From IMG/VR virus record IMGVR_UViG_3300043436_000999: a DNA stretch of 64,000 bases. One strand, 5' to 3'. Numbering within the stretch: the first letter of the stretch is position 1; each line of letters opens with the position of its first letter. This DNA is from an uncultured virus (IMG/VR IMGVR_UViG_3300043436_000999). Its lineage: Duplodnaviria > Heunggongvirae > Uroviricota > Caudoviricetes. The position numbers and the translations under genes are program-made. The notes under the pieces were generated by a model. That model did not search any database. It saw only the letters and a program-made list of their open reading frames with translations, and was not told the origin of the DNA. Below are positions 1 through 64,000 of the stretch, in pieces.

Positions 1-248
1 CGCAGGGCTGGGGGGGGGTAGAGGGGGACGCCAACAACAGGTGGGGGAAGGGGGTACCCTCCTAAAATTTTCGATACCTAAAACGTTTTCTTAGAAAACC
101 CCACCTCCCCCGTTAAGGGGAAGCGGGATAGATAGACTCAGGATACAGACGGGGGAATGTACCTGAGGCGGCTTTGGAGCTATCGGGCGTTGTCCCCAAA
201 CGATCAACTCCAAAGTGAAATGGTTATGTATGGGGTATCTTCCTTAGG

Positions 249-360
249 ACTCCCCTATAGGTTTATGTTATGGGTTTATGTAAACGTTAGGACTCCCCTA
301 GGTTATATCCTTACGTTATCCCTAGATACTCCCCTTACTATCTTTCCTAGACTCTCCCCT
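249..360. repeat. Short direct repeats ACTCCCCT (3 exact copies plus 1 variant) in the probable genome-terminal non-coding region
   Basis: ACTCCCCT at 249, 292 and 328 and ACTCTCCCCT at 351. T7-like genome ends carry arrays of short repeats. Confidence 0.5.
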
Positions 361-411
361 AGTGGAGAGTCCGCTCTTGTTTTATTGTGTTCCATCACAG
401 CTAGGTTGTTC

Positions 412-433
412 CCTAGCACCAAATCAGGGACTG
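412..433 (-). promoter_or_regulatory. Candidate phage RNAP promoter (phiOR-like position)
   Basis: Minus strand CAGTCCCTGA-TTTGGT-GCTA-GGG. The same motif and spacing occur at 44939-44959 and 58948-58969. Confidence 0.6.
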
Positions 434-478
434 CTCGTCTAGGTAAATACCCCACCCCAATAAACCTCCTATAAGCCT

Positions 479-541
479 ATTAGAGACGTTCCTGAGTCTA
501 CCCCTATGGATGGGGGTCTTAACTGCAGGAACGTCTCTAAT
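479..541. repeat. Perfect 16-bp inverted repeat downstream of the last gene
   Basis: ATTAGAGACGTTCCTG (479-494) / CAGGAACGTCTCTAAT (526-541), with an inner CCCC/GGGG stem. Confidence 0.75.
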
Positions 542-556
542 GGCATTCTAGCTAGA

Positions 557-3500
557 TTACAATAGATCCTTGATCATATCCAAAGCTTTCTTTGGTACGT
601 TCTCTGAAGGACCAGAGTAAAGATCAGGAATTCTATATCGTTCATCTGACTTCTCTCCAGTAATCTGAGAGTGGGTTTCTAGTAGACCCATACGGATAAG
701 AGCAGATAGGTACTGATAGCTTCCCAAGAGAGGGAGAGAGGTACCTACCCTAATTACCGTTTGGATTGGTTTCTCCTTAGCGTCTTCCCAGATCCAGCTA
801 TCATCATCGTCATCCTTGGTTCTAGTCAAGCTATAGGCAATAGATTCCATCATAACTAGACCAGCGAGGTGCTTAGAGTATGCAGTAGTTGTATAACGTC
901 TACGTCTACCTATTTCTTGGGTAGAGTGACTAAGTAAGAACTGCATGAATACACCCATAGATCTAGCATAAGGGGATTGATTAATCCGTAGATCCAATAA
1001 GGTAGGATCAGTATTGGTGTGTCTTGAAGTAGCATTTACCAAGGCACCCATACGGTTAATGGTATCTATCTTGATGGGATCTCCATCAGCCCAGATGAAT
1101 AGACGTTGGATATCTAAGAGACCTTCAGAATAGTTACGTTGATCCTTAGCTGCATCAATCATAACTTGGATTCTAGCTGGGTCTAATAAACCCAGAGCAG
1201 ATAGATCTATAGCTTCCTTGGGGGATAGACCACACTTAGTAGCTAGAGATGCAAAGTCAGATAATGAGTCTGGGTTAGCTGACTTCAATAGCTTAGCAAG
1301 AGCCATGAACTTAGCAGAGTTTGTTGTAAGGTTGTATTGCATATTCTGGACATGCAATGTAGTCGTTACATCGTTTACGAAAGCAAGAGGAGCCCCCAGT
1401 CTACTTGCTGGGATAGACAGATAGTTAGCTGCCTTACCAACAATAGAGTCTTCTAACTTGTTTCGTTCCTTAGCTCCTGCCCAAGATGCAGCCCAACTCT
1501 TAAACCAGCCACCCCGCTTAGAACCCATGATTGTTCCACCGAATGGATTGTTTGGATTCATCTCAGCTCTTAACAATAGGTGGTCAGAAGATAGACCACG
1601 GAGCCAGTGAGTAGCGGATGCTACTTGCTGGATGGTCTGTCTCTTATCCCGACTAAATAGCTTTAGGGTCTGGATGAAGTTAGGGATTACTTGACGTAGC
1701 ATACCACGGTTATGGTTACTAGCGAGGATAGCTCTTGCGGTTTCACCAGTTGAGGTTAAAGCCGCTCTGAGACCACTTGCTGAAAGGACAAGGGGTCTAG
1801 AGCCAGATTCAAGCAATGACCTATAGTGACGATCTAGACCGTCTCTACTTGCCATTAACCTTCCGGTATTTGATTCCCAGATATCCTTAATTCTGTCATA
1901 ACCACGGTTTACTGAATCCTGTTCAGTCTTAGCGAGTTGACCTCTGCTTGCCTCACCGTGCTTTCTAGAAACCTCAACGAGATCCAAGAATGACATCTTA
2001 ACACCAAACATATCCGTGATATACTTGGTCATAATGGCATCGGTTACACTGCTGCGTAACTGTTGATAGATCAATCCGTAGATATCCTTATCAAAGTACT
2101 TGGCAAGTTCTGGATTCTTTGCGATATCGTTGTGGGACAAGATTCTGGTAATATCCATTTCACGTCCACCACCAACACCTTCAGTACGTGGCTTACCGCC
2201 ACGGGATTCTGGAGAGTCGATGTTGAGGTATCGGTTCTTAGCTACGGTCATCGTATGTCTAAGAGCCGTATAGTTATCACCACGTGACCGATAGATATCC
2301 CAGTTGACATAGTTTCTAGAAGACACCAAGGCATCCTCATAGATAGTCAACGCATCCTTACCAAGTGAGGCTTTCTTAGCCATATTCTTGAATTCAGAAT
2401 ACTTGTAGACAGCTGGTTCATAACCAAGAGGTGAACCTTCCTTAACCTCAACAGATACGATATCGTCAGAAACCGAATCTCTTGTAAGCTTTACCCAGCC
2501 CAAGGCATCCAACGTAATGATGGATAGATCCTTGCTTTCTCGTTCCTTTGCCAAGGCATGCTTGACAAGGGCATCAACGAACTGGTCTTGTTGCTCAAAG
2601 GCTAACATGTTGACCTTGTGGATTGTACCATACTCTGTTGGCTTCATTGGCGTAATCAACGTACCGTACTTCTCAAGCAAGCCAGACACCAAGGTATTGT
2701 ACTTGTGTACACCCTTAATGAGTTCCACAATCAATTCTCTGTGGACGGCATTATTTGGTAAGCTCTCTAGATCAGCAAGGTATAGCCAAGCTGTTTCGTA
2801 TAGCTGTTCCAACTCTGCGGTCTTTGTGACCTGAGCTGTAATCTTTCTCTGGATATCTAAGAGACCAGCTGCACTGTACATGTTATTTGTTTCTGCGTTA
2901 ACCATGTCAACGGAGAAGAGATCGAATGTACCTGATAGCTCACCATCCCTAAGATCCATAAGAGGATCGTAGATCTTTGAGAAGAACTGTAGCATCATTG
3001 ACTGAGCATCGGCAGTATCGCCGTAAGCGGCACCACCACCAACAAGAGAGTTAAAGACCTTACCAACCTTGGAGTCGGTAATCAATGAATAGATACCAGC
3101 ACTGCGGTTTCTATTGCCAAGCTTTTCTTCTACGGTTGGAAGCAATACGTCACTAACGAAAGATCGTCTTTCGTCATCTGTCAAGTCTCTGTAGTTCTTA
3201 CCTGAGAACTTAATTCTAGAAGCCGTAGCCACGGTCGCTGATGGCTTGGTTCTTCGTGTGAGGTGATCAACGGCTGGCTGACTAAATGCCTTGGTTCCCT
3301 TGATCATACTGTTGATAATCTCTAGATCTTCTGGTTCCATTTCTTCATGTAAGCCAGCAGCTAGAAGATTACGTCTACGAACCTCAGCGGAGTCAACAAG
3401 CTCAGCAAGCTTTGCTTCTAGTTCTCTTGCGTCTGCACCTACTGACTTAGCTGCATCAATTACGTCTTGAGTAGATGTCATAGCTCGCATCTGAGCATAG

Positions 3501-6500
3501 ACCCTACCCTTAGCAGATTTGAGAGCAGAACGAAGTTCAGCTTTACCACCAAGGCTAACAACCTCAGGAATTTGAAGTTCGGTACCAACCAACCTAAACG
3601 GAACATATCCTGGTGTTGGTACCATAACCATACCAAACTGATCAACTGGTTCTACCTTACTTTTGACTACCCCAGTTACAAGATTTGAAACAATGGTTTC
3701 TTGTAGAATTTTATCAGCATTCTTTAACTGTTCTTCGGTTGCTCTAGGAAAAATAGATCTAGAGATTCCGTTAAGCATTTCTTTAACTGGTCTTGTTTTA
3801 GACGCACCAATCGAAGCTTTAGCCCCAGCAAAGAACATAAGTACATCAGAATCTGTTAAGGTGTTTGCGACAAACTCATGTAAGTTAGTTAGGGCATAGT
3901 GAGTAAATGTTGGGGTTTCTGTTACGCCTAACATACCAACAAACTTCTCTTTGTAATCGGAACCCAACAGTTCTAAAGCTTCTGGGGTACGATCAATCCA
4001 ATCAATTGTTGCTAGATAAGCAGATGCAATTGACTTAACACTAGCCTTTAGTTTGTTGCCGTTTAGATCAACACCAGATTGAACACTCTCGCGTAATGCT
4101 GTAATATAAGCATCATATCCATGTCCAGTTATTGTATCAAAGCCAGCTTCACTTATTTCTCTTGCTGTTATAGCATGAATAACTTCGTGAATAAGAGTAG
4201 GTACACTTACCTTACCTTCCCTAACGTTTAGGAAGATGTTATCATAAAAGTATAGACCCTCAGTTTTGTTGTCAAGCTTTGCCACCCAAACACCGACCGT
4301 TTCTAAATAGTCCCTGTGTTCATTTAGGATTTGACCAGCAAGTGTCTTATACTTTGATTGTGGATTGTTCGCTAGTTCTTCAAGAACTTGAACACCGTTT
4401 TCTAGTTCACCTGAAAGAATCTTTCTGTATAGATCACTGGAGGATTCTTGAGCAGCTCTGATTAAATAATCAGGAGCGCGAATGACATCAAGTGGTCCAG
4501 CTGACATTAAGCGTTCTGATAGATCTTCCATGTCTTCTGGGGAGATGCGCTGAGCAAGAGTTTTTTGTTTCTTAGTCTTAAACTCAAGATCAAGAAGCTT
4601 TCGAATTGCTTTAGCTTCGTCCTCTGCTAGATCATCAACAAAGGTTGTAAGTTCATTACGAAGATCTGAGATACGATTCTCAACAGAATTTACGGTTAGT
4701 TGAATTCCGTAATTCTCTAGAAGTCGTGCTGTGTTATCAATATCAGAAGCCTTTTGTAACATACCCTCACGTCTTGCCATAAAGACAGCAGCGAGTTCGG
4801 TCTTACCAATATCAACTAGGTGGGCATGAAACAGTGTAGCTAGATTTCTAATGGCTTCGCTTTCAGCGTGTTGTTTTACGTAGAAGTCTTTTTTCTCTTC
4901 TTTTGTATATTTGGGAACAAGTTTTTCCTGTCCTTCAACTATATTTACTGCTTCACCGCCAGCACCCATTGCCTCTTCGCTACCAATTATCTTCTTGGTT
5001 CCCTTTGATTTTCGTTCAGCGTTTAGTTCAAGATTCTGGATAATCTTCTTTGCAAAAGATGTAGCAGCTTTAGATTTAATAAGACCAGATGCCCAAGCTT
5101 CAGCTTTTTGTTCTGGAGTTAGTGTAATAAGCTTGTCTTTAGTAAGCTTTGTTGTTGGCTCTGCATCTTTTTCAACCATCTCAATCAGACGATCTATTCT
5201 ACTATCTAGTGTTTTAACAATATCATCCACATTAATGCTTGGTTCTGCTTTTGATATAATATCCCAAACTGTTTTTCCAAGATTAGTTAGCTTTAACCAA
5301 TCGGTCTGGATATCGTTACTAATAGCTTTAACTGTAGGTTGTGGAACTACTTCAAGCACAGTGTTACCGAGTACACCAATCTTTATTCTCTCTACAGAGT
5401 TAGTAAACTGAGTGACTGTTCCTTTGGCTTCGTCATACGTCTCAATTAAGTCTTCTTGAGCCTTAGATCTATTTGCCTCAGGTACAGCTCTAGCTGCATC
5501 ATAAGCCGACTTCTTATCCTCAAGATATTTTCTAGTTTCTTTGATTGTATCAATGTGTCGCTCTACAAATTTCTTAGCTCCAACAAACTCTGCAATCAAA
5601 GAACCATTACGCTTGTGCAATAAACCGCTGACGTAAACCTTCAAGTCTTCCATTGACCATTTAATGGTATTAGCTGTTGCTTGTAGATTTGCTGGGGTAG
5701 GTTCTCTAACTAAAGCATCAAGCGGACCTTCATGTTTCGTAGCTAGTTTTTCTAATTCTAGGAAACGATTAAAGTTCTTATCGTCTAGACCCATAATTCC
5801 TTCGATGGTGTGTCTAGAGATTTGAGCGCGTAATTCAGCTTCAAGGAATTGCTTAACTAGATCGCTTGGAATCTGTCGTGTGTTTGTGGTTAACTCTTCA
5901 GCTTTAGCAGAAGTACCAAAAACATCATCATACTCAAGCTTTGTAGTAAGATACTTTTCAAGCAAAGCCTTGGCTCTACTTGGGTTTGCAACAGCTGCAG
6001 CAACAACAGTCTTAACTTCAGCCTTCTTTGCTGCAGGAATACTTTCACCAAGGTTGTCAGCTGTAGCCGAAGCTTCAGTACTGATGGCAGCCAAAGCAAC
6101 AAGCTCAGTCTCAACGCTTACTGGAGTTTCTTCAACATTGATAATCTCTGGAGTAACGATAGGCGCACGTTCTGCTTCTACAGCATCCAGTGTTCTACCT
6201 TCTTCCAAAGCAGCGATGACAGCCGTAGCGTGTTCCTTGTCTACCTTAGCCGTTTCAACTACGGTTGCAACCTTAGTAGCAACAACAGTTTCAGTTGGGG
6301 TTAGTTCTACCTTCATGCCAGCAGAATCGACAAAGGTTCCTGGACCAAGAAGTTCTTCAAGGTCTGCCTTAAGCTCAGATGAAATACCGATATCGGTTTC
6401 AGTCTTACTGACCTTTGACGCAGCGCGTCTCTTAATCTCAGCCTGTAGTTCTTCCTTACTGAAGAATAACTTACTCTCTTCAGTCTTGAAAGCGGCATCA

Positions 6501-9500
6501 ATAAACTTAACCTTTACATCGTCTACAACGCTGATGAATGGGGATTCAATTGCAGCAAACTTTGCAAGCTCTTCGTCTGTAAGCTTTGTTGGATTTGTAA
6601 GCTTATTAGCTGGACGGGCATCAATAGATGTAACTGTACCAATCTTTGCTTCTTCGTCCTTTAGGAAGGTGAGAACAGATTCTCTGCTCATACCAGAAGC
6701 AATAGCTTCCTTAATGACCTTACGTGTTGCGTTGTTGACCTTTTGATAGATCTCTTCTACAACACTTGTTACACTAACTGGCTTAGTTGCCGCAGCTTCC
6801 GCAAGCTTATCTACAACTGGCTTAGCCTTTTCAAATTCAATTTCTTTCTTAGCGAGATAATCGTTAAAGGCCATCTCTCCAAGGATTTCCTTACCAATAG
6901 CAAGGCGTTGTTCCTTTGGCAATCGCTTAAACAAGCCCTGATAGGCTGAGTCAAACAACTCACCGATCTTAGAGTTAGAACGATTGAACAAGGCTTCGAA
7001 TACATCTTCGGCTTCCTTGCTCATTATCATACCAGCTTCTAGTGCCTCTTGGCTCTTGAAGCGTTGACCAAGATCTCCAAGGTGGTCGCCAATTCTGTGG
7101 AATAGACGTTGAACTTGGGTCTTAGGAGCGCGACCATCACCAGACATAACTCGTCTAACGTATTGTGACATACCATTAGCGAACTTCTCTGATGCCTTTT
7201 CGGTCCACTCAGTTCCCGTATAACCAACCCAATCCTTAAACTTTTCCCAGATCTCGTCTGTAATACCAATGGCATGTCGAGCGTCTGGAGTAAGTTCATC
7301 AAGAATCATTACCTGTAAGTAGTGAGACATTTCGTGGGTAACGGTACCAACGTCTGAAGACTTGGTTGCTCGAATAAGAGCGGTGTTACCCTCGAAGAAG
7401 ATCTCTGCGTTTCTATCATCAGCCACTAGGGAAGCAATTCTAAGTAGATTAGAATCACCATCATAACCTAATGAGTCCATGATGATCTTAGCAACCGTAG
7501 CCTCTTCCTTAGTAAGATCAAAGATCTTCTTAATGCTGTCTACGGTTACAGAGGTACCTTCAGCAAAGGTCTTAACAAGTTCTTCCTTGACCTTTGTCTT
7601 CTTTACCTTTTCAATTGTTTCCTTAATCTTAGCCGTCTTTACGTCATTCCAAGCCTTGTTAAGCTTTTCGTTTACCTCAACAAGCTTTGCTTGCAAGGTA
7701 TCCGTATCAACCGTAAGGACATCCTTTGAGAAGAATGGGGACTTAGGATCATCGGCTCGAAGCTTAATGCTGAGTTGTCCATCCTCGCCCTTCTCCAAGG
7801 TTCGCTTGGTGGCAAAGACATCCTTATTCTTTGGATCAACGACAACGGCAAAGTTCTTATTTGAACCCGTTGCGGTAACAACGATTGGCTTATCGCCAAA
7901 AGCTGCAACAAAGATGCTATCAACAACTTCCTTTGGAATGACACGACCGCCACCAAAGTCACCAGTGACGATTCTCTTAAAGGTATTTACAACCTGAGAT
8001 TCATCTACCGATGCCGCTTCGTATCGTGCGGCGGTAATAAAGTTTTGGAAATCTGCATCTGACGATAGATTGATACTACGACCAAGGATTGCTTCTGCCT
8101 TGTTTAGAACCGTAGCGGATGATAATCCGATTTGTTCCAAGCGTCTATCAACACTCTTGGCAGCAACCAATCTCTTAAGTTGTCTTGCAACCTCAACTTG
8201 CTGGGTGGCTACTGGCGCTTCGGTAAGTAACCGACCAGTTGCCGTAGGTGGTTGTGGTTGTTGCTTGGTATTGTAATCAACCAACACAGCCTTAACATCA
8301 TCAATGGTTAGGTCTGCATCTGCAAGGTTTGACTCGTTAACAAGTTGATTAAAGATACCACGGGTTTCTGGATCTACGCCATCTACGCTAAGCATAGCAG
8401 CTTCACCAGCCACACCTGTTGCCTTCTCAAACTCTTCGATAACTGGCATGACGCGCTTAACGTCAAGGTTCATCTTACCCGCAATACGGGGATTGAACTT
8501 ACCAAAGAGACGTGAGCCATTGAGCATGACGTTTGTAAAGTCTCTGCCGTCATAGCTCTTCATAAACTTATCGACTGTATCACCAAAGAAGATACCACGA
8601 CCATCGCTAAGGGTATTACCCCAGACGATATCGCCATCCCTGGTGGTTGCCCACGTATCCATTGAGTTTGCAATCTGTCTACGGAAACCATCCCAGTCTC
8701 CGGTCTTATAATACTTATAGTCACCGATGGACCCAAGACCGAAGCGTACTGCGCTTGCAACACCAACGGCACCAAGGGAGCCAGTTAGAGCAGCTAGAGC
8801 GGTTTCGCCAAGGTTATACTTAAGTGCCTTTTCGGTATCTGCAAAGACCAAGGAACGCCATTCGTTATCGGCCTTCTGGTCTGCCAAGGACGATACGACC
8901 CCGGCGACACCACCCTCAAGGGCTAATGCCAAGCCACGGGCTGACATGGTACTTACAGCTGATCTACCAACCGATGGTACAATGGCCCTAATAGCCGCGT
9001 AGGCTGGTCCTTCGATGAGACCAGTCATTGGGCCTGTCGCTAGCGCGGCGGTGTTGGCGGCCTGTCTAACGAGGTTTAAACCCCTAAGGGCGCGGGAGGA
9101 ATTAACACCCGCAGCAACCGACCCAGACAAGGCTCTGGCAGAGACCCCAGCAAGGCCAGCCACGGTACCCAAACCAAGGGTAGCTACGCTGGTAAGTGCC
9201 ATATCCCGGAGGATCAATGGGTCTTTTATACCTTCAATTAAGGAGTTGCCAAGCTTTGAGAAGAATCCGTTATCTTGCTCAAAGAGATTCATACCAACGT
9301 TAATACGAGCATCTTGAACAGCTTGATTGATATTAAAGATAAAGGCACGATCATTCTTGGTCTCAAGAACATAATCTTGGATGTTAATACCAGCTGCCGC
9401 AATAAACTCATTTACTTCTGGATTAGAGTCTTGCCAATCCGTTAGAGCTGAGAGTTGCTTATCTATTGTCCACTCAGGATCTACGGTCTGTAAAATCTTC

Positions 9501-9949
9501 TTAACCTCATCAGCCTTACGGAACGTTTCGTTCTCTCCAAGAATATTGAAGAAGTTAATACCTTCCACAAACTGTTCTGTATAGCTGGTTTCCCGTTGAT
9601 CTTCTGTGAACATGGCATCGCCCTTGTTCTCAAACTGATCGACAAGTCTATACGCTTTTTGGATGGAGCGTTCACCCCATCCCTTAGAACCTTCACCAAT
9701 AGTAAAGGCAAGGGCTGCATCGCCAACTTCTTCTCGCGTTAGCTTTGATTCACCCATAGTCCAACGTCCGTTTAAGAACGATGGACTAAGCAAGCCAAGC
9801 GATACCTTCTCATTAAAAATCTGTTGCTCATTCATGTTTGGTTTCTGATCGCCAAACATGGATGTTGGATTTGCAAAACTTACAACACTCTGCTCCGAAG
9901 GAAGAGGCTTTCCAACCTCTTCGAGAAGCTTAGTTAAGTCGTTATTCAT
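557..9949 (-). CDS. Giant internal virion (ejected) protein, gp16-like position, polyvalent protein with two HExxH zincin-like domains
   Basis: 3130-aa ORF after the other internal virion genes. N-terminal Gly/Ala-rich hydrophobic helices; motifs VTHEMSH...EKFANG and LIHEVIH...HEFVA. Confidence 0.7.
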   Translation of the reverse strand: MNNDLTKLLEEVGKPLPSEQSVVSFANPTSMFGDQKPNMNEQQIFNEKVSLGLLSPSFLNGRWTMGESKLTREEVGDAALAFTIGEGSKGWGERSIQKAYRLVDQFENKGDAMFTEDQRETSYTEQFVEGINFFNILGENETFRKADEVKKILQTVDPEWTIDKQLSALTDWQDSNPEVNEFIAAAGINIQDYVLETKNDRAFIFNINQAVQDARINVGMNLFEQDNGFFSKLGNSLIEGIKDPLILRDMALTSVATLGLGTVAGLAGVSARALSGSVAAGVNSSRALRGLNLVRQAANTAALATGPMTGLIEGPAYAAIRAIVPSVGRSAVSTMSARGLALALEGGVAGVVSSLADQKADNEWRSLVFADTEKALKYNLGETALAALTGSLGAVGVASAVRFGLGSIGDYKYYKTGDWDGFRRQIANSMDTWATTRDGDIVWGNTLSDGRGIFFGDTVDKFMKSYDGRDFTNVMLNGSRLFGKFNPRIAGKMNLDVKRVMPVIEEFEKATGVAGEAAMLSVDGVDPETRGIFNQLVNESNLADADLTIDDVKAVLVDYNTKQQPQPPTATGRLLTEAPVATQQVEVARQLKRLVAAKSVDRRLEQIGLSSATVLNKAEAILGRSINLSSDADFQNFITAARYEAASVDESQVVNTFKRIVTGDFGGGRVIPKEVVDSIFVAAFGDKPIVVTATGSNKNFAVVVDPKNKDVFATKRTLEKGEDGQLSIKLRADDPKSPFFSKDVLTVDTDTLQAKLVEVNEKLNKAWNDVKTAKIKETIEKVKKTKVKEELVKTFAEGTSVTVDSIKKIFDLTKEEATVAKIIMDSLGYDGDSNLLRIASLVADDRNAEIFFEGNTALIRATKSSDVGTVTHEMSHYLQVMILDELTPDARHAIGITDEIWEKFKDWVGYTGTEWTEKASEKFANGMSQYVRRVMSGDGRAPKTQVQRLFHRIGDHLGDLGQRFKSQEALEAGMIMSKEAEDVFEALFNRSNSKIGELFDSAYQGLFKRLPKEQRLAIGKEILGEMAFNDYLAKKEIEFEKAKPVVDKLAEAAATKPVSVTSVVEEIYQKVNNATRKVIKEAIASGMSRESVLTFLKDEEAKIGTVTSIDARPANKLTNPTKLTDEELAKFAAIESPFISVVDDVKVKFIDAAFKTEESKLFFSKEELQAEIKRRAASKVSKTETDIGISSELKADLEELLGPGTFVDSAGMKVELTPTETVVATKVATVVETAKVDKEHATAVIAALEEGRTLDAVEAERAPIVTPEIINVEETPVSVETELVALAAISTEASATADNLGESIPAAKKAEVKTVVAAAVANPSRAKALLEKYLTTKLEYDDVFGTSAKAEELTTNTRQIPSDLVKQFLEAELRAQISRHTIEGIMGLDDKNFNRFLELEKLATKHEGPLDALVREPTPANLQATANTIKWSMEDLKVYVSGLLHKRNGSLIAEFVGAKKFVERHIDTIKETRKYLEDKKSAYDAARAVPEANRSKAQEDLIETYDEAKGTVTQFTNSVERIKIGVLGNTVLEVVPQPTVKAISNDIQTDWLKLTNLGKTVWDIISKAEPSINVDDIVKTLDSRIDRLIEMVEKDAEPTTKLTKDKLITLTPEQKAEAWASGLIKSKAATSFAKKIIQNLELNAERKSKGTKKIIGSEEAMGAGGEAVNIVEGQEKLVPKYTKEEKKDFYVKQHAESEAIRNLATLFHAHLVDIGKTELAAVFMARREGMLQKASDIDNTARLLENYGIQLTVNSVENRISDLRNELTTFVDDLAEDEAKAIRKLLDLEFKTKKQKTLAQRISPEDMEDLSERLMSAGPLDVIRAPDYLIRAAQESSSDLYRKILSGELENGVQVLEELANNPQSKYKTLAGQILNEHRDYLETVGVWVAKLDNKTEGLYFYDNIFLNVREGKVSVPTLIHEVIHAITAREISEAGFDTITGHGYDAYITALRESVQSGVDLNGNKLKASVKSIASAYLATIDWIDRTPEALELLGSDYKEKFVGMLGVTETPTFTHYALTNLHEFVANTLTDSDVLMFFAGAKASIGASKTRPVKEMLNGISRSIFPRATEEQLKNADKILQETIVSNLVTGVVKSKVEPVDQFGMVMVPTPGYVPFRLVGTELQIPEVVSLGGKAELRSALKSAKGRVYAQMRAMTSTQDVIDAAKSVGADARELEAKLAELVDSAEVRRRNLLAAGLHEEMEPEDLEIINSMIKGTKAFSQPAVDHLTRRTKPSATVATASRIKFSGKNYRDLTDDERRSFVSDVLLPTVEEKLGNRNRSAGIYSLITDSKVGKVFNSLVGGGAAYGDTADAQSMMLQFFSKIYDPLMDLRDGELSGTFDLFSVDMVNAETNNMYSAAGLLDIQRKITAQVTKTAELEQLYETAWLYLADLESLPNNAVHRELIVELIKGVHKYNTLVSGLLEKYGTLITPMKPTEYGTIHKVNMLAFEQQDQFVDALVKHALAKERESKDLSIITLDALGWVKLTRDSVSDDIVSVEVKEGSPLGYEPAVYKYSEFKNMAKKASLGKDALTIYEDALVSSRNYVNWDIYRSRGDNYTALRHTMTVAKNRYLNIDSPESRGGKPRTEGVGGGREMDITRILSHNDIAKNPELAKYFDKDIYGLIYQQLRSSVTDAIMTKYITDMFGVKMSFLDLVEVSRKHGEASRGQLAKTEQDSVNRGYDRIKDIWESNTGRLMASRDGLDRHYRSLLESGSRPLVLSASGLRAALTSTGETARAILASNHNRGMLRQVIPNFIQTLKLFSRDKRQTIQQVASATHWLRGLSSDHLLLRAEMNPNNPFGGTIMGSKRGGWFKSWAASWAGAKERNKLEDSIVGKAANYLSIPASRLGAPLAFVNDVTTTLHVQNMQYNLTTNSAKFMALAKLLKSANPDSLSDFASLATKCGLSPKEAIDLSALGLLDPARIQVMIDAAKDQRNYSEGLLDIQRLFIWADGDPIKIDTINRMGALVNATSRHTNTDPTLLDLRINQSPYARSMGVFMQFLLSHSTQEIGRRRRYTTTAYSKHLAGLVMMESIAYSLTRTKDDDDDSWIWEDAKEKPIQTVIRVGTSLPLLGSYQYLSALIRMGLLETHSQITGEKSDERYRIPDLYSGPSENVPKKALDMIKDLL

Positions 9950-9961
9950 TTAAGTCCTTGT

Positions 9962-9993
9962 AATAAAGAGTGGGGGCTGTTACACCCCCACCC
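9962..9993 (-). terminator. Probable intrinsic terminator between the two largest internal virion genes
   Basis: Minus strand GTGGGGG-TGTAACAG-CCCCCAC followed by TCTTTATT. Confidence 0.5.
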
Positions 9994-9995
9994 TA

Positions 9996-12900
9996 TCATT
10001 GTTCTACAAAATTATCTACTTTGTCGGAAACGTATTCCACAAAGTAATCCGCTTCCTTCGAAACATAGTTTTCAAAGTCACGAATAACTTGTTTCGGTTG
10101 ATTTCGAATACGGTTACGTTCAGCTGAAAGCGATATGGATCTCATATACGCTTCATGCGCTCTAACGTATTCCTGTCTTCGATACTTATTTGTTGGGTGA
10201 ATCTTAAGAGCAAGTTGTGCTTGTCTAAGGATTTCACCTGTAATCATTGTAAACTTTTCGATTGGATCGCTGACGGCAGCTGCTGCCTTTGCAACTAGAT
10301 TGGTAGATGGCAGAGTCAAACTGAATAGCTGATCTTCTGCATAACCTTGCTCTAGTGATCTAATAACAGCACCACCAATATCAGTTACCATTGGTCCTTG
10401 AATAAGAGACCAGTTCTTACTACTGATTGGTTTAGAATAGATGAACGAAGCTCCAACGCCCTTGATGACGGCGGATACTCGCTTGAAATCCATGAAGCCG
10501 TTTGTGCTTTCGCTTTCTTCGACTTCTGGTTCAATAACATCCATGACCCAGTTATCACTAAGGGTTGGCTTAGAGTAGGAGATCACAATAGGTTTACCAG
10601 CAACTGTAGTAAGTACGGTCTTCTGGTCGATTAGACCATTGCTACGTACACCAAGTCGTGATTCTGGTTCTGCTGTTGTTTCAGTTGTAACACCCAACAA
10701 TGCAAAGCGTCTATTTTGATCTTCAATAAATTGACGGCCTTGTTCAACCTGTGGCGCACCACCGGGTTCAACAAGTTTCCGTACTTCGTTTCCAAACTTC
10801 GACCAACTAAAACCATCCGATGTCTGTGGACGATCTTCTTCAGTGCTTCTTGGTCTCATTGTTGGAGCTAAGAATTCACCTAGTGTCTGTTGAAACGGCG
10901 TGGGTGCTTGAACAACATTGCGCCATTGCGTTTGAAACTCAAGTTCTTCTGGTTGTAAGGTTTGTTTGCTTGTTGAATCAACAGTCATATCATACCTAGA
11001 CTTATCAAGCATCCAGTTTGTACCCATCCCCTTCCACTCATACATGAGCAGCGGCTTACCAGCAATACCAGTTACACCAGTACGACGAGATAATCCCTTT
11101 TCAGCGCCAGTATAAACATAGCGTTCACTGGATGATGGCTTTAGATCAGTCGTATCAATAAAGCCCTTTACTGGTTTTCGTGGTTCACCATCTTTAGTAA
11201 CAAACCACTGATGCGTACCCAAGTGATTAACATACTCGTAAGTATAGTCTTCATTTGGGATTGATACAGGTATTGGTAGACTCATGCCTAGTACTGGACC
11301 AAGAGATACCCATTGTGTAGTTTCACTGAGAGATTGTTTAGTGATACCATTCGCTGTTAAGTAATCCACAACTTTAGCATGGTCTACAGTACCGTCATTA
11401 ATCTGTCTTGTAGCCCACTGACCGAACTGTTCCTTAGTCACACGCTTCATTGCGTTACGGTGAACATCGGTACCAGCGAGAGACTTACGGATGGGAGTTG
11501 GCTGGAATGTGGCAACTATACTTCCACCTTTTTGTTGTAAGACAACACGTGAAACCAGTTGAGATTTATTTATGTTGCTCTTTTCAGTATCTACACCAAA
11601 AACGAAATCACCACGCTCTAAACCATCCATGTATTTCTTCATGTTTGTTTTGGCTAGAGAAATAGCTTCCTGTACAGTCTTCGCTCCACGGGTATCTTTG
11701 ATAGCCGCTTGAGCAATAAGCAATGTTCGATTGTCTTTTTTACCGCCCAATACAGCCTCAGCAATAGCCATCAGGTTTGTTCCCGGATCTCCCGGAATAC
11801 TGGAAAGATCTGCACCCTTAACAGTAGACGCTGCAAGAACGAGTGCTGTTGGGTTTTCTACGTTTGGTGCTTCGCTAAAAATACCAAACTGACTAAAGGT
11901 ATTTTTATCTAATCCATTCGTATCCCAATTGGAGTCCAATATAATAGCTAAATCCTGCTTACCATCATCTTGCAAATCATAGCTAATACCAGATCCGGAT
12001 GTAAATGTAGGTCTTAGTCCAGCTGGTAGTGGTTGTACGTCTCGTCTAGCTGGTACTAGACCGGCTCCAGTAAACTTAAAATCTTTTAGAGATTCATTTG
12101 TTCTTTGGATTACTGCCGCCCACAACTCATCGTCTTTATATTTAGTCTTTGTGTTAAAAGCAGCTTCGTAAAGGTGGCCTAGTGCTATTTCTGAAACCTG
12201 TCTAAGAGTTTCGTTAACATAGTTTCCAGTTAGATTGTTTTTCCAAGCAGCTGGATCAATGCCATCTCGTTCTAGTCGTACTGTTAGTTTGTCAAAAACA
12301 TTTTCTCTAAGATCTGCCATTTGAGTAGTAAGTAATACTTTGTCTTTGACTTCTTCAGAAACAGTATCCCTACTTCCAGCTGAATAGGTACCAAGAAGTT
12401 GACTCTGGGTTCCCCTGTCTCGAATTAACTTCCTCATTCGTTGTAGTTCACTCAACACGTCAGATGACATCTCTCCTCTGCGCTCTTGAATGTATTTTAT
12501 TGGACTTCCGTTTCCTTGGTGTCCTGTAGCATGCGCTTCTAGTTCATTAATAACAGTAGCCATACCAATTGCTTCTGCTTTACCAGAAGCCCTGAGCATG
12601 TTAATGTTTTCTTGTACTCTATCTGGTGGGGTGAATAGCATGAACGCAGCCATTGCTGCGGTTCTAGTTACTTCATTTTGAAGACCACCAACAATTAGAT
12701 CTGCCTTAGCAGCATTAATGGCTGCTCTGTTTGTTCCTGAGAACACACCAGAATAGAACTCATTTTCAGGTGATGAAAAAGCATCAGCTATTCTAGCATC
12801 CCATTCTTCAAGTGGGGTATTGTTTCTGAGTAGATCATCTAGAAAGCTGGAGAAGAACTCCGTGTGTATAAAACCATTAGCGGGAAGAACAATGTTTGCT

Positions 12901-14606
12901 TTCTTAAGTTCTGGAGCTAGTTCCTTCCATGATTTTAAAACACCATTCTCTTTATATGGATTAACTCCACCAAGCTGAACCCTTTCGATCATTGCTTCAT
13001 TAATACGCTCTGGTGATGCGGTGGTCTCTTTGTGTTTTTGAAGGTCATCTATAATCATTAGATTTTCAAGACGTCTTTTAAGAAGTGCGTCGGAATCCCC
13101 TGAGCCACCACCGCCAGTTGAGTTCGGTATATCTAGGCGTGTGCTGAGAAAGTTATTAAACTTATCAACAGTTGGTCTAAACGTTTTATAGATAGTTTCA
13201 TATGGTGCCTTTTCCGCCTCAACCGCATTTGCAGCAGCCACGCTTAATTCGCTTGTGGAATACTTATATGGAAGAGATTCGCCAAAGAATTTAAGACCAC
13301 TAACTGTTTGTGTTAGATCTCTAGCAAAGGTTGGAACTCCGGCTTCAACCACCTCGATTAAGTCTTGTTCAATACGGGTGATAGCCAAGTTTCTACGGGA
13401 AATTAAACCAGCTCTTTCCGCATCGCTTGCTACTTTAATTGCAGAATCATACGCTGCAATTTCAGCTGTAGCGGCAGAGATTATAGAATCTACCTGATCG
13501 TTTACGGTTTTAACCTGAGACCGTTGAGCCTCTGCCTGTCTCTTAAATGGAGCAAGTGAAATAGAATCTAGTGCAGTAGTGCGATTATCGTTAACGCCTA
13601 CAATTACATTATATTCTTCTTTTCCTAAATTATTTGCCGCAAAATTATTATCCCACTTGCCACCAAAAAACTCCATTGCAAAATCATTCTGCTCTTGTTC
13701 AAGAATAGCTTCTGATTTGGAAATGTTAAAGGCAAGTGCATTTAGTTTAGTTTGAACAGATCTATGTTCTTGTAATTCAGCTTCGGTCTTATCAGCCTTA
13801 GACGCTAAACTGTCGGCCTGTTTAGTTAAAGCAGATAGTTGTTCCCACTGCTTACCTAGACTTTTGTTAAGATTGATAATCCGATCTTGTCGTTTCTTTT
13901 GCGTTGCGTCTTTTACATCCTGAATATTTTTAGCGTTTGCATCACGCATCTTCGCTTGAATCTCAAGAAGTTCAATCCTTTCTTTACGAACAGCTGCACC
14001 AAAGGCTCTATCGCCCATTGTCTTCTGTTCCTTAGCCTCAGCGTCTTGTGCCATTTGACCAAGCTGAGCGATTCTTTCTTCAAGAGCTAAAGATTGATTG
14101 TCGGACGTTAGTAATTTCTCTCTAAACTGTAAGCTGTCATCGTTAAACGCAGACAACTTTACATCGTCTGCGGTTTCTCGTCTGGCCTTCTGACCGTACA
14201 GTTCAAACCCATATGATGTTTGTCTAGCTTGTTCGAGTAGATAGGAACTAGTTTGACCTTCACCATCAGAATCAATTTCGTATCCAACAATATCTTTAAC
14301 ACCTTTTTTGTATTCTGAGATTTGAGCATCTACTGAATCGAAATCATTAATGGCTGATGCGTGATCAATGCCCATCTTTGTTCTTGTCTCAAGATCCTCT
14401 AGTAGCTTCTTCTTTTTATTTCTCTTATCTTCAATATCGTAAGATACGAGTTCTGTTCCAAACTTGGCAACAGATTCACCAATGGCACCCCAGTCAATTC
14501 CTTGACCAACGCCAACGACATTCTCTGGAAGCTTAACTTGTGTTTCTTGATATATTGGTTGATTAGGGGGATTTAAAAATACCCCCGGTCCTTGCATTTC
14601 AATCAT
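9996..14606 (-). CDS. Internal virion protein (gp15-like position)
   Basis: 1536-aa helical/coiled-coil ORF between a gp14-like gene and the giant gene. No recognised catalytic motif. Confidence 0.55.
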   Translation of the reverse strand: MIEMQGPGVFLNPPNQPIYQETQVKLPENVVGVGQGIDWGAIGESVAKFGTELVSYDIEDKRNKKKKLLEDLETRTKMGIDHASAINDFDSVDAQISEYKKGVKDIVGYEIDSDGEGQTSSYLLEQARQTSYGFELYGQKARRETADDVKLSAFNDDSLQFREKLLTSDNQSLALEERIAQLGQMAQDAEAKEQKTMGDRAFGAAVRKERIELLEIQAKMRDANAKNIQDVKDATQKKRQDRIINLNKSLGKQWEQLSALTKQADSLASKADKTEAELQEHRSVQTKLNALAFNISKSEAILEQEQNDFAMEFFGGKWDNNFAANNLGKEEYNVIVGVNDNRTTALDSISLAPFKRQAEAQRSQVKTVNDQVDSIISAATAEIAAYDSAIKVASDAERAGLISRRNLAITRIEQDLIEVVEAGVPTFARDLTQTVSGLKFFGESLPYKYSTSELSVAAANAVEAEKAPYETIYKTFRPTVDKFNNFLSTRLDIPNSTGGGGSGDSDALLKRRLENLMIIDDLQKHKETTASPERINEAMIERVQLGGVNPYKENGVLKSWKELAPELKKANIVLPANGFIHTEFFSSFLDDLLRNNTPLEEWDARIADAFSSPENEFYSGVFSGTNRAAINAAKADLIVGGLQNEVTRTAAMAAFMLFTPPDRVQENINMLRASGKAEAIGMATVINELEAHATGHQGNGSPIKYIQERRGEMSSDVLSELQRMRKLIRDRGTQSQLLGTYSAGSRDTVSEEVKDKVLLTTQMADLRENVFDKLTVRLERDGIDPAAWKNNLTGNYVNETLRQVSEIALGHLYEAAFNTKTKYKDDELWAAVIQRTNESLKDFKFTGAGLVPARRDVQPLPAGLRPTFTSGSGISYDLQDDGKQDLAIILDSNWDTNGLDKNTFSQFGIFSEAPNVENPTALVLAASTVKGADLSSIPGDPGTNLMAIAEAVLGGKKDNRTLLIAQAAIKDTRGAKTVQEAISLAKTNMKKYMDGLERGDFVFGVDTEKSNINKSQLVSRVVLQQKGGSIVATFQPTPIRKSLAGTDVHRNAMKRVTKEQFGQWATRQINDGTVDHAKVVDYLTANGITKQSLSETTQWVSLGPVLGMSLPIPVSIPNEDYTYEYVNHLGTHQWFVTKDGEPRKPVKGFIDTTDLKPSSSERYVYTGAEKGLSRRTGVTGIAGKPLLMYEWKGMGTNWMLDKSRYDMTVDSTSKQTLQPEELEFQTQWRNVVQAPTPFQQTLGEFLAPTMRPRSTEEDRPQTSDGFSWSKFGNEVRKLVEPGGAPQVEQGRQFIEDQNRRFALLGVTTETTAEPESRLGVRSNGLIDQKTVLTTVAGKPIVISYSKPTLSDNWVMDVIEPEVEESESTNGFMDFKRVSAVIKGVGASFIYSKPISSKNWSLIQGPMVTDIGGAVIRSLEQGYAEDQLFSLTLPSTNLVAKAAAAVSDPIEKFTMITGEILRQAQLALKIHPTNKYRRQEYVRAHEAYMRSISLSAERNRIRNQPKQVIRDFENYVSKEADYFVEYVSDKVDNFVEQ

Positions 14607-15571
14607 CTAAGTAAGTCCTCTATAGATAGGGAATCAGCTAGCATCTCTTCACCAGAGGCAAAGGGATCTATCTCAGCCCGTCTGTTAAAGCCCTGTTGAA
14701 TCGCAGCTGGAATATCTTGCTTTGGCATTGCGCCTAAGATTGTTGACCACTCAGATACATCCATGTTTGGTAGCATCTGTAGGCCAGCACCTGTTACCGC
14801 TCTGTTGTTCATTTCCTGTGTTGCGATACCAGTATCCAAACCTTCAATCACAGCTTTTTCAAATAATGGCTTAGCCATCTTTGTAATGATTTCTGTTTCT
14901 GGACCAAGCCCAACACCGCCAGCCTCTGCCGAATTTGTTAATGCAAATGCTGGGTGAATAGAACCATCCTTATTCATAGTTGCAAAACGACCATCAACAA
15001 TAGACGCACTATCAAGTAGACCCATAAGCTCTAACTTAATCATGTCATCTACGTGAATCTCAGCTGGAACGTCTGGATCTAATTGATCAAACCCAAAGTT
15101 CTGAATCTTATTTTCAAGAACCTTGCGATATGCAAGCTGTGACTTGCTGAGATTTTGTGACGTTACTTCTTGTTCTGTGTTTGCTAACTCTGGGGATAGC
15201 TCTTGGTTTAACCACGATGGTGCCTTGGTCATTGTGTTTCGTAAAGACGATTCCCGTGCAGCTGGATCGGTTGGCTTCTTAACTTGAGACCGTAACCAAT
15301 CCTTAGCTTGATCTGGACTGCCAGGAAACTCCTGCTCAGCTTCAGACCAAAACTCATCAGCGTTGTCTGAAGAGACATCCTTAAGAGAGTCTTGGTACCA
15401 CTTTTCGAAGGCATCAAACGGATCGTTATAGATAGACTTAAAGATATCCTTACGCTTCTTTACACGATCTAGTGTATTGACCTTCTTCTTTGCGGTTGTA
15501 AGGCGTTGTGTTTCTGGTTGTTGACCTGTGGCAATTTCAAACAGCTTCTGTAGTTTGTTTTGATTAAGCAT
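14603..15571 (-). CDS. Hypothetical protein, probably virion-associated
   Basis: 322-aa ORF translationally coupled to both neighbours. Confidence 0.55.
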   Translation of the reverse strand: MLNQNKLQKLFEIATGQQPETQRLTTAKKKVNTLDRVKKRKDIFKSIYNDPFDAFEKWYQDSLKDVSSDNADEFWSEAEQEFPGSPDQAKDWLRSQVKKPTDPAARESSLRNTMTKAPSWLNQELSPELANTEQEVTSQNLSKSQLAYRKVLENKIQNFGFDQLDPDVPAEIHVDDMIKLELMGLLDSASIVDGRFATMNKDGSIHPAFALTNSAEAGGVGLGPETEIITKMAKPLFEKAVIEGLDTGIATQEMNNRAVTGAGLQMLPNMDVSEWSTILGAMPKQDIPAAIQQGFNRRAEIDPFASGEEMLADSLSIEDLLR

Positions 15572-16209
15572 TATTTTGCTGCCCTATATGCGCCGACACC
15601 AGCAGATAGACCAGACATGAGTCCAGTAGCCAAGCCAGTTGCCATAATGTTTGAGGACGAATTAACAATACCGCCAGTAGTTTCCATAACAACCATTTGC
15701 TCTGGTGCTGCTAGGTTTCGTTGTCCTAAGACATTTGCACGTTGAGTTGAAATATCTTGCATTGCATTCATGTAGTTTACACGCATTGCTTTAGACATTC
15801 TTTGTGCTTCTGTTGCGGCTTGTCTAAGCGTTGCTCTAACGGATGCTGAATCCAATGAAATACCACTAGAGGATGCAGACGCAAGAGCTTGATCTGTAAC
15901 CTGACGTGTTTTCTTGCTTAGTTCAGATGTGGCATTTTGATATGCCTTGGTTCCGTAATACTGAGCAGCTACTGCTTGTTGTAATGAGGATCGTTCTAAC
16001 TGTCTATTAGTGTGGTATTGTGCTTGCCACTGTCTAAGAATGTTTCTATTTTGTGATTCATTAGCCCAACGATTCTGAAAGTTCTGTTGGTCTTGTTGCA
16101 TCTGCTGGGCTTGAGCCTGAGCATCTGCTTGTGCAGCTCCGCTTTGTGCGCTTAAGATTCCAGAACCAGCTGCCATGCCACCAACAATAAGCGCCGTAAA
16201 GATTGGCAT
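15571..16209 (-). CDS. Internal virion protein (T7 gp14-like)
   Basis: Gly/Ala-rich hydrophobic N- and C-termini, Gln-rich coiled middle, ASSSGISLDSASV segment. Start placed at MPIF after AGGAG. Confidence 0.65.
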   Translation of the reverse strand: MPIFTALIVGGMAAGSGILSAQSGAAQADAQAQAQQMQQDQQNFQNRWANESQNRNILRQWQAQYHTNRQLERSSLQQAVAAQYYGTKAYQNATSELSKKTRQVTDQALASASSSGISLDSASVRATLRQAATEAQRMSKAMRVNYMNAMQDISTQRANVLGQRNLAAPEQMVVMETTGGIVNSSSNIMATGLATGLMSGLSAGVGAYRAAK

Positions 16210-16210
16210 A

Positions 16211-17881
16211 TTATCTCCTGTAGAAATTATCAATTATAGAGCCGTGTCGTTTATTGACACGCTCTTGTGCTTCAACGATACCCCGATACTTCTCACCAAG
16301 TAGACCAACAATACGCTTATTGCTGAGCCATTCCTTGACGGTATCGCGGTGTTCTCTGTCTACGTTTCTTTGGATAATCTCATCTGGTGTGATGACCAGA
16401 TTATCTACCCAGAGTTTTACAATACTGGCGAGAACGTCAACACGGTCATCGTGCTTTAACGCTCCCCGCTTATTTTGCATTCTTGAGATTTGGATTTGTG
16501 TTTCCTTTGATCGAATAGCTTCGGTATCAAAGATCAATCGGTGTTGAGACATTACAGGCTCTAGTGTATCTAAGATTCTTTTCTCTTTAGCTCCCGATAC
16601 TTTGAACTCTTCAATCGCAACACGACCACAGATTCCATATACAATAGGTCTAAGCAATGACGTAAACATACCGTCTCCGTAGTTTGCTTCGACCATGATG
16701 GTTGATACTTGATATTGATTTGCAATCTTTGCAATTCGACCCAAAGTAATATCATCATAGCCACCGGGTAGACCATCTAGTTCGTGGATAACAATGTATC
16801 CATTCACGAAGGATGCCACACAGTAAGCTGTTTCGTCTGCACCACGACCAGAGGGGTCGATACACAATCTGGTATCAACATACTTGGTCATCGTAGCAGA
16901 TGCCCACATGGGGCCATACAAGAGATCTCCATTCAAGCCATAGCTAGGAATGTCTAGTGGCTTGTTTCTTGCCCACACGACCTTCTCTGGAAATACCTCT
17001 GGAGATACGTCCATGACAACAAGATCCTCAAGCTTTAGAGGATGCTTGCTGGCATCGCTAAGGGATGGGTCAAGCAAGTAGTGCAAAGCAAACTGCCGTG
17101 GTCCAATCTTAGCTAGGCGTTCCTCTAGAATGTGCTGAGGAAAGCGCATGGGATCTACAGTATCTCCGGGTTGTCCCTCAAGATCAGAGATGTATTCGTG
17201 ACAGTGTAACCACTGAGACTCAATCTCTGGATCTGGGATGACAGCAGGAAACTTTACAATCTCATAGGGTAGACGTAGATAGATTGAATCCGTACTTTGA
17301 TACGTACCCAAGAATACAATCCTACCGTATGGAACTGGATTTCTAATCTGCTCTAGTTCTGTTAACTTGTCTAACAACTTCTGTCGAGCTTGAGGACTAT
17401 CGGAGTTCTTCTCAATCTCAATATCGTCAGCCAACACATAATCTGCGTGGCTACCTGTAATCTGTCCTGTGATACCCTTGGCATAACAAGACAAGTCCTG
17501 ACCAACCTTATCCCGAATACCAACATTAAAACCAAAGGCTGAGTCTTTATCGTGTTCCTTTGGAAGTAGGTGTTTCATGTAGGGGACTAAACTCAGGATC
17601 TGACGAACCTGAGAAATAAACTTGATGGCCTTGTCCTGTGTTGCAGACAAGACCATGATTGTTGTGTTTGGATTGTTTAACAATAACCACGAAGCATACA
17701 TAGCAACGATGGTTGACTTGCCAGCACCACGACCAGCTTGGAGCTGCATATCCTTGGGGCCATTCTGTACACACTCAGCGATTGCATACTGAAGTGGGCT
17801 TGGCTCACCAAGTCCAAGGTACTTCATACAAAAGAAGCAATGATTTCGAAAGTCTTCTAAGACTTCATCTGGTACTTGCAT
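16211..17881 (-). CDS. terL: Terminase large subunit (T7 gp19-like)
   Basis: Walker A AGRGAGKST, Walker B VLADDIE, nuclease IDPSGRGADET and HDDRVD motifs. Confidence 0.95.
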   Translation of the reverse strand: MQVPDEVLEDFRNHCFFCMKYLGLGEPSPLQYAIAECVQNGPKDMQLQAGRGAGKSTIVAMYASWLLLNNPNTTIMVLSATQDKAIKFISQVRQILSLVPYMKHLLPKEHDKDSAFGFNVGIRDKVGQDLSCYAKGITGQITGSHADYVLADDIEIEKNSDSPQARQKLLDKLTELEQIRNPVPYGRIVFLGTYQSTDSIYLRLPYEIVKFPAVIPDPEIESQWLHCHEYISDLEGQPGDTVDPMRFPQHILEERLAKIGPRQFALHYLLDPSLSDASKHPLKLEDLVVMDVSPEVFPEKVVWARNKPLDIPSYGLNGDLLYGPMWASATMTKYVDTRLCIDPSGRGADETAYCVASFVNGYIVIHELDGLPGGYDDITLGRIAKIANQYQVSTIMVEANYGDGMFTSLLRPIVYGICGRVAIEEFKVSGAKEKRILDTLEPVMSQHRLIFDTEAIRSKETQIQISRMQNKRGALKHDDRVDVLASIVKLWVDNLVITPDEIIQRNVDREHRDTVKEWLSNKRIVGLLGEKYRGIVEAQERVNKRHGSIIDNFYRR

Positions 17882-18042
17882 GAGTACCTCCTTTCAAATA
17901 GGAGGGTAGACCTACCGATCTACCCTCCCGTAGCGAAATTCCCGGCGCAATTGATTGCCCGGTAGAGCGGCCATAATACACCAGCCTATCATAGCGGGTG
18001 CGGCCAATATAGACTAGTCCCAGCTTGCGCTGTCTATGCGGA
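17882..18042 (-). ncRNA. Candidate structured RNA / 5' leader of terL
   Basis: 161-nt intergenic region with four hairpins (17901-17928, 17942-17962, 17969-18005, 18009-18037); one carries a GCAA tetraloop on the minus strand. Confidence 0.5.
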
Positions 18043-18243
18043 CTAGGCTTGTTTCTTGAGCTTAAAGGGAGATAGTCCCTCTAAGGTTTCAGCCCTGACG
18101 GCTGGAATTGTGTCTGATTTATTATCTGCAACTACCCGTGCGACTACTTGATATAGTCCAGGTGATCGCTTATCGGGATCGCTAAGATCTTCAATCAGAC
18201 AATCAATGAGAAGATCCTTTAGTGTGTTGATTCCCTTGTCCAT
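18043..18243 (-). CDS. Probable terminase small subunit (T7 gp18-like)
   Basis: 66-aa ORF directly upstream of terL, with a helical LIEDL...VARVVADNK pattern similar to T7-like small terminases. Confidence 0.6.
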   Translation of the reverse strand: MDKGINTLKDLLIDCLIEDLSDPDKRSPGLYQVVARVVADNKSDTIPAVRAETLEGLSPFKLKKQA

Positions 18244-18246
18244 GTG

Positions 18247-18582
18247 TCACTTCTTTTTCTTTTTGTTCTGGTATCGCTCAAGAAGGCGGCGACCCTTTGA
18301 AACCGCAGAAGCTTTATCACCATAGTGATTCCATGCCTCTAGGCTTAGCTTGAGTCGGGTCTTACGTCCCTTCTCATCCTTTAGTGGTCCAGCTGCAGAA
18401 CCCATTCTAACTAAGAATGAACCCTGTCTACGAATTTCCTCTGGTGTCTTTGGCGAACGGCCAACAGGTGCCTTTAGGTTTGATCCAGTTGCTCTGTTAT
18501 ATTTGTTTCGACCAGCTTGGGTAAGACCACCCTTTGGATTCTTATCCTTCTTGGTCATGGAGACTGATGGTTTCTTTGGCAT
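18247..18582 (-). CDS. Small basic phage protein (DUF6321-like)
   Basis: KNPKGGLT..GR..YNRATGSNLKAPV and SFLVRMG pattern; highly Lys/Arg-rich. Confidence 0.6.
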   Translation of the reverse strand: MPKKPSVSMTKKDKNPKGGLTQAGRNKYNRATGSNLKAPVGRSPKTPEEIRRQGSFLVRMGSAAGPLKDEKGRKTRLKLSLEAWNHYGDKASAVSKGRRLLERYQNKKKKK

Positions 18583-18698
18583 TACTTCTTCTTCTTTGGT
18601 GCCTTCTTCATAGGCTTACCTGTCTTCTTAGCAGCGGCCTTAGCCATTGCCATACCCTTAGCAGTATATGGGAATTCCTTCTTTCCAACCTTAGGCAT
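18582..18698 (-). CDS. 38-aa very basic protein (not in ORF track)
   Basis: MPKVGKKEFPYTAKGMAMAKAAAKKTGKPMKKAPKKKK. GGAGG RBS; start and stop overlap both neighbours. Confidence 0.7.
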   Translation of the reverse strand: MPKVGKKEFPYTAKGMAMAKAAAKKTGKPMKKAPKKKK

Positions 18699-18829
18699 CA
18701 CTTGCCTCCCTTGAAAAGCTTTGCAAGGGCAGTGATTGGAACAATGTGTGCGGCAATGTAGCCGACAACTAAAGTGAGGCCAGCAAACCAGATGCTGCCA
18801 AGTAACGATTCGAATGAAGCTAAAATCAT
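18698..18829 (-). CDS. 43-aa membrane protein (not in ORF track)
   Basis: MILASFESLLGSIWFAGLTLVVGYIAAHIVPITALAKLFKGGK. AGGAG RBS; hydrophobic core. Confidence 0.7.
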   Translation of the reverse strand: MILASFESLLGSIWFAGLTLVVGYIAAHIVPITALAKLFKGGK

Positions 18830-18839
18830 TTGTTTCTCC

Positions 18840-20375
18840 TTATGGTGCGGGATCGCTTACGGGCCAGTAACCAAGACCTTGCATCACGCCTTTGTGAATA
18901 TGCTTTTGAATTGCGTAACTATCGTGGTATATCAAACTCTGATATACGTAACCGCAATCCTGATAATAATATAACCACCAATCAACACAATCTTGGATAA
19001 TGGCTTGTGTTTCTGGTGAGCTAATGTTGCTTGATAGTGTAGCCAAGACCGGATCAGTATCCGCTGTAAACGGTCTTGCTAGTGAAAGAGCTAGTAGGTG
19101 AATCTCAGTTGTTGCTGGATCAAACTTCCACTTTCTATTTGGATCTGCTCCATTATAGTTTGTAGGACCATTGACCCATGCGTTATTTGTATAGGTAATT
19201 AACGCATCCTGTAGAATCAAGAACTTGGAATAGTGCATCCAGCCAGGACCATATGGTGTAGAGTTTATGTCTAAGCTACCACCAAGTGGATTCCAAAAGC
19301 TATAGTACTCATTTGTATTTGGAGTTGGATAGCTATTGGATGTTGTTCTGTTTATGATGTTATTTGGATCTGTATCCCAAGGAAAGTTCTCTAGGAAGTA
19401 ACTAAAGTTATTTGTATTACTAAAGCGTTGACCCGTTCCGTTTCCTTTTGGTAACGAATTCCAGAATCTTTCAAACCAGCGGCGCATATTGGTATTTCTA
19501 TTGAATGCGTTTGCTGGTATAGATGTTGAAAGGTCTGGTGTTCCGGGGGCATTATAGACCCACGAACCATACTTATGATTCCAACCGTAAACACCAACGT
19601 CTGCACCAACGCCACAGATTCCTGCTTCAATCCACTTAAGCCACTCTGTTCTTAGATAGGTATCGTGTAAAGAATTCTTATCAGGGTCTGGCATCTGAAA
19701 TCCAAAACCATCAGCTTTATTCATGTATAGAATGTTCTTATCCATTCCCATTTCACGAACATAGTTAGCTGTATAGTCTGGAACAATATCTGAACCAGAG
19801 ATCTTGGTTGGAATTCCATATCCTGTGTAGATATAGACTTCAGCATCAGAGTGTGCTGAGTAACCAAATGATCCAACAAGCCAAAGCTTAAGTTGATCTC
19901 TCCACTCGTTTACTCTACCAGTAGAATTAAAGGGAAGTGTGTCTAGATCGGCTGCGTTAATTGCTGGGACTATTGTTGGTGGTGAGGTTTGACCTGGAAT
20001 AGATCTCCAACATTCTGGATATGGATTTGGTATCTTTGCGTTATCTGTTGTTCTAATAACATAGCGAGATGACATTGGAGACCAGATACCACCATATGCC
20101 GGAATACCGCCAGTAAATACGTTACCAGCTGGACTATTGATCATAAAGCGACGAATGCCGCGATCATATAAGTACGTCATGCTCTTTAGTGTTTCTTGAA
20201 CACCAATCGCACTGTCGGCTGTGACACCAGAGTATCTCAAACCTGTAGCCGTATCGTAACTAGGTAAGCAATAGTTAGCTGAACTTGACCAACGAGCATC
20301 GTTGCCGCCAAACGCAATAGCTCCGGAGAGGTGAGCGCATGGTCTTCTATCGACATTAAATAGTGGGTTTGGCAT
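18840..20375 (-). CDS. Hypothetical Trp/Tyr-rich protein, possibly glycoside-hydrolase-like
   Basis: 511-aa ORF, aromatic-rich, with alpha/beta pattern (LYDRGIRRFMINSPAG; GICGVGADVG). Function is inferred only. Confidence 0.5.
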   Translation of the reverse strand: MPNPLFNVDRRPCAHLSGAIAFGGNDARWSSSANYCLPSYDTATGLRYSGVTADSAIGVQETLKSMTYLYDRGIRRFMINSPAGNVFTGGIPAYGGIWSPMSSRYVIRTTDNAKIPNPYPECWRSIPGQTSPPTIVPAINAADLDTLPFNSTGRVNEWRDQLKLWLVGSFGYSAHSDAEVYIYTGYGIPTKISGSDIVPDYTANYVREMGMDKNILYMNKADGFGFQMPDPDKNSLHDTYLRTEWLKWIEAGICGVGADVGVYGWNHKYGSWVYNAPGTPDLSTSIPANAFNRNTNMRRWFERFWNSLPKGNGTGQRFSNTNNFSYFLENFPWDTDPNNIINRTTSNSYPTPNTNEYYSFWNPLGGSLDINSTPYGPGWMHYSKFLILQDALITYTNNAWVNGPTNYNGADPNRKWKFDPATTEIHLLALSLARPFTADTDPVLATLSSNISSPETQAIIQDCVDWWLYYYQDCGYVYQSLIYHDSYAIQKHIHKGVMQGLGYWPVSDPAP

Positions 20376-20398
20376 AATACCTATTTCTGTTTAGTTTA

Positions 20399-20719
20399 TT
20401 AAGTAATTTCTAATATTGATACAATAACATCAATATCGTTTGCCGTTCCAGCAACCACTCTTAATGTGTTTCCTGATTCTAGAACAATAGGTGCATCAAG
20501 AATTTGCAGCGATGTTGCCATAGGAACATCGGCATTTGTGATTATTGAGTAAGCATTAGCACCCTTAACCAACTCAACTGTAATAGTACTGCTTCTGTAT
20601 AAATTGATGTTACTGCAGTTAATTGAGTTTACAATAGCTGTTCCAGTAACACCAGAATATATCGTAGTGGCGCTGGTAGATGTTACTTTAGTTCCAACGC
20701 TTTTATATGTTTCTGGCAT
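20399..20719 (-). CDS. Small beta-rich virion protein
   Basis: 106 aa ending PIVLESGNTLRV...VSILEIT, a pattern common in tail-associated phage proteins. Confidence 0.6.
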   Translation of the reverse strand: MPETYKSVGTKVTSTSATTIYSGVTGTAIVNSINCSNINLYRSSTITVELVKGANAYSIITNADVPMATSLQILDAPIVLESGNTLRVVAGTANDIDVIVSILEIT

Positions 20720-20722
20720 TTA

Positions 20723-20923
20723 TTATTCTCCATTCTTTGGCAAAGTCAAGCCAAAAAAGGTATACGCTTCTTCAGCTGAATCAAACCAGTACCAGCCATC
20801 TGTTGGGTAGGTATGCTGAGTCTTTGTTTCTTTTCTTAGTTCATAGTTTGCATTTAATACAAAGTTTGGACCATGTAAAACAAAGCCATCATCATTTTTA
20901 TAAAATCCTGATGTATCTTCCAT
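20723..20923 (-). CDS. Hypothetical protein downstream of the LRR gene (possible fibre assembly partner)
   Basis: 66 aa with GFYK...YPTDGWYWFDSAEEAY pattern. Confidence 0.6.
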   Translation of the reverse strand: MEDTSGFYKNDDGFVLHGPNFVLNANYELRKETKTQHTYPTDGWYWFDSAEEAYTFFGLTLPKNGE

Positions 20924-20927
20924 ATGA

Positions 20928-23504
20928 TTATCCTGTTACAGTCCAACCCTTTGCCGTTGCGATTGTTGGGGTATCTCCTGCGACCCCCCAGTTACCTGAT
21001 ACGTTTATGGTTTTTGAAGTTACTGTTGGTAAGTTCGTGTAAATTTCGTTTAACTCATCTGCTGATAATACACCAGGATTTGGTAAAAAAATGTTTTGAT
21101 TAAATCCTGTTGCTCTTATACGAGATAGACTAGAACAACCAGAGACTATACTAGAGAAAATTGTAGTTGTTGCTGTTTGTTGAAAACTTAGGGCTGGTAG
21201 TTCTACTAAAGAAGAACAATTCTGAAACATTGATTGATACGATGTTACAGTACTGAGTAGTGGTATTACTCGTAATAGTGGTATTGTTTTTAAACTACTA
21301 CAGTTAGAAAACATACCATTAAAATTAACGCCACTAGCTAAATTTAGTAATGGTATTGTTTGTAAGCTACTACAGCTAGAAAACATACTACTAAAGTTAG
21401 TGCCATTACCAGTATTCAATAGTGGAATTGTTATTAGTGATTCACAGGTAGTAAACATAGAGTTAAAATCAGTACCCCTTGATGTATCTAGTAGTGGTAT
21501 AGATTTTAAAGAACGGCAAAAATTAAACATACTGCTAAAGTTAGTGCCATTAGGTGTATTTAGTAACGGTATTGTTTGTAAGCTACTACAGCTAGCAAAC
21601 ATAGAATTAAAGCTAAGACCTTTTGACGTATCTAGTAGTGGTATAGATTTTAAATTAACACAGCTAGAAAACATATTACTAAAGGCAGTGCCACTACCTG
21701 TATTAAGTAATGGTATAGTTTTTAAACTACTACAGCTAGCAAACATATCACTAAAATTCGTATTCTTTGCGGTATTTAAATTTGGTATAAACTGTAAACT
21801 AATACAATTACTAAACATACTATTAAGGTTTGTTCCCTTTGCTGTATCTAGTAATGGTATAAACTGTAAGCTACGACATTGAAAAAACATCTGACTAAAG
21901 CTAGTGCCATTAGATGTATTTAGTAATGGTATAGTTTTTAAACTAGTACAACCAATAAACATCTGCGAAAAATTAGTTCCACTAGCAGTATCTAGTTGTG
22001 GAATAGTTTTTAAATTAAAGCAACCGTTAAACATACCTGTAAAGTTAGTACTACTGGATGTGTTTAGCTTTGGAATGGTTTTTAAACCGTTGCAACCATT
22101 AAACGCATTATCAAAGGTACTATGAAGTCTACACCACTCAGTTCCTATTATTTTTTGTAATGATCTCATACCATAAAATTGTAAACCTTGAAGAGACGTA
22201 TATGAATTAAACGTTCCAATGTACTCAACTTGCTCTAGTAAATTCCAACGTATTGTTTGTGATATGGTGGCAAATACAAAAGTGTTTATACTATTTCCAG
22301 CTATTTTAAAATCTAAAAAGTTTACTCCAGATGCTGAAGATAAAGACGTGTGTCTATTTTCTAAGTTAATTGAAGTTAGATTTTGACCAGCCTGTGGTGT
22401 AATAGTTATCGTAACTGTTTTATAGCCGCGAAACTCATCTTGATTTGTTATTGCTGCGTATGAAGCACTATCGTATTGTTTCTGAGCAGCAACATTGGAA
22501 TTTACATTCGCAGATGTACCATCACCCCAGTCAACTGTATAGTTACCGGATACGGTAAATCTTACAAAATTAGAGTCGTTGTTATATACTGCAAATGTTC
22601 CTACAATTTTTTGTTCTCCAGCAGAAACTGTTGGAGATGGTTTCCACCCACCGATTGTAACTGTTGTTGGTGTTGAGAATTTCTTAGTAGTATTTGCCGT
22701 AATTCCAGTTACAGCTCCACCAGACACTGTAGCATATGCAATAAAATCATCACTGGAGATACCATTTAAATACACAGTAGGTTGTTGAGTATACCCAGAT
22801 CCACCAGCAGTAATTGTAAATGCTCCAAGATTTCCAGTAACAACAGCCGTGGCAGCAGCATTACTTCCGCCACCACCAGAAAAAGCAACAGTTGGCGCTG
22901 ATGTATATCCAGTACCACACACTATTCTTGGAATTGCTACGGCTTGCCTTGTTGATCCTGCTGTGCTTAAAGTAATTGTAGGTACTCCTACATATCGACT
23001 TCCAGGATTTGTAATGGTAATACCAACTAATCTACCGTTTTCAATCACAGCAGTTCCTTGTGCTGTTGTTCCACCAGTAGCTGGAGCGGAAAAGGTAACT
23101 GTTGGTGTACTTGTATATCCTTCACCTTTATCGGTTATAATAACTTCAGCAACAGTATTCCACAAAGTTACGGCAAGTACGTTACCACCTGATACAAACG
23201 CTACTCCTTCTGCTCCACTGCCTCCACCACCGGATATAGTGACTGTTGGTGCTGTAGAATAGCCTGTTCCTAAGTTTGTTATATTAACGGAAGTAACGCT
23301 TCCATTTACAAGAGCAACAGTAGCAGTCGCTCCAGACCCATTTCCATTTGTAGGTCGAACGTATTCTGAATCGGAAGAGTCTTCAAGAGTATTAAAAGTA
23401 TCTTCGCTGTTTAGAAAGGTTTTTGACGATGACATTACACCGCCAGTTAAATTTTTTAAATTAAACTTTCCAATATAACCGTTATTGTGTCTATTTTTTC
23501 TCAT
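20928..23504 (-). CDS. BspA/DUF285-type leucine-rich repeat protein with N-terminal G(S/T)GYT beta repeats; likely adhesin or receptor-binding protein
   Basis: About 13 24-aa repeats SLKTIPLLNTSNGTNFSSMFxxCx, several GTGYSTAPTVTISGGGG repeats, and a TVDWGDG (PKD-like) motif. Confidence 0.8.
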   Translation of the reverse strand: MRKNRHNNGYIGKFNLKNLTGGVMSSSKTFLNSEDTFNTLEDSSDSEYVRPTNGNGSGATATVALVNGSVTSVNITNLGTGYSTAPTVTISGGGGSGAEGVAFVSGGNVLAVTLWNTVAEVIITDKGEGYTSTPTVTFSAPATGGTTAQGTAVIENGRLVGITITNPGSRYVGVPTITLSTAGSTRQAVAIPRIVCGTGYTSAPTVAFSGGGGSNAAATAVVTGNLGAFTITAGGSGYTQQPTVYLNGISSDDFIAYATVSGGAVTGITANTTKKFSTPTTVTIGGWKPSPTVSAGEQKIVGTFAVYNNDSNFVRFTVSGNYTVDWGDGTSANVNSNVAAQKQYDSASYAAITNQDEFRGYKTVTITITPQAGQNLTSINLENRHTSLSSASGVNFLDFKIAGNSINTFVFATISQTIRWNLLEQVEYIGTFNSYTSLQGLQFYGMRSLQKIIGTEWCRLHSTFDNAFNGCNGLKTIPKLNTSSSTNFTGMFNGCFNLKTIPQLDTASGTNFSQMFIGCTSLKTIPLLNTSNGTSFSQMFFQCRSLQFIPLLDTAKGTNLNSMFSNCISLQFIPNLNTAKNTNFSDMFASCSSLKTIPLLNTGSGTAFSNMFSSCVNLKSIPLLDTSKGLSFNSMFASCSSLQTIPLLNTPNGTNFSSMFNFCRSLKSIPLLDTSRGTDFNSMFTTCESLITIPLLNTGNGTNFSSMFSSCSSLQTIPLLNLASGVNFNGMFSNCSSLKTIPLLRVIPLLSTVTSYQSMFQNCSSLVELPALSFQQTATTTIFSSIVSGCSSLSRIRATGFNQNIFLPNPGVLSADELNEIYTNLPTVTSKTINVSGNWGVAGDTPTIATAKGWTVTG
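21270..22110. repeat. 72-bp tandem repeats encoding the LRR units
   Basis: Recurring AAACAT...TAGT..TGGTAT.G units with a 72-bp period; AT-rich. Confidence 0.8.
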
Positions 23505-26500
23505 GTCAAGAACCATCCTCTTGCTGTGCTAGTCGTTGTTGGTCCACTACCAGATACAGTTTGCCAAGTACCATCTCCGCGTAGGAAGGTTGTATTGTCG
23601 GCTGTACCACTACCGAGTCTAGCTGTGTTAAATATTCCACTTGTTACATCTGAAGCTGCGTGAGTATGGCTTGTAGAAGCCTTGCCATCCAACGTTGTCT
23701 GTAGACTAGTAACGTCTGCGATGGCGTGAGCATGAGCAAGAGGTGTTCTCGCGTCCGATAGACGTGAGTCATTTCCCTGGCAGAAGGTGTTGGCTGTTGA
23801 GCCAAAGGAACTCGTTGTTATAACTCCACTAGTCGTTGTAATTAGTGGAAGATTGGCCGTACTGCCGATAGCACCAGCGTTTGTAATGTTACCGTGAGTA
23901 TGGCTTGTAGAAGCCTTGCCATCTAGAGTTGTCTGTAGACTAGTAACGTCTGCGATGGCGTGAGCATGAGCAAGAGGTGTTCTCGCGTCCGATAGACGTG
24001 AGTCATTTCCTTGACAGAACGTATTAGCCGCTGAACCGAAGGAACCCGCGGCTATAACTCCACCTGTTGTTGTAATCAGAGGAATATTAGCCGTACTGCC
24101 GATAGCACCAGCATTTGTAATATTGCCGTGTGTGTGAGATGTTGGTACCCGTGCATCAGAAAGACGGGCATCATCACCAGCGCAGAACGTATTTGCTAGA
24201 TTTCCAAATGTTCCTGTAGTTAAAACACCAGATGTGGTTGTAATAATTGGAAGACCAGCAGTAGAACCAATAGCACCAACGTTTGTAATGTTACCGTGCG
24301 TGTGGGCTGTTGGGGTTCTTGCGTCGGAAAGACGCGAGTCATTTCCTTGGCAGAAGGTGTTGACTGTTGAGCCAAACGTACCCGTAGTTACAACACCAGC
24401 AGTAGTTGTAATAAGCGGTAAGTTTGCTGTACTACCAACAGCACCAGCATTTGTAATATTACCGTGAGTATGTGAGGCGGCAGCAAAAGCACTTGTGTTA
24501 GATGTTGCTGCGGTTCCCAATCCAAGGGTAGTTCTCTGAGCTGCTGCGTCATCGTCATCTAATAATGCCTTACCAGCTGCTGTAATATCCCCACCAAGTT
24601 TTGTTGTTGTAATAGACGAGTCTTTTACATCGAACTTCCACTTGGCTATTGTTGCTGGTGTACCAACCGAGCGATCTTCAAAAGTAGCATCAATAGTTGC
24701 TGTATCAATAAAGTTACCGTGAACGACTTCTGACACCGCAACACCAGAAGCATCTAGTTTGCTTGTTAATGGAAATCTACCACCACCAGTTGAAGGCGCT
24801 AAACTAATTACGGATAACGGTGTAATCGCACATATGTTATCTAGCGAGGTTGGAGACCATGAACCACTACTAGCGCCTAATATTGTCCCGTTAACTGGAG
24901 ATCCTAGTTCAGCGATATTAGCTAATGTATTAGATTCGTTTGCCCAAACGGTTCCGTTATATCTTAATATTTGTCCAGTGATCGGTGTTGTAATATTAAC
25001 ATCGTGTATTTCATCTAATTCTTGTCCGTTGATAACCTTAACATAGATTTCACCAGCCGCTCCAGACGCTTTCTTAATAAGCCAACCCATAAAGACACCA
25101 TGGTTTGGTGCGGTTGGTCTATCAACTGTCATCTCACCAGTTATGATATCAAGCCAAAGGGCATTTCCTTCTTGGGGACTTATACCGTTTACAAGTTGGT
25201 TTGTGTTGATGCCACGAAGTAAACCGTTTGTTATGACATAGCCTGAACCATTGTTTCCAATTAGTTCTGCTGTAATGCCGACAGTTGCTGAAGAGTTAGC
25301 TTCAGATGTTGCATTTGCTAAGGCTACTGTTAACATTGTTGCTGCGTGTCCTCCAGTAATGCGAACAACACGACCAGCAAGAATATCGTTTCCAGTATTA
25401 TTCCATACCTTAACGTATTGATCTAAACCAACTTTAGCTTTTACGTTTTCGTTTAACGATGTTACCAAAGCCTCTTCTGTCTGACCGTAGAAGAGTTGTC
25501 CACTAACAAATGAGAAGGGGGCTAGGGCTGTGTTAAAAGAGATCTTATCTAGCGTTACTGAATTTGTGTTTTTCCACGTTGTTGTAGATAGATCATAAGT
25601 TAGAACTTGCTCATTGGTTGGCGATGTTATAACAACATCCGTAAGACCGTCTAGATTTGTTGCTCCCACGCTTAGCGCTGCCCACGTCCTATCGCCTCTT
25701 AAGTAGGTAGAAGCAGAAGCTGTACCCGTTGCAAGGTTTGCTGTGGAAATCTTAGATGTTGAATCCAACAAGGCTGGACCATTGGGTTGACCGAATTGAT
25801 CTTCAATCGTTAATAGACCAAAGCCAACTGTAGTATCGGTATAATCCTTAGTCGCTGCATCTTGTGGGTGTACTGGATTACTGAGATTAAGTCCGGCCTG
25901 TGTAACTAATCCGGGTTCCCACGACGTACCATTCCAACTCAGTATATTGCCAGTTGTGGCGTTTGATTGTTCAATGATGCGTGGAGATACGGTTGGCTGT
26001 TCTTCAACATAGCACCGCATGTATTGAACTTCTAGTTCTGGTTGGGGACTCGTTGAAGCCTCGCAGAAAACACCACAACCAACTTGAAGAATTTGATCTA
26101 CAAATCCAGTTGTTTGAATAACCGTATTAAGGCTGTTTGCGAAAAGTGCAATCTCGTTGTTTGATGCCCGAATATCAATATCAACCCAGTTTAGTGCGCT
26201 AATTCCCGTATCTACGGAAGAGCCAGCTTCTGTGCTTACTGGTTTATCTATGAAATGCCACGTCGTTTGTCCCGGTCTTACACCAACAGCAGCAAATTTC
26301 TTTAATGTTGATGTCATGGTATAGAAACCAACAATATAATTTGTGTTTGCGCTAACGGCTGTTCCACGAACTCGAACTCTAGCCTTCAAGCGGATAGACG
26401 TATCAGTAAGTTTCTTTTGAGAAGAAAGTCTAATCTGACCTGTTGAGTTTGCGGTTGATGCTTGAGCTGAGACAATGGCAGTTTGACCCGGAGAGTTAAA

Positions 26501-27679
26501 CTGAACTGCACCAGTTGTCGTTAGTGTTGTCCAATTACCAGCGGTCTTTCCATCCGTATATGCTACGGTCTCTGTATTTGGATTCTTATAGAGATCTTCT
26601 GGAATCCAAGAAGTATTACTGAGTACCTGACGTTCTGTGGTTAAGTGACCGTAACCAAGGAAGCTTGGATCAACAACAGATTCGTTGGAGATACCAAGAA
26701 CTCCGTTAGGAACATTGGTAATTTGAGCAACAGCGTTTAAGGCTGGACCACCTACGGCGGTATTAAGATCGGTTGGGTCCCAACGAACTTCATCTTCATT
26801 ATAGACTAGAATTTGATCGTTAGCTGCAACCGCGATATTTAAAAGCTCTTTACCAGCGACTGTAATGCCAGTACCGCCAAGCTTTGCAGCCGTGACGTTG
26901 GCGTTCTTAATCATTGCTGTTTCAATACTATTGGCTGTGATTTGCCAATCGTTTTCCCCAACAACAGTAATATCGTTTTTAACTCCAGTAGTAATTACAG
27001 AAGCTGGTAGGGTTGTGTTTAACCAAACAGATCCGTTGAACTGTAAAATCTGTCCAAGCGTTGGTGAAGTCAGCGTAACAGAAGTTAGATCATCAAGATC
27101 AACAGCTGGAAATACAATTGGTGTATTAACCCAATTAGTTCCATCGTGTGATAAGAAATCTCCTGGTGTTAGACCAGAAATCTCAACATCACCGAGTTGC
27201 TCAAGTGAGAGATTCTGTAATTTATTAAGACCAATTGGATCTAAGGTATCCCAATCAGAGGTACCATCACCAATACGAATTTCGTTTAGTAACGAGTCAA
27301 ACCCAATTTCACCAGCTTCTAAAATGACACCTGTCCAGCTAGATGTGGTGCCACGTCTAATCTGTAGTGGTGCAGCAGATGGTGTAGTTGCTGTACCAAG
27401 ATTAAGATCGGATGCCTCTAGCTTTGCCGCAATATCCGCAGCAACGGCTGAAGACAATGACCAAATTGTTCCACCCGCTGAGACAACGATATCACCCTTG
27501 CTTCCATCAGCAAGGCTTGCTGAGCCAATCGTGGGAAGAGAAAGCCAATTAGACGTACCATCACCAACGCGAATTTCAGCGTTGGTTCTGTCGTATGTAA
27601 TTTCACCTAACGGAAGAACTGGATTTGCTGATTGCCAGTTTGTATATGTATCACGCCGTATTCGAATTAAGTCATTCAT
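23501..27679 (-). CDS. Long tail fibre protein with duplicated Mtd/hyaluronidase-type N-terminal domain and His-containing fibre repeats
   Basis: IRRDTYTNWQSANPVLPLGEI and IRRGTTSSW...GEIGFD domains, LDDLTSV...GQILQFNGSVW repeats, C-terminal HTHGNITNAG / CQGNDSRLSDARTP repeats. Confidence 0.85.
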   Translation of the reverse strand: MNDLIRIRRDTYTNWQSANPVLPLGEITYDRTNAEIRVGDGTSNWLSLPTIGSASLADGSKGDIVVSAGGTIWSLSSAVAADIAAKLEASDLNLGTATTPSAAPLQIRRGTTSSWTGVILEAGEIGFDSLLNEIRIGDGTSDWDTLDPIGLNKLQNLSLEQLGDVEISGLTPGDFLSHDGTNWVNTPIVFPAVDLDDLTSVTLTSPTLGQILQFNGSVWLNTTLPASVITTGVKNDITVVGENDWQITANSIETAMIKNANVTAAKLGGTGITVAGKELLNIAVAANDQILVYNEDEVRWDPTDLNTAVGGPALNAVAQITNVPNGVLGISNESVVDPSFLGYGHLTTERQVLSNTSWIPEDLYKNPNTETVAYTDGKTAGNWTTLTTTGAVQFNSPGQTAIVSAQASTANSTGQIRLSSQKKLTDTSIRLKARVRVRGTAVSANTNYIVGFYTMTSTLKKFAAVGVRPGQTTWHFIDKPVSTEAGSSVDTGISALNWVDIDIRASNNEIALFANSLNTVIQTTGFVDQILQVGCGVFCEASTSPQPELEVQYMRCYVEEQPTVSPRIIEQSNATTGNILSWNGTSWEPGLVTQAGLNLSNPVHPQDAATKDYTDTTVGFGLLTIEDQFGQPNGPALLDSTSKISTANLATGTASASTYLRGDRTWAALSVGATNLDGLTDVVITSPTNEQVLTYDLSTTTWKNTNSVTLDKISFNTALAPFSFVSGQLFYGQTEEALVTSLNENVKAKVGLDQYVKVWNNTGNDILAGRVVRITGGHAATMLTVALANATSEANSSATVGITAELIGNNGSGYVITNGLLRGINTNQLVNGISPQEGNALWLDIITGEMTVDRPTAPNHGVFMGWLIKKASGAAGEIYVKVINGQELDEIHDVNITTPITGQILRYNGTVWANESNTLANIAELGSPVNGTILGASSGSWSPTSLDNICAITPLSVISLAPSTGGGRFPLTSKLDASGVAVSEVVHGNFIDTATIDATFEDRSVGTPATIAKWKFDVKDSSITTTKLGGDITAAGKALLDDDDAAAQRTTLGLGTAATSNTSAFAAASHTHGNITNAGAVGSTANLPLITTTAGVVTTGTFGSTVNTFCQGNDSRLSDARTPTAHTHGNITNVGAIGSTAGLPIITTTSGVLTTGTFGNLANTFCAGDDARLSDARVPTSHTHGNITNAGAIGSTANIPLITTTGGVIAAGSFGSAANTFCQGNDSRLSDARTPLAHAHAIADVTSLQTTLDGKASTSHTHGNITNAGAIGSTANLPLITTTSGVITTSSFGSTANTFCQGNDSRLSDARTPLAHAHAIADVTSLQTTLDGKASTSHTHAASDVTSGIFNTARLGSGTADNTTFLRGDGTWQTVSGSGPTTTSTARGWFLT
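23660..24010. repeat. Near-identical ~117-bp direct repeat (234-bp period) inside the tail fibre gene
   Basis: GTGAGTATGGCTTGTAGAAGCC...GAGTCATTTCC at 23660-23776 and 23894-24010. Confidence 0.85.
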
Positions 27680-27688
27680 GTATTATCC

Positions 27689-27973
27689 TTATGGTGGGAA
27701 GATGACATTAGCGTCTGTATCGCCGCCATCATAATCATTTACGTTATTTGCAAGAGCGTTGCCGCCATCAATATCATTTGTATTAACAGCTGAGGCATCG
27801 CCACCGTCTAGAATAGTAGAGACGGGTGCTGTACCACCGCCTTGAACTACAGTTATGTTTCCTGTAGCAAACTCAAATACCAGATCTCCGTTGCTGTTGG
27901 TATAAATACGGGAAATTCTACCACGCAAATCAAGATCTGGTGGTTTAATTCCAGTACGTTTATAGTTTGGCAC
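27689..27973 (-). CDS. Hypothetical protein with DGG repeats (tail-associated)
   Basis: 94 aa with LDGG/IDGG/YDGG repeats, upstream of the fibre gene. Confidence 0.6.
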   Translation of the reverse strand: MPNYKRTGIKPPDLDLRGRISRIYTNSNGDLVFEFATGNITVVQGGGTAPVSTILDGGDASAVNTNDIDGGNALANNVNDYDGGDTDANVIFPP

Positions 27974-28577
27974 GTTTCTTTCTCCGTTTAAAAGCTTCGT
28001 TTAGCTCTGGGTCTTTAGCCCTCAGCATTGCGACAGCTTCGCGGATCGTTGTTTCGGACTCTGAGGACAAAGCCTCATCTAGTATCTTTGCTTCTTCCTT
28101 CTTGGCTGTGGGAATAAATCCAATAAGCCGTCGAATAACTAAACCAACGCCTGTCTGCCATAAGATAATTACAACAGCTAAGCTAATAACCGCAACTGAG
28201 GCGTACTGCAATAGTACGGCCCACCACGGTTCTGCATCTTTTACCGACGAGGTAGCCTCGATGATTTCTTTAACTGTCGAAGAGATCGTGGCCTGTTCCA
28301 AAAGCCCTTGATCGGATCTTTCGATGATCGTTTGTTGGGCTGCTGAGGCGATTGCGACGTGTTGTTTGATTTCTTCTGCCGCTGGGATTTCTTTGACGTT
28401 CTCATAGATAACCTCTAAACTATGATCGGCAACAACAGCAGCTTCTTTAATTTCTTCCAAAGCCTTAGTTGTTGTCGTTGATGCTGTGTTAATAGTATTC
28501 GAACCCGCTTGGATCTTCTTTACCGAAGAACAACCAAAAAGAAAACTACAAACTAGGAGGAGTCTTAAAATCGTCAT
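27960..28577 (-). CDS. Lipoprotein with second membrane anchor; unimolecular spanin-like
   Basis: Lipobox FLFG-C16, about 100-aa helical region, then TM segment WWAVLLQYASVAVISLAVVIILW. Confidence 0.55.
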   Translation of the reverse strand: MTILRLLLVCSFLFGCSSVKKIQAGSNTINTASTTTTKALEEIKEAAVVADHSLEVIYENVKEIPAAEEIKQHVAIASAAQQTIIERSDQGLLEQATISSTVKEIIEATSSVKDAEPWWAVLLQYASVAVISLAVVIILWQTGVGLVIRRLIGFIPTAKKEEAKILDEALSSESETTIREAVAMLRAKDPELNEAFKRRKKRAKL

Positions 28578-28827
28578 CCAATGTATCTCCCCTCATTAAC
28601 TTAAAAGTGAGTGCTTGTAAGACGTTTCTAATTTCGTGAACGTGTTTTTCTAGTTTATCAACACGATAGAGAACCTGTCTCTGCTCTAAGTCTGTCACTT
28701 CCTTTTGAATTCGAAGAGCTGATTCTAAAGAAGATAAACGACTTGCAATCCAGTATGTAGAAACCGAAATAGGAATAACAACCGCTGTAATAACGGTTAG
28801 TAATTGTTCAACTGTTAACCCGGACAT
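28546..28827 (-). CDS. Holin-like membrane protein (single TM plus coiled coil)
   Basis: N-terminal TM LLTVITAVVIPISVSTYWIA followed by a coiled coil; adjacent to the lipoprotein. Confidence 0.5.
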   Translation of the reverse strand: MSGLTVEQLLTVITAVVIPISVSTYWIASRLSSLESALRIQKEVTDLEQRQVLYRVDKLEKHVHEIRNVLQALTFKLMRGDTLDDDFKTPPSL

Positions 28828-30251
28828 ATGATAAAGCTCGTAATAACAGGTGCGTTTGTTTGACCAGCAAGTACAATAGCTTCGGTATATCCTGCAACTG
28901 TGGTACGGACATAGCTTCCTATAGGCATTGTATTTAGGTTTGTAATAGGAATGGTTACAGAAGAGCTGGCATTTAACCTAAACTTATGAATACCGTAGGT
29001 TACAATACCGGGATCAGTTCCGTTGTTTTTTATTTGTTCTCGTTTATAATAAAACGAGACTGGGGTAGTTGAAGTGTTTGTAACTGTTGTTGTTGGTAGC
29101 CAGGTTGTGGTATTGAGAGTATGACTAAAAGTCAAAGGCCCAATATTTACTGGAACGGTATTAATATTTCCATCACCATCTCCATTTTGTGACTTAAATG
29201 AACCAATGGATGTGGCACCAATCGTTGTAAAAGATGTTGGTAATGTAAATGATCCCGTAATTTCTAAATTACCCGTGATCTTTGTATTACCAATTACGTT
29301 TAAATCACCCTCATTATTCTCATTCTTAGCTCTAATTGTAATACCTTCTAATGCAGAAGAAGTAGAGTTAGAGTAAAGTTGAATATAACGACCAGAAGTG
29401 CTTTGCGTTGGTTGAATTACAAGGTGATTTGTTGAAATCTTAGGGAGTGTAGTAGATGAAGAAAAGATTCTACTTGTTCCAGAACCAGAGTTCATAAGAA
29501 TACCTGAGGCGGCATTGATTGTTCCGCTAAAGGTCTTAACCCCATCAACCGTCATGTTATCTGCCTTAGTTACAACCGCATTCTTAACGTCTGCCCCAAC
29601 AGCTGAGAAGTTTACAGGCACAGCAAAGGTTGCTGCTGTGGTTGTAAGCGTTAATGCTGTGGTGTTTTCTGGCTTAAACACCAACGATGACTCGCCAATT
29701 AAAGATGCGCTGCTACCCAAGGTAACATTAGTTGAGAATGACTTGGCACCAGTGATAATCTGATTGGAGGCGATGTCTACACCACCACCAGCTGATACCC
29801 ATGCTGAACCATTCCAAATGTTTAATGTACCAGCTCCGGTATGATACCAAAGTTGACCAGTATCAGCTGCATCAACCGTTGGTGAAGTATTTTGGTAATA
29901 AATCTGACCAGCCTTGTTGAGAATACCCCTAGCATTGAACGCAGTAAGAACTACGTCTGAACTATTCGTAAGTTCGAATAGATTGTTTACTTGAGATACG
30001 TTGGCCTTGATGCCAAGCTTTCTGGTTGTTGGATTATAGGTAAGACCAACACCAGCTGTAGGAATGTTTTGATTTGTGACGTTTCGATCTAAGAAGACAA
30101 CTTCTTGATCGTGATTCACCCCGTTGTCAATGCCAACGGTTCCCATGGTGATCATTGTCCAAGCATTATTAGAACTGGAGTACTGCCATTGAACAGTACC
30201 CTCAGTGTATGTGGCTCCATCTGCGGGAGCGTTTGGAAAGTTAATAGCCAA
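28815..30251 (-). CDS. Tail fibre / spike protein
   Basis: AINFPNAPADGATY start (TTG after GAGG), GQLWYHT...NIWNGSAW and ITGAKSFS/VDGVKTFS repeats. Confidence 0.75.
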   Translation of the reverse strand: MAINFPNAPADGATYTEGTVQWQYSSSNNAWTMITMGTVGIDNGVNHDQEVVFLDRNVTNQNIPTAGVGLTYNPTTRKLGIKANVSQVNNLFELTNSSDVVLTAFNARGILNKAGQIYYQNTSPTVDAADTGQLWYHTGAGTLNIWNGSAWVSAGGGVDIASNQIITGAKSFSTNVTLGSSASLIGESSLVFKPENTTALTLTTTAATFAVPVNFSAVGADVKNAVVTKADNMTVDGVKTFSGTINAASGILMNSGSGTSRIFSSSTTLPKISTNHLVIQPTQSTSGRYIQLYSNSTSSALEGITIRAKNENNEGDLNVIGNTKITGNLEITGSFTLPTSFTTIGATSIGSFKSQNGDGDGNINTVPVNIGPLTFSHTLNTTTWLPTTTVTNTSTTPVSFYYKREQIKNNGTDPGIVTYGIHKFRLNASSSVTIPITNLNTMPIGSYVRTTVAGYTEAIVLAGQTNAPVITSFIICPG

Positions 30252-30258
30252 GAATGCC

Positions 30259-31164
30259 TCACAATGCGGGTGAGGAAACATCGACCCAATAGCCAATGTC
30301 TCCGTTGTGTGTATCTAGTAGTCCAGTATACCGATCATCTGGAATGTATACAAACAACCGACCAGTTGATGTATTGAACCAGATTGAACCATGCTTATAT
30401 AGACCATCGCCGCTTGTTGTTCTAACAGGTGCGGTAGCCTTAGAGAAGAATGATCCGGGTAGTACGGACGTTGAGGAAGGACGCTGTGATGTGGTTAGCA
30501 AACTACTTGAATCAAGAGTTGCAATACCGTTAGCTTGACCAAGTTTGCTTGTGACGGCTGTGTTAATAGCGTTGTCTACGTATGCCTTGGTTGCTGCATC
30601 AGAGGATGACGTTGGAGTTGCGATGTTCGTTAGTTTCTTAGCATTGCAATTCAAGTCTTCTGCCAGAGGATTAACGATAGCATCAAAATCATCACGACCG
30701 ATCTTATCGCTTAAGGAATTCTTAAGTTCTTGCGACACAGCCAAGAGCTGTGATGTATTAAGATTGAGTTGGTCAGCTGTAATTCTTGATCCAGTTACCC
30801 AATCAACATAAGGCTCTGATGAAACCACAGAGCGTAAAACGATTAGAGGTTCTGCCGCAACAAGAGCTGGGTATGCCACCGTAGCACCTGTACTTAGGGT
30901 ATAGGTTGCTGCGGGAGGAATAGAGATTCCTGTAATCTGTCTTGTTGTGGTATTGATTGTAAGCCAAGAGGAAGCGATTTGACCAAGACCGCGATAGTCA
31001 TCAATGGTTAAGGATGACCCGTAGATAGAGTCAATGTTTGGTCTAAATACTAACAACTGTTCTTGCATTCCGATACCATCTGCCATTGTTAGGGCTGAGA
31101 AGGAGATCGGTAACACATACGTTGTTTGTACTGTTGTTGTTACTGAAGTCTGATTTGTAGGCAT
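30259..31164 (-). CDS. Tail fibre adaptor protein with T7 gp17-like N-terminal domain
   Basis: VDWVTGSRITADQLNLNTSQLLAVSQE resembles the gp17 N-terminal motif; DAATKAYVD repeat. Confidence 0.8.
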   Translation of the reverse strand: MPTNQTSVTTTVQTTYVLPISFSALTMADGIGMQEQLLVFRPNIDSIYGSSLTIDDYRGLGQIASSWLTINTTTRQITGISIPPAATYTLSTGATVAYPALVAAEPLIVLRSVVSSEPYVDWVTGSRITADQLNLNTSQLLAVSQELKNSLSDKIGRDDFDAIVNPLAEDLNCNAKKLTNIATPTSSSDAATKAYVDNAINTAVTSKLGQANGIATLDSSSLLTTSQRPSSTSVLPGSFFSKATAPVRTTSGDGLYKHGSIWFNTSTGRLFVYIPDDRYTGLLDTHNGDIGYWVDVSSPAL

Positions 31165-31167
31165 AGA

Positions 31168-33819
31168 TTATCTCAATGATTTTGATTTCTTATTAAAGGT
31201 TCCTCTAAACTCTAGTTGGGTTATGTTACATGGAGTAACACCATCAGAGATTAAACGAACCGTTGTCTCATCAGAAAACCCAAATACCTTAGCAACAAAC
31301 GTTCCGTTACCTTCTCTGTATTCTGTGGTTTCGGTATTGGTTGCAGAGAATTCACTGATAAGTGGTGTTGGTCTTCCACGTCTGGTTACTTCAACGCGGT
31401 ATGTACCTGTGTCGTTGTGCCTGATGTGTAAGGTCTTAAGATTTGCAACACCCTCAATAATGTTTCCATCATTCTGTCTGTAGTATTGCTTGGACAACTC
31501 AACATTCATTCTAAAACCAGAACCAACAAAGACTGTCTTTCCTACATGGTCTGGTAAAGAAATACCAGCAATAGTAAGCTCAGTACTAAAACCAACAACG
31601 GAGCTAGAAGATGCCTTAAAGACTGATCCAGCTAGACCTTCCCAATCTTCTTCCAACACCACATAGATATCTTGTGTGGTATCCAAGACGTAAGGTATTA
31701 CAAGTGTAGATGTCATACCAACACTTGTGCAATTGCTTTCGGTTAGAACAATGTCTGAGAAGTTATCTAGTCTTGGGTTTTCGTGGTCTTCTAAATCATG
31801 TGCAAGCAAATACCAAGCAGTTGCATTAGTTGTCTGTCTCTTGGTAATAGCATACAGAATTGTTTTATGGGTATTGATGCTTTGAATATCTTCAACATCC
31901 GATAGTGTATATCGCCAGAAGGCTGATTGACGCAACTCATCACCCATGAAACGTGAGCCATAGAAGTAAAGGTGGTGTGTGTTTGCACCGTCTACAGCAA
32001 TGAGTTGGTTGTTAGCTGTGGCTACAGCGATTGATTTAAAGGTAGACGGCAAGTAGCCTCGAATACCCTGTGATAAATCAAAGGCGGTATTAAACTCTCT
32101 GCTGTCTTGATTCAAGTAAATGTACAATCTCTGGCTATCCCAGAAGTAGATATTACTGCCAAGGTTAATTGGATCAACAAGTTCAGCTGTAGAATAGAAT
32201 GTTGTCGCAGAGATTTCTGCTGTGAGTGGAGAGATTAGATTATTCTCACCCTTTAGTTCGAACTGAACATTTGACTTTGTATTGATAAAGAGATAGGCAT
32301 TGAATGGAATCATCGCTGTAACTTCAGCGTATGAGTTACTCGCTGCGCGAATATCAATTGGGTCAGCTGTAGTTACATTTGATGGATCTTTAATCCATAG
32401 GTCTTCTAATACACCAAGCTGAGATGAGAAGATAATATCACCAGCGGCAATAAACAACCTATCTCTAAAATTAGCAAGAGCTGTTAGTTGAATGTGTCTT
32501 GCTTGTCTCGTTGATGTGAGGAATGGCGAAGGTCCGGGATTTGTTTCCCGATCTCCAATAGTTCTCGCAGCCCAATCAATAGGTGCCATCGTGAACTTAC
32601 CGTTGTTGAACGTAATCCTCTGTGGCATTCTTGCTTTATCAAGAACGCTGCAGTGATCGGGAGTTCGTACACGTTGCGTATATGGCTTTCCCGGACCAAC
32701 AACAGAACCGCCATAAGCTTCTGTTTCTGGAAAAGAAACAATACGGTAATAGCCAGCATCAACTGAAAGATATGGAGCTGCGGTAAAATAAATCTTTCCG
32801 TCACCATCCTGTGAAGAACCAAGCGGTGCGTCTGGATCGTATAAAAGATCCAACATGGTCTTAGCTTTATCGTTTACAGGAACTGTATCTAAGTTTTTAT
32901 TAATTGCCTTCCAGTCATTCTTATCCGGTGGGAAGCGAATCTCAGAGAAGTTAGCCATTGATTGACCCAACCAAGGCTTATCAAAATCACCGTAGATATA
33001 ATCTTCAACTGGAATCTGCTTAGGAATAAAGTTAGCATCCCATGCTTCACCGTCATTTAATATTGTACCCTCTGGATACAACCTACCAGCTGTCGTCTTA
33101 CGAATGCGAGCAGATGTAAAATATGTAATAGCACGACCAATTAAATCGTCTTCAGTTGTTTCTTGGCCGTTTAAGTCTATAGCCTTACCATTAGTTCCTG
33201 ATGTAAATCCAGCATATACTTTGGTATTCAACATTAAAATTGATGTACCAAATTGTAATGACTTTAAGATTTCTTGTGCGTTTCCATCAGCGTGGGTAAG
33301 ATAAGCTCTTGAGTATCGTGAAATAATACCGCGAGATTTAACAGTATTGTACTTAACAATCGGAGTATCTAAACCACCTTCTTGTAATGAGAGTTGGTAA
33401 ATTGGATACCTAACATCGCTAGCTAGAATTGGATCGACACCATTCCATATCAAGGCTGGGTCTTCTGAATCCCATTGAAAGTTTGGTGTTTCGTTTACCC
33501 AACCATCGCTTGTGAGTTTAACAACATACAAGATATTAGTTGTTGCACCAGATGCGCTACGGTCAACGATTAAGAGATATCTGTTTTCATCGTTAATAGT
33601 ATACCAAACGAATGATGGGTCTACAGTTAACGGAAGAAAAGATAGATCATAGTTTCCGGTATTGCTATCAAGAACCTTAAAGCCAGCCCGCTTCTCAATA
33701 GACTTCTCTACTGTGACGAAGCAGTTATCAATCTCCTGTGCCTCAAAGGGAGTACGCTTTGAGTCTGGCTGTCGGCTTACACCCCCGCTTAATGAGTAAA
33801 CAGGAATTGTTATTTTCAT
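31168..33819 (-). CDS. Tail tubular protein B (T7 gp12-like nozzle)
   Basis: SLSGGVSRQPD N-terminus, FRDRLF, DPIDI and QSAFWRY motifs; follows gp11. Confidence 0.9.
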   Translation of the reverse strand: MKITIPVYSLSGGVSRQPDSKRTPFEAQEIDNCFVTVEKSIEKRAGFKVLDSNTGNYDLSFLPLTVDPSFVWYTINDENRYLLIVDRSASGATTNILYVVKLTSDGWVNETPNFQWDSEDPALIWNGVDPILASDVRYPIYQLSLQEGGLDTPIVKYNTVKSRGIISRYSRAYLTHADGNAQEILKSLQFGTSILMLNTKVYAGFTSGTNGKAIDLNGQETTEDDLIGRAITYFTSARIRKTTAGRLYPEGTILNDGEAWDANFIPKQIPVEDYIYGDFDKPWLGQSMANFSEIRFPPDKNDWKAINKNLDTVPVNDKAKTMLDLLYDPDAPLGSSQDGDGKIYFTAAPYLSVDAGYYRIVSFPETEAYGGSVVGPGKPYTQRVRTPDHCSVLDKARMPQRITFNNGKFTMAPIDWAARTIGDRETNPGPSPFLTSTRQARHIQLTALANFRDRLFIAAGDIIFSSQLGVLEDLWIKDPSNVTTADPIDIRAASNSYAEVTAMIPFNAYLFINTKSNVQFELKGENNLISPLTAEISATTFYSTAELVDPINLGSNIYFWDSQRLYIYLNQDSREFNTAFDLSQGIRGYLPSTFKSIAVATANNQLIAVDGANTHHLYFYGSRFMGDELRQSAFWRYTLSDVEDIQSINTHKTILYAITKRQTTNATAWYLLAHDLEDHENPRLDNFSDIVLTESNCTSVGMTSTLVIPYVLDTTQDIYVVLEEDWEGLAGSVFKASSSSVVGFSTELTIAGISLPDHVGKTVFVGSGFRMNVELSKQYYRQNDGNIIEGVANLKTLHIRHNDTGTYRVEVTRRGRPTPLISEFSATNTETTEYREGNGTFVAKVFGFSDETTVRLISDGVTPCNITQLEFRGTFNKKSKSLR

Positions 33820-34475
33820 ATTAGTCCTCGTCTAATTGCGGCAGGATCTGTACCAAAGTATGGCGGTCGTTTGCCAGCTGCATAAGAGACATCGTTTGCC
33901 CAAATGGTTCTTTGCTTTGCTGAGATATCGTTTGCACGTGACCGCATACGATCAAGCATTTCGCGCTGTGCCAAGTAGTTGTCTACGGCTGGATCTGCTT
34001 GAGTATATAGCTGATACTTTCTGGTAGCAGCTGAAAGAATTGTACGTTGAGAGTTTGTATCTAGTTGGTCGTATTGTAAGAAGTTAATCTGTTCAATACG
34101 ATAATCACCATCTACCCAAACATCTGTGTCTTCTGTCATGTTCCAAAGCTTTGGAGGATTTCCCTCTTGTACTCTGGCAACGATGGCTGAACCATCTTCT
34201 GTTTGGTGTAACGATAATAACTTAGCATCGAGTACGCCACCAAAGTCTGTATTTGGATAACCCAAAAGAATGTATCCTTGAGCATCTGGCTGTACTGTCT
34301 TAATGATCTTGTTATTAGCTAAACCTCTTAATTGATATTCAAGTGAGGCTTGGTCTAAGAGAAATTCTGAAATTCCTGTATCAATACCACTTGCTTCGTT
34401 AAGATCCGCAACAAGCGATTCTCCAGCAGCAAGCAGCATTTGATTTACTGCATCTAGTTTAGTTAAGTATCCCAT
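33816..34475 (-). CDS. Tail tubular protein A (T7 gp11-like adaptor)
   Basis: TKLDAVNQMLLAAGE N-terminal motif; follows the capsid gene. Confidence 0.9.
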   Translation of the reverse strand: MGYLTKLDAVNQMLLAAGESLVADLNEASGIDTGISEFLLDQASLEYQLRGLANNKIIKTVQPDAQGYILLGYPNTDFGGVLDAKLLSLHQTEDGSAIVARVQEGNPPKLWNMTEDTDVWVDGDYRIEQINFLQYDQLDTNSQRTILSAATRKYQLYTQADPAVDNYLAQREMLDRMRSRANDISAKQRTIWANDVSYAAGKRPPYFGTDPAAIRRGLI

Positions 34476-34492
34476 GTTGTTTACCTTTCTGA

Positions 34493-34532
34493 GAAAGAAA
34501 AAAACCAAGAGTCCCCTTTCGAGGACTCTTGG
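34493..34532 (-). terminator. Intrinsic terminator after the major capsid gene (T-phi analogue)
   Basis: Minus strand CCAAGAGTCC-TCGAAAGG-GGACTCTTGG followed by a run of T. Confidence 0.85.
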
Positions 34533-34586
34533 CTAGATATATGATCACCGTTCCATTACAAAAGTAATAGAAGTATCCTACACTAA

Positions 34587-35981
34587 TTATGCGTAGGGGA
34601 AGGCTGCCGCTGCGGTGTTTACAACTTCTCTGCTGAAGTTTCCGCCGAAGTTGCAACGAAGGCCGTGACGTGCCTTGGATGCAGCAAGGCCACCAGAGCC
34701 AGCTGCTTGAAGGTAGCTTGCTACAGTGCTTCCAGTAGCTGGGGCGCCACCACCAAGGAAGAAGTTTGCGTTTGCTGGTGAACCTGTTGTTGCACCGGCA
34801 AAGTTTGCTTCAGTAACTTCAGTTGCTGCCCAGTTATCTGCGGTTGGCTTAACAAGAACTGCGGCGCATTCTGGACGGAGAACGCCAGTACCAGCCATCA
34901 TGCTTGCGACAGTGAAGGTGGTGTTGCGACGGATATCATCAAGGGTATCAACCTTGAGACCTTGCAACTTGAGAGCTGCAACCGCGCTGCGTTGGAAGAG
35001 AAGACCGCATACACCAGCAGTACCGAATGTGAGGTTGTAACGTGCTTCACCAATACCAGAGAAGTTAGCAGTTGGGAGGTGGTTGCTCTTGATGATACGA
35101 ACACCCATGTACTCAAGTGAGTCCGTGAGACCGTTCATACCCTGTGCGAGAGCGGCACCAAGACCGCCAGCTGCAGCAACCCCACCGAACATTGGTTGCA
35201 TGCTGACGGTTTCTGCTGCTGCACGTGCAACACCAAGCGCACGGATGTCTTGGAATGCGCGTGGTTCGACAGCGAGGTAAACGCCATCAGTTGGTGCGTT
35301 GATCGTCTGTAGGTATACAACGAAATCTTCGCAAGCTTGGAGAGCTGCGAGAGCTGCGTTTGCGCGGTCTGATGAAGCAGAAGCTGAACGACCGAGGTCG
35401 AAGAACTTACCATTTAGGAAGACTGGACCAGCTGGAAGTGAGCGTGGATCATCTGTGTTTAGAAGGGTACCATCAGTACCAACCCATGCGGTGCCAGCGA
35501 AGCTGATATCTTCAGCTGCTGCTCTTGCAATGTAAGCAGCAATTTGCTTATCACGTGCATTAGCAAGGGTGAGACCAGCTTGACGTGCAAGCTCAGAGCG
35601 GAATTCCCACTGAGTTTGCATGAGGTCTACGTTGTCGAGTTCGAAGTGTGCTGCGATTGGACGCTTATCAAGCTTGATAGCGATGGTCGCAGAGGTGCTG
35701 TCGGTTGTTGAACCAACGAGTTCCTTACCAGCGGCCCATGCAGCGTTGAGAGCTACGGTACCAGTGATCGGGAATTCCATAGCAACGCCGTTGCTGATGG
35801 TCTTTGAATCAACGAGTGACTCAAACATGTTGTATTCATCGTAAGCGTGAATGGTTTCACCAGACCAAATGCTGAGCCAGAGTTTATTCTGACCAGCGAT
35901 TGGACCTGCGATTCCTGCGTCGAGGTTTGATCTGAATGGAATATCTGCTGCTACTAGTTCTGTATTTGATGCACCTGGCAT
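34587..35981 (-). CDS. Major capsid protein (T7 gp10-like) with C-terminal extension
   Basis: LWLSIWSGE, TISNGVAMEFPITG, GLTLANARD, GVRIIKSNHLP and GTGVLRPECA motifs. Confidence 0.92.
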   Translation of the reverse strand: MPGASNTELVAADIPFRSNLDAGIAGPIAGQNKLWLSIWSGETIHAYDEYNMFESLVDSKTISNGVAMEFPITGTVALNAAWAAGKELVGSTTDSTSATIAIKLDKRPIAAHFELDNVDLMQTQWEFRSELARQAGLTLANARDKQIAAYIARAAAEDISFAGTAWVGTDGTLLNTDDPRSLPAGPVFLNGKFFDLGRSASASSDRANAALAALQACEDFVVYLQTINAPTDGVYLAVEPRAFQDIRALGVARAAAETVSMQPMFGGVAAAGGLGAALAQGMNGLTDSLEYMGVRIIKSNHLPTANFSGIGEARYNLTFGTAGVCGLLFQRSAVAALKLQGLKVDTLDDIRRNTTFTVASMMAGTGVLRPECAAVLVKPTADNWAATEVTEANFAGATTGSPANANFFLGGGAPATGSTVASYLQAAGSGGLAASKARHGLRCNFGGNFSREVVNTAAAAFPYA

Positions 35982-35995
35982 GTTTTATATCCTTA

Positions 35996-36874
35996 TTATC
36001 TTAATGAATTGAAATCTGTTTTTGCCATGCGGGTTTCTACCGCTTGGCGGAATCGTGGATCACCCGCGAATCGGGGGTCTCTACGATCCTTATAAAATTC
36101 TGCTTTGGAAGCATACGCTCCAAGCGTTGGGGTAGCCGTCGTAGCACCAACCTTTTGGGATGATGGTGCCTTAACTGGCTCATTTGCGGTTGGCTTCTTT
36201 GCTGCTGCGGATTGATACTTAGCGTTCAATCCAAGCAAAGCTACCTCCCAAGAAGGTGAAGACAATGCGGCATTCACAGACTTCTGGTCTTCGGCTGAAA
36301 GGTTCTTACTTGCCCAATCGAATACACGGGCGAGTTGATCCTTTCCTCCTACAACCTCTGCTGCGCTGCCGTATGCCTGTTGCAGACGGGCCTTCTGTCC
36401 CGCTAAGAAATCATCAATAACGTAGTCTGGTAGCTTTGTCTTCGTCTTGATTGCTTCACGTGACTCATTAGATAGAGTGCCGTTGACAGCAACTTCAGTT
36501 GAATACTTGTTCCATTCATCCTTAGTGAGAATTTCTGTCTGCTGTGGTGAAGGAGGTTGCTCCGGTAGCTTATCTGGAATGCGAAGTTCCTCCGGAATCA
36601 CAGGAGCTGGGGCTTCCTTTGGTTGCTCTGGAGCTTCGGGTGTTGCTACTGGAATCTGCTTCTTAAGGTCAGAGATTTCCTGTCGAGCCTTGGTATACTC
36701 TTTTTGAGCAGACTTAAGGGCGTTGAACCAATCCCCGACAGACTTGAAGTTGTCTGGTACTTGGATTTGGTTTTGAATAACGTGTGTTTCAAACGCCTTA
36801 GCCTCGCGGTCAACAGGTGTTGAAACCGCTGATTGTTCCACTGCTTGTGGAGTCGTTGGTTCTGTGTTTTCCAT
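35996..36874 (-). CDS. Capsid scaffolding protein (T7 gp9-like)
   Basis: VGGKDQLARVFDWASKNLS and C-terminal DPRFAGDPRFRQAVE motifs; directly upstream of the capsid gene. Confidence 0.9.
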   Translation of the reverse strand: MENTEPTTPQAVEQSAVSTPVDREAKAFETHVIQNQIQVPDNFKSVGDWFNALKSAQKEYTKARQEISDLKKQIPVATPEAPEQPKEAPAPVIPEELRIPDKLPEQPPSPQQTEILTKDEWNKYSTEVAVNGTLSNESREAIKTKTKLPDYVIDDFLAGQKARLQQAYGSAAEVVGGKDQLARVFDWASKNLSAEDQKSVNAALSSPSWEVALLGLNAKYQSAAAKKPTANEPVKAPSSQKVGATTATPTLGAYASKAEFYKDRRDPRFAGDPRFRQAVETRMAKTDFNSLR

Positions 36875-36876
36875 AA

Positions 36877-38613
36877 TTAACTTGTCGTAATAGTTACAGT
36901 TGGTTTAGTTTGACCAAAGTACCAAGCACCTCTTGTAGTTGGTCCTACTTGATACTTTGTTCCATCGGGTAGGTTAATGAAAGAATTGCCACTACCATCT
37001 ATAATGTGAGGAGGTACTGTAATTCTCCAAACATTTTGGCCTTTCTTTGGTCCGTGCTGAATTGTTCCACCCGTAACAATACCCTTGTTGGTTAAACAAT
37101 CAGCTAATACATATCTATCTGGCGGGGCGTACTGATTACCAGTAGAGTCACATGGTCGTAAGCCACCGTTATCTGTAATTCGTTTAATCTCAACAAGAAT
37201 ATCAGATGGCAATACGTATGGGTTTTCTCCTTCTGGGATCTGACCCTCTCCGGGGAAAATGCAGAAAGGATTGCAACCCAATAAAGCAAGGTGGTAATAC
37301 AACTCAATGGCATAACGATCATCAAACCGATAGAATGATGGATTATACTGCCAGTGTGGTGTGCCTACCCATGCGGCCCAATCCCGTCTATAGTTTACTC
37401 TAGATGTTTCAACAGCCTCAGCAAGATCTCCCATGAAGGAGTACATGACGCGGCCAGGATCTCCAGCTAAAGCATTGGTTAAAACGCCACCATCACCTGT
37501 TCGAACAAAACCATATCTTTGAATATCAGTCGTTGGTGCTGGGTGATATCCAAAGACTGTTGGCATGTTGCTAGCGTGTCCGTATAGCTCCGGCGCTCCT
37601 CGACAGAGAGGGTGTGCTAAATAGTTTTCTGCATAGTGTTGTGCGCGAATGAGCCAAGGAGTTTCCCACGGCTCTCCACCAATAACACCGTAGTCAGAAT
37701 AGAATCCAGTAAACCACGGCTTTTGAATGGTCTCTTTTAGAACTAACTCTACACGTTGTCGAATATGAACGCGGCCCATCATTCTTCTCCACGCATACCA
37801 GAGAGGATTTCTATTGGTAGTGTATGGATTAATTCCTGGATTTGCTACTGTAATGTTCCAATCAGCGTACGCAGTCTGAACAGCCGATAGTGTATTAGCT
37901 ATTGGAGAGGATGGTCTCGCAATGTTTGTGTAATAGACTAACAACTCTCTCATGCTTTGATTTGTAACTGGATCACCATACAATGGATTCTCAAATCGTG
38001 CGTCGTTTATAATAGAGAATGGTACTCTAGCATCCTTATCTGTCATCCAAGTTGGTGCAGTCCAACCAGGATCTGCTATAATTTGATTGCTGTTTATCGC
38101 CCACAAACGCCATTGTTCTTGATCATCTACGATATAATCAAACGTTGCGTCGTTTGTTTCGCACAACTCTACCCACTTGGTCCACGTGGTTTTAAAGTCA
38201 ACGGATTGGTGTAAACGTTGGAACGGGGAATTTATGAAAGTACCAGCAGCACCGTGTGCTGCCATTTGCTGTCCAAGTGTTTTATAGTAGTTACTGTTTG
38301 CGCGATCATTACCACCAAGAGTGTCATCCAACCAATACTGTGGCATGATAACACGTCTTCCCTTAGGGAATTGTTTAACCTTATCAATATAAGATGTTAC
38401 AGCTGTTGGTAAGTTTGTTGTTCCGGTGTGGTCAGATCGACGTACTCCACCGTTTAGGGTTTGAGGAACCAGCCAAACAACGGCTGGTGTTGATGGACCT
38501 AAGCGACTTAGGTCTGTTTCTGTAAACCACGACACGCCCCAGATAGCAAAAGATCTTGCATCCTCATACGCCGCAGTACCAAAACTGGTTGGGTTATATG
38601 TAATAAAGGGCAT
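36877..38613 (-). CDS. Hypothetical Trp/Tyr-rich protein, possibly glycoside-hydrolase-like, inserted between portal and scaffold
   Basis: 578-aa ORF, aromatic-rich, with a DYIVDDQE acidic strand motif. Function is inferred only. Confidence 0.5.
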   Translation of the reverse strand: MPFITYNPTSFGTAAYEDARSFAIWGVSWFTETDLSRLGPSTPAVVWLVPQTLNGGVRRSDHTGTTNLPTAVTSYIDKVKQFPKGRRVIMPQYWLDDTLGGNDRANSNYYKTLGQQMAAHGAAGTFINSPFQRLHQSVDFKTTWTKWVELCETNDATFDYIVDDQEQWRLWAINSNQIIADPGWTAPTWMTDKDARVPFSIINDARFENPLYGDPVTNQSMRELLVYYTNIARPSSPIANTLSAVQTAYADWNITVANPGINPYTTNRNPLWYAWRRMMGRVHIRQRVELVLKETIQKPWFTGFYSDYGVIGGEPWETPWLIRAQHYAENYLAHPLCRGAPELYGHASNMPTVFGYHPAPTTDIQRYGFVRTGDGGVLTNALAGDPGRVMYSFMGDLAEAVETSRVNYRRDWAAWVGTPHWQYNPSFYRFDDRYAIELYYHLALLGCNPFCIFPGEGQIPEGENPYVLPSDILVEIKRITDNGGLRPCDSTGNQYAPPDRYVLADCLTNKGIVTGGTIQHGPKKGQNVWRITVPPHIIDGSGNSFINLPDGTKYQVGPTTRGAWYFGQTKPTVTITTS

Positions 38614-38624
38614 ATGAAATCCTA

Positions 38625-39626
38625 TTATGCGATAGTTTTTAAAATTGAATTATAAATTCTTATAGAATCTTGCGGCGATGTTGCCAATCTTCGTCTTATT
38701 TCCGTTCCGGCATAAGCTCTAAAGGTTGGGTTTACATTATCAGCTGATAGCTCGTCGGTTGAAGAACTATAAATAACAGTCGATACCGGGTCTGGTCGAG
38801 AATCTGAAATTAAACGATAATCAGATGCCCTTAAAAAGAAAACGGGATTTTCATTTAAAACCCATGTAACCTCAGACCCATAATTATCAACTACAATAGA
38901 CATATCGGATCTATTAAAAATACTTACTTCCGTGTCCCTGTAAGCGCGTTCAACATACAATGTGTTTGTATCTGCTGTTGATGTTTGAATATACCAACTA
39001 CATCTCCACTTTCCAGCACTGTTGGGACGAAATACACAACCCTTTTCTATCGTTAAACCCGTACCGGTAAATGTTGCGCCATTGTGTGAACCACTAAAAC
39101 CAACAATAGTTGAATTAATATTCCAGTTTGCAAGTGTAAATGCTTCAACTTGTGCGGAAACAGTTAATATAGATGTTTTAAAATTCCTACAACTCCAAGA
39201 GGTTGGATCTACAGCACCAAAAGCATCAGCCTCATTAATTAATCTGGCTCTTGAGTATAGTGTTCCAGCAACATCTGTTGCAATTTTAATATAACTTGGA
39301 TTAGTTAAATCAATAACACCAGCGCCAGCAGCTGGAGGGGTAGTGGCAAAAAAGGTATTTGCAACATTACCGGATTGTGAATTCTGTGTTGTATAGGAAT
39401 CTAGATAAGTAATCTTTTCATTTAAAAGCCTATCTGCATCCATTACAGATCCGTTTTGAGTTAATAAACCGCTTACCACTTCTCGCGCTGCCCCAAGAGA
39501 ACTATAGCGTCCTATCAATACCGTCTTATTTACTTTTAACAGTGTTGTATTAGCGCCAACATAATAGTCAACGTATTTAATACCGTCTTTAAATTGACGG
39601 GCTCCACCAAGACGTTCGTAATTCAT
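38625..39626 (-). CDS. Hypothetical beta-rich protein (possible lectin/jelly-roll head decoration)
   Basis: 333-aa ORF coupled to the portal stop codon; Thr/Ser/Asn-rich and AT-rich. Confidence 0.5.
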   Translation of the reverse strand: MNYERLGGARQFKDGIKYVDYYVGANTTLLKVNKTVLIGRYSSLGAAREVVSGLLTQNGSVMDADRLLNEKITYLDSYTTQNSQSGNVANTFFATTPPAAGAGVIDLTNPSYIKIATDVAGTLYSRARLINEADAFGAVDPTSWSCRNFKTSILTVSAQVEAFTLANWNINSTIVGFSGSHNGATFTGTGLTIEKGCVFRPNSAGKWRCSWYIQTSTADTNTLYVERAYRDTEVSIFNRSDMSIVVDNYGSEVTWVLNENPVFFLRASDYRLISDSRPDPVSTVIYSSSTDELSADNVNPTFRAYAGTEIRRRLATSPQDSIRIYNSILKTIA

Positions 39627-41164
39627 TGTAGTTGTTGCTCCATATACGCAGGAACAGCAGCACTAGCTAGATCTCCCGCGGATGCTGCAATTCCTTGACC
39701 AACTGCAGATGCTGTGTCTGCTTGAACTTGCATAGATTGAGCGGCCATTCTTTCCTGTGCAATTTCATCCTGAGACTTAACCCAGTTTCTTGCGTCAAAC
39801 CCGAGGGCTGTGATAAGCGCACTGGAGTATGAGTCCCATTTAAAGGTAGCCAACGCATCTGGTGGAAGGTTACGAACCATCTCGCCCATTTGCATAAGCT
39901 TTTGAAGATCGGAGTCACGGCTAAGTGCTTGAAGACCTGTTACAATATTGACGGTTAAGGTACCGTCGTTATCAAAGAACTGTTCTGTTAGGCGTTCATC
40001 TAGAAGTTTATCTTCCAACATTTGTACAATGCAACGCTTGACGATTGGTTCCATAAGTGTACGTGCAATCGAAGAGAATGCACCACCAAGAACCGTTTCA
40101 AGTTCTTGACCGATCATACGTACTGCTGTAGCGGTAACACGATCACCTGATGGAATTGCTTGACCAGTCATTAGGAATGCCTGACCAACCTCACGTCGCA
40201 TGTTCTCGACAGCTTGAGCAGCTGCTGCTACCTGTGGTTGAATGGTTCCAGCTGGTGAGATGACAGAGATATCCGAAGCCTTTGCAGCAACGAATGATCC
40301 GTTTCTAACACCCGCTAGATCATCGACCTCTGTAATACCCTGAGGATCAACGGCGATCCAGAAAGCACTGGCAGCTGCCATTCCTTCGATCTGCGCTTTC
40401 GTATAAGCCTCAAGTGTATTGAGATCTCCAAGGATATCTTCGCAATGCGATCTGCCGTAGTTCTCGCCAGCGATGGCGTACCATCGAAGGACGGCCATAG
40501 GAACAACGAGATAGATACCAGACTCTATAACTTCACCCTCAGCATTCTCTTTCGAGTATGCCCATGTACCATCATCTTGACGAAGATACTGGCAGTAGTA
40601 GGTCTTGTAACCAACTCTGTGTTCGATGTCAGAGTACGATGAGTAATCAATAAACTCTGGATCATCTACCTCATACTCAAGGTGAATAACCTCAAGCACC
40701 TCACCCATGATATCTCTTTGTACGGAGTATTGGTCAAGGCGGTAGATGGTAAAGAAGTAATCTGAATCCATTTCAATCAGCACGTCACCAGTAACGATGA
40801 GATGTTGAAGGGCTTGATATACAGTTTCTCTAAGGTTTGTAGAGGATAACTTATTGTATACTTGAAACGATAAGGTATCTAGGTATTGTTGAATTTCTGG
40901 CGGTGCCTGACTACCATCTCTTAGTTGAAATTTAAAGAATGGTGTATCATTCAAAGGCATTAATGCACTGAGGATTCGGCTTGCTAATCCCGTTACACCA
41001 CGACTACCAACCGAAGAGTATGGTTGGGGTAATGACGTACCTTCACTCCAGCCTTCTGGCGGAAGCAGTGTCGGTACAGTAACAGCTGAGCAATACCTTG
41101 CTCTATTTAATTTAGTTTGCCGATTGCCGTGCATTCTCTGAAAGCGTTCGGCTAGTGTATTCAT
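39623..41164 (-). CDS. Portal (head-tail connector, T7 gp8-like)
   Basis: PYSSVGSRGVTGLASRI, GENYGRS and RVTATAVRMIGQELETVLGG motifs. Confidence 0.95.
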   Translation of the reverse strand: MNTLAERFQRMHGNRQTKLNRARYCSAVTVPTLLPPEGWSEGTSLPQPYSSVGSRGVTGLASRILSALMPLNDTPFFKFQLRDGSQAPPEIQQYLDTLSFQVYNKLSSTNLRETVYQALQHLIVTGDVLIEMDSDYFFTIYRLDQYSVQRDIMGEVLEVIHLEYEVDDPEFIDYSSYSDIEHRVGYKTYYCQYLRQDDGTWAYSKENAEGEVIESGIYLVVPMAVLRWYAIAGENYGRSHCEDILGDLNTLEAYTKAQIEGMAAASAFWIAVDPQGITEVDDLAGVRNGSFVAAKASDISVISPAGTIQPQVAAAAQAVENMRREVGQAFLMTGQAIPSGDRVTATAVRMIGQELETVLGGAFSSIARTLMEPIVKRCIVQMLEDKLLDERLTEQFFDNDGTLTVNIVTGLQALSRDSDLQKLMQMGEMVRNLPPDALATFKWDSYSSALITALGFDARNWVKSQDEIAQERMAAQSMQVQADTASAVGQGIAASAGDLASAAVPAYMEQQLQ

Positions 41165-41484
41165 TGTGGCCTCTGGGTAGTTACACCCTTATTCAAGGCT
41201 TCAAAGAATGTAAGGGCCATAACACCCTTCTCCTTATTTTCATCCATGCTCTCAGCTTCTTCAATTAATTCCTGTTCAGCACGATCTGCTGAGGCTATCT
41301 TCTCCGCTTCTTGGGCAGCGAGTCGTTGCTTTTCGGCATCTTCTCTAGCCAAGCGTCTATTCTCTTCTTCTTCCGCCATGAGACGGCGGCGTTCTTCTTG
41401 TTCTTTTTGAAACTCTCGCTCTTCAGCGAGCAGCTCCTTCTGTTCAGCGGCGGTCATACCGCCTGAGATTTTTGGTGATCCCAT
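41161..41484 (-). CDS. Small coiled-coil virion protein upstream of portal
   Basis: 107 aa, Glu/Arg-rich; position of T7 gp6.7/7.3-type genes. Confidence 0.55.
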   Translation of the reverse strand: MGSPKISGGMTAAEQKELLAEEREFQKEQEERRRLMAEEEENRRLAREDAEKQRLAAQEAEKIASADRAEQELIEEAESMDENKEKGVMALTFFEALNKGVTTQRPQ

Positions 41485-41493
41485 CTTAGCTCC

Positions 41494-42228
41494 TTATAAG
41501 GGCCGCTCAACATAGCCGGGACGTTTGGTACGCCCGATTGTTTCGGCACTTTCTAAAAGTTGTTGTTTAGATTCATTAAACTCACGTTGTCTTCGTTCGT
41601 TTTCTTTAGCAAGTTTGTCTAACTCTTGTTGAGCAGATTTCTTTGCGGATGCTGATTGGGAACCAAAGACTTCTATATCGGTTAAAGCAGCTGCGTATTT
41701 GCCCCAACCTGGAAGTGCCGTACTACGGTAGATGTCAGATGCCTTTCGACGTTCTCCGGTTTCTGTTAATAAACGTAACGCTCCTCTTTCAGCGCTATTT
41801 CTCTGCCAACCAATATATGGAGTCATTGTATAGGAAGGAAACATTTTCTTAAACTCAGCTATAGAAGTAAGTTCAGAAATTTCCTTGCGTTTCTTTTCGT
41901 CTTCTGCTTCCTCAAACCATCCTCTTCTACGTGGCATTTCTTTCAGTACTCTAGCTTTCGCGGCAGAAAGCCACGCATTTTCGGCCTTCTTATATCTTCC
42001 CTCAAAGTCTTCACGCATGGACTCTTCAGTAATCTTTGCTGCTTCTGTCTTTTCATAGTAACGTTGTGCAACGTCATCGTAGAAACGACTTAGTGGTGTG
42101 CTTTCTTCTCCCACAAAAGAAGTTTGTCGCAGTCTAGTCGTGGCATCATACAGAGAGGCAGTATCTGTCCTGCCTCCCTGCATAAACGCCTGTAGTGCTG
42201 CGTTATAATTTACAAAAGGATCAGCCAT
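41494..42228 (-). CDS. Hypothetical protein
   Basis: 244-aa ORF with GGAGG RBS. Confidence 0.6.
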   Translation of the reverse strand: MADPFVNYNAALQAFMQGGRTDTASLYDATTRLRQTSFVGEESTPLSRFYDDVAQRYYEKTEAAKITEESMREDFEGRYKKAENAWLSAAKARVLKEMPRRRGWFEEAEDEKKRKEISELTSIAEFKKMFPSYTMTPYIGWQRNSAERGALRLLTETGERRKASDIYRSTALPGWGKYAAALTDIEVFGSQSASAKKSAQQELDKLAKENERRQREFNESKQQLLESAETIGRTKRPGYVERPL

Positions 42229-42421
42229 TTGTCATATCCTCCTGTTGCTTTCTAACAACAGCTTCTAATTTTGATAATAGATCTAGCTTGCCAGCTTGAT
42301 AAGCAAGTCCGCGAGCTAGGTGTTCACTTGTTTGGTTTGGATCGTACTGATTTGTCGGGGAAATCATTTCCCTCAGCAAAGGAATCCATTCGGGGTCTAG
42401 GTAGGGATACTTTGATTTCAT
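42221..42421 (-). CDS. Hypothetical protein
   Basis: 66 aa with AGGA RBS and a YQAGK...L pattern seen in T7-like pre-structural genes. Confidence 0.55.
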   Translation of the reverse strand: MKSKYPYLDPEWIPLLREMISPTNQYDPNQTSEHLARGLAYQAGKLDLLSKLEAVVRKQQEDMTNG

Positions 42422-42539
42422 TTAGTTCCTTCTCTAGAGCGGTCATCATATTATAAAGTTGGCGAGCAAGCCGACTAAACTCAGCTTCGGTCATTGGAAG
42501 ACCACGCTCAAGTTTTACCTTTAGTGTTTCTTCGATCAT
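42324..42539 (-). CDS. Hypothetical protein
   Basis: Start overlaps the RNR stop (ATGA); overlaps the next gene. Confidence 0.45.
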   Translation of the reverse strand: MIEETLKVKLERGLPMTEAEFSRLARQLYNMMTALEKELNEIKVSLPRPRMDSFAEGNDFPDKSVRSKPNK

Positions 42540-44416
42540 ACGATTGTGCAACCTCCTGCAGTACACGCTGGTTCGTGTGCTGCCTTTGTTTCATCTTCTT
42601 TTTCATACTGCTTTAAGAGAGAGAAATCGACCACGACCTTTGGGAAGTTATTGTATTCTTCTTCTGTGATTGGTTCAAACGGTGCTTGCTCATAGGTGTG
42701 TTCAGCCTTAGGCAAGAATGACACACCGGAAATATAATCAAACTGCTCATAGACCGATGCACCAAGTCGCAAGAACTCGTCATCGGTATAGTTAATTGTT
42801 ACGGATGGCTTGTGTTCGCAGTAATAGTCTGCGTAGATTCTCCACAAGATCAGGTGCGTCTGTGCATCGAGGTCTTGGGTTGTCTTACATCCGGGTGCTG
42901 ACTTCATTGCAAAGGAGAAGACGGCAGTTGAGTCTGGGTTGTTTACACAATCCTCTACTGGTACGCCTTGATCCTTCATCAAGTGATACATTGGATCTTT
43001 CTTATCCAAGCGAACACGTCGAATGTAATATGGTGCATATGGTGGGTGAATACCAGACGAGCAACCAGCCAAGCATGAAGTTGTACCTTCTGGCTTGACG
43101 CAAGTAATAGCCTTGCTTGGTTCCGTGTCTAGTTTATTAGCCCACTCAACGTTGATGTCTTGTGCTGCATCTCTGATGTCCTGCAAGAAACCAATGAGAT
43201 CCATTGGGCTTGTCTGTCCCGCAGTAAACATGTTATCAAAGATACCAGTCATGCTGACACCAAGCAAGCGTTCTTCTTCACAGTTTTTCTTCCACTCTTC
43301 CCGTAGGTATGGGAAGTAGGTGAACTTCGATTGAACGGTACCGATGATGGTAGCCTGTTCAATCTTGCGTCGAATATCCTTCTTGCTATCGTTTGGTCTT
43401 ACGACAATAGTCGATAGGTTGCAGAACTCCATTGGTCTGAGGATGATCTCAGAACATGGGTTGGTTCCAAGATGGACACCATCTGGTACTCCACGACCAA
43501 CACGTGAGCAAACTGCCTGAAGAGCTTCACGGTTAAGGATGCCGCGTTCTCCACTAAATGAATTATACAGTGAAGACCACTCTTGCATGAACTTACCAAG
43601 GCTTGGTTTCTCCGCATAAACTGCGGAGTTGTTTGCAAGGGCGCGGTACGAGTGGCTTTGCCACCAGTTACCACTCTTGCAATCTGCCATCTCCTTGTCC
43701 TCAAGATCGCTGAGGGAGATCATCGCAGAGCGACGAACACCACCAACAATAACTGACTGAGCAATGACGCAGCAGATATCGTGACACTCAAGACTTGTTA
43801 AGCGTCTACCCTTAGCCTTATAGAAAGAGTTAACGATGAACTTGAACACAGCCTCAAGTGGTCCGGGGCCAGATGCTCTGCCACCGAATGTCTTGAGACG
43901 TGCGCCAGCGGGACGTACCAGTGTGGTATCCCACGTTGGATGGACGCCATGATAAAGACAGATCAAGAGATCCTTAAGTGCATTGCACCAACCTTCTCTT
44001 GAGTCTTCTACCGTGATGACGGTATCTGGCTTACGTTCGATTGTTGATGGTACCTGTGGAAGCTTACCAATACAACGTCGTTCAACGCTATAGCCAACAC
44101 CAGTACCACACATCAAGATATATTGAAGTTCGGCAAATGACTCAACAGAGTCAATCTCTAGATAAGAGCAATTATAAAGAGCGGTATGGTCACGATCCAA
44201 GGCAGGGCCAGCGGTCATCAACGCTCGCATGGATGGGAATACTTCCCGATCCAATACGGCTTGCTTGATGTCTGGTCTTTCCTTAAGAACTGGTTCCTTG
44301 TTTGTGAAATAATTCCACCAACGATCAACAGTTTCTTCCCAAGTCTCTCGACGTTGTTCAGATTCAATCCATCGGGCGTATCGACTAAGAGCAATAAAAT
44401 TCTCAAATGTATTCAT
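42536..44416 (-). CDS. nrdJ: Class II (adenosylcobalamin-dependent) ribonucleotide reductase
   Basis: PSMRALMTAG, YNCSY, GGVRRSAMISLS, TNPCSE, TCVKPEGT and C-terminal ACTAGGC motifs; no beta subunit gene present. Confidence 0.92.
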   Translation of the reverse strand: MNTFENFIALSRYARWIESEQRRETWEETVDRWWNYFTNKEPVLKERPDIKQAVLDREVFPSMRALMTAGPALDRDHTALYNCSYLEIDSVESFAELQYILMCGTGVGYSVERRCIGKLPQVPSTIERKPDTVITVEDSREGWCNALKDLLICLYHGVHPTWDTTLVRPAGARLKTFGGRASGPGPLEAVFKFIVNSFYKAKGRRLTSLECHDICCVIAQSVIVGGVRRSAMISLSDLEDKEMADCKSGNWWQSHSYRALANNSAVYAEKPSLGKFMQEWSSLYNSFSGERGILNREALQAVCSRVGRGVPDGVHLGTNPCSEIILRPMEFCNLSTIVVRPNDSKKDIRRKIEQATIIGTVQSKFTYFPYLREEWKKNCEEERLLGVSMTGIFDNMFTAGQTSPMDLIGFLQDIRDAAQDINVEWANKLDTEPSKAITCVKPEGTTSCLAGCSSGIHPPYAPYYIRRVRLDKKDPMYHLMKDQGVPVEDCVNNPDSTAVFSFAMKSAPGCKTTQDLDAQTHLILWRIYADYYCEHKPSVTINYTDDEFLRLGASVYEQFDYISGVSFLPKAEHTYEQAPFEPITEEEYNNFPKVVVDFSLLKQYEKEDETKAAHEPACTAGGCTIV

Positions 44417-44418
44417 AA

Positions 44419-44931
44419 TTACTTTACGTTAGTTGAGCCAAAGCCACCATCATTTCTGAGTGTCTGGCTAAGTTCCTCAACGGTTACAAAGGACGGTGCA
44501 AAGAAGGGAGTGAATAAAAGTTGTGCAATACGGTCGCCATCCTCAACGACAAATGTATTGGTTCCTTCATTACGAAGTAGAACTTTAATCTCGCCACGGT
44601 AGTCTGGGTCAATAAGACCCGGTGTGTTTGCTACGGTAATACCATGCTTGGCCGCAAGGCCAGACCTTGGTAAGACCAAAGCGCAAACGTTTTCTGGAAG
44701 AGCTAACTGAACACCAGTAGAAACCATAACCGTTTCATTAGGCTTGATCTTTATGGGTTCATAGATGTCTGCCCGTAGGTCAAACCCAGCTGCTGCTTGG
44801 GTTCCCCTAGATGGATAGCCATGCCTTCCTGTCTTAATGTACACGTCTGTGTCTTTCACAAAGACGGAACTTGTTGATGTATAGTTATTTGGGTTGTCAA
44901 AGATTGTTGTATTAGTGTTATATTCGTTCAT
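44419..44931 (-). CDS. dut: Trimeric dUTPase
   Basis: AAGFDL, PRSGLA, GLIDPDYRGE, GDRIAQL and R.DGGFGST motifs. Confidence 0.95.
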   Translation of the reverse strand: MNEYNTNTTIFDNPNNYTSTSSVFVKDTDVYIKTGRHGYPSRGTQAAAGFDLRADIYEPIKIKPNETVMVSTGVQLALPENVCALVLPRSGLAAKHGITVANTPGLIDPDYRGEIKVLLRNEGTNTFVVEDGDRIAQLLFTPFFAPSFVTVEELSQTLRNDGGFGSTNVK

Positions 44932-44938
44932 CTTGTTT

Positions 44939-44959
44939 CCTAGCTCTAACTCAGGGACT
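44939..44959 (-). promoter_or_regulatory. Candidate phage RNAP promoter upstream of dut/nrdJ and the structural genes
   Basis: Minus strand AGTCCCTGA-GTTAGA-GCTA-GGAAAC, same spacing as the copies at 412 and 58948. Confidence 0.6.
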
Positions 44960-45683
44960 ACTCGTATGGGTGCCATGGGGTATTCTCCCCATCCCGTAGA
45001 ATGCGGACACAGCGTCCCATTGCTACAGCGTCCTCAAGGGTATACGGCTTGCCGTCCTTGTCACTACGGGTCTCGTAGAGGCTTAGGACTAGGGCGGTAT
45101 GGTTCTTGGGGTGGGTGGAATTCAGAAGCTTTTCAGCCTTCTTGGGGCCAAGCTTCCAGATACCCCCGATATTATCGGTCGAATCTCCTGTGATCCATTG
45201 CCGATGGAACCAAAAGTCTGCGTCAGAAACTGAGGTATATTCTATCTCAGTCTCTGGGTCATCTAGGTTCAGTCGCGGCTTCCACGAATAGCCGGGAACT
45301 TGTTGTAAATCCTTATCAATAGTTACACAAATTGCTTTGAACCCAGACTTAGCAATACCCATCAGGTCATCAGCCTCAAGTCGTGGTTCACTGGTTGTCT
45401 TATAGTTATCCCGTAAGAAAGCAATAGCGTCTGATAGACAATCGGGTGATGGTCTACCGTCTCTGTGTTCTTTGTAACTAGGGAGGTAATCCTTTCGGAT
45501 ATTATCCTTACGTGAACAAGATATAGCGATTGTGATATCGGTAATTCCCGGAGGTGTCCACCGTTTAACGTCATCAATCAATCGTCTATCTAACCATTCA
45601 GCTCCCTCTTGATCTGCCCAGAAGGCAGCACGATACGCAATGATGTCTCCGTCTAAGATTGCACGATCAATACCAAGCTTCAA
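44958..45683 (-). CDS. 5'-3' exonuclease (T7 gp6-like)
   Basis: LDGDIIAY, YKEHR, LEADDLMG, IDKDL and GDSTDNIGG...GPKKA motifs. Confidence 0.92.
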   Translation of the reverse strand: MKLGIDRAILDGDIIAYRAAFWADQEGAEWLDRRLIDDVKRWTPPGITDITIAISCSRKDNIRKDYLPSYKEHRDGRPSPDCLSDAIAFLRDNYKTTSEPRLEADDLMGIAKSGFKAICVTIDKDLQQVPGYSWKPRLNLDDPETEIEYTSVSDADFWFHRQWITGDSTDNIGGIWKLGPKKAEKLLNSTHPKNHTALVLSLYETRSDKDGKPYTLEDAVAMGRCVRILRDGENTPWHPYE

Positions 45684-46023
45684 GGAAACAACCTTTCTCT
45701 GCTGCTATCTTAAACCATTTGTTTAATTGCTGCAGCTCTTCGTTAGATATTTGTACACGTCTATTCGCTACGCTAGAGATGTGGGCAAAGGTATACTCAT
45801 TCAAGAGACGTGAGATATCTTGAACAGTACCATTCTTAAGTTGGTGATACAATGTATAACCAGTGATCTGCTTAATAACCTCATCATAGTATCGACCACG
45901 AATCCAGTTATCTGTTCCCTTTGTTCCACGGACAAGGAGATCAGTACCAGAGAACCAATCCTCTGGTGCCTCCCTAAATTCTCCTTGTTCGTATCCTATC
46001 ATGGCAATGGTATCAAGACTCAT
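45667..46023 (-). CDS. Hypothetical protein, M(S/G)LD family; paralogue of 55048-55431
   Basis: MSLDT...RGRYY...YTLY...KWF...AWY aligns by eye with 55048-55431. Confidence 0.65.
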   Translation of the reverse strand: MSLDTIAMIGYEQGEFREAPEDWFSGTDLLVRGTKGTDNWIRGRYYDEVIKQITGYTLYHQLKNGTVQDISRLLNEYTFAHISSVANRRVQISNEELQQLNKWFKIAAEKGCFLEAWY

Positions 46024-46724
46024 TCTTCTTCGTCTCCAAACAACTCTTCAAAGAACTCATCAAGATTCATAGGCTCATCCTTCTTGGTCTTTGTACAACC
46101 AAGGCAATCACAAGATAGATAGCAGTGAGGATCAAGACCCAACCAATCAGGAAGACGTGCGCTTAACTTGGAGTGAAGAAGCTTGGTGTCGCCTTCGTTC
46201 TTGATAACCCAATCAAACATCTGAACGTAGTCCTTATCTCCATCCTCGAATCGGTTTGCCATCTCTTCTGATTCATGCTTACGCCAATCAGCATTCTGAT
46301 CTTCTAGGTCTCTTGAACCACGGCTTATGAAGACAGTGATGGCTCCGTTCGTTCGACCGAAGTTAAGTTCGTTAAGATACCGACAATCGTCAACGATGAT
46401 TACGGTTTCTTTCCAAAGCTTTTCTTCGTCTTGTGCTGCGTTTGCGTCCTTGATTGCAGCTTCTTTCCAAGACTTCTTAAACAAGTTCAACCAGTAATCT
46501 GGATCTTCCTTGCGCTTGGACTCACCAACATCTTGACAATAAGCACGATACTCTAGTGGCTTAGTTGCCTTGTCAAATCCAGCAGCTAATGCCTCATCCT
46601 TAATAGCCTTAGCAAAGGGAAGGATTATTGGTTTGAAGTCACACTTCTTTGCATACGCTGCAATAAACTCAGCAGCCGTAGTCTTACCGACTCTCGCTTG
46701 GCCGGACAATAAGATGGTTATCAT
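46020..46724 (-). CDS. Deoxynucleoside monophosphate kinase-like P-loop kinase
   Basis: SGQARVGKTT, PFAKAIKD, IVDDCRYLNE and HESE motifs. Confidence 0.8.
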   Translation of the reverse strand: MITILLSGQARVGKTTAAEFIAAYAKKCDFKPIILPFAKAIKDEALAAGFDKATKPLEYRAYCQDVGESKRKEDPDYWLNLFKKSWKEAAIKDANAAQDEEKLWKETVIIVDDCRYLNELNFGRTNGAITVFISRGSRDLEDQNADWRKHESEEMANRFEDGDKDYVQMFDWVIKNEGDTKLLHSKLSARLPDWLGLDPHCYLSCDCLGCTKTKKDEPMNLDEFFEELFGDEEE

Positions 46725-47202
46725 TGAATCTCCTATACAACTCTGCTGGTGTAAAGCAGTCTTCGATATTAAAGAAAGAACAGATATGTGTTGTACAATT
46801 CCGTGGTCTTGTTAAACCAATGAACCGCCCAACAAAGTAATGGAAAATCATATCCCAAGCATTACTGTCGGTATATGATGATGCCCCCGTTATAGCATCC
46901 TCAAGTGACATATCCTCAGTGATCCACATTTCTGTTCGACCGATGAGGACAGCACCTAAACCTTGTAAGGTTTCTAGATTGTATAGTTTACTGACTGGTA
47001 CTATACGACCATCCCATTCTTGTTTTGCACTACAGATTACAAAGTGGTACTCCTTGCCGCCAGCCTCAAGGATGAGGCCAGCGTGTGTTACATGGCTACC
47101 ATTAAGAATCTTAGCCAACAATCCCAAGTACCTACCCTGAATCTTATTGAAGTCGTAGAAGCCGACAGATGCTTTAGTGAGTTTGTGACCAGTTGTTTCC
47201 AA
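46684..47202 (-). CDS. Permuted papain-like (NlpC/P60, YiiX-type) hydrolase
   Basis: His before Cys: THAGL ... RNCTTHI ... FTPAEL. TTG start after GGAG. Confidence 0.55.
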   Translation of the reverse strand: METTGHKLTKASVGFYDFNKIQGRYLGLLAKILNGSHVTHAGLILEAGGKEYHFVICSAKQEWDGRIVPVSKLYNLETLQGLGAVLIGRTEMWITEDMSLEDAITGASSYTDSNAWDMIFHYFVGRFIGLTRPRNCTTHICSFFNIEDCFTPAELYRRFNDNHLIVRPSESR

Positions 47203-48880
47203 TTTTATACTCCGCGTTGATTGGCATAGCGATAGCAAGTCTAGTACCCGCTTCGATTGCCGCATTAGTAACTATCTTGCCAGCCTCTTCAGCAATCGCT
47301 GATGGGCAGGAGAACTGAAGTTCGTCATGCACATACGCTAGTTGCTTGACAACGTTAGCACCAAACCGTTCTCTTAGTCTGGTGTTAGCAAGGATCATCC
47401 AGTACTTAGATACCACAGCACCACTACCTTGCAATAAGGTATTGAGTGCGGCGTGTGCGCTACGTACTGGTGCATAGCGACCGTCAACTAACTTAACCGC
47501 ACTACGCTTGGCTACTTGAAACTCAACATCTTGCTTGACCTTAGCAAGTGCTGGCAACTCTCGAAGAAACTTCTCCTTGAGTGCTGCACCCTGCTTAGAT
47601 GAACCTTCGATGATCTTACCAATCTTTGCATCGCCAGCCCCATACAAGAAGCCGTAGATAAAAGTCTTAGCATTGTTACGAGTAGGTAGACCAGCCTTCT
47701 GTTGGTTGTGGGTGTGAATGTCTCCGTTAAGAATAACGTCGGCATACGCACCCTTGTCGTATGGTGCCATGTAGTGGGCAAGCATACGCAACTCAAGACC
47801 ACTAAGGTCTGACCCAAGTAACACCTCGCCATCGTGTGGAATCCATAACTCTCTGGCACGGTGATCGCCAGACACCTGTGCAACGTTTGGTTGCGAGTGT
47901 GTGCATCGACCAGTAGCAGCACCCTGTACGTTTACAAAGCCGTGGATGCGACCGTCTCGACTATACGATGAGCGACTAACCCAATCGTCTACCTGACCCA
48001 TAAGCTTCTGAACATCGAAGTACTCGACAAGCTTCTTGGCTTCTGGATAATCAAGTTGACTGAGGATTGTGGCATCCACGTTGGGATTACCGTTCTCTGT
48101 CTTTGGTGCTGACCAACCATACTTCTCAGACAACCGCTCAGCAATCTGCTTGCGAGAGCCGGGATTAAAAGCCTCAACGGAATCCTTGAGACGCTTGCCC
48201 GTCTTCTCTGAGTAACGCTCAGTAACCTTATCTGGGAAGATGGTACGCATTTCATCTTCAACAGATGCCTTGAACATCAACAGATCATGTTGTAGTTTCT
48301 CAGCAGCCTTGATGTCGAAGTTGAAACCATTGGCTTGCTGCTGTGCAACAACAGCACTAGCAAGAAACTCAAGCTGAACAATCTTCTCATACTTGTTATC
48401 AGCAATCCACTTCTGTTGGTGGTTGTAGATGTGATGGGCAACGTGTACGTCCTGAATGCAGTACGTAATCATGTCATCCGTCAACTCCTCCCATGTACCT
48501 TGATAATTAATCTTCTCATTACCAAGGTGCTTACCCCAACACTCAAGCGAGTTACCACCAAGCGGGTGATTTGTAAGATCTGGATACATCAGTTTACTAA
48601 CAACCAGTGAGTCGTAGATCTTAGCGGTACCCTTGTACCCAAGCATACGCTTAAGACATTCAAGATCGAAACCATAGAGATTGTGTCCAATGAGTTGCGT
48701 TGCCTTGTTGAGATACGCATCGAAGGTCTCATCAAACACAGTCCATGTTCGAACCTCTCCGCTATCAATATCCTTTGTAACAACAACGTGAACTTTTGTA
48801 CACTCCTTGACAGGTCTACCCTTATTGTCGAGGGTCAACTCCATCAGGGCATTCGATTCGATGTCGATAACCAAGCGCAT
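47174..48880 (-). CDS. DNA polymerase, family A (T7 gp5-like)
   Basis: Exo [28 protein letters not shown] and VHDELQ motifs. Confidence 0.95.
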
Positions 48881-49049
48881 TAAATCTAGTATCTCTTTCT
48901 GCCAACATCTCGTCGGCAAGGTTACAAATCTCTTTTATGGTTTTGGGTTTAGCTGCATCCCGTGTTGTACCAGGATGTAAAGACATACCCAAGATGGACG
49001 CAGCAAACATATCCCATGCTACCATTCGCATGATTTCATGTTGTTCCAT
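48822..49049 (-). CDS. Hypothetical protein
   Basis: DMFAASIL...ADEMLAER pattern common in small phage proteins; overlaps neighbours. Confidence 0.55.
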
Positions 49050-50769
49050 TTTGAATAGGTTGGAAGACAACCTCTCCTTCGTCGTTGGTTGCCCAATCAA
49101 CTTCTTGCAAACGACCAGTTGTTCTGTCATAGAACAAAGCACTAGCAATGCCAGCACGACCAGTCAAGCGATTCTTAAGAACACGAATGATGGTTGTATT
49201 GGCTAGGGTCTGGTCTTGATTCTGTCTATCGCGTTCAAGAGCGATGACCGTATTAGGTACAGATGCCAAAGCACCAGAACCACGAAGATCCTGAAGCGTA
49301 ATTCTATCGCCTTCTTCATAAGCCTTATCCGTCTTCTTGAGTTGCGAAACGATATCGACGTGAACACCAGTACGAACAGCGAGAGATCGTAGTTCCTTCA
49401 TAAGCGTGTCGATGATGATACGCTCTGAACCACCACCCTCAATGTCCTTGTCGGATGTTCCCATTAACCCAGCCGCTGCTGCTGTGATATGGTCTAGGAC
49501 AATCACGTCTACCTTCAGAGACACAGCCATGTACTCCATGCGAGCAAGCAAGTTAGCCATAGCGTTGTTGCCAAGGTGATCGTAGATGTACATGTTGGTG
49601 GCAGACAGCTTCTTCTTAGCCTCCAAGTATTCGTCAGTAGAGAAGTCATTGGTTAACAACTCAATGTCGATTGGTGGCTTACCCATACGGACACGAAGAT
49701 CATTCATCATCTTCGCTGCATTGATAGCACGAACTGGCTTGTTAATCATAAGCGAGATCATGTCATCCATAGTTTCTTGAGGGGATTCCTCAAGCATGAT
49801 AGCACCAACAGATCGACCTTCTTCAAGGTGATGATACATCAACTCACGTAGGATGGTTGACTTACCAGAACCCGTACCTGATGCCCACAATGTAATCTCG
49901 CCTGATCGTTGTCCGATGAGGAACTCAGACAACTTGTCAAACGGGAAGGGGTAAACCCTAGCCTGAAGACTATCGGTAGACTCTACAATCTTAGAGATGT
50001 GAAGAATCTCATCGGGGCTATAGACTTGTGCTTCCCAGATCGCAGACACAACAGCCTTGCCTTGGTTTGTGACCAAGCATTCGTTTGCATCCTTGAGTGG
50101 AAGCTTAGCAATCTTACACTTGCCAGGTGGAAGAATCTCACTGATAGCCTTGGCCGCATCTTGACCAGCGTCATCCATATCAAAGCAGAGGACAACCTCT
50201 TGGTAAGAAGAGACGAACTCAAGGTTATCCTTAATAGCCTTGAGTGCTGATTGCGCTCCGTTAGGAACAGACACAACAGGCCAAGTACCACCAAGCAATT
50301 GACACACGGTCATGCAGTCGATCTCACCTTCGGTGATAACCAACCGCTTACCTGACATCTTCCACAGATGTTGACCGAAGAGTTGAACACTCTTGGGTGA
50401 ACCCTTCCAAGCGAATTGCTTGTTGGGTCCACGGATATGTTGAGCAACCAACTCACCTTCTGTGGAGAAGTAGTTGGCAATCTCGACATCGTTGTTGTTT
50501 ACGTGTGCAACTTGATAACCAAATTGCCGACACGTCTTCTCCTCAATGCGTCGATGACTGAGGTCGGAGAAGGTACCATTCAGTTTGTTAAAGTTAGAAG
50601 TACTAGGTTCGGCTGACATTTTGTTTCCTTTGTGATATCCGCAGCAATAGCAGTGTACGTGACCGTCACTATAGACGGCAAGATTATCTCCGCTGTTGTC
50701 ACCGCCCATTGCGGCACACTTGGGACAACGATCTCTCGAAACTACAGTTGACTCATTCAAGGTTTCCAT
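49036..50769 (-). CDS. Primase-helicase (T7 gp4-like)
   Basis: Zn finger CPKC...HCYCC, TOPRIM ITEGEID and FDMD, Walker [14 protein letters not shown] and LKNR motifs. Confidence 0.95.
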
Positions 50770-50938
50770 TTAGTTCTTTCTTATAGCACACGATCTCGCC
50801 TGTTGCAATATCGTGTAGAAAATCTAACAGGCCATCAATCATTGCTTCCTCGTCGGTAAGCAAACTGTATGGCAGACCACTCTCAATTAGTTCGATCTGT
50901 TCCTTTAGAAGAGTTACATTAATGTTTGCGCGTTTCAT
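50753..50938 (-). CDS. Hypothetical protein
   Basis: 61-aa ORF coupled to neighbours. Confidence 0.5.
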   Translation of the reverse strand: MKRANINVTLLKEQIELIESGLPYSLLTDEEAMIDGLLDFLHDIATGEIVCYKKELNGNLE

Positions 50939-51297
50939 AGCCTCACAAAAACTCCATCCTGATTTGTATACCAGACATCTTTAAAAACCTCCGACACCCA
51001 CCCAAGACAATATGGGCAGGGCTTAGACATACCAACAGAACCCGTTGGCGTGATCCGCATGTTTATCAACGTACACTCCTTTGCGATTGACTTGTCGATT
51101 GCCATGAAGGCAGCAAGTTCAGAGTGGATTGTTGGGTATTTATAGCCAAGCTTCTTTGCCTTAGGGTGTGTCTTCTTTCTATTCTCCTCGCCACAGGCCA
51201 TGATCTTATTACCATGCAACACAACCGAATAGTGTGTTCGTTCCTTTGGTGGAAACAACCGTGCAAGTTTCAGTAGATCATTCAGATTGAACGCCAT
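50935..51297 (-). CDS. Zn-dependent cytidine/dCMP deaminase-like protein
   Basis: TIHSE and SKPCPYC zinc-binding motifs; next to thyX. Confidence 0.75.
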   Translation of the reverse strand: MAFNLNDLLKLARLFPPKERTHYSVVLHGNKIMACGEENRKKTHPKAKKLGYKYPTIHSELAAFMAIDKSIAKECTLINMRITPTGSVGMSKPCPYCLGWVSEVFKDVWYTNQDGVFVRL

Positions 51298-51925
51298 AGT
51301 TCGTCAACGCTCTCCATGAAAGTGGAAAGTACTTGTCACATATTGAACCTATTGCGGTAGCATAACTCCGAACCTCAACTTGAGAGTGTGAATCTGCTCG
51401 AAGATTATACATACGAGACCAAGCATACAATGATCCAGTCCAAATCCATTCAGTCATCATGGCTTGTGGAAGAATTGCACGTGCTTGTTCTGGGCAGATG
51501 TTATCCTTTAACATATCACTATAGATACTAGCCGCTTGCTTACACAAAGTATCAAGTTGTGTCTTATAGAGTTGAGAGTAATAATTGACTGTGTTGGATG
51601 ACCCCTGCTTTACGTTGTCTGCCTTATCTCTAAACTCGTCTGGAGTCCAAAACTCTGGATCGCTTGAGACGTATCGACGTGATACTTCATTCCAAGAGAA
51701 ACCAACCTGATGCTTTGCCAGTTGACGTGCGATAAAGATTGGTGCTGTTACACGAACCTTTAGGACACAGTGCGAGAAAGGACTCCAGTGATTGTGTCTT
51801 GCCAAGTAGTTAATCAGTCTCTCGTTCTGCGTAACGGTAAACAGATCAGCCGTCTTGTTCATGCTAACGCGAGCAGCATCACACACAGACTCATCACAAC
51901 CCATATGATCTACATAACTGAGCAT
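51278..51925 (-). CDS. thyX: Flavin-dependent thymidylate synthase
   Basis: AARVS, HWSPF, ARQLAKHQVGFSWNEVSRRY, PEQARAILP and HSQVEVR motifs. Confidence 0.95.
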   Translation of the reverse strand: MLSYVDHMGCDESVCDAARVSMNKTADLFTVTQNERLINYLARHNHWSPFSHCVLKVRVTAPIFIARQLAKHQVGFSWNEVSRRYVSSDPEFWTPDEFRDKADNVKQGSSNTVNYYSQLYKTQLDTLCKQAASIYSDMLKDNICPEQARAILPQAMMTEWIWTGSLYAWSRMYNLRADSHSQVEVRSYATAIGSICDKYFPLSWRALTNYGVQSE

Positions 51926-51937
51926 TCAATCTCCTTA

Positions 51938-52132
51938 TTAATTACGCCAACTCTTTCCCTGCAATACGATGTACACCTCTTCGATCAACTTAGCAAGTTC
52001 CTCTGCGTTGCCTTTCCTAGTCTTGGGATTATAGTAACCATCCCAATCAGCCAAGAGGATAGAGGCATTGTAAATACGTTGCTGAAGAATCTCTAGTTTA
52101 ATTTCAGGATCTTCTATATCATGGTAATCCAT
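51938..52132 (-). CDS. Hypothetical protein
   Basis: 64 aa with AAGGAG RBS. Confidence 0.55.
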   Translation of the reverse strand: MDYHDIEDPEIKLEILQQRIYNASILLADWDGYYNPKTRKGNAEELAKLIEEVYIVLQGKSWRN

Positions 52133-52367
52133 TGGTCTTTTTCTCCTTGAAGGCCAAGTCACAAGTTCTTTTATCAATCCCAAGTGCATCGAAGAACTCG
52201 CGGAGAGTCATTGATGCACCGTAGATATGCACGAACCCATCGTAGTATCCACTAAGTTCTAAACGGTTTCGTGTAGGTGTCCAAGTAACTTCTATGGCAG
52301 CCGTTGGTCTGAAGCCCAAGTCGTTTGGTTCATCTGGTGGAAAGTGTACTGTCTTTGGCATCGCCAT
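52119..52367 (-). CDS. Hypothetical protein
   Basis: 82 aa after GAGG RBS. Confidence 0.5.
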   Translation of the reverse strand: MAMPKTVHFPPDEPNDLGFRPTAAIEVTWTPTRNRLELSGYYDGFVHIYGASMTLREFFDALGIDKRTCDLAFKEKKTNGLP

Positions 52368-52371
52368 CCTC

Positions 52372-52671
52372 TTACTTAATAGAGTCTCGAAGCTTCTTAA
52401 TAACAGACTTCGTTTCAGCGACACGACGCTTCTCGTCTTCCGCCTTCTTGATATCGGCAAGCGAGTGTTGCCATGCTGATATCTCACGAACAACTGCACT
52501 GATTCGGTTGTTAAGACCCTGTTCTGTTGTTGCCTTGAGTTCGTACATCAGTTCATGGTTTTCTTCAACCTCTTTTCGAAGCTTTGCAATCTCGTTATCT
52601 TGCATCTTCCACTGTATAACTACGCTACCAATAACCAACACCACGCCACCAATAAAAATAATAGTATCCAT
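52372..52671 (-). CDS. Membrane-anchored coiled-coil protein
   Basis: N-terminal TM IIFIGGVVLVIGSVVI followed by a coiled coil; AAAGGA RBS. Confidence 0.6.
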   Translation of the reverse strand: MDTIIFIGGVVLVIGSVVIQWKMQDNEIAKLRKEVEENHELMYELKATTEQGLNNRISAVVREISAWQHSLADIKKAEDEKRRVAETKSVIKKLRDSIK

Positions 52672-52686
52672 ATGTTTCCTTTCTAG

Positions 52687-52760
52687 CATCCCTGAGTGGA
52701 CTCGAACCACTGACCATTCGCTTAGAAGGCGAATGCTCTATCCAACTGAGCTACAGGGAT
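52687..52760 (-). tRNA. tRNA-Arg (UCU)
   Basis: Cloverleaf ATCCCTG/CAGGGAT, D-arm GCTCAGTTGGATAGAGC, anticodon loop CT-TCT-AA, GGTTCGAGTCC. Confidence 0.93.
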
Positions 52761-52767
52761 AATTTAT

Positions 52768-52998
52768 TTATTCGACGATGTTTAAGGTATCAGTATCGAA
52801 ATCAATTACTTCAAGAATTGTTTCAGAAATATCTGATGCCTTGACGCATTCAACACGGGATTGTTTAAACAACAGAGACGGATCTTCTTGAATTTGTTTG
52901 AAGATCTTTGTTGGCTTATCATCATCGTCTATGTCAAACGACCATGTTTCATAGCGACGATAGACGATCTCAACTGTTACACTCATCACGTCTGCCAT
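52768..52998 (-). CDS. Small acidic protein, tandem paralogue B
   Basis: SVTVEIV...ETWSFDI...EDPSLLF matches 52986-53204. Confidence 0.65.
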   Translation of the reverse strand: MADVMSVTVEIVYRRYETWSFDIDDDDKPTKIFKQIQEDPSLLFKQSRVECVKASDISETILEVIDFDTDTLNIVE

Positions 52999-53204
52999 TC
53001 GAAGCCCTCCATAATTTGTGTTACTTTCTCATCAAAGTCATCCGACATTACAAGGTCTGCATCAAACTTTGTCCATAAGATATTTGGGTCGCGCTTCAAG
53101 TCTTCTTCAAGTTGAGCGACATCAGTGTCCTCAGGGATTGGGAATGACCATGTTTCCGAAACGTTCCTAACTAACTCAATTGTCACGCTGTACATTCGTT
53201 GCAT
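52986..53204 (-). CDS. Small acidic protein, tandem paralogue A
   Basis: SVTIELV...ETWSFPI...RDPNILW; AAAGGAG RBS. Confidence 0.65.
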   Translation of the reverse strand: MQRMYSVTIELVRNVSETWSFPIPEDTDVAQLEEDLKRDPNILWTKFDADLVMSDDFDEKVTQIMEGFEWQT

Positions 53205-53218
53205 ATGATCTCCTTTAA

Positions 53219-53291
53219 TACCACAGGTGGGACTCGAACCCACACTACACAGATTTTAAGTCTATTGACTCTGCCATTGGTCTACTGTGGC
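53219..53291 (-). tRNA. tRNA-Leu (UAA) with short variable loop
   Basis: GCCACAG/CTGTGGT acceptor, A discriminator, loop CT-TAA-AA, GGGTTCGAGTCCC, 5-nt variable loop. Confidence 0.88.
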
Positions 53292-53297
53292 TGATAG

Positions 53298-53375
53298 TAG
53301 AAGGGGTGGGAGTCGAACCCACATGAGCGCGATTATAAGTCACGACCTTTTACCAAATCTATCAGGCACCCTTCC
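53298..53375 (-). tRNA. tRNA-Ile (UAU)
   Basis: GGAAGGG/CCCTTCT acceptor, CGTGA-CT-TAT-AA-TCGCG anticodon arm, GGGTTCGACTCCC, enlarged D-loop. Confidence 0.85.
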
Positions 53376-53412
53376 ATGAACGTGCGTTGGAGAGCCGCAC
53401 CCCTCTGTTACA

Positions 53413-53616
53413 TTAGAAGATTGGGTCGTTGGTGTTCAACGCACGGATGATCTGTTCAAGATCGTCAAGGTAAACCTTGCACGTGCATGTTGTTCCGTAT
53501 TCCATAACAGAAACAGTAACCTTATTGCTGTCTTCTTCACACCGTTCGATGACAACAGCAGCCTTGCTATTGTCTTCGCTGCTATACATTGTTCCAGTAA
53601 GCTTCCAATTAGACAT
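53413..53616 (-). CDS. Hypothetical protein
   Basis: 67 aa with GGAG RBS. Confidence 0.55.
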   Translation of the reverse strand: MSNWKLTGTMYSSEDNSKAAVVIERCEEDSNKVTVSVMEYGTTCTCKVYLDDLEQIIRALNTNDPIF

Positions 53617-53974
53617 CTTGAATCTCCACAGTAAAGTAGCCAGTGGACTTGGCCCACTCTTTAGTTGCTTCTACGAATATGATCTGACGGTCATCTGTCC
53701 ACAGGCGACCGTTCATTAGATCAAACACAGACTTAAGGTAGTTGTCGATATCAGGTCGGGGATAATCCAGTTTACTGGACTTGGGCTTATCGACATAGAG
53801 TTGAACGTACACACGTAGATTATTATCTGTTGGTTCGTATCCCTCTAATACTTTTTCAATTACAGGCACGGCCTGTTCTCGAAACTCTTTATAAGTTCCA
53901 GTATAGTAACTGCCCCACTTACTCACCCGTGGCCGTGATGCAGCCACAGGTGAGATTGGGAACTTCCATTTCAT
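53609..53974 (-). CDS. rusA: RusA-family Holliday junction resolvase
   Basis: PVAASRPRV N-terminus and RPDIDNYLKSVFDLMNGRLWTDDRQI catalytic motif. Confidence 0.88.
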   Translation of the reverse strand: MKWKFPISPVAASRPRVSKWGSYYTGTYKEFREQAVPVIEKVLEGYEPTDNNLRVYVQLYVDKPKSSKLDYPRPDIDNYLKSVFDLMNGRLWTDDRQIIFVEATKEWAKSTGYFTVEIQDV

Positions 53975-54522
53975 TAGAACGGAATCTCGTCATCCGTAAT
54001 TCCAGCAGGAGTTGGGGAAGCCTCAGTCGGCTTGCTTGTTGTTGGTGCATCGACGTGCGTCCCAACAAACCCTCCCTCAACAGGTGCGAAACCATTGGTC
54101 TTCTTCTCCATCGTAGCATTCTTCTGAACGATCTGAACACCGTTGAGATAGAACGACATAGACTTACTTGCACCCTTGGTGATAACAACAGGGGCAAGCT
54201 TAAGACGAACAACGTCTTCACCGAATGGAACAACATCGGTAAAGTTACCAGTTGCATCTTGGCAAGGATATGCACCCTTGTCAACGTGCGACTTACTCTT
54301 GAACTTGATGGTCTTAACACCATCCTTTTCGTAGGTACCGTTTACCTTCTTCACACCATTGTCCTTAGCAATCTGCATAAGTGATTGCTCAAACTCTGGA
54401 GTCAATACCACGGTGATGTTGTGGTTTGCAGACGCATCTCCGAACATGGTATCAGGCTTAAGAAGATTGCTCCACTTAACAGTAAGATTGGTGGTGATAA
54501 AGTTCTTGATACGATCAGCCAT
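53974..54522 (-). CDS. Single-stranded DNA-binding protein (T7 gp2.5-like)
   Basis: LLKPDTMFG and FYLNGVQIV motifs, acidic tail DDEIPF. Confidence 0.85.
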   Translation of the reverse strand: MADRIKNFITTNLTVKWSNLLKPDTMFGDASANHNITVVLTPEFEQSLMQIAKDNGVKKVNGTYEKDGVKTIKFKSKSHVDKGAYPCQDATGNFTDVVPFGEDVVRLKLAPVVITKGASKSMSFYLNGVQIVQKNATMEKKTNGFAPVEGGFVGTHVDAPTTSKPTEASPTPAGITDDEIPF

Positions 54523-54691
54523 TGCTTGGTGTCTCCGTAGAAAGGGTGTCGATGTTGATGATTACTACACCAACCTGATTACTAAGTTCGTTGGCAAAAT
54601 CACGGATTCGATTGATGTCCGTCTGCATTGCTGTCAGGTAGGTCCGAAGATCGCTGACGGCTACCACTTGATTCTGAACTTGTTCTTCCAT
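54515..54691 (-). CDS. 58-aa hypothetical protein (not in ORF track)
   Basis: MEEQVQNQVVAVSDLRTYLTAMQTDINRIRDFANELSNQVGVVIINIDTLSTETPSNG fills the gap before the SSB gene. Confidence 0.55.
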   Translation of the reverse strand: MEEQVQNQVVAVSDLRTYLTAMQTDINRIRDFANELSNQVGVVIINIDTLSTETPSNG

Positions 54692-55046
54692 TATTCAATA
54701 ACTCCGATAGACGATTGATCGTCTGTTCCATAGCCGTCTCCCATTGATCGGTAGGAGACTTGATTGAGAAACCCGCCGCCGATTCCAGCGGGAACATAAA
54801 AAGGTGCAGCAGTTCGTGTATAAGCGTTTCCTCTACGTTATACGTTTCGTCTGCATCCTTGGGGTTCAAGACTTGAATTAGAGATGTCATGTGATTGGGA
54901 TCATAGGTGTTCAACCCATAGACCCGAAGGTTATCTTCATCGTCTAATTCTCCAGCCTTGGCCCACACAACTTTAATTGTCCAATGCTTGAGGCCAAGTT
55001 GGTTTTGCCAATACTTGGCTCGCTTTCTGAGTAAGGTTAGATTCAC
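54600..55046 (-). CDS. HExxH metallopeptidase-like protein
   Basis: WQNQLGLKHW...ETLIHELLH...E motif. Confidence 0.65.
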   Translation of the reverse strand: MNLTLLRKRAKYWQNQLGLKHWTIKVVWAKAGELDDEDNLRVYGLNTYDPNHMTSLIQVLNPKDADETYNVEETLIHELLHLFMFPLESAAGFSIKSPTDQWETAMEQTINRLSELLNNGRTSSESSGSRQRSSDLPDSNADGHQSNP

Positions 55047-55047
55047 A

Positions 55048-55431
55048 TTACCACCAGCCTACAACGACACCTTTGTTATCCACCACAATCTCAAACCATT
55101 TGAGAAGGTCAATAGTCTGTCCGTAGGTGATGTCACTACCTGTTTCACGAACAAACTGTTTGTAGTATGTATCTTCTTGCTTACGGTACAAATCATCATA
55201 GATATCACGAACTTGATTCTCGCTCAACTCTTCCGTGTAAAGGGTGTACCTACCGTTTGTACACCACTCAATCCATTCGTTGTATACCTTACCACGAAAT
55301 GAAGCACCACCACCAGAGAACAAGCCACCACACAAACGATTAGGTGGGAACAAATGATCTGGCATCATCTTGTATTCATCAGTAGCGTGTGGACTAAGCG
55401 CACCATAGTAAGCGAATGTATCCAAGCCCAT
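55048..55431 (-). CDS. Hypothetical protein, MGLD family; paralogue of 45667-46023
   Basis: MGLDT...FRGKVY...YTLY...KWF...GWW; AAGGAG RBS. Confidence 0.7.
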   Translation of the reverse strand: MGLDTFAYYGALSPHATDEYKMMPDHLFPPNRLCGGLFSGGGASFRGKVYNEWIEWCTNGRYTLYTEELSENQVRDIYDDLYRKQEDTYYKQFVRETGSDITYGQTIDLLKWFEIVVDNKGVVVGWW

Positions 55432-55440
55432 GAGTTCTCC

Positions 55441-56100
55441 TTAAAGATTCATCAGTTCAAGATAGGGATGACCATTGATAACAACAGCACACGAAACGAT
55501 TGGCTTCTTAAGATATGCCGAACCATATTGCATTGCGGGATGGAAGCGATCAACACCAGACCCAACATTCATTCCGAAGATACGTGAGGTTGGCCCAACA
55601 ATCCAGTTGATACCAGCCACACTGTGATAGTGACCCATCACTACAGATTGAAGTCGCATCTTAGCAGCGTTGATTGCGGGGTACATACCGCCAGCACCAA
55701 CACCGTGATAGTAATAGACGTTATCTTCTTCGTGTGAGTTAACCCACGACCAACCCTTGGTCTTGTAGATAGCATCATACTCTCGAAGATAGTGCGAGGG
55801 AATACCCGCATCAGCAGCGAGACGTGCAACACGTTCGTCGTGATTACCAATCGTCACAACAGCCTTAGGAAAAGCCTTGATCCACTTCTGCAAAGACTCA
55901 GCAGTCTGATGGTATTCATCCATTGCTGCGGGATGTTCGGGATTCTTCTTGTGAAAGGAGATGGATGCGTGATCCACCACGTCACCAATGAACACAGTTG
56001 TATCAGTACGATACTTCTTCTTGACATCCTTCACAAAGTCCAAGTACTGTGGATGTACAGCAGGACAATGCAAGTCACCGATAACTAGAACTCGACTCAT
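55441..56100 (-). CDS. Calcineurin-like metallophosphoesterase
   Basis: GDLH, GDVVD, GNHD, HG and GHYH motifs. Confidence 0.9.
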   Translation of the reverse strand: MSRVLVIGDLHCPAVHPQYLDFVKDVKKKYRTDTTVFIGDVVDHASISFHKKNPEHPAAMDEYHQTAESLQKWIKAFPKAVVTIGNHDERVARLAADAGIPSHYLREYDAIYKTKGWSWVNSHEEDNVYYYHGVGAGGMYPAINAAKMRLQSVVMGHYHSVAGINWIVGPTSRIFGMNVGSGVDRFHPAMQYGSAYLKKPIVSCAVVINGHPYLELMNL

Positions 56101-56276
56101 TTATTCTTCCTGTTCTTATATTCCTCTCGCCATTGTTCAGCGAGGGATGGAAGTGGAGGCCCATCCTTTTGTGGGATAGGTGCGTAAACGTTAATGCCAG
56201 TACCATCGAAGTGTGCTTGTTGATGCACGTTCCAACTATCGTAGAGATCTCCAGTACGATAGCTTCGTCCATTCAA
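56097..56276 (-). CDS. Hypothetical protein (start uncertain)
   Basis: Frame of the 56097-56345 ORF. TTG start just after the upstream stop; stop overlaps the phosphoesterase start. Confidence 0.4.
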   Translation of the reverse strand: MNGRSYRTGDLYDSWNVHQQAHFDGTGINVYAPIPQKDGPPLPSLAEQWREEYKNRKNK

Positions 56277-56277
56277 T

Positions 56278-56505
56278 TCAACTTTGTTCTTCGATGTAGA
56301 TGTCAACTTTGACATGGGTAGCCTTCTTTGCTTTCTTTGCGCCAAGGTACTTGGCTAAGTAGGATAGAAACTGAGTGTGCATGAAGTCACTTGGACACAT
56401 GAAACTCAATGTTACTTCTGTCTTCTTCTTGTCAATCATAGCCTTGTGAATAGACTTGACTGCTTCTTCGATTGCCCCTTCATTATCTACGATGTGTACT
56501 TTCAA
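56278..56505 (-). CDS. Hypothetical protein
   Basis: 75 aa coupled to the RNAP stop. Confidence 0.55.
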   Translation of the reverse strand: MKVHIVDNEGAIEEAVKSIHKAMIDKKKTEVTLSFMCPSDFMHTQFLSYLAKYLGAKKAKKATHVKVDIYIEEQS

Positions 56506-58898
56506 TGGAAGAAGTACTCACTTTCTAATACCTTGTTGATGTCAAGTGTACCCGTTTCAGGAACAGGTGGCAACTCAACACCAAGATACTTTTCTAATTG
56601 CTCCTTAAGATTTGCTAGCAGATTCTCACTGTGGAGTTCAACAAACTTGCGCTTAGTAATCTCACGCATCTTGTTTACCAGTGGAGCATGGCAACCATAC
56701 GAGTCATGGATAAACGAGAAGTCTTCGATACCCTCATCTGCCATCTCACAGATGGTGTTGACCATATGTGCAGCATCGAAGGAGTGGATGACGTTTGGTG
56801 AGATACCATTCTTTGCACGTCGTGGGTGAACAGCATAGCGATCAAACTCAGCGAACAAAACTTGCCGACGCTTGACCAACGTATAGATATCAACCGATCT
56901 GTTTATCATCGGGTAGTATCGGTGACGAACAAGGAACCCAGTAGGTGTTACCCAAGCAAGGTGCTTGTTCATTTCAGCAGCAATCTTCGTGACTTCCTTA
57001 AGCCACAACTTACCTTGGTTTGGAATCTTCAACAGATGATCCATAGCCTTGATGATATGATCGGCTAGATAGTTAGCAGCCTTGTGTCGTTCCTTGATGT
57101 CGATGAACAACAGGTTGCCATCATTCACTAGACCGTCCACAATGCCACGCCTAGTGACACCATAAGGATCTGTCATAACAGCCCGCTTCACAACACCGCG
57201 ACCAACAGATCCCTTCCAGTACTCCATAAAGATCGTTGCCCAATCATCCTTGCCAACACACGCTGCAACACTAGCAGTCACAGACTTGGCAACAACTGAG
57301 TAAGCATCTCCTGGCTTATCTGATGGTAACAGATTAACCATAGCACCGATGACTGGATCTCTTGCAATAGCAGCCCAATGTTGGATACCATTGCATGAAC
57401 CATCCATACCAATCGGAAGCTGTGTCATACCATCAGTACGAAACAACTCGAACACAGCAGCAAGACGTTGGAAGGATTGATTCTTCTTTGGCTTATCGTC
57501 TGCCCACAAACGAACCGTACCATATGGATCGTTATGGATACAGCGTAGCATATCCATGTTCTTATCCACCCATGCCACACGATCAGCGAATGGTAACTTG
57601 TCTTGGTCAAACAGATTCGCAACCTGTACCTTCAACCAATACAATCCGTCAGGTGTTTGCTTCATGGGATTGGCAAACAACAGCAATGACTTGTCGTGAT
57701 CTCCCGATTGTGGGGACAACAGATCAGACAAGGCATAGGCTCGACCACGAAAGTCGAACGTCCAACCATGATAGAAGTATTCGTGACCAATCATGTCGTT
57801 TGCAATCTTCAATCGAAGGTGCATACGAACGGTGTCATTCAATCGTCTGAACCAATCCTTCCAGAGATTGACCCGAATACTTTCTTCGTTTCCTGAATCA
57901 GAAAACAATTTAGGATCGGGTTCATATGATGGAAGGTTGCCAACCCTAGTGTTGTTCTCGAATAGATTCTTCATCACCTCGAACACACGTTCGTTGACAC
58001 ACCATTCGGTAGACATCAAACGATTAGCAGCCTCGACACACTTGGACGATGGCTCTGATCCAACATACTTAGTCTTATACGTATCGTCTTGAAAGAAGAG
58101 ATACGACGATGACACAATACCCTTGCGGAGATGTGGTGAATGTGTACCACCACACTCGTTGATTGTGTGACGTACTGGTGGAACAATCATGGGGGCATAG
58201 ATAATCTTTGCCATTGCCATAAGTTCTTCATGCACGGCATTCAAGTTATCCGTGACAGAATCAGATGGCATCAACCACGTTGTTCTGTTTCCCTTACTGT
58301 CGTAAGAGTGACGTTCAACACACAACCCTACCTTGATTAACACCTCGATAAGATGAAGACACAAGGTATCTCCATCCTTCTTTGGGATTCTGCAATCAAC
58401 AGATGCACTATGTGTCTTCATAAACTGTTGCATCTGACGCTTCGTCCACTTTGTTCCAAGAGAACGTGAAGCAAGAACCCATGCACCTGAGTTGTCTGAA
58501 CGTGTCTGATGGAATGTACTTGCGAGTTCAAGGTTGACACGCATATGTTTGATGACTGACTGTAACTTAGGAAGAGAGCCATCAACAAACACAAAATCCA
58601 AATACGTAGAGACAATGATAGCAGAGACAGTCCTAGATCCAAGTTTGTAGATCGGGGTAATCCAAGAAAGGTTTCTCTTAGATAACTCGCTAAGATATTC
58701 CTCAATGGCTTGTTCAGTCTTGTCTACCAGAGCATAACATAAATCTGTTTCAGGTACTCCAAGGATTCTATTACGTTCCTTACAGTAATCCATGATAGAC
58801 TTATCAGCCATTGCTTCTTCTATGACAGCATTAAGATTAAGTTTATGTTCCTTATTCTTTTCTGCTATCCACTTCTTACCATAACAGAGATTGTTCAT
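56502..58898 (-). CDS. Single-subunit DNA-dependent RNA polymerase (T7-type)
   Basis: DFRGRAY, motif A DGSCNGIQH, motif B R..VKRAVMTDPYG, motif C IHDSYG, PNVIHSFDA and C-terminal YFFH. Confidence 0.97.
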   Translation of the reverse strand: MNNLCYGKKWIAEKNKEHKLNLNAVIEEAMADKSIMDYCKERNRILGVPETDLCYALVDKTEQAIEEYLSELSKRNLSWITPIYKLGSRTVSAIIVSTYLDFVFVDGSLPKLQSVIKHMRVNLELASTFHQTRSDNSGAWVLASRSLGTKWTKRQMQQFMKTHSASVDCRIPKKDGDTLCLHLIEVLIKVGLCVERHSYDSKGNRTTWLMPSDSVTDNLNAVHEELMAMAKIIYAPMIVPPVRHTINECGGTHSPHLRKGIVSSSYLFFQDDTYKTKYVGSEPSSKCVEAANRLMSTEWCVNERVFEVMKNLFENNTRVGNLPSYEPDPKLFSDSGNEESIRVNLWKDWFRRLNDTVRMHLRLKIANDMIGHEYFYHGWTFDFRGRAYALSDLLSPQSGDHDKSLLLFANPMKQTPDGLYWLKVQVANLFDQDKLPFADRVAWVDKNMDMLRCIHNDPYGTVRLWADDKPKKNQSFQRLAAVFELFRTDGMTQLPIGMDGSCNGIQHWAAIARDPVIGAMVNLLPSDKPGDAYSVVAKSVTASVAACVGKDDWATIFMEYWKGSVGRGVVKRAVMTDPYGVTRRGIVDGLVNDGNLLFIDIKERHKAANYLADHIIKAMDHLLKIPNQGKLWLKEVTKIAAEMNKHLAWVTPTGFLVRHRYYPMINRSVDIYTLVKRRQVLFAEFDRYAVHPRRAKNGISPNVIHSFDAAHMVNTICEMADEGIEDFSFIHDSYGCHAPLVNKMREITKRKFVELHSENLLANLKEQLEKYLGVELPPVPETGTLDINKVLESEYFFH

Positions 58899-58947
58899 TT
58901 ATGTTCTTTCTGTTTTGGTTTAGTTATTGGAGTCCAACCGTTGGATT

Positions 58948-58969
58948 CCTAGCACGGAATCAGGGACTG
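58948..58969 (-). promoter_or_regulatory. Candidate phage RNAP promoter immediately upstream of the RNAP gene
   Basis: Minus strand CAGTCCCTGA-TTCCGT-GCTA-GGAATCC. The predicted transcript would begin with hairpin GGAATCCAAC-G-GTTGGACTCC. Confidence 0.6.
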
Positions 58970-58981
58970 GTGGTTCACAAG

Positions 58982-59173
58982 TTATCCACAATCACCGTCT
59001 TCTTCCTCCACCTCAATGTCATCCTCGAATGCGCCCTCATCCATCAATGCGTCAGTATCTACCCAGTAATCCGTGCAATGATATTCGTCAATAAACATAT
59101 CCCACATTCCTCCATCCCATTCGTCTCGACCAGTATCGTCGTTCACAAACTCTCCGAATTCGTCATTGAACAT
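58982..59173 (-). CDS. Highly acidic 63-aa early protein (possible DNA mimic)
   Basis: About 40% Asp/Glu by manual count, one Arg and no Lys; AAGGAG RBS. Confidence 0.6.
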   Translation of the reverse strand: MFNDEFGEFVNDDTGRDEWDGGMWDMFIDEYHCTDYWVDTDALMDEGAFEDDIEVEEEDGDCG

Positions 59174-59591
59174 TAACATCTCCTTCCTTGAGAACATCCT
59201 TGAGCCATTGCTTACCACGCTCAGACTCCAAGTAACGTCGCACAAAGAAGTCGAGGTTGTTGTCAAGGTACTCATCGACCGCACTTTCCGCAGCCCGTTC
59301 AAGCGTATCAGACTGGCACACAACCGAGTCAACACAATCCGTGACCATCTGCATCATTGTATGCTCAAGATTACAACGCAAGTCATACACCGCATCGTTG
59401 ATTACCTCGTTGGCTTCCTGAGACACAGCCTGACTAACAGAGTCCTCAAGTTCCTTCTTGATATCATCAACACTCATTGAGAGATCATTGATCTCGTCGC
59501 TGATAAGACCCTTGATAGAGTCAACCAATTCCCAGCCACCATTATAGTCGAGTTTCAGAACGGTAAAGAACGAATCAACATACTTAGACAT
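59163..59591 (-). CDS. Acidic helical early protein
   Basis: 142 aa with AAGGAG RBS. Confidence 0.6.
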   Translation of the reverse strand: MSKYVDSFFTVLKLDYNGGWELVDSIKGLISDEINDLSMSVDDIKKELEDSVSQAVSQEANEVINDAVYDLRCNLEHTMMQMVTDCVDSVVCQSDTLERAAESAVDEYLDNNLDFFVRRYLESERGKQWLKDVLKEGDVNVQ

Positions 59592-59950
59592 TAGAAATGA
59601 TCTCCTTGTTGTTCAATGATGTTTGCGAGTTCTTCGAACGAAAGTTTCTCATGGTCATTCAGATCGCTGATAACCATAGTCCGACCGTTATAAATAACGG
59701 GAGGATCATACGATTCAATCTCAGCCCACTCACGAACTGGAACGGGAAGATGGTGAAGACTTCCACCAATACCCTTCACTCCATTCTCTTGTTGGTACCA
59801 CAGTGTATCACCACATCGTTGCTGATCGTACAGATCACACAACACACCGAGACAGCAGAAGCGATCCTGATAGTTCAGAGCAAACTTTCCCTGCTGATAC
59901 TTGCCCGAACGAAGTGCATCAATCCAAAGCTTCTTGACATCTTTATCCAT
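59591..59950 (-). CDS. Conserved-looking phage hypothetical protein
   Basis: WIDALRSGKYQQG...CCLGVLCDL...LND..LSFEELA pattern, a common early phage gene. Confidence 0.7.
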   Translation of the reverse strand: MDKDVKKLWIDALRSGKYQQGKFALNYQDRFCCLGVLCDLYDQQRCGDTLWYQQENGVKGIGGSLHHLPVPVREWAEIESYDPPVIYNGRTMVISDLNDHEKLSFEELANIIEQQGDHF

Positions 59951-60295
59951 TGTTATCATCCTTGCTGAAGTAGATACCGATAGCAACAACCACAAAGATC
60001 AACACGATTTGTCCCCACGGAATTGGCTCAAGCATTCTGATACCTCAACACATGGCTAAGAAAGAGATGAGCATCATCCTCTTCTCGAAACCCGTCAATG
60101 TGTTGACCGTTAACAAAGACATTCCACCACTTACCATCGAACGATACATAGTTATTGTTGTCCATTCTTCTTCTCCAGTTGGAGTTCTCGAATAACCCGC
60201 GCCGCTTCTCGCAACACATTCACATTGTAGTTGAGAGGGTAATCAGTTTCAAGACGCTTGAGCAACAATGTAATATCAATCTTCTCGTTGGTCAT

Positions 60296-60541
60296 TTAGT
60301 TCTCCTCCTCGATATCTTCGAGGACAACTTCGCGGTTCATGTATTCGGACAAGTCACGTGCCAAGGAATCGAAGTACATCTCAGGATCTTCGTAGTTATC
60401 CGAAGTGAGAAGGTGGACATCGAAGAAACACACACCCTCTTCAATCTCCACATTCTGTGGGATAATACCAAGATCCTCACACGCATCCTTCAAATCCTGC
60501 AAACTAGATTCGACATAGAGCAGACCGATATAGTGATTCAC
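60296..60541 (-). CDS. Acidic early hypothetical protein
   Basis: 81 aa, GTG start after GGAGG. Confidence 0.55.
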   Translation of the reverse strand: MNHYIGLLYVESSLQDLKDACEDLGIIPQNVEIEEGVCFFDVHLLTSDNYEDPEMYFDSLARDLSEYMNREVVLEDIEEEN

Positions 60542-60822
60542 TTAGTGACCTCCGTGTAGTATTGAATAAGACGCTCTGGTTCAAACAGAGCCATAACCCA
60601 CAGTTGCTCGAAGAATTCAATCTTCAGAGTTGGTTCATGTCGATGTTCAGTCCCATCCTTATAGCGGACGAAAGACACGTCCCACGTCATGCCACTCTTA
60701 CGGTAGCACCGCGAGAGATAGACGGTCAACAGACCTTGATAGTCTCGACCATCATCAGACATCACAGACAAATCCACAGCGATTGATTCACGATTACTGG
60801 TGTAGATGTTATACGCTTTCAT
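60538..60822 (-). CDS. Early hypothetical protein
   Basis: Start at MKAYNI after GAGGAG. Confidence 0.55.
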   Translation of the reverse strand: MKAYNIYTSNRESIAVDLSVMSDDGRDYQGLLTVYLSRCYRKSGMTWDVSFVRYKDGTEHRHEPTLKIEFFEQLWVMALFEPERLIQYYTEVTK

Positions 60823-60985
60823 TGTTGTACTCCTCAATGAGATCTTTGAGAATGGAAGATTCGGCATCGTTCAACCAGAAGTTGGCAGCCACAAACTGCC
60901 ACCAGTTATACTCCTGCTCGTTACGAATCCCGAACATTGCTGACTGAACAAGGTTGTCCGAAATGTATGTCGTTGTTCCGTTCAT
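60809..60985 (-). CDS. 58-aa early hypothetical protein (not in ORF track)
   Basis: MNGTTTYISDNLVQSAMFGIRNEQEYNWWQFVAANFWLNDAESSILKDLIEEYNNESV; GGAG RBS; fills a gap. Confidence 0.5.
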   Translation of the reverse strand: MNGTTTYISDNLVQSAMFGIRNEQEYNWWQFVAANFWLNDAESSILKDLIEEYNNESV

Positions 60986-61172
60986 TCGTCTTCTCCAGGA
61001 ATTGTGGCATCTTCACCAGCCAACAATTCAACGATAAGTTGTACTGGTGGATACGTATTATCTTGATCCACGTAGTACAACACACACGCCGTTTCTTTAG
61101 TTGGGGCGAGAAAGATTTTGGATTGAGTAAGTTCATGACTATAACCAACACCGTGAACAACATAGAGATTCA

Positions 61173-61478
61173 TCATAGGAAGAAAGACTCCACTTCTTGG
61201 CGAAGAATGAGGACACTTTGTTGATTCAGTTGCAACTTGATACTTGCTGCAACACGTTGTGTGTTGAGAGATTCCGCACACGTTTCGACAATGAACACAC
61301 TTTCATTGACGATGTGCTTCCCGTTACTCCAGTACCCCTTACCTTCGGTGACAGTTGCACCTCCAGTTTCGTTGACAATCTCCTCGACAATCGACAGGCC
61401 AATCTGTTTGGCACACACAGAGGGGTTGCCAGTTTCGTCGGCAATGTAGAACGGAATGTAGATCGTATACTTGTTCAT
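61173..61478 (-). CDS. Early protein, DUF3574-like
   Basis: GGATVTEGKGYW...E...LNQQSVL pattern. Confidence 0.55.
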   Translation of the reverse strand: MNKYTIYIPFYIADETGNPSVCAKQIGLSIVEEIVNETGGATVTEGKGYWSNGKHIVNESVFIVETCAESLNTQRVAASIKLQLNQQSVLILRQEVESFFL

Positions 61479-61948
61479 TGCAGTCCTTTCAGTTTGATTG
61501 CGGGATCAAATACCCACTTGACTTCGTTGCATTCACGGAGATAACAAACACCGTCATGGTATTCGTATCGCCAACGTTCGCCACACTCTCCAACAATGTC
61601 AACGTAACTACCATCGCCAATCGCAGGGGCAATAGTTGAGAAGAACAATTCATCGTCTCCCCACTTGCCGTCCTTACTGATCTGAATAGATCCATCTCCA
61701 CACTCATCAACTGAATATCCGAAGAGATCAAAGATTCGGACAACAGAATCTTTGATGAATGCCATACGCACATCGTCGGGGTCAATGAACTTGAGAGACT
61801 TTACAACGCTTCCGTCATCTCCCCACGAATATGTCTCGCCATACTTGGCGATATTCTCAGGAGAGAACAGACGCTTGACACATTCAACGAACAAAGTTTC
61901 GTCACAGATTGAGATGTCTGAACGTTCTGTCGAAACATGGTAGCCCAT
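61475..61948 (-). CDS. Early hypothetical protein
   Basis: 157 aa, MGY start, KWGDDELFF...GECGERWRY; AAGGAG RBS. Confidence 0.65.
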   Translation of the reverse strand: MGYHVSTERSDISICDETLFVECVKRLFSPENIAKYGETYSWGDDGSVVKSLKFIDPDDVRMAFIKDSVVRIFDLFGYSVDECGDGSIQISKDGKWGDDELFFSTIAPAIGDGSYVDIVGECGERWRYEYHDGVCYLRECNEVKWVFDPAIKLKGLQ

Positions 61949-61960
61949 TGGTTTATCTCC

Positions 61961-62299
61961 TTAGCCCATATCCGTAGTACGGAAGTCTTGGTTGTTTGTG
62001 TTCGCGTCAACTAAATCATTGTAGAAGCAGTCCCAGCCTTGTTGCTTCGCGATCTGATTTGGGGTACATCGACCAATTAACGCTGCCGCGTGGCAGTACA
62101 TACGTTGCAGTTCCTTTGCCTCCCTGTTGAGTTCCTCACACTTCAAGGCACAACGCTCCGCAAATCGCATTGCATCACTAACAAGTTCCCTGAATTCATT
62201 CCGTTCCTTCTGGATACGTGCCAAATCGGAACGAAGAGTATCGTTATCTGCCTCAACACCCTCACACCACTCACGAAGTTCTTGTTCGGTGCTGCTCAT
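61961..62299 (-). CDS. Early coiled-coil hypothetical protein
   Basis: Start at MSSTEQE after AAGGAGG. Confidence 0.55.
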   Translation of the reverse strand: MSSTEQELREWCEGVEADNDTLRSDLARIQKERNEFRELVSDAMRFAERCALKCEELNREAKELQRMYCHAAALIGRCTPNQIAKQQGWDCFYNDLVDANTNNQDFRTTDMG

Positions 62300-62529
62300 T
62301 GGTTTGCCTCCTTTAGTTGAACAACAAAGTTCAGGTGAAAGACTTCGAATGTCTCCACAACTGGACGGTATGTCCACGTAGACACATTCTTTACACAAGT
62401 AAACTCCACGAGTGTGGTTTGAAACATCGCACACGCATATCCCTCTAGAAAGAGTCGTGCATCACGCTCCGTTTCAAATCTACCAAGATCAACGGTTGAT
62501 GTATAAGTCTTCTTCTGAAGGTGGAACAT
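62296..62529 (-). CDS. Early hypothetical protein
   Basis: 77 aa with AAGGAG RBS. Confidence 0.55.
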   Translation of the reverse strand: MFHLQKKTYTSTVDLGRFETERDARLFLEGYACAMFQTTLVEFTCVKNVSTWTYRPVVETFEVFHLNFVVQLKEANQ

Positions 62530-62532
62530 TTC

Positions 62533-62727
62533 TTACTCCTTGTTTGGAAAGACACAGCCAACGATTGTCATTTCGGTTCTATCGAAGAAGTTGAATTCTG
62601 TTTCTTCGTTAGACACCTCACGACGAACCAACTCATTCTCTACTTCCAACCACGACATAGTTGGTGGAAAGTATCTAACAAACTTCTCATCGCCAAACCA
62701 AATTGTTGCAATGGCGTGATCGGACAT
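62533..62727 (-). CDS. Early hypothetical protein
   Basis: Start at MSDHAI after GGAGG. Confidence 0.55.
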   Translation of the reverse strand: MSDHAIATIWFGDEKFVRYFPPTMSWLEVENELVRREVSNEETEFNFFDRTEMTIVGCVFPNKE

Positions 62728-62754
62728 AGTACCTCCGTTGAAGAAACACACGAT

Positions 62755-62786
62755 GAAACGTATCGGATATTTCACCCATACATTTC
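62755..62786 (-). repeat. Hairpin repeat copy 1
   Basis: Minus strand GAAATGTAT-GGGTGAAATATCC-GATACGTTTC. Confidence 0.75.
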
Positions 62787-62793
62787 GGAACAT

Positions 62794-62912
62794 CTCGCGG
62801 GGGATTCTAACCCCCGACATAGTACCACATACGTTGGGAAGACGTATGCGTTGCCACTAGATTATCTTCCCTTGATAATCTGTGACCTAACTATGTGTCA
62901 CGACAGACCGAG
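62794..62912 (-). ncRNA. Candidate structured RNA with kissing loops, a pseudoknot and a T-arm-like hairpin
   Basis: Stems at 62882-62901, 62859-62881, 62827-62849 and 62799-62815 with mutually complementary loops; closed by CTCG/CGAG. Confidence 0.6.
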
Positions 62913-62916
62913 TAAA

Positions 62917-62948
62917 GGAACGTGTGGGGTATTTCACCCACACCTTCC
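62917..62948 (-). repeat. Hairpin repeat copy 2
   Basis: Minus strand GGAAGGTGT-GGGTGAAATACCC-CACACGTTCC. Confidence 0.75.
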
Positions 62949-62952
62949 GCGA

Positions 62953-63282
62953 TTAGTTGCAGAGGAAGATGACGGTTTCGGTTGAGTCCATCGGGAACGA
63001 TTGACCACACACCTTATACTTCGGCTCAAACTTCTCCGTATAGAGACGAGCCCCAGTCCCGAACGAATGGAGAAGAGCATTCAGTCTCGACTTCGTTGTG
63101 GGAGTATTCCACCCACACAAGCACACCGACAACGCATGAGCGGCACGATGATATCGTGCGATACGATTCCCGTGCAGGAACACCTCACACCCCTTATCCG
63201 TGACTAACACCTCTGTGTTGCCACGACGGAAATACTTGTTCGAACGAACTGCGATGCACATTGCCTGTTCAATTTGACGCAT
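62953..63282 (-). CDS. Conserved-looking early phage protein
   Basis: MRQIEQAM...NTEV...VFLHGNRIA...GWNTPTTKSRLNALL; GAGGAG RBS. Confidence 0.7.
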   Translation of the reverse strand: MRQIEQAMCIAVRSNKYFRRGNTEVLVTDKGCEVFLHGNRIARYHRAAHALSVCLCGWNTPTTKSRLNALLHSFGTGARLYTEKFEPKYKVCGQSFPMDSTETVIFLCN

Positions 63283-63382
63283 TATCGCTTCTCCTCAAGG
63301 TGAGAGACCATGTTGCCAGCCACGTAGATACATCCCGCCACAACCATTGCGACGGTACACAACACGAACAACTCAATCCACA

Positions 63383-63571
63383 TCATCGCCGCACCACCTT
63401 GTAACGGCGAGAAACTTCCGCGAAGAATGCCCACCCAACGAAGATGAGCAGTTGACCACCAATCAAACCCTGCACCACACTCTCGTACTGAACTTCAACG
63501 AACGAAAGGACGGTGAGAACTAGACCGTTCACAAACACCCACAGAAACGCAAACTTCTCTTCAATGTCCAT
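63383..63571 (-). CDS. Small two-TM early membrane protein
   Basis: Start at MDIEEKF after GGAG; two hydrophobic segments. Confidence 0.5.
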   Translation of the reverse strand: MDIEEKFAFLWVFVNGLVLTVLSFVEVQYESVVQGLIGGQLLIFVGWAFFAEVSRRYKVVRR

Positions 63572-63616
63572 GACGTATGCTCCGAAAGAGTTGCGAGTGA
63601 CACACACACAATGAAA

Positions 63617-63648
63617 GAAACGTTCGGGATATTTCACCCGAACGTTCC
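63617..63648 (-). repeat. Hairpin repeat copy 3
   Basis: Minus strand GGAACGTTC-GGGTGAAATATCC-CGAACGTTTC. Confidence 0.85.
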
Positions 63649-63745
63649 AGCGTCATTATCTTATTCATAGATAACGCGGCACTATGAATTGCACAAACTT
63701 GGGATAACGTACAGAGAACGTAGCAGTTTGAACTACACTCAACGG
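63649..63745 (-). ncRNA. Second candidate structured RNA between repeat copies 3 and 4
   Basis: Three stems; loop ATTCATAG is complementary to CTATGAAT in the neighbouring hairpin. Confidence 0.45.
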
Positions 63746-63749
63746 GAAA

Positions 63750-63782
63750 GAAACGTTCGGGATAATTTCACCCGAACGTTCC
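63750..63782 (-). repeat. Hairpin repeat copy 4
   Basis: Minus strand GGAACGTTC-GGGTGAAATTATCC-CGAACGTTTC, identical to copy 3 except for one inserted base. Confidence 0.85.
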
Positions 63783-63785
63783 TGA

Positions 63786-63983
63786 TTAGTCACACTCTAC
63801 GCCCCAGTTTGCGTCGATATCTTCGACGTTGAATCCCTGCGGGACAACCCACACGGGAGCGGGACACTTTGTGTGAACATAGTCGGCCAACTCAATATCC
63901 TCCCAACTAATCCCGACACTTGCGGGATTCACACGTCCCCATTCAATCGGCCTATCGACATCGGCCCAAACCAATGCCACCAC
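63786..63983 (-). CDS. Early hypothetical protein (probably 5' truncated by the window edge)
   Basis: The open frame appears to extend to the window end. Confidence 0.45.
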   Translation of the reverse strand: MVALVWADVDRPIEWGRVNPASVGISWEDIELADYVHTKCPAPVWVVPQGFNVEDIDANWGVECD

Positions 63984-64000
63984 ACACTTTGTGGTGATAT

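What the first reader, a model, noticed from the sequence alone, without database searches (positions are those of the whole stretch)
17882..18046. Four-hairpin RNA between terS and terL with a switch over the terL ribosome-binding site
Seen: one of the few long intergenic gaps in the late region, GC-rich and fully occupied by stems. The last stem GGAGGGUAGAUC-GGUA-GGUCUACCCUCC has a 3' arm (CCUCCU) that can instead pair with the terL Shine-Dalgarno AGGAGG 7 nt downstream. The first stem (AUAGAC/GUCUAU with a GCAA tetraloop) competes with CUAGUCC/GGACUAG, which overlaps the terS stop codon. Known: phi29-like phages use a pRNA in the packaging motor, but T7-like phages are not known to. Inference: a cis switch setting the TerS:TerL ratio, or a packaging-associated RNA.
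Basis: partly seen in the sequence, partly recalled or inferred. Interest (0 to 1): 0.7.

Follow-up and report, generated by a model that had tools for sequence, protein, structure and literature searches.

The report
Structured RNA before phage terminase gene
The gap between the two DNA-packaging genes of a group of uncultured freshwater T7-like phages encodes a conserved folded RNA that matches no catalogued RNA family and most likely turns down production of the DNA-cutting packaging enzyme.

Summary
The structure is real. The 161-nt terS-terL gap of this T7-like phage (genes on the minus strand) is the most stable of 1596 windows of the mRNA strand. It recurs as 18 distinct sequences in relatives, with 27 of 46 pairs compensatory and invariant single-stranded motifs. 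Rfam has no match. The proposed switch is not supported: pairing the last stem with the Shine-Dalgarno costs 13.7 kcal/mol, and the arm sequences vary freely. An essential pRNA is unlikely, because near-complete sister genomes lack the motif. Best reading (0.5): a cis control region that damps terL. It ends in a Tphi-sized hairpin with a short U tail (inferred leaky terminator). The upstream domain (P1-P3) probably binds a protein, most likely TerS. Function is untested. The scan has noted other structured terS-terL gaps in other genomes, but not this sequence.

The parts
18043..18243 (-). terS, small terminase (66 aa); its stop codon lies in the 5' arm of P1a
18014..18046 (-). P1: stem P1a (18046-18040 with 18020-18014), a 7-nt 5' bulge holding the invariant CAUAG (18039-18033), and inner stem P1b with a GCAA loop (18032-18021)
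   Evidence: P1a 7 of 7 pairs compensatory; CAUAGNC in 18 of 18 (it was part of the pattern used to pick members)
18006..18013 (-). J1/2 linker (UACGCU in 15 of 18 members; diverged in the window's own clade)
17969..18005 (-). P2: conserved basal GCCG/CGGC-type stem, 3' bulge, variable upper stem
   Evidence: upper stem 7 of 8 pairs compensatory; basal stem varies on one side only
17942..17968 (-). J2/3 (GC-start motif) and P3 with invariant GGGC; GCC/GGC is a possible alternative or tertiary pairing
   Evidence: P3 only 1 of 9 pairs compensatory; GCC/GGC never covaries
17930..17938 (-). J3/4 linker UUUCGCUAC; single copy of UUCGCUAC on the mRNA strand; also kept in the reduced 'mini' version of a sister clade
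   Evidence: UCGCUAC 18 of 18 (part of the selection pattern), UUCGCUAC 16 of 18
17896..17929 (-). P4: 13-bp GC-rich hairpin plus AUUU tail; Tphi-sized, inferred leaky terminator or pause
   Evidence: 10 of 13 pairs compensatory; -18.5 to -27.1 kcal/mol, 2-5 U in the next 8 nt; same size as the genome's own U-tailed hairpin after the capsid gene
17886..17895 (-). extended Shine-Dalgarno GAAAGGAGGU of terL; GAAAGGAGG occurs once in the window
   Evidence: 15 of 18 members
17871..17888 (-). P5: hairpin that pairs the SD's last GG plus spacer with terL codons 2-4 and holds the AUG in its loop
   Evidence: 15 of 15 members; pair 4 is A-U in 12, G-C in 2 (with Val3 to Ala), G-U in 1
16211..17881 (-). 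terL, T7-type large terminase (556 aa), followed by four large genes in the position of T7 internal virion proteins (no profile hit; assigned by position and size)

Best explanation
The gap is a cis-acting control region of the late mRNA that keeps TerL scarce relative to TerS. Shown: a conserved RNA fold (P1-P4 plus P5) on the mRNA strand, found only in front of terL. Inferred, step 1: the phage RNA polymerase reads through terS and stops or pauses part of the time at P4, a Tphi-sized hairpin whose short U tail makes it leaky; only read-through transcripts carry terL and the genes behind it. Inferred, step 2: on those transcripts an unusually long SD is half-masked by P5, so initiation is damped and can be gated. 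Inferred, weakest step: P1-P3 and the invariant single-stranded motifs (CAUAG bulge, UACGCU, GGGC, UUUCGCUAC) form a folded protein-binding domain. The likeliest ligand is TerS, whose gene ends at P1; binding would tune read-through or P5 opening, or stabilise the terS transcript's 3' end. The domain is an accessory: sister lineages manage with P3-linker-P4, with a bare hairpin, or with terS overlapping the terL start.
For: Covariation: 96.6% of cells paired, 27 of 46 pairs compensatory, score 0.594 against 0.188 shuffled and at most 0.152 slid (alignment fitted to the model). On a plain MAFFT alignment 20 of 30 predicted pairs are compensatory. All 18 members fold at z -3.2 to -8.4 and better than their reverse complement. 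Fixed position: a model built without the window hits it once, 65.7 bits; 0 of 80 other loci, terL-family loci plus two T7 regions; other pattern hits give nothing (0 of 19; 1 weak hit of 80). P4 has the size of this genome's U-tailed hairpins after the capsid gene (34534-34503) and at 129-98. T7 Tphi is followed by U-run, GAAAGGAGG and the gene 11 start in the same layout; Tphi has a 13-bp stem and 62% efficiency (PMC9157156, passages), and genes 11-12 depend on its read-through (PMC2952870, passages). Relatives without the motif often keep a 13-16-bp hairpin with a U/A tail in the same gap (L245 group, L186, L188-L190, L193). No phage-promoter match between 17850 and 18900: best score 0.6 against 38-41 for the three candidate promoters. 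P5 is present in 15 of 15 with a compensatory change that alters TerL residue 3.
Against: The U tail is poor (2-5 U in 8 nt; 3 in the window), and the terminator scan did not call P4. No upstream segment covaries with the P4 5' arm (own -11.9 versus cross -12.1 kcal/mol, p 0.52), so there is no RNA-only antiterminator. No ligand or binding is shown; TerS binding is a guess from adjacency. P5 rests on one compensatory position, seen in two sister sequences that may be one event, and its other pairs lie in SD and codon positions constrained anyway. In L230, L233 and L234 the SD is 82 nt beyond P4 and P5 is weak. Three relatives have no gap at all. No transcript ends were measured.
Confidence: 0.5

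Rival explanations
1. P1-P4 is released or left as a stable RNA of about 150 nt that binds terminase. It would restrain the TerL nuclease until packaging, in the layout of a type III toxin-antitoxin locus (RNA, leaky terminator, toxic enzyme gene), or act as an accessory packaging RNA.
For: The module is self-contained, has a 3' hairpin, and tolerates inserted hairpins (L019, L061, L172). Invariant unpaired motifs suit a protein-binding fold. The layout matches RCd22-abiF (bioRxiv 10.1101/2025.04.15.648962, passages). Staphylococcal cabRNA comes from the terS-terL region and needs TerS for its proper length (PMC10686824, passages).
Against: No promoter of its own, so a 5' end needs processing. 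It is absent from near-complete sister genomes (0 of 4; 1 of 5 with only the positive control). No three-way junction in the predicted fold.
Confidence: 0.15
2. The element is a processing signal: a self-cleaving ribozyme of an undescribed class, or a nuclease site in J3/4 or the P4 base, that cuts the late mRNA between terS and terL.
For: Invariant unpaired nucleotides among freely varying stems. A possible lower stem UUUC/GAAA with an internal loop under P4 in the window, similar in outline to T7 early intergenic hairpins (RNase III labels recalled). J3/4 survives in the mini version.
Against: No Rfam ribozyme match even at E up to 10 for the window or up to 1 for 8 homologue loci. The lower stem is lost in L230, L233 and L234, which carry a separate long hairpin downstream. 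The mini version lacks P1-P2.
Confidence: 0.13
3. A purely translational control region: P1-P4 recruits or positions the ribosome, or a repressor, at the P5-masked start of terL, replacing the terS-terL overlap used by relatives, and P4 does not terminate.
For: P5 and the extended SD are conserved. The weak U tail argues against termination. In L233 and L234 the extra DNA is one self-contained hairpin, so folded P4-to-SD spacing stays about 11-12 nt (read). L023, L025 and L029 overlap terS with the terL start.
Against: P4 length matches the genome's terminator-like hairpins. Relatives keep a hairpin with U/A tail without the upstream domain. No covarying contact between P1-P4 and the RBS was found.
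Confidence: 0.13
4. One reading: the P4 arm flips to pair with the terL SD, triggered by refolding of P1 at the terS stop.
For: CCUCCU/AGGAGG complementarity exists in the window. A C/U-rich arm able to pair 5-7 nt with the SD occurs in several others. The terS stop lies in or close to P1 in all members.
Against: It costs 13.7 kcal/mol, probability at most 2e-5; at most 0.007 in 16 of 18 members. No partner sequesters the displaced arm.
Confidence: 0.05
5. A DNA-level site (promoter, pac or origin) whose palindromes only look like RNA structure.
For: UUCGCUAC is single-copy on the coding strand, and several phages package from sites near terS (recalled).
Against: G-U pairs and GNRA/UUCG loops make sense on the mRNA strand only, and that strand folds better in 18 of 18. 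No match to the phage promoter. Sister genomes lack the 8-mer.
Confidence: 0.04

Closest known systems
T7 class I terminator Tphi, between genes 10 and 11 (PMC9157156, PMC2952870; passages read; sequence)
   Same: Hairpin of about 13 bp, then U residues, GAAAGGAGG and the start of a gene that depends on read-through; single-subunit phage RNA polymerase.
   Different: U tail of only 2-5; sits between terS and terL (T7 has spanin genes 18.5/18.7 there); preceded by a conserved three-domain fold of about 115 nt and followed by an RBS-masking hairpin.
phi29 prohead RNA (PMC5066667; passages read)
   Same: Phage non-coding RNA of similar size (174 nt), linked to packaging genes, with covarying helices.
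   Different: pRNA is essential, has a three-way junction and interlocking loops, and is known only from phi29-like phages. This element is a string of hairpins in a TerS/TerL phage and is missing from sister genomes.
cabRNA of staphylococcal phages (PMC10686824; passages read)
   Same: Structured RNA from the terS-terL region; TerS influences it.
   Different: cabRNA lies in coding sequence of siphoviruses and is not a conserved motif; here an intergenic covarying motif in a T7-like phage, with no evidence of CBASS activation.
Type III toxin-antitoxin and AbiF/RCd22 loci (bioRxiv 10.1101/2025.04.15.648962; passages read)
   Same: Layout of structured RNA, leaky terminator and a gene for a nuclease-bearing protein.
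   Different: No tandem repeats and no own promoter; the downstream gene is an essential terminase; RNA-protein binding is untested.
Candidate structured RNAs upstream of terminase genes from IMG/VR (PMC10690425; passages and searchable supplement tables read)
   Same: Same database and kind of context; 14 candidates lie upstream of psiM2_ORF9-type terminases.
   Different: No candidate could be matched. Five motif strings gave no hit in the searchable files, but the two zip files were not searchable and three large files are unreadable, so part of this motif may be listed there.

Membership tests
Any Rfam 15 family | covariance-model match at gathering score | tested here: not met
   one chance snoRNA hit, E 4.2; 0 hits in 8 loci
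T7 Tphi-type class I terminator | stable GC-rich hairpin of about 13 bp | tested here: met
   11-14 bp, -18.5 to -27.1 kcal/mol in 18 of 18; 10 of 13 pairs compensatory
T7 Tphi-type class I terminator | oligo(U) tract right after the stem | tested here: inconclusive
   2-5 U in 8 nt, against a long U run at Tphi and after this phage's capsid gene
T7 Tphi-type class I terminator | transcripts end at the tail; downstream gene made by read-through | not testable with these tools
   only assembled contigs were available; no promoter match in the region
phi29 pRNA | essential part of the motor, so present in all relatives | tested here: not met
   absent from near-complete sister genomes; a non-homologous substitute is not excluded
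phi29 pRNA | phi29-type motor | tested here: not met
   T7-type TerL (NF033889) and TerS
phi29 pRNA | three-way junction with two complementary interlocking loops | tested here: inconclusive
   predicted fold is linear; only a 3-bp UAG/CUA complementarity is universal and it cannot covary
Riboswitch or attenuator with RNA antiterminator | alternative helix that covaries with the terminator arm | tested here: not met
   (p 0.52)
SD-sequestering switch through P4 | competitive, conserved anti-SD helix | tested here: not met
Type III toxin-antitoxin | tandem RNA repeats | tested here: not met
   no repeat family at the element among the 20 largest shown; one model hit per genome at E below 1
Type III toxin-antitoxin | RNA binds and neutralises the downstream protein | not testable with these tools
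   needs binding assays
Self-cleaving ribozyme | site-specific self-cleavage | not testable with these tools
   no Rfam class matched

The most novel reading that the evidence does not exclude
P1-P4 is a discrete RNA that binds terminase: it holds the TerL nuclease in check or assists packaging in a T7-type TerS/TerL motor, produced in excess over TerL by a leaky terminator. To my knowledge it would be the first such RNA partner of a T7-like terminase.
Probability: 0.15. Interest if true: 0.85.

Novelty: new variant of a known kind. Interest (0 to 1): 0.55.

Why it matters
How T7-like phages set the ratio of small to large terminase is not explained by anything at this locus in T7 itself, where spanin genes fill the gap. 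This clade offers a natural series in one place: full RNA, mini RNA, bare hairpin and direct gene overlap. That makes the function of each part testable with a reporter and purified proteins. The upstream domain is an undescribed RNA fold with invariant unpaired motifs; if it binds terminase or cuts itself it would be a new kind of phage RNA, and if it only tunes termination it is a new leader-type regulator.

Tried and rejected
Rfam: nothing. blastn against 50,697 phage records: no hit to the gap; the nearest named TerL proteins are only 36-40% identical. Metatranscriptomes: 22 RNA runs hold part of window 17300-18700; 4 were laid, all as contigs. One freshwater run has a contig covering 17932-19571 that stops at the J3/4 linker without a loose end, and no contig over most of terL. 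The other three stop at 17980, 18046 and 18285, and one of them has a terL piece (17332-17569). Contigs cannot show ends, strand or level, so this is not used as evidence. Phage promoter inside the element: rejected. TerS-TerL fusion by read-through or frameshift: gap length modulo 3 varies (0, 1, 2) and the terL frame has stops in the 10 members printed before the script failed. Conserved leader peptide: none seen. Pseudoknot of the CAUAG bulge with J1/2, J3/4 or the start codon: possible but untestable because CAUAG is invariant; my bracket test of it was mis-registered and is disregarded. GCC/GGC pairing: never covaries. HDV-like, hammerhead, group II domain V, group I P7 and T-box likenesses were considered from memory and dropped because the core motifs or their order do not fit. 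Copies in other contexts: loose pattern scans gave mostly chance hits. The metagenome scan added no member. Papers: searches found no description of this motif; most subscription journals are not covered. The own assembly is not held.

Full report
Setting. The window is nearly a whole T7-like phage genome with its genes on the minus strand: RNA polymerase 56502-58898, primase-helicase, DNA polymerase, portal, scaffold, capsid, tail tubes, then terS and a T7-type terL. The closest named TerL proteins are 36-40% identical. RNA runs that hold the stretch are mostly from lakes and rivers.

Observation. The gap 17882-18042 folds on the mRNA strand at z -4.56 and is more stable than all 1596 sliding 165-nt windows of that strand (-69.8 kcal/mol; the + strand gives -54.1).

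Relatives. TerL searches gave 33, 25 and 80 loci (one search kept the best 80 of 175), and pattern scans added more. Eighteen distinct full versions were found, at TerL identities from 61 to 100%. A covariance model built from 7 relatives without the window finds the element once in the 64 kb (65.7 bits, E 4e-17) and in 18 of 18 sources tested, and in 0 of 80 other loci. On the 15 members without large insertions (L019, L061 and L172 left out), 27 of 46 pairs have compensatory changes and the covariation score is 0.594, against 0.188 shuffled and at most 0.152 slid. That alignment was fitted to the model and the sequences are related, so the number is not a probability. A plain MAFFT alignment gave 20 of 30. 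P1a, upper P2 and P4 are well supported; P3 is weak (1 of 9). Conserved unpaired motifs are CAUAGNC, UACGCU (15 of 18), GGGC and UCGCUAC. Three of these were used to pick members, but they were first seen as invariant in TerL-selected loci.

Distribution. In a TerL tree of 87 rows, all carriers fall in one clade of 38 rows (support 92). Counting by hand and correcting two mis-tags (L005 is full, L269 is mini): 20 rows have the full RNA; 8 have a mini version, P3-like hairpin, UUCGCUAC and P4 (L243 is cut by its contig end); 6 have a bare 13-14-bp hairpin before the SD; 3 have terS overlapping the terL start; 1 is cut off. Near-complete genomes of the reduced lineages have no model hit anywhere (positive control found), and two lack even the 8-mer. 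The full RNA is therefore not an essential trans-acting part of the motor in this family, unless something unrelated replaces it.

P4. It is always an 11-14-bp hairpin with a short U tail. This genome has hairpins of the same size with long U tails after the capsid gene and near the genome end, and one with a short tail at 9994-9967. T7 Tphi shows the same order of hairpin, U run, GAAAGGAGG and start codon. It is built to leak (62%, PMC9157156, passages), and genes 11-12 depend on that leak (PMC2952870, passages). Only three candidate phage promoters were found, none near the element. Against termination: the tail has only 2-5 U, the terminator scan missed it, and no antiterminator covaries with it.

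P5. In 15 of 15 members with the adjacent SD, the last GG of the SD and its spacer pair with codons 2-4 of terL, leaving the start codon in the loop. One pair reads A-U in 12, G-C in 2 and G-U in 1, and the G-C form changes TerL residue 3. Among 22 start regions of the window, terL has the second most stable fold and the longest SD match, though that probe was derived from terL's own SD. Weaker pairings of the same kind appear in several relatives without the motif.

Mechanism. I infer a two-step brake on TerL (leaky stop at P4, masked start at P5) with an upstream folded domain that binds a protein, probably TerS (0.5). That excess terminase nuclease harms the phage or host is recalled, not tested. 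The transcript contigs cannot decide among them.

Known systems. There is no Rfam match. P4 works like Tphi, but membership is open because the U tract is inconclusive. The element fails pRNA on essentiality and motor type (PMC5066667, passages). cabRNA (PMC10686824, passages) and RCd22-abiF (bioRxiv 10.1101/2025.04.15.648962, passages) are analogies of place and layout only. Six literature searches found no description. The IMG/VR catalogue of PMC10690425 lists candidates upstream of terminases, but its alignment files could not be read, so prior listing of part of this motif is not excluded. The scan's earlier notes describe other terS-terL structures in other genomes and no look-alike of this sequence.

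Verdict. A real, apparently undescribed RNA motif of limited phylogenetic range, most likely a cis regulator of terL. New variant of a known kind; interest 0.55.

Noticed in passing
window minus strand 436, 44963, 58972: Three copies of a 27-nt motif (core AGUCCCUGA..., ending GCUAGG) score 38-41 against a next best of 10 (scored with a matrix built from these same three sites); candidate promoters of the phage RNA polymerase. Only three in 64 kb, and none in the structural region.
   Followed up: partly
window 62757-63785, minus strand: Four early-region hairpins share a GGGUGAAAU loop region; they resemble repeated RNase III-type processing sites.
   Followed up: no
window 34534-34503, 9994-9967, 129-98, minus strand: Terminator-like hairpins after the capsid gene, between the two largest late genes and near the genome end.
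   Followed up: partly
window 21273-22064: Nine 72-nt repeats inside the 862-aa ORF (24-residue repeats, likely leucine-rich or solenoid).
   Followed up: no
window 557-9949: A 3130-aa ORF without a PHROG match at the position of T7 gene 16; terL precedes this gene block, unlike in T7.
   Followed up: no
L172 (minus strand, terL start): terL appears to start at AUC rather than AUG behind the extended SD; a non-standard start or an assembly error.
   Followed up: no
L233:1415-1490, L234, L230: A long hairpin (about 28 bp in L233) sits between P4 and the terL SD; an RNase III-type substrate by shape.
   Followed up: partly
terL codons 3-4 across the family: Pro4 is invariant in the 10 aligned TerL proteins and its codon pairs with the SD in many relatives; the residue may be kept for RNA structure.
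   Followed up: partly
window 52687-52760, 53219-53291 and about 53300-53380: Two tRNA genes by Rfam; a third tRNA-like stretch is suggested by a repeat.
   Followed up: no
window 18247-18829: A cluster of tiny lysine-rich ORFs upstream of terS that varies between relatives.
   Followed up: no

Follow-up and report, generated by a model that had tools for sequence, protein, structure and literature searches.

In the early mRNA of phage T7, neighboring genes are separated by RNase III sites, which leave the messages with a hairpin at their 3′ ends. In the lambda nut site, present once per operon, a boxB hairpin with a stem of 5 bp stands together with boxA, and boxB pentaloops follow the same logic of a GNRA-like loop on a varying stem that is described below. 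In T4-type phages, promoter-early stem-loop (PeSL) cassettes have been reported (Arbiol et al. 2010, PMC2839356; Comeau et al. 2014, PMC4122927). According to the available part of the first report, PeSLs carry a sigma-70-type promoter, their stem-loops are strong terminators, and the repeats were proposed as recombination sites for modular shuffling (PMC2839356). Pistol ribozymes associated with phage genes have also been described (Harris et al. 2015, PMC4604425), and the role suggested for self-cleaving ribozymes near phage genes, in the available portions of these sources, is the processing of polycistronic transcripts (PMC4604425; PMC6765202).

The hairpins described here belong to a T7-related lake phage whose clade has genomes of ~65 kb. 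The window, i.e., the whole 64-kb stretch of DNA that was analyzed, gave no blastn match to cultured phages, and its RNA polymerase is less than 35% identical to that of any cultured phage. The early messages of the clade are presumably transcribed by the host. One gene anchors the comparison:

56502..58898, minus strand: T7-type single-subunit RNA polymerase gene, used as the anchor for fetching related early regions

Besides the window, 19 related phage loci carry the hairpin family, with RNA polymerase identities of 38–100%, and every hairpin of the family precedes the polymerase gene. A metagenome scan with the polymerase returned near-identical genomes only; the early region of the window occurs in about 20 lake-water DNA runs. 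The four hairpins that a sequence-only reading had reported are present on the minus strand of the window, which is the sense strand, and their two pairs bracket segments of 101 and 130 nt without a convincing ORF, as that reading had held. The features are, in the direction of transcription:

63750..63782, minus strand: hairpin D, 12-bp stem, loop UGAAAUUAU, tail UUUC (covariance model 60.0 bits, E 1.4e-14)
63649..63749, minus strand: insert 1, 101-nt non-coding cargo between hairpins D and C
63617..63648, minus strand: hairpin C, loop UGAAAUAU, tail UUUC (covariance model 56.3 bits)
62953..63282, minus strand: 109-aa early gene of the Kyano_Gp96 family (PF23790; Pfam E 3.5e-23)
62917..62948, minus strand: hairpin B, stem GGAAGGUGUGGG/CCCACACGUUCC, loop UGAAAUAC (covariance model 54.0 bits)
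62787..62916, minus strand: insert 2, 130-nt non-coding cargo with a predicted three-way junction
62755..62786, minus strand: hairpin A, stem GAAAUGUAUGGG/CCGAUACGUUUC, loop UGAAAUAU, without a U tail (55.0 bits)

Hairpins C and D have identical arms, and the stem of hairpin B contains one G-G mismatch. Hairpin D begins 4 nt past the stop codon of the upstream ORF (63786..), and hairpin B begins 5 nt past the stop of the Kyano_Gp96-family gene. An SD-led ATG at 63571, opening a 62-aa ORF, lies 45 nt downstream of hairpin C, and the SD-led start of a 64-aa ORF (62533..62727) lies 27 nt downstream of hairpin A. The common apical core noticed earlier, GGGTGAAAT, occurs exactly 4 times in the 64 kb, always in this region and always on the minus strand. 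Since the core 9-mer is not enriched when one mismatch is allowed (14 found against 14.7 expected), the signal lies in the exact clustered copies together with their arms; a repeat finder likewise groups the four hairpins (families D4 and D18). A look-alike of hairpin B inside the Kyano_Gp96-family gene (63090–63127) is absent in relatives and was treated as coincidence.

Selection acts on these hairpins at the RNA level, a conclusion that is strongly supported. Stems vary while pairing is kept, as had been proposed: in 11 hairpins, taken from the window and from two of its close relatives, pairing holds in 96.2% of 132 cells and 7 of 12 pairs changed on both sides, a level reached by none of 500 shuffles. 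The first covariance model, built from 11 hairpins and searched against 79 sources (1.3 Mb, both strands), gave 35 matches at E ≤ 1, 34 of them on the sense strand, and the sole antisense match is the mirror of hairpin B′ (E 0.92). All 38 matches of the second model fall on the sense strand upstream of the polymerase gene (window and 19 loci). In an alignment of 30 distinct hairpins fitted to the covariance model, 96.7% of 360 cells are paired and 9 of 12 pairs changed on both sides, again reached by 0/500 shuffles. The stem pairs of 35 hairpins comprise 357 Watson-Crick, 47 G.U, 3 A.C and 13 other pairs; the copies are related by descent, so that neither cell nor G.U counts are independent events. 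The excess of G.U (47) over A.C (3) indicates that the fold is selected in RNA, and together with the covariation among distant homologues and the strict sense polarity it upholds the earlier proposal of selection on RNA structure. The stem-loops have fold energies of −13 to −24 kcal/mol, on the sense strand only. In Rfam searches of the 64-kb window at gathering thresholds, only two tRNAs passed, and hairpins and inserts were unmatched; a search of 62600–63900 at E ≤ 10 gave one 16.7-bit chance match only, and the early regions of two relatives (L009 and L005) gave no family match.

The same pair counts bear on the idea of a DNA-level element, such as an N4-like hairpin promoter, an operator or an attC-like recombinase site. 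Copies confined to the leading end of the genome in one orientation, a fairly constant distance to the next start codon (16–49 nt), and cassette gain and loss exactly at the element would suit such a site. However, the sense-strand bias of 47 G.U against 3 A.C is what is expected of RNA and not of duplex or template-strand DNA, and no recombinase, integrase or transposase was found among 30 proteins scanned with Pfam and PHROGs. In sequence comparison with Pfam, PHROGs and PDB entries, neither the 3130-aa nor the 1536-aa virion protein resembled a polymerase, and the stem and loop of the N4 promoter are much smaller than those of these hairpins. We therefore regard a DNA-level role as very improbable. 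A promoter for the phage polymerase was rejected, since the copies are confined to the region upstream of its gene and differ in loop length. On the sense strand, no sigma-70-like promoter was found at the hairpins or in the inserts, with a consensus that may not be that of the host; a 10-of-12 site in insert 2 (62851–62879, plus strand) is antisense and stems from a palindrome.

The family hairpin combines a 12-bp stem with a GNRA-like loop and a UUUC tail. Its loop is the most conserved part, and its stems are freely rewritten with pairing kept. The prevailing loop UGAAAUAU occurs in 15 of 35 hairpins, and every variant fits (U/A)-G-N-R-(0–3 nt)-A-(U/C/A), including the GAAA loops of L040, L043 and L060 and the pure GAAA tetraloops closed by A-U (AGAAAU loop) of L032. 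No conserved flank was found beyond the UUUC tail. Conserved loops of one GNRA-like pattern on rewritten stems would also be expected if the hairpin were the recognition site of a specific RNA-binding protein of phage or host, the stem merely presenting the loop, as in antitermination-factor recruitment by lambda boxB or in a coat-protein operator. The resemblance to boxB covers a GNRA-like loop of variable length in an early transcript, conserved on varying stems; the loops fit G-N-R-(N)0-3-A, yet are mostly 8 nt long on a 12-bp stem, several copies share one operon, and no boxA and no N-like protein came to light. A possible reader might be sought in the Kyano_Gp96-family gene, which co-occurs with hairpins in 11 of 12 loci, the twelfth having a truncated flank. 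It was, however, not detected in 8 of 19 hairpin-bearing loci, and its confidently predicted structure (pLDDT 94.6) has no fold relative (best Foldseek E 0.14, best VIA Z 4.4), nor did a PDB sequence search yield a match; it was set aside as a reader. No other candidate reader emerged: no arginine-rich N-like protein is evident among the early ORFs or in family scans, the flanks hold no conserved boxA-like element, and GNRA loops are also generic stabilizers. Recognition by a dedicated protein thus seems rather unlikely as the main explanation, and yet the conservation of UGAAAUAU exceeds what a generic stable cap needs, which hints at a specific reader outside the model preferred below.

The hairpins occupy gene boundaries and share part of the grammar of intrinsic terminators. 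Seventeen of 36 begin 4–12 nt past the stop of an ORF encoding 45 aa or more, an SD-led start follows 16–49 nt downstream in 17 of 36, and a single hairpin between two genes is the default arrangement. Like an intrinsic terminator, the element is a GNRA-type stem-loop followed by U residues and a C, in the sense strand right after stops. In contrast to true terminators, which have at least five U, the early hairpins have AU-richer stems and a tail of UUUC only in most of the 35 (none in hairpin A), and no U-rich tract of about five or more U was found directly past their stems. Family-like hairpins downstream of the polymerase gene differ in this respect, as runs of at least five U follow 11 of 13 distinct ones. 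One example lies behind the capsid gene:

34503–34534, sense strand: hairpin after the capsid gene, 14-bp stem, GAAA loop, run of eight U

A loose pattern scan gave 61 sense hits upstream (412 kb), 21 sense hits downstream (860 kb) and 1 antisense hit, and a simple terminator scan flags only C and B among the four window hairpins. Because several early hairpins stand in series upstream of the polymerase gene, they cannot be efficient terminators, and a tail of three U may not suffice for termination at all. Data from an RNA library comprise three short assembled contigs of depth ~2, possibly contaminating DNA, which cover only 62528–62807 and 63580–63733, uncovered stretches carrying no information; the contig at 63580–63733 spans hairpin C, which fits read-through and proves nothing.

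Pairs of hairpins appear to arise by insertion or deletion of a cassette at a hairpin, as judged from sequence comparison. The sequence-only reading had treated two hairpins and their insert as the unit, whereas close relatives have one hairpin at those sites. Relatives at 92–96% identity carry one hairpin at the D/C site, and in variant v1 a single chimeric hairpin joins the 5′ arm of B to the 3′ arm of A; the indel breakpoints fall inside the hairpin. Flank classes were counted at the hairpin junctions: of 10 multi-member left-flank classes, 6 are combined with two or more right-flank classes, and of 8 right-flank classes, 4 are combined with two or more left-flank classes. The early region is mosaic away from the hairpins too, with one junction at the ribosome-binding site after hairpin A. 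DNA contigs assembled from an independent run are interrupted at hairpins A and B, and none of the mapped contigs showed a joint such as excised mini-circles would give. A conserved block follows the hairpins in five relatives.

This topology is not without precedent, although the sequence-only reading had matched it to no named system. In T4-type PeSLs, as far as the available text describes them, one phage may likewise have a cassette between two copies where a close relative has a single chimeric copy (PMC2839356). The likeness extends to repeated short intergenic stem-loop motifs between early genes in a hyperplastic region and to G-T pairs within stems. Relative to the same text, the family here differs in having no conserved promoter in its flanks (by the sigma-70 consensus), a U-tract of only three and a loop with a conserved GNRA-like motif; it belongs to a T7-like phage, and its cargo is non-coding RNA, with ribozymes in relatives, whereas PeSL cargo consists of ORFans. 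Presence and absence that vary among near-identical genomes, together with the identical arms of D and C, which resemble a target duplication, could also mark hairpin and cargo as a selfish miniature mobile element of no benefit to the phage. This seems scarcely credible, as the hairpin is kept at syntenic gene boundaries in phages whose polymerases are only 38–51% identical, neither insert was found at any other site, and no transposase was found.

The two inserts differ in structure. Both had been described as folding into several hairpins; this part of the earlier observation stood, with the hairpins themselves, for insert 2 and failed for insert 1, whose fold is no better than that of shuffled sequence (z −1.6; 15/200 shuffles as good). 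Insert 2 folds well (−48.4 kcal/mol, z −4.7, 0/200 shuffles as good), and its minimum-free-energy structure makes up 43% of the ensemble. The predicted three-way junction has a closing stem of 62890–62896 with 62817–62823 and the complementary loops seen before, 7-nt AAGGGAA and CUUCCCA (62867–62873 and 62835–62841), of which 5 nt are complementary; a further hairpin lies at 62798–62816. The hairpin at 62798–62816 resembles a T-arm, but the topology is no cloverleaf and the loop differs in the relative, and a tRNA-like insert 2 was rejected; ARAGORN found only two tRNAs in the window, at 52.7 and 53.2 kb. Neither insert matches an Rfam family at gathering or at E ≤ 10 over 62600–63900. Insert 1 is lacking in the close relatives v1 and v2, where a single hairpin stands at this site (L005/L006, L009), and a 23-mer of it was not found in viral contigs; it is present in a contig of the independent DNA run X2. 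Insert 2 is kept in variant v2 at 93.6% identity and is missing from variant v1. Exact stretches of it in viral contigs were confined to one known relative, and blastn of both inserts against all fetched loci gave a match in L009 only. In distant relatives, the cargo between hairpins is likewise non-coding. Equivalent cassettes there hold pistol ribozymes at five loci (L049, L077, L090, L031 and L032) and a hammerhead ribozyme at one (L025), whereas the window inserts match no ribozyme and the hairpin itself is none.

Self-cleaving ribozymes in relatives' cargo imply that early RNA is processed in this clade. They count in favor of the idea that the hairpins are RNase III-like processing sites releasing the cargo as trans-acting small RNAs, for example decoys, as do the compact, well-defined fold of insert 2 and the sense-strand intergenic position between early genes, in the host-transcribed region of a T7-type phage, which repeats the T7 layout with related hairpins. 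T7 RNase III sites, however, are irregular duplexes of greater length that contain internal loops and lack a conserved apical loop, whereas the window hairpins have a conserved apical loop on a 12-bp capped stem that is short for RNase III, which cuts within extended duplexes of about two helical turns. Moreover, most hairpins stand singly between two genes and have no cargo to release, the fold of insert 1 is not significant, close relatives can dispense with either insert, and no target or defence link was found. Release of trans-acting RNAs through RNase III-like cleavage is thus unlikely, and nothing supports the decoys against host defence that had been suggested.

We favor, with evenly balanced confidence, a reading in which cis-acting hairpins punctuate the early RNA and serve as homology patches for cassette shuffling. 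Selection at the RNA level, the positions of the hairpins, indel polymorphism with breakpoints in the hairpins, and mosaic flanks are observed; from these we infer the biochemical role of the hairpins and any function of the cargo. The hairpins, with a terminator grammar whose U-tract is cut to three, would punctuate the early polycistronic RNA and form or protect the 3′ ends of upstream cistrons, through termination that is leaky, through a block to 3′ exonucleases once the RNA has been cleaved, or through both, while most transcription would continue into the polymerase gene. The most plausible class of function is a signal for processing or protection, for which the pistol ribozymes located between such hairpins in relatives speak indirectly. 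The hairpin would act as a homology patch because the same ~35-nt sequence recurs in direct orientation; recombination between copies would insert, delete and swap cassettes, and the two bracketed inserts of the window would be such cassettes with non-coding RNA cargo. Of the earlier interpretation, RNA-level selection is retained, while the bracketed-insert unit, the decoys and the unprecedented architecture are not.

A more far-reaching possibility, which we consider distinctly improbable, is that the hairpins form an exchange-and-release system for small RNA genes, combining recombination joints with signals for a dedicated factor. If true, these phages would trade the pistol and hammerhead ribozymes, the insert-2 RNA and the conserved block after the hairpins, and the dedicated factor would free or protect the RNAs within minutes of the onset of infection. 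In that case, insert 2 would represent a novel class of functional RNA, possibly a self-cleaving ribozyme of a new type in the slot that pistol occupies in relatives.

The analysis yields an RNA element that is well defined, supported by covariation and captured in a usable covariance model, and that marks early-gene boundaries across an entire uncultured clade of large T7-like freshwater phages. The PeSL idea of regulatory stem-loop repeats as shuffling joints, developed for T4-type phages and ORFan cargo, would thereby apply to T7-type phages as well, and to cargo that consists of non-coding RNA and ribozymes. The biological role of pistol ribozymes was still undefined according to the available part of a 2019 review (PMC6765202), and the early regions described here offer a concrete setting for testing what phage-borne pistol ribozymes do.

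In the 64-kb window, the minus strand carries every gene, among them a T7-type RNA polymerase gene (56502..58898, minus strand), whose product is less than 35% identical to the polymerase of any cultured phage, along with genes for a primase-helicase, a family-A DNA polymerase, a T7-type portal, capsid, nozzle and terminase. The sequencing runs containing the region are labelled as lake water. The hairpin region occupies the leading, early end, ~4–5 kb upstream of the polymerase gene, and its four hairpins are named from 5' to 3' on the sense strand:

63782-63750, sense (minus) strand: hairpin D, starting 4 nt past the stop codon of the upstream ORF
63648-63617, sense (minus) strand: hairpin C, 45 nt ahead of an SD-led start codon
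62948-62917, sense (minus) strand: hairpin B, starting 5 nt past the stop codon of a 109-aa Kyano_Gp96-family gene
62786-62755, sense (minus) strand: hairpin A, 27 nt ahead of an SD-led start codon

The sequence-only reading held that the four hairpins share an apical core and vary in their stems with pairing kept, and the alignment confirms it. The exact core GGGTGAAAT has four copies in the window, confined to these hairpins and to the sense strand. Across 11 hairpins (the four plus seven from two close relatives), 96.2% of cells are paired and 7 of the 12 pairs show both-sided changes, a result equalled by none of 500 shuffles; pairing falls to 39–62% when the partner is slid by 1–3 columns. 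One further family hairpin, E, lies outside the window, within the ~1.26 kb (L009 4595-5856) that comparison with this relative places between positions 64000 and 1 on the circular map. Within the 109-aa gene, the codons of the invariant CGWNTPT motif of the Kyano_Gp96 family form a 6-bp hairpin with the loop UGGAAUACU (63090-63127, minus strand) closely similar to the apical part of hairpin B, which lies 160 nt downstream. Relatives have a Pro-to-Ser codon change that abolishes the GGG/CCC pairs of this small hairpin, and the resemblance is therefore probably due to chance.

Several other features of the genome were recorded. A ~1-kb non-coding leader precedes the first early ORF in the close variants (L009 4034-5060 and L005 1-300) and is missing from the window; it carries C-rich runs, several hairpins with the family-like cores GGGGUGAAUCAUCCC and GGGUGUCAUCC, and a short hairpin with the basal arms of C and D (GGAACGU...ACGUUCC), and is mosaic between the two variants. 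The motif AGTCCCTGAnTnnnnGCTAGG occurs three times on the minus strand (412-432, 44939-44959 and 58948-58968; 0.33 expected), with one copy ~50 nt ahead of the polymerase start codon and one beyond the last gene, and may serve the phage polymerase as a promoter or be some other RNA signal. An 862-aa DUF285 (BspA-like) gene of the tail-fibre region contains eleven tandem 72-nt (24-aa) repeats (21273-22104). Downstream of the terminase gene, two very large late proteins of 3130 and 1536 aa (557-9949 and 9996-14606, minus strand) matched no family except a sub-threshold HEPN_AbiV and were not found among PDB sequences.

The hairpin family is old and RNA-specific. An alignment of 15 polymerase homologues was used to fetch 80 loci from viral contigs, and the homologues, at 80–83%, ~50% and ~40% identity, sit on contigs of 60–70 kb. 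The covariance-model search of related contigs that the sequence-only reading had proposed gave, with a model of the 11 hairpins, 35 matches at E ≤ 1 in 79 sources, 34 of them on the sense strand, all upstream of the polymerase gene and 23 from phages beyond the window's own lineage. A second model, built from 33 matches, found the family in the window and 19 loci, with 38 of 38 hairpins on the sense strand. Among 30 distinct hairpins, in an alignment fitted to the model, 96.7% of cells are paired, and both-sided changes occur in 9 of 12 pairs (87 cells), which 0 of 500 shuffles reach. Pair counts over 35 hairpins, in which descent among the copies overstates the number of independent events, are 357 Watson-Crick, 47 G.U, 3 A.C and 13 other. 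The antisense strand would have 47 A.C mismatches; therefore, selection acts on the fold of the sense strand, at the RNA level, and the suspected selection on RNA structure is strongly supported by the G.U excess over A.C together with the both-sided changes. By our own estimate, the enrichment of the sense strand in G and T would explain only a ~1.6-fold bias in these pair counts.

Stem sequence is almost wholly replaced from lineage to lineage, and the UUUC tail is the sole conserved flank. Of 35 hairpins, 15 have the loop UGAAAUAU, and all loop variants in this set conform to (U/A)-G-N-R-(0–3 nt)-A-(U/C/A). One relative (L032) has the loop A[GAAA]U, and in three others (L040, L043 and L060) a comparable stem with the UUUC tail ends in a plain GAAA tetraloop; thus, the loop is a GNRA-like cap to which further bases may be added. 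This conserved cap leaves room for a specific reader, although a search for one found none, and the Kyano_Gp96-family protein, often encoded just before a hairpin, has no recognisable fold. Placement recurs as well: 17 of 36 hairpins begin 4–12 nt past a stop codon, and an SD-led start follows 16–49 nt downstream in 17 of 36.

Close relatives bear on the origin of the hairpin pairs. The same phage appears at 92–96% identity in four viral contigs, as it does in matching metagenome contigs. One variant (L005/L006) has neither insert 1 (63649-63749, D to C) nor insert 2 (62787-62916, B to A): its D/C site holds a single hairpin with the left flank of D and the right flank of C, and its other site holds a single chimera in which the 5' arm comes from B and the 3' arm from A. 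Pairing in this chimeric hairpin is poorer, with one G.U and one G-G, which suggests that the variant arose by deletion of the segment from B to A. The other variant (L009) has a lone D hairpin and retains B, insert 2 and A. Since both arms of D and C are identical in the window and share a base absent from both variants, insert 1 looks like a recent insertion, or else the D and C copies were homogenised. Contigs of an independent DNA run end at hairpins A and B, as expected for strains branching there, and D, insert 1 and C are intact on another contig of the same run. RNA evidence comprises three short contigs from RNA libraries, one of them spanning hairpin C.

Comparison of flanking sequences indicates that the hairpins are mosaic joints. 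For 38 hairpins, the 120 nt to the left and the 120 nt to the right were each classed by blastn. Among classes with at least two members, 6 of 10 on the left are joined to two or more right classes, and 4 of 8 on the right to two or more left classes; these counts cover hairpin junctions only. One right-flank class is shared by five genomes, behind hairpins with four different left flanks. Junctions also occur elsewhere, e.g., at the ribosome-binding site after hairpin A. The flanked-versus-single chimeric topology exactly matches the one described for the promoter-early stem-loop (PeSL) cassettes of T4-type phages (PMC2839356).

The two inserts, of 101 and 130 nt, contain no credible ORF. Both had been proposed to fold with complementary loops, and this was confirmed for insert 2 only. 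Its predicted fold (−48.4 kcal/mol, z −4.7, MFE 43% of the ensemble) is a well-defined three-way junction followed by another hairpin, and two hairpin loops of the junction, AAGGGAA and CUUCCCA, are mutually complementary; the fold of insert 1, which is present in one lineage only, is no better than shuffles (z −1.6). Between the window and L009, insert 2 is 93.6% identical, against 82.9% over a 638-nt alignment covering it and the adjacent gene. Three substitutions fall in its stems, two turning G-C into G.U and one turning G.U into a U-U mismatch; with two copies known, no both-sided change is countable. Nothing was found in support of the inserts as decoys.

Cargo between hairpins recurs in distant relatives. 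Hairpins stand 130–260 nt apart around non-coding cargo in five loci (L049, L050, L055, L077 and L090), and Rfam scans of 18 loci found six self-cleaving ribozymes:

L049 2650-2726, sense: pistol ribozyme, 60 bits (gathering 34.5)
L090 3129-3203, sense: pistol ribozyme, 59.5 (gathering 34.5)
L077 2395-2471, sense: pistol ribozyme, 57.3 (gathering 34.5)
L032 969-1042, sense: pistol ribozyme, 46 (gathering 34.5)
L031 3163-3234, sense: pistol ribozyme, 38.9 (gathering 34.5)
L025 1297-1364, sense: type II hammerhead, 45.6 (gathering 37)

They are sited in early regions, mostly within hairpin-bounded cassettes, and two family-type hairpins flank 4 of the 5 pistols. None was found in the window's own lineage or in the three loci nearest to it (L009, L005 and L015). 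Pistol RNAs are known near phage genes; the sources consulted suggest processing of polycistronic messages as a role of bacterial self-cleaving ribozymes in general and leave the role near phage genes undefined (PMC4604425, PMC6765202). A conserved block of ~55 nt lies directly 3' of a family hairpin in five genomes with differing left flanks (L049 2598-2650, L050 2866-2922, L055 2457-2512, L077 1768-1824 and L090 2109-2165), and in L049 the pistol follows it immediately. The block matched no Rfam family, and its predicted fold is weak (both-sided changes in 2 of 13 pairs, five sequences). In these five genomes, the leader ahead of the hairpin cassettes also contains a tRNA gene (L055 894-966, L077 271-343, L090 433-505, L049 1210-1282 and L050 1243-1315), and a tRNA cluster precedes the polymerase gene.

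The early hairpins use the same grammar as the phages' own terminators, with the U-tract shortened to three. The major capsid gene of the window is followed directly by a canonical terminator (34503-34534, minus strand), whose 14-bp GC-rich stem is capped by a GAAA loop and trailed by eight consecutive U; the main late terminator of T7 has the same placement. Similar terminators with an A-GAAA-U cap stand ~5.3 kb past the polymerase gene start in relatives. A permissive pattern (stem of 12 bp, GNRA-like loop, tail of UUU or AUUC) occurs 61 times sense-upstream of the polymerase gene (412 kb), 21 times sense-downstream (860 kb) and once antisense, counts inflated by near-identical loci. Of the 13 distinct downstream copies, 11 carry at least five U in a row. 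The early hairpins cannot be efficient terminators, because several of them precede the polymerase gene one after another and no promoter was found after them; transcription would read through them to that gene. That they sit directly past stop codons and combine terminator-like grammar with a short U tail points to punctuation of 3' ends, through leaky termination, protection of upstream cistrons from 3'-exonucleases, or both. The object of selection is the RNA hairpin within early transcripts, and its recurring sequence probably doubles as a homology patch.
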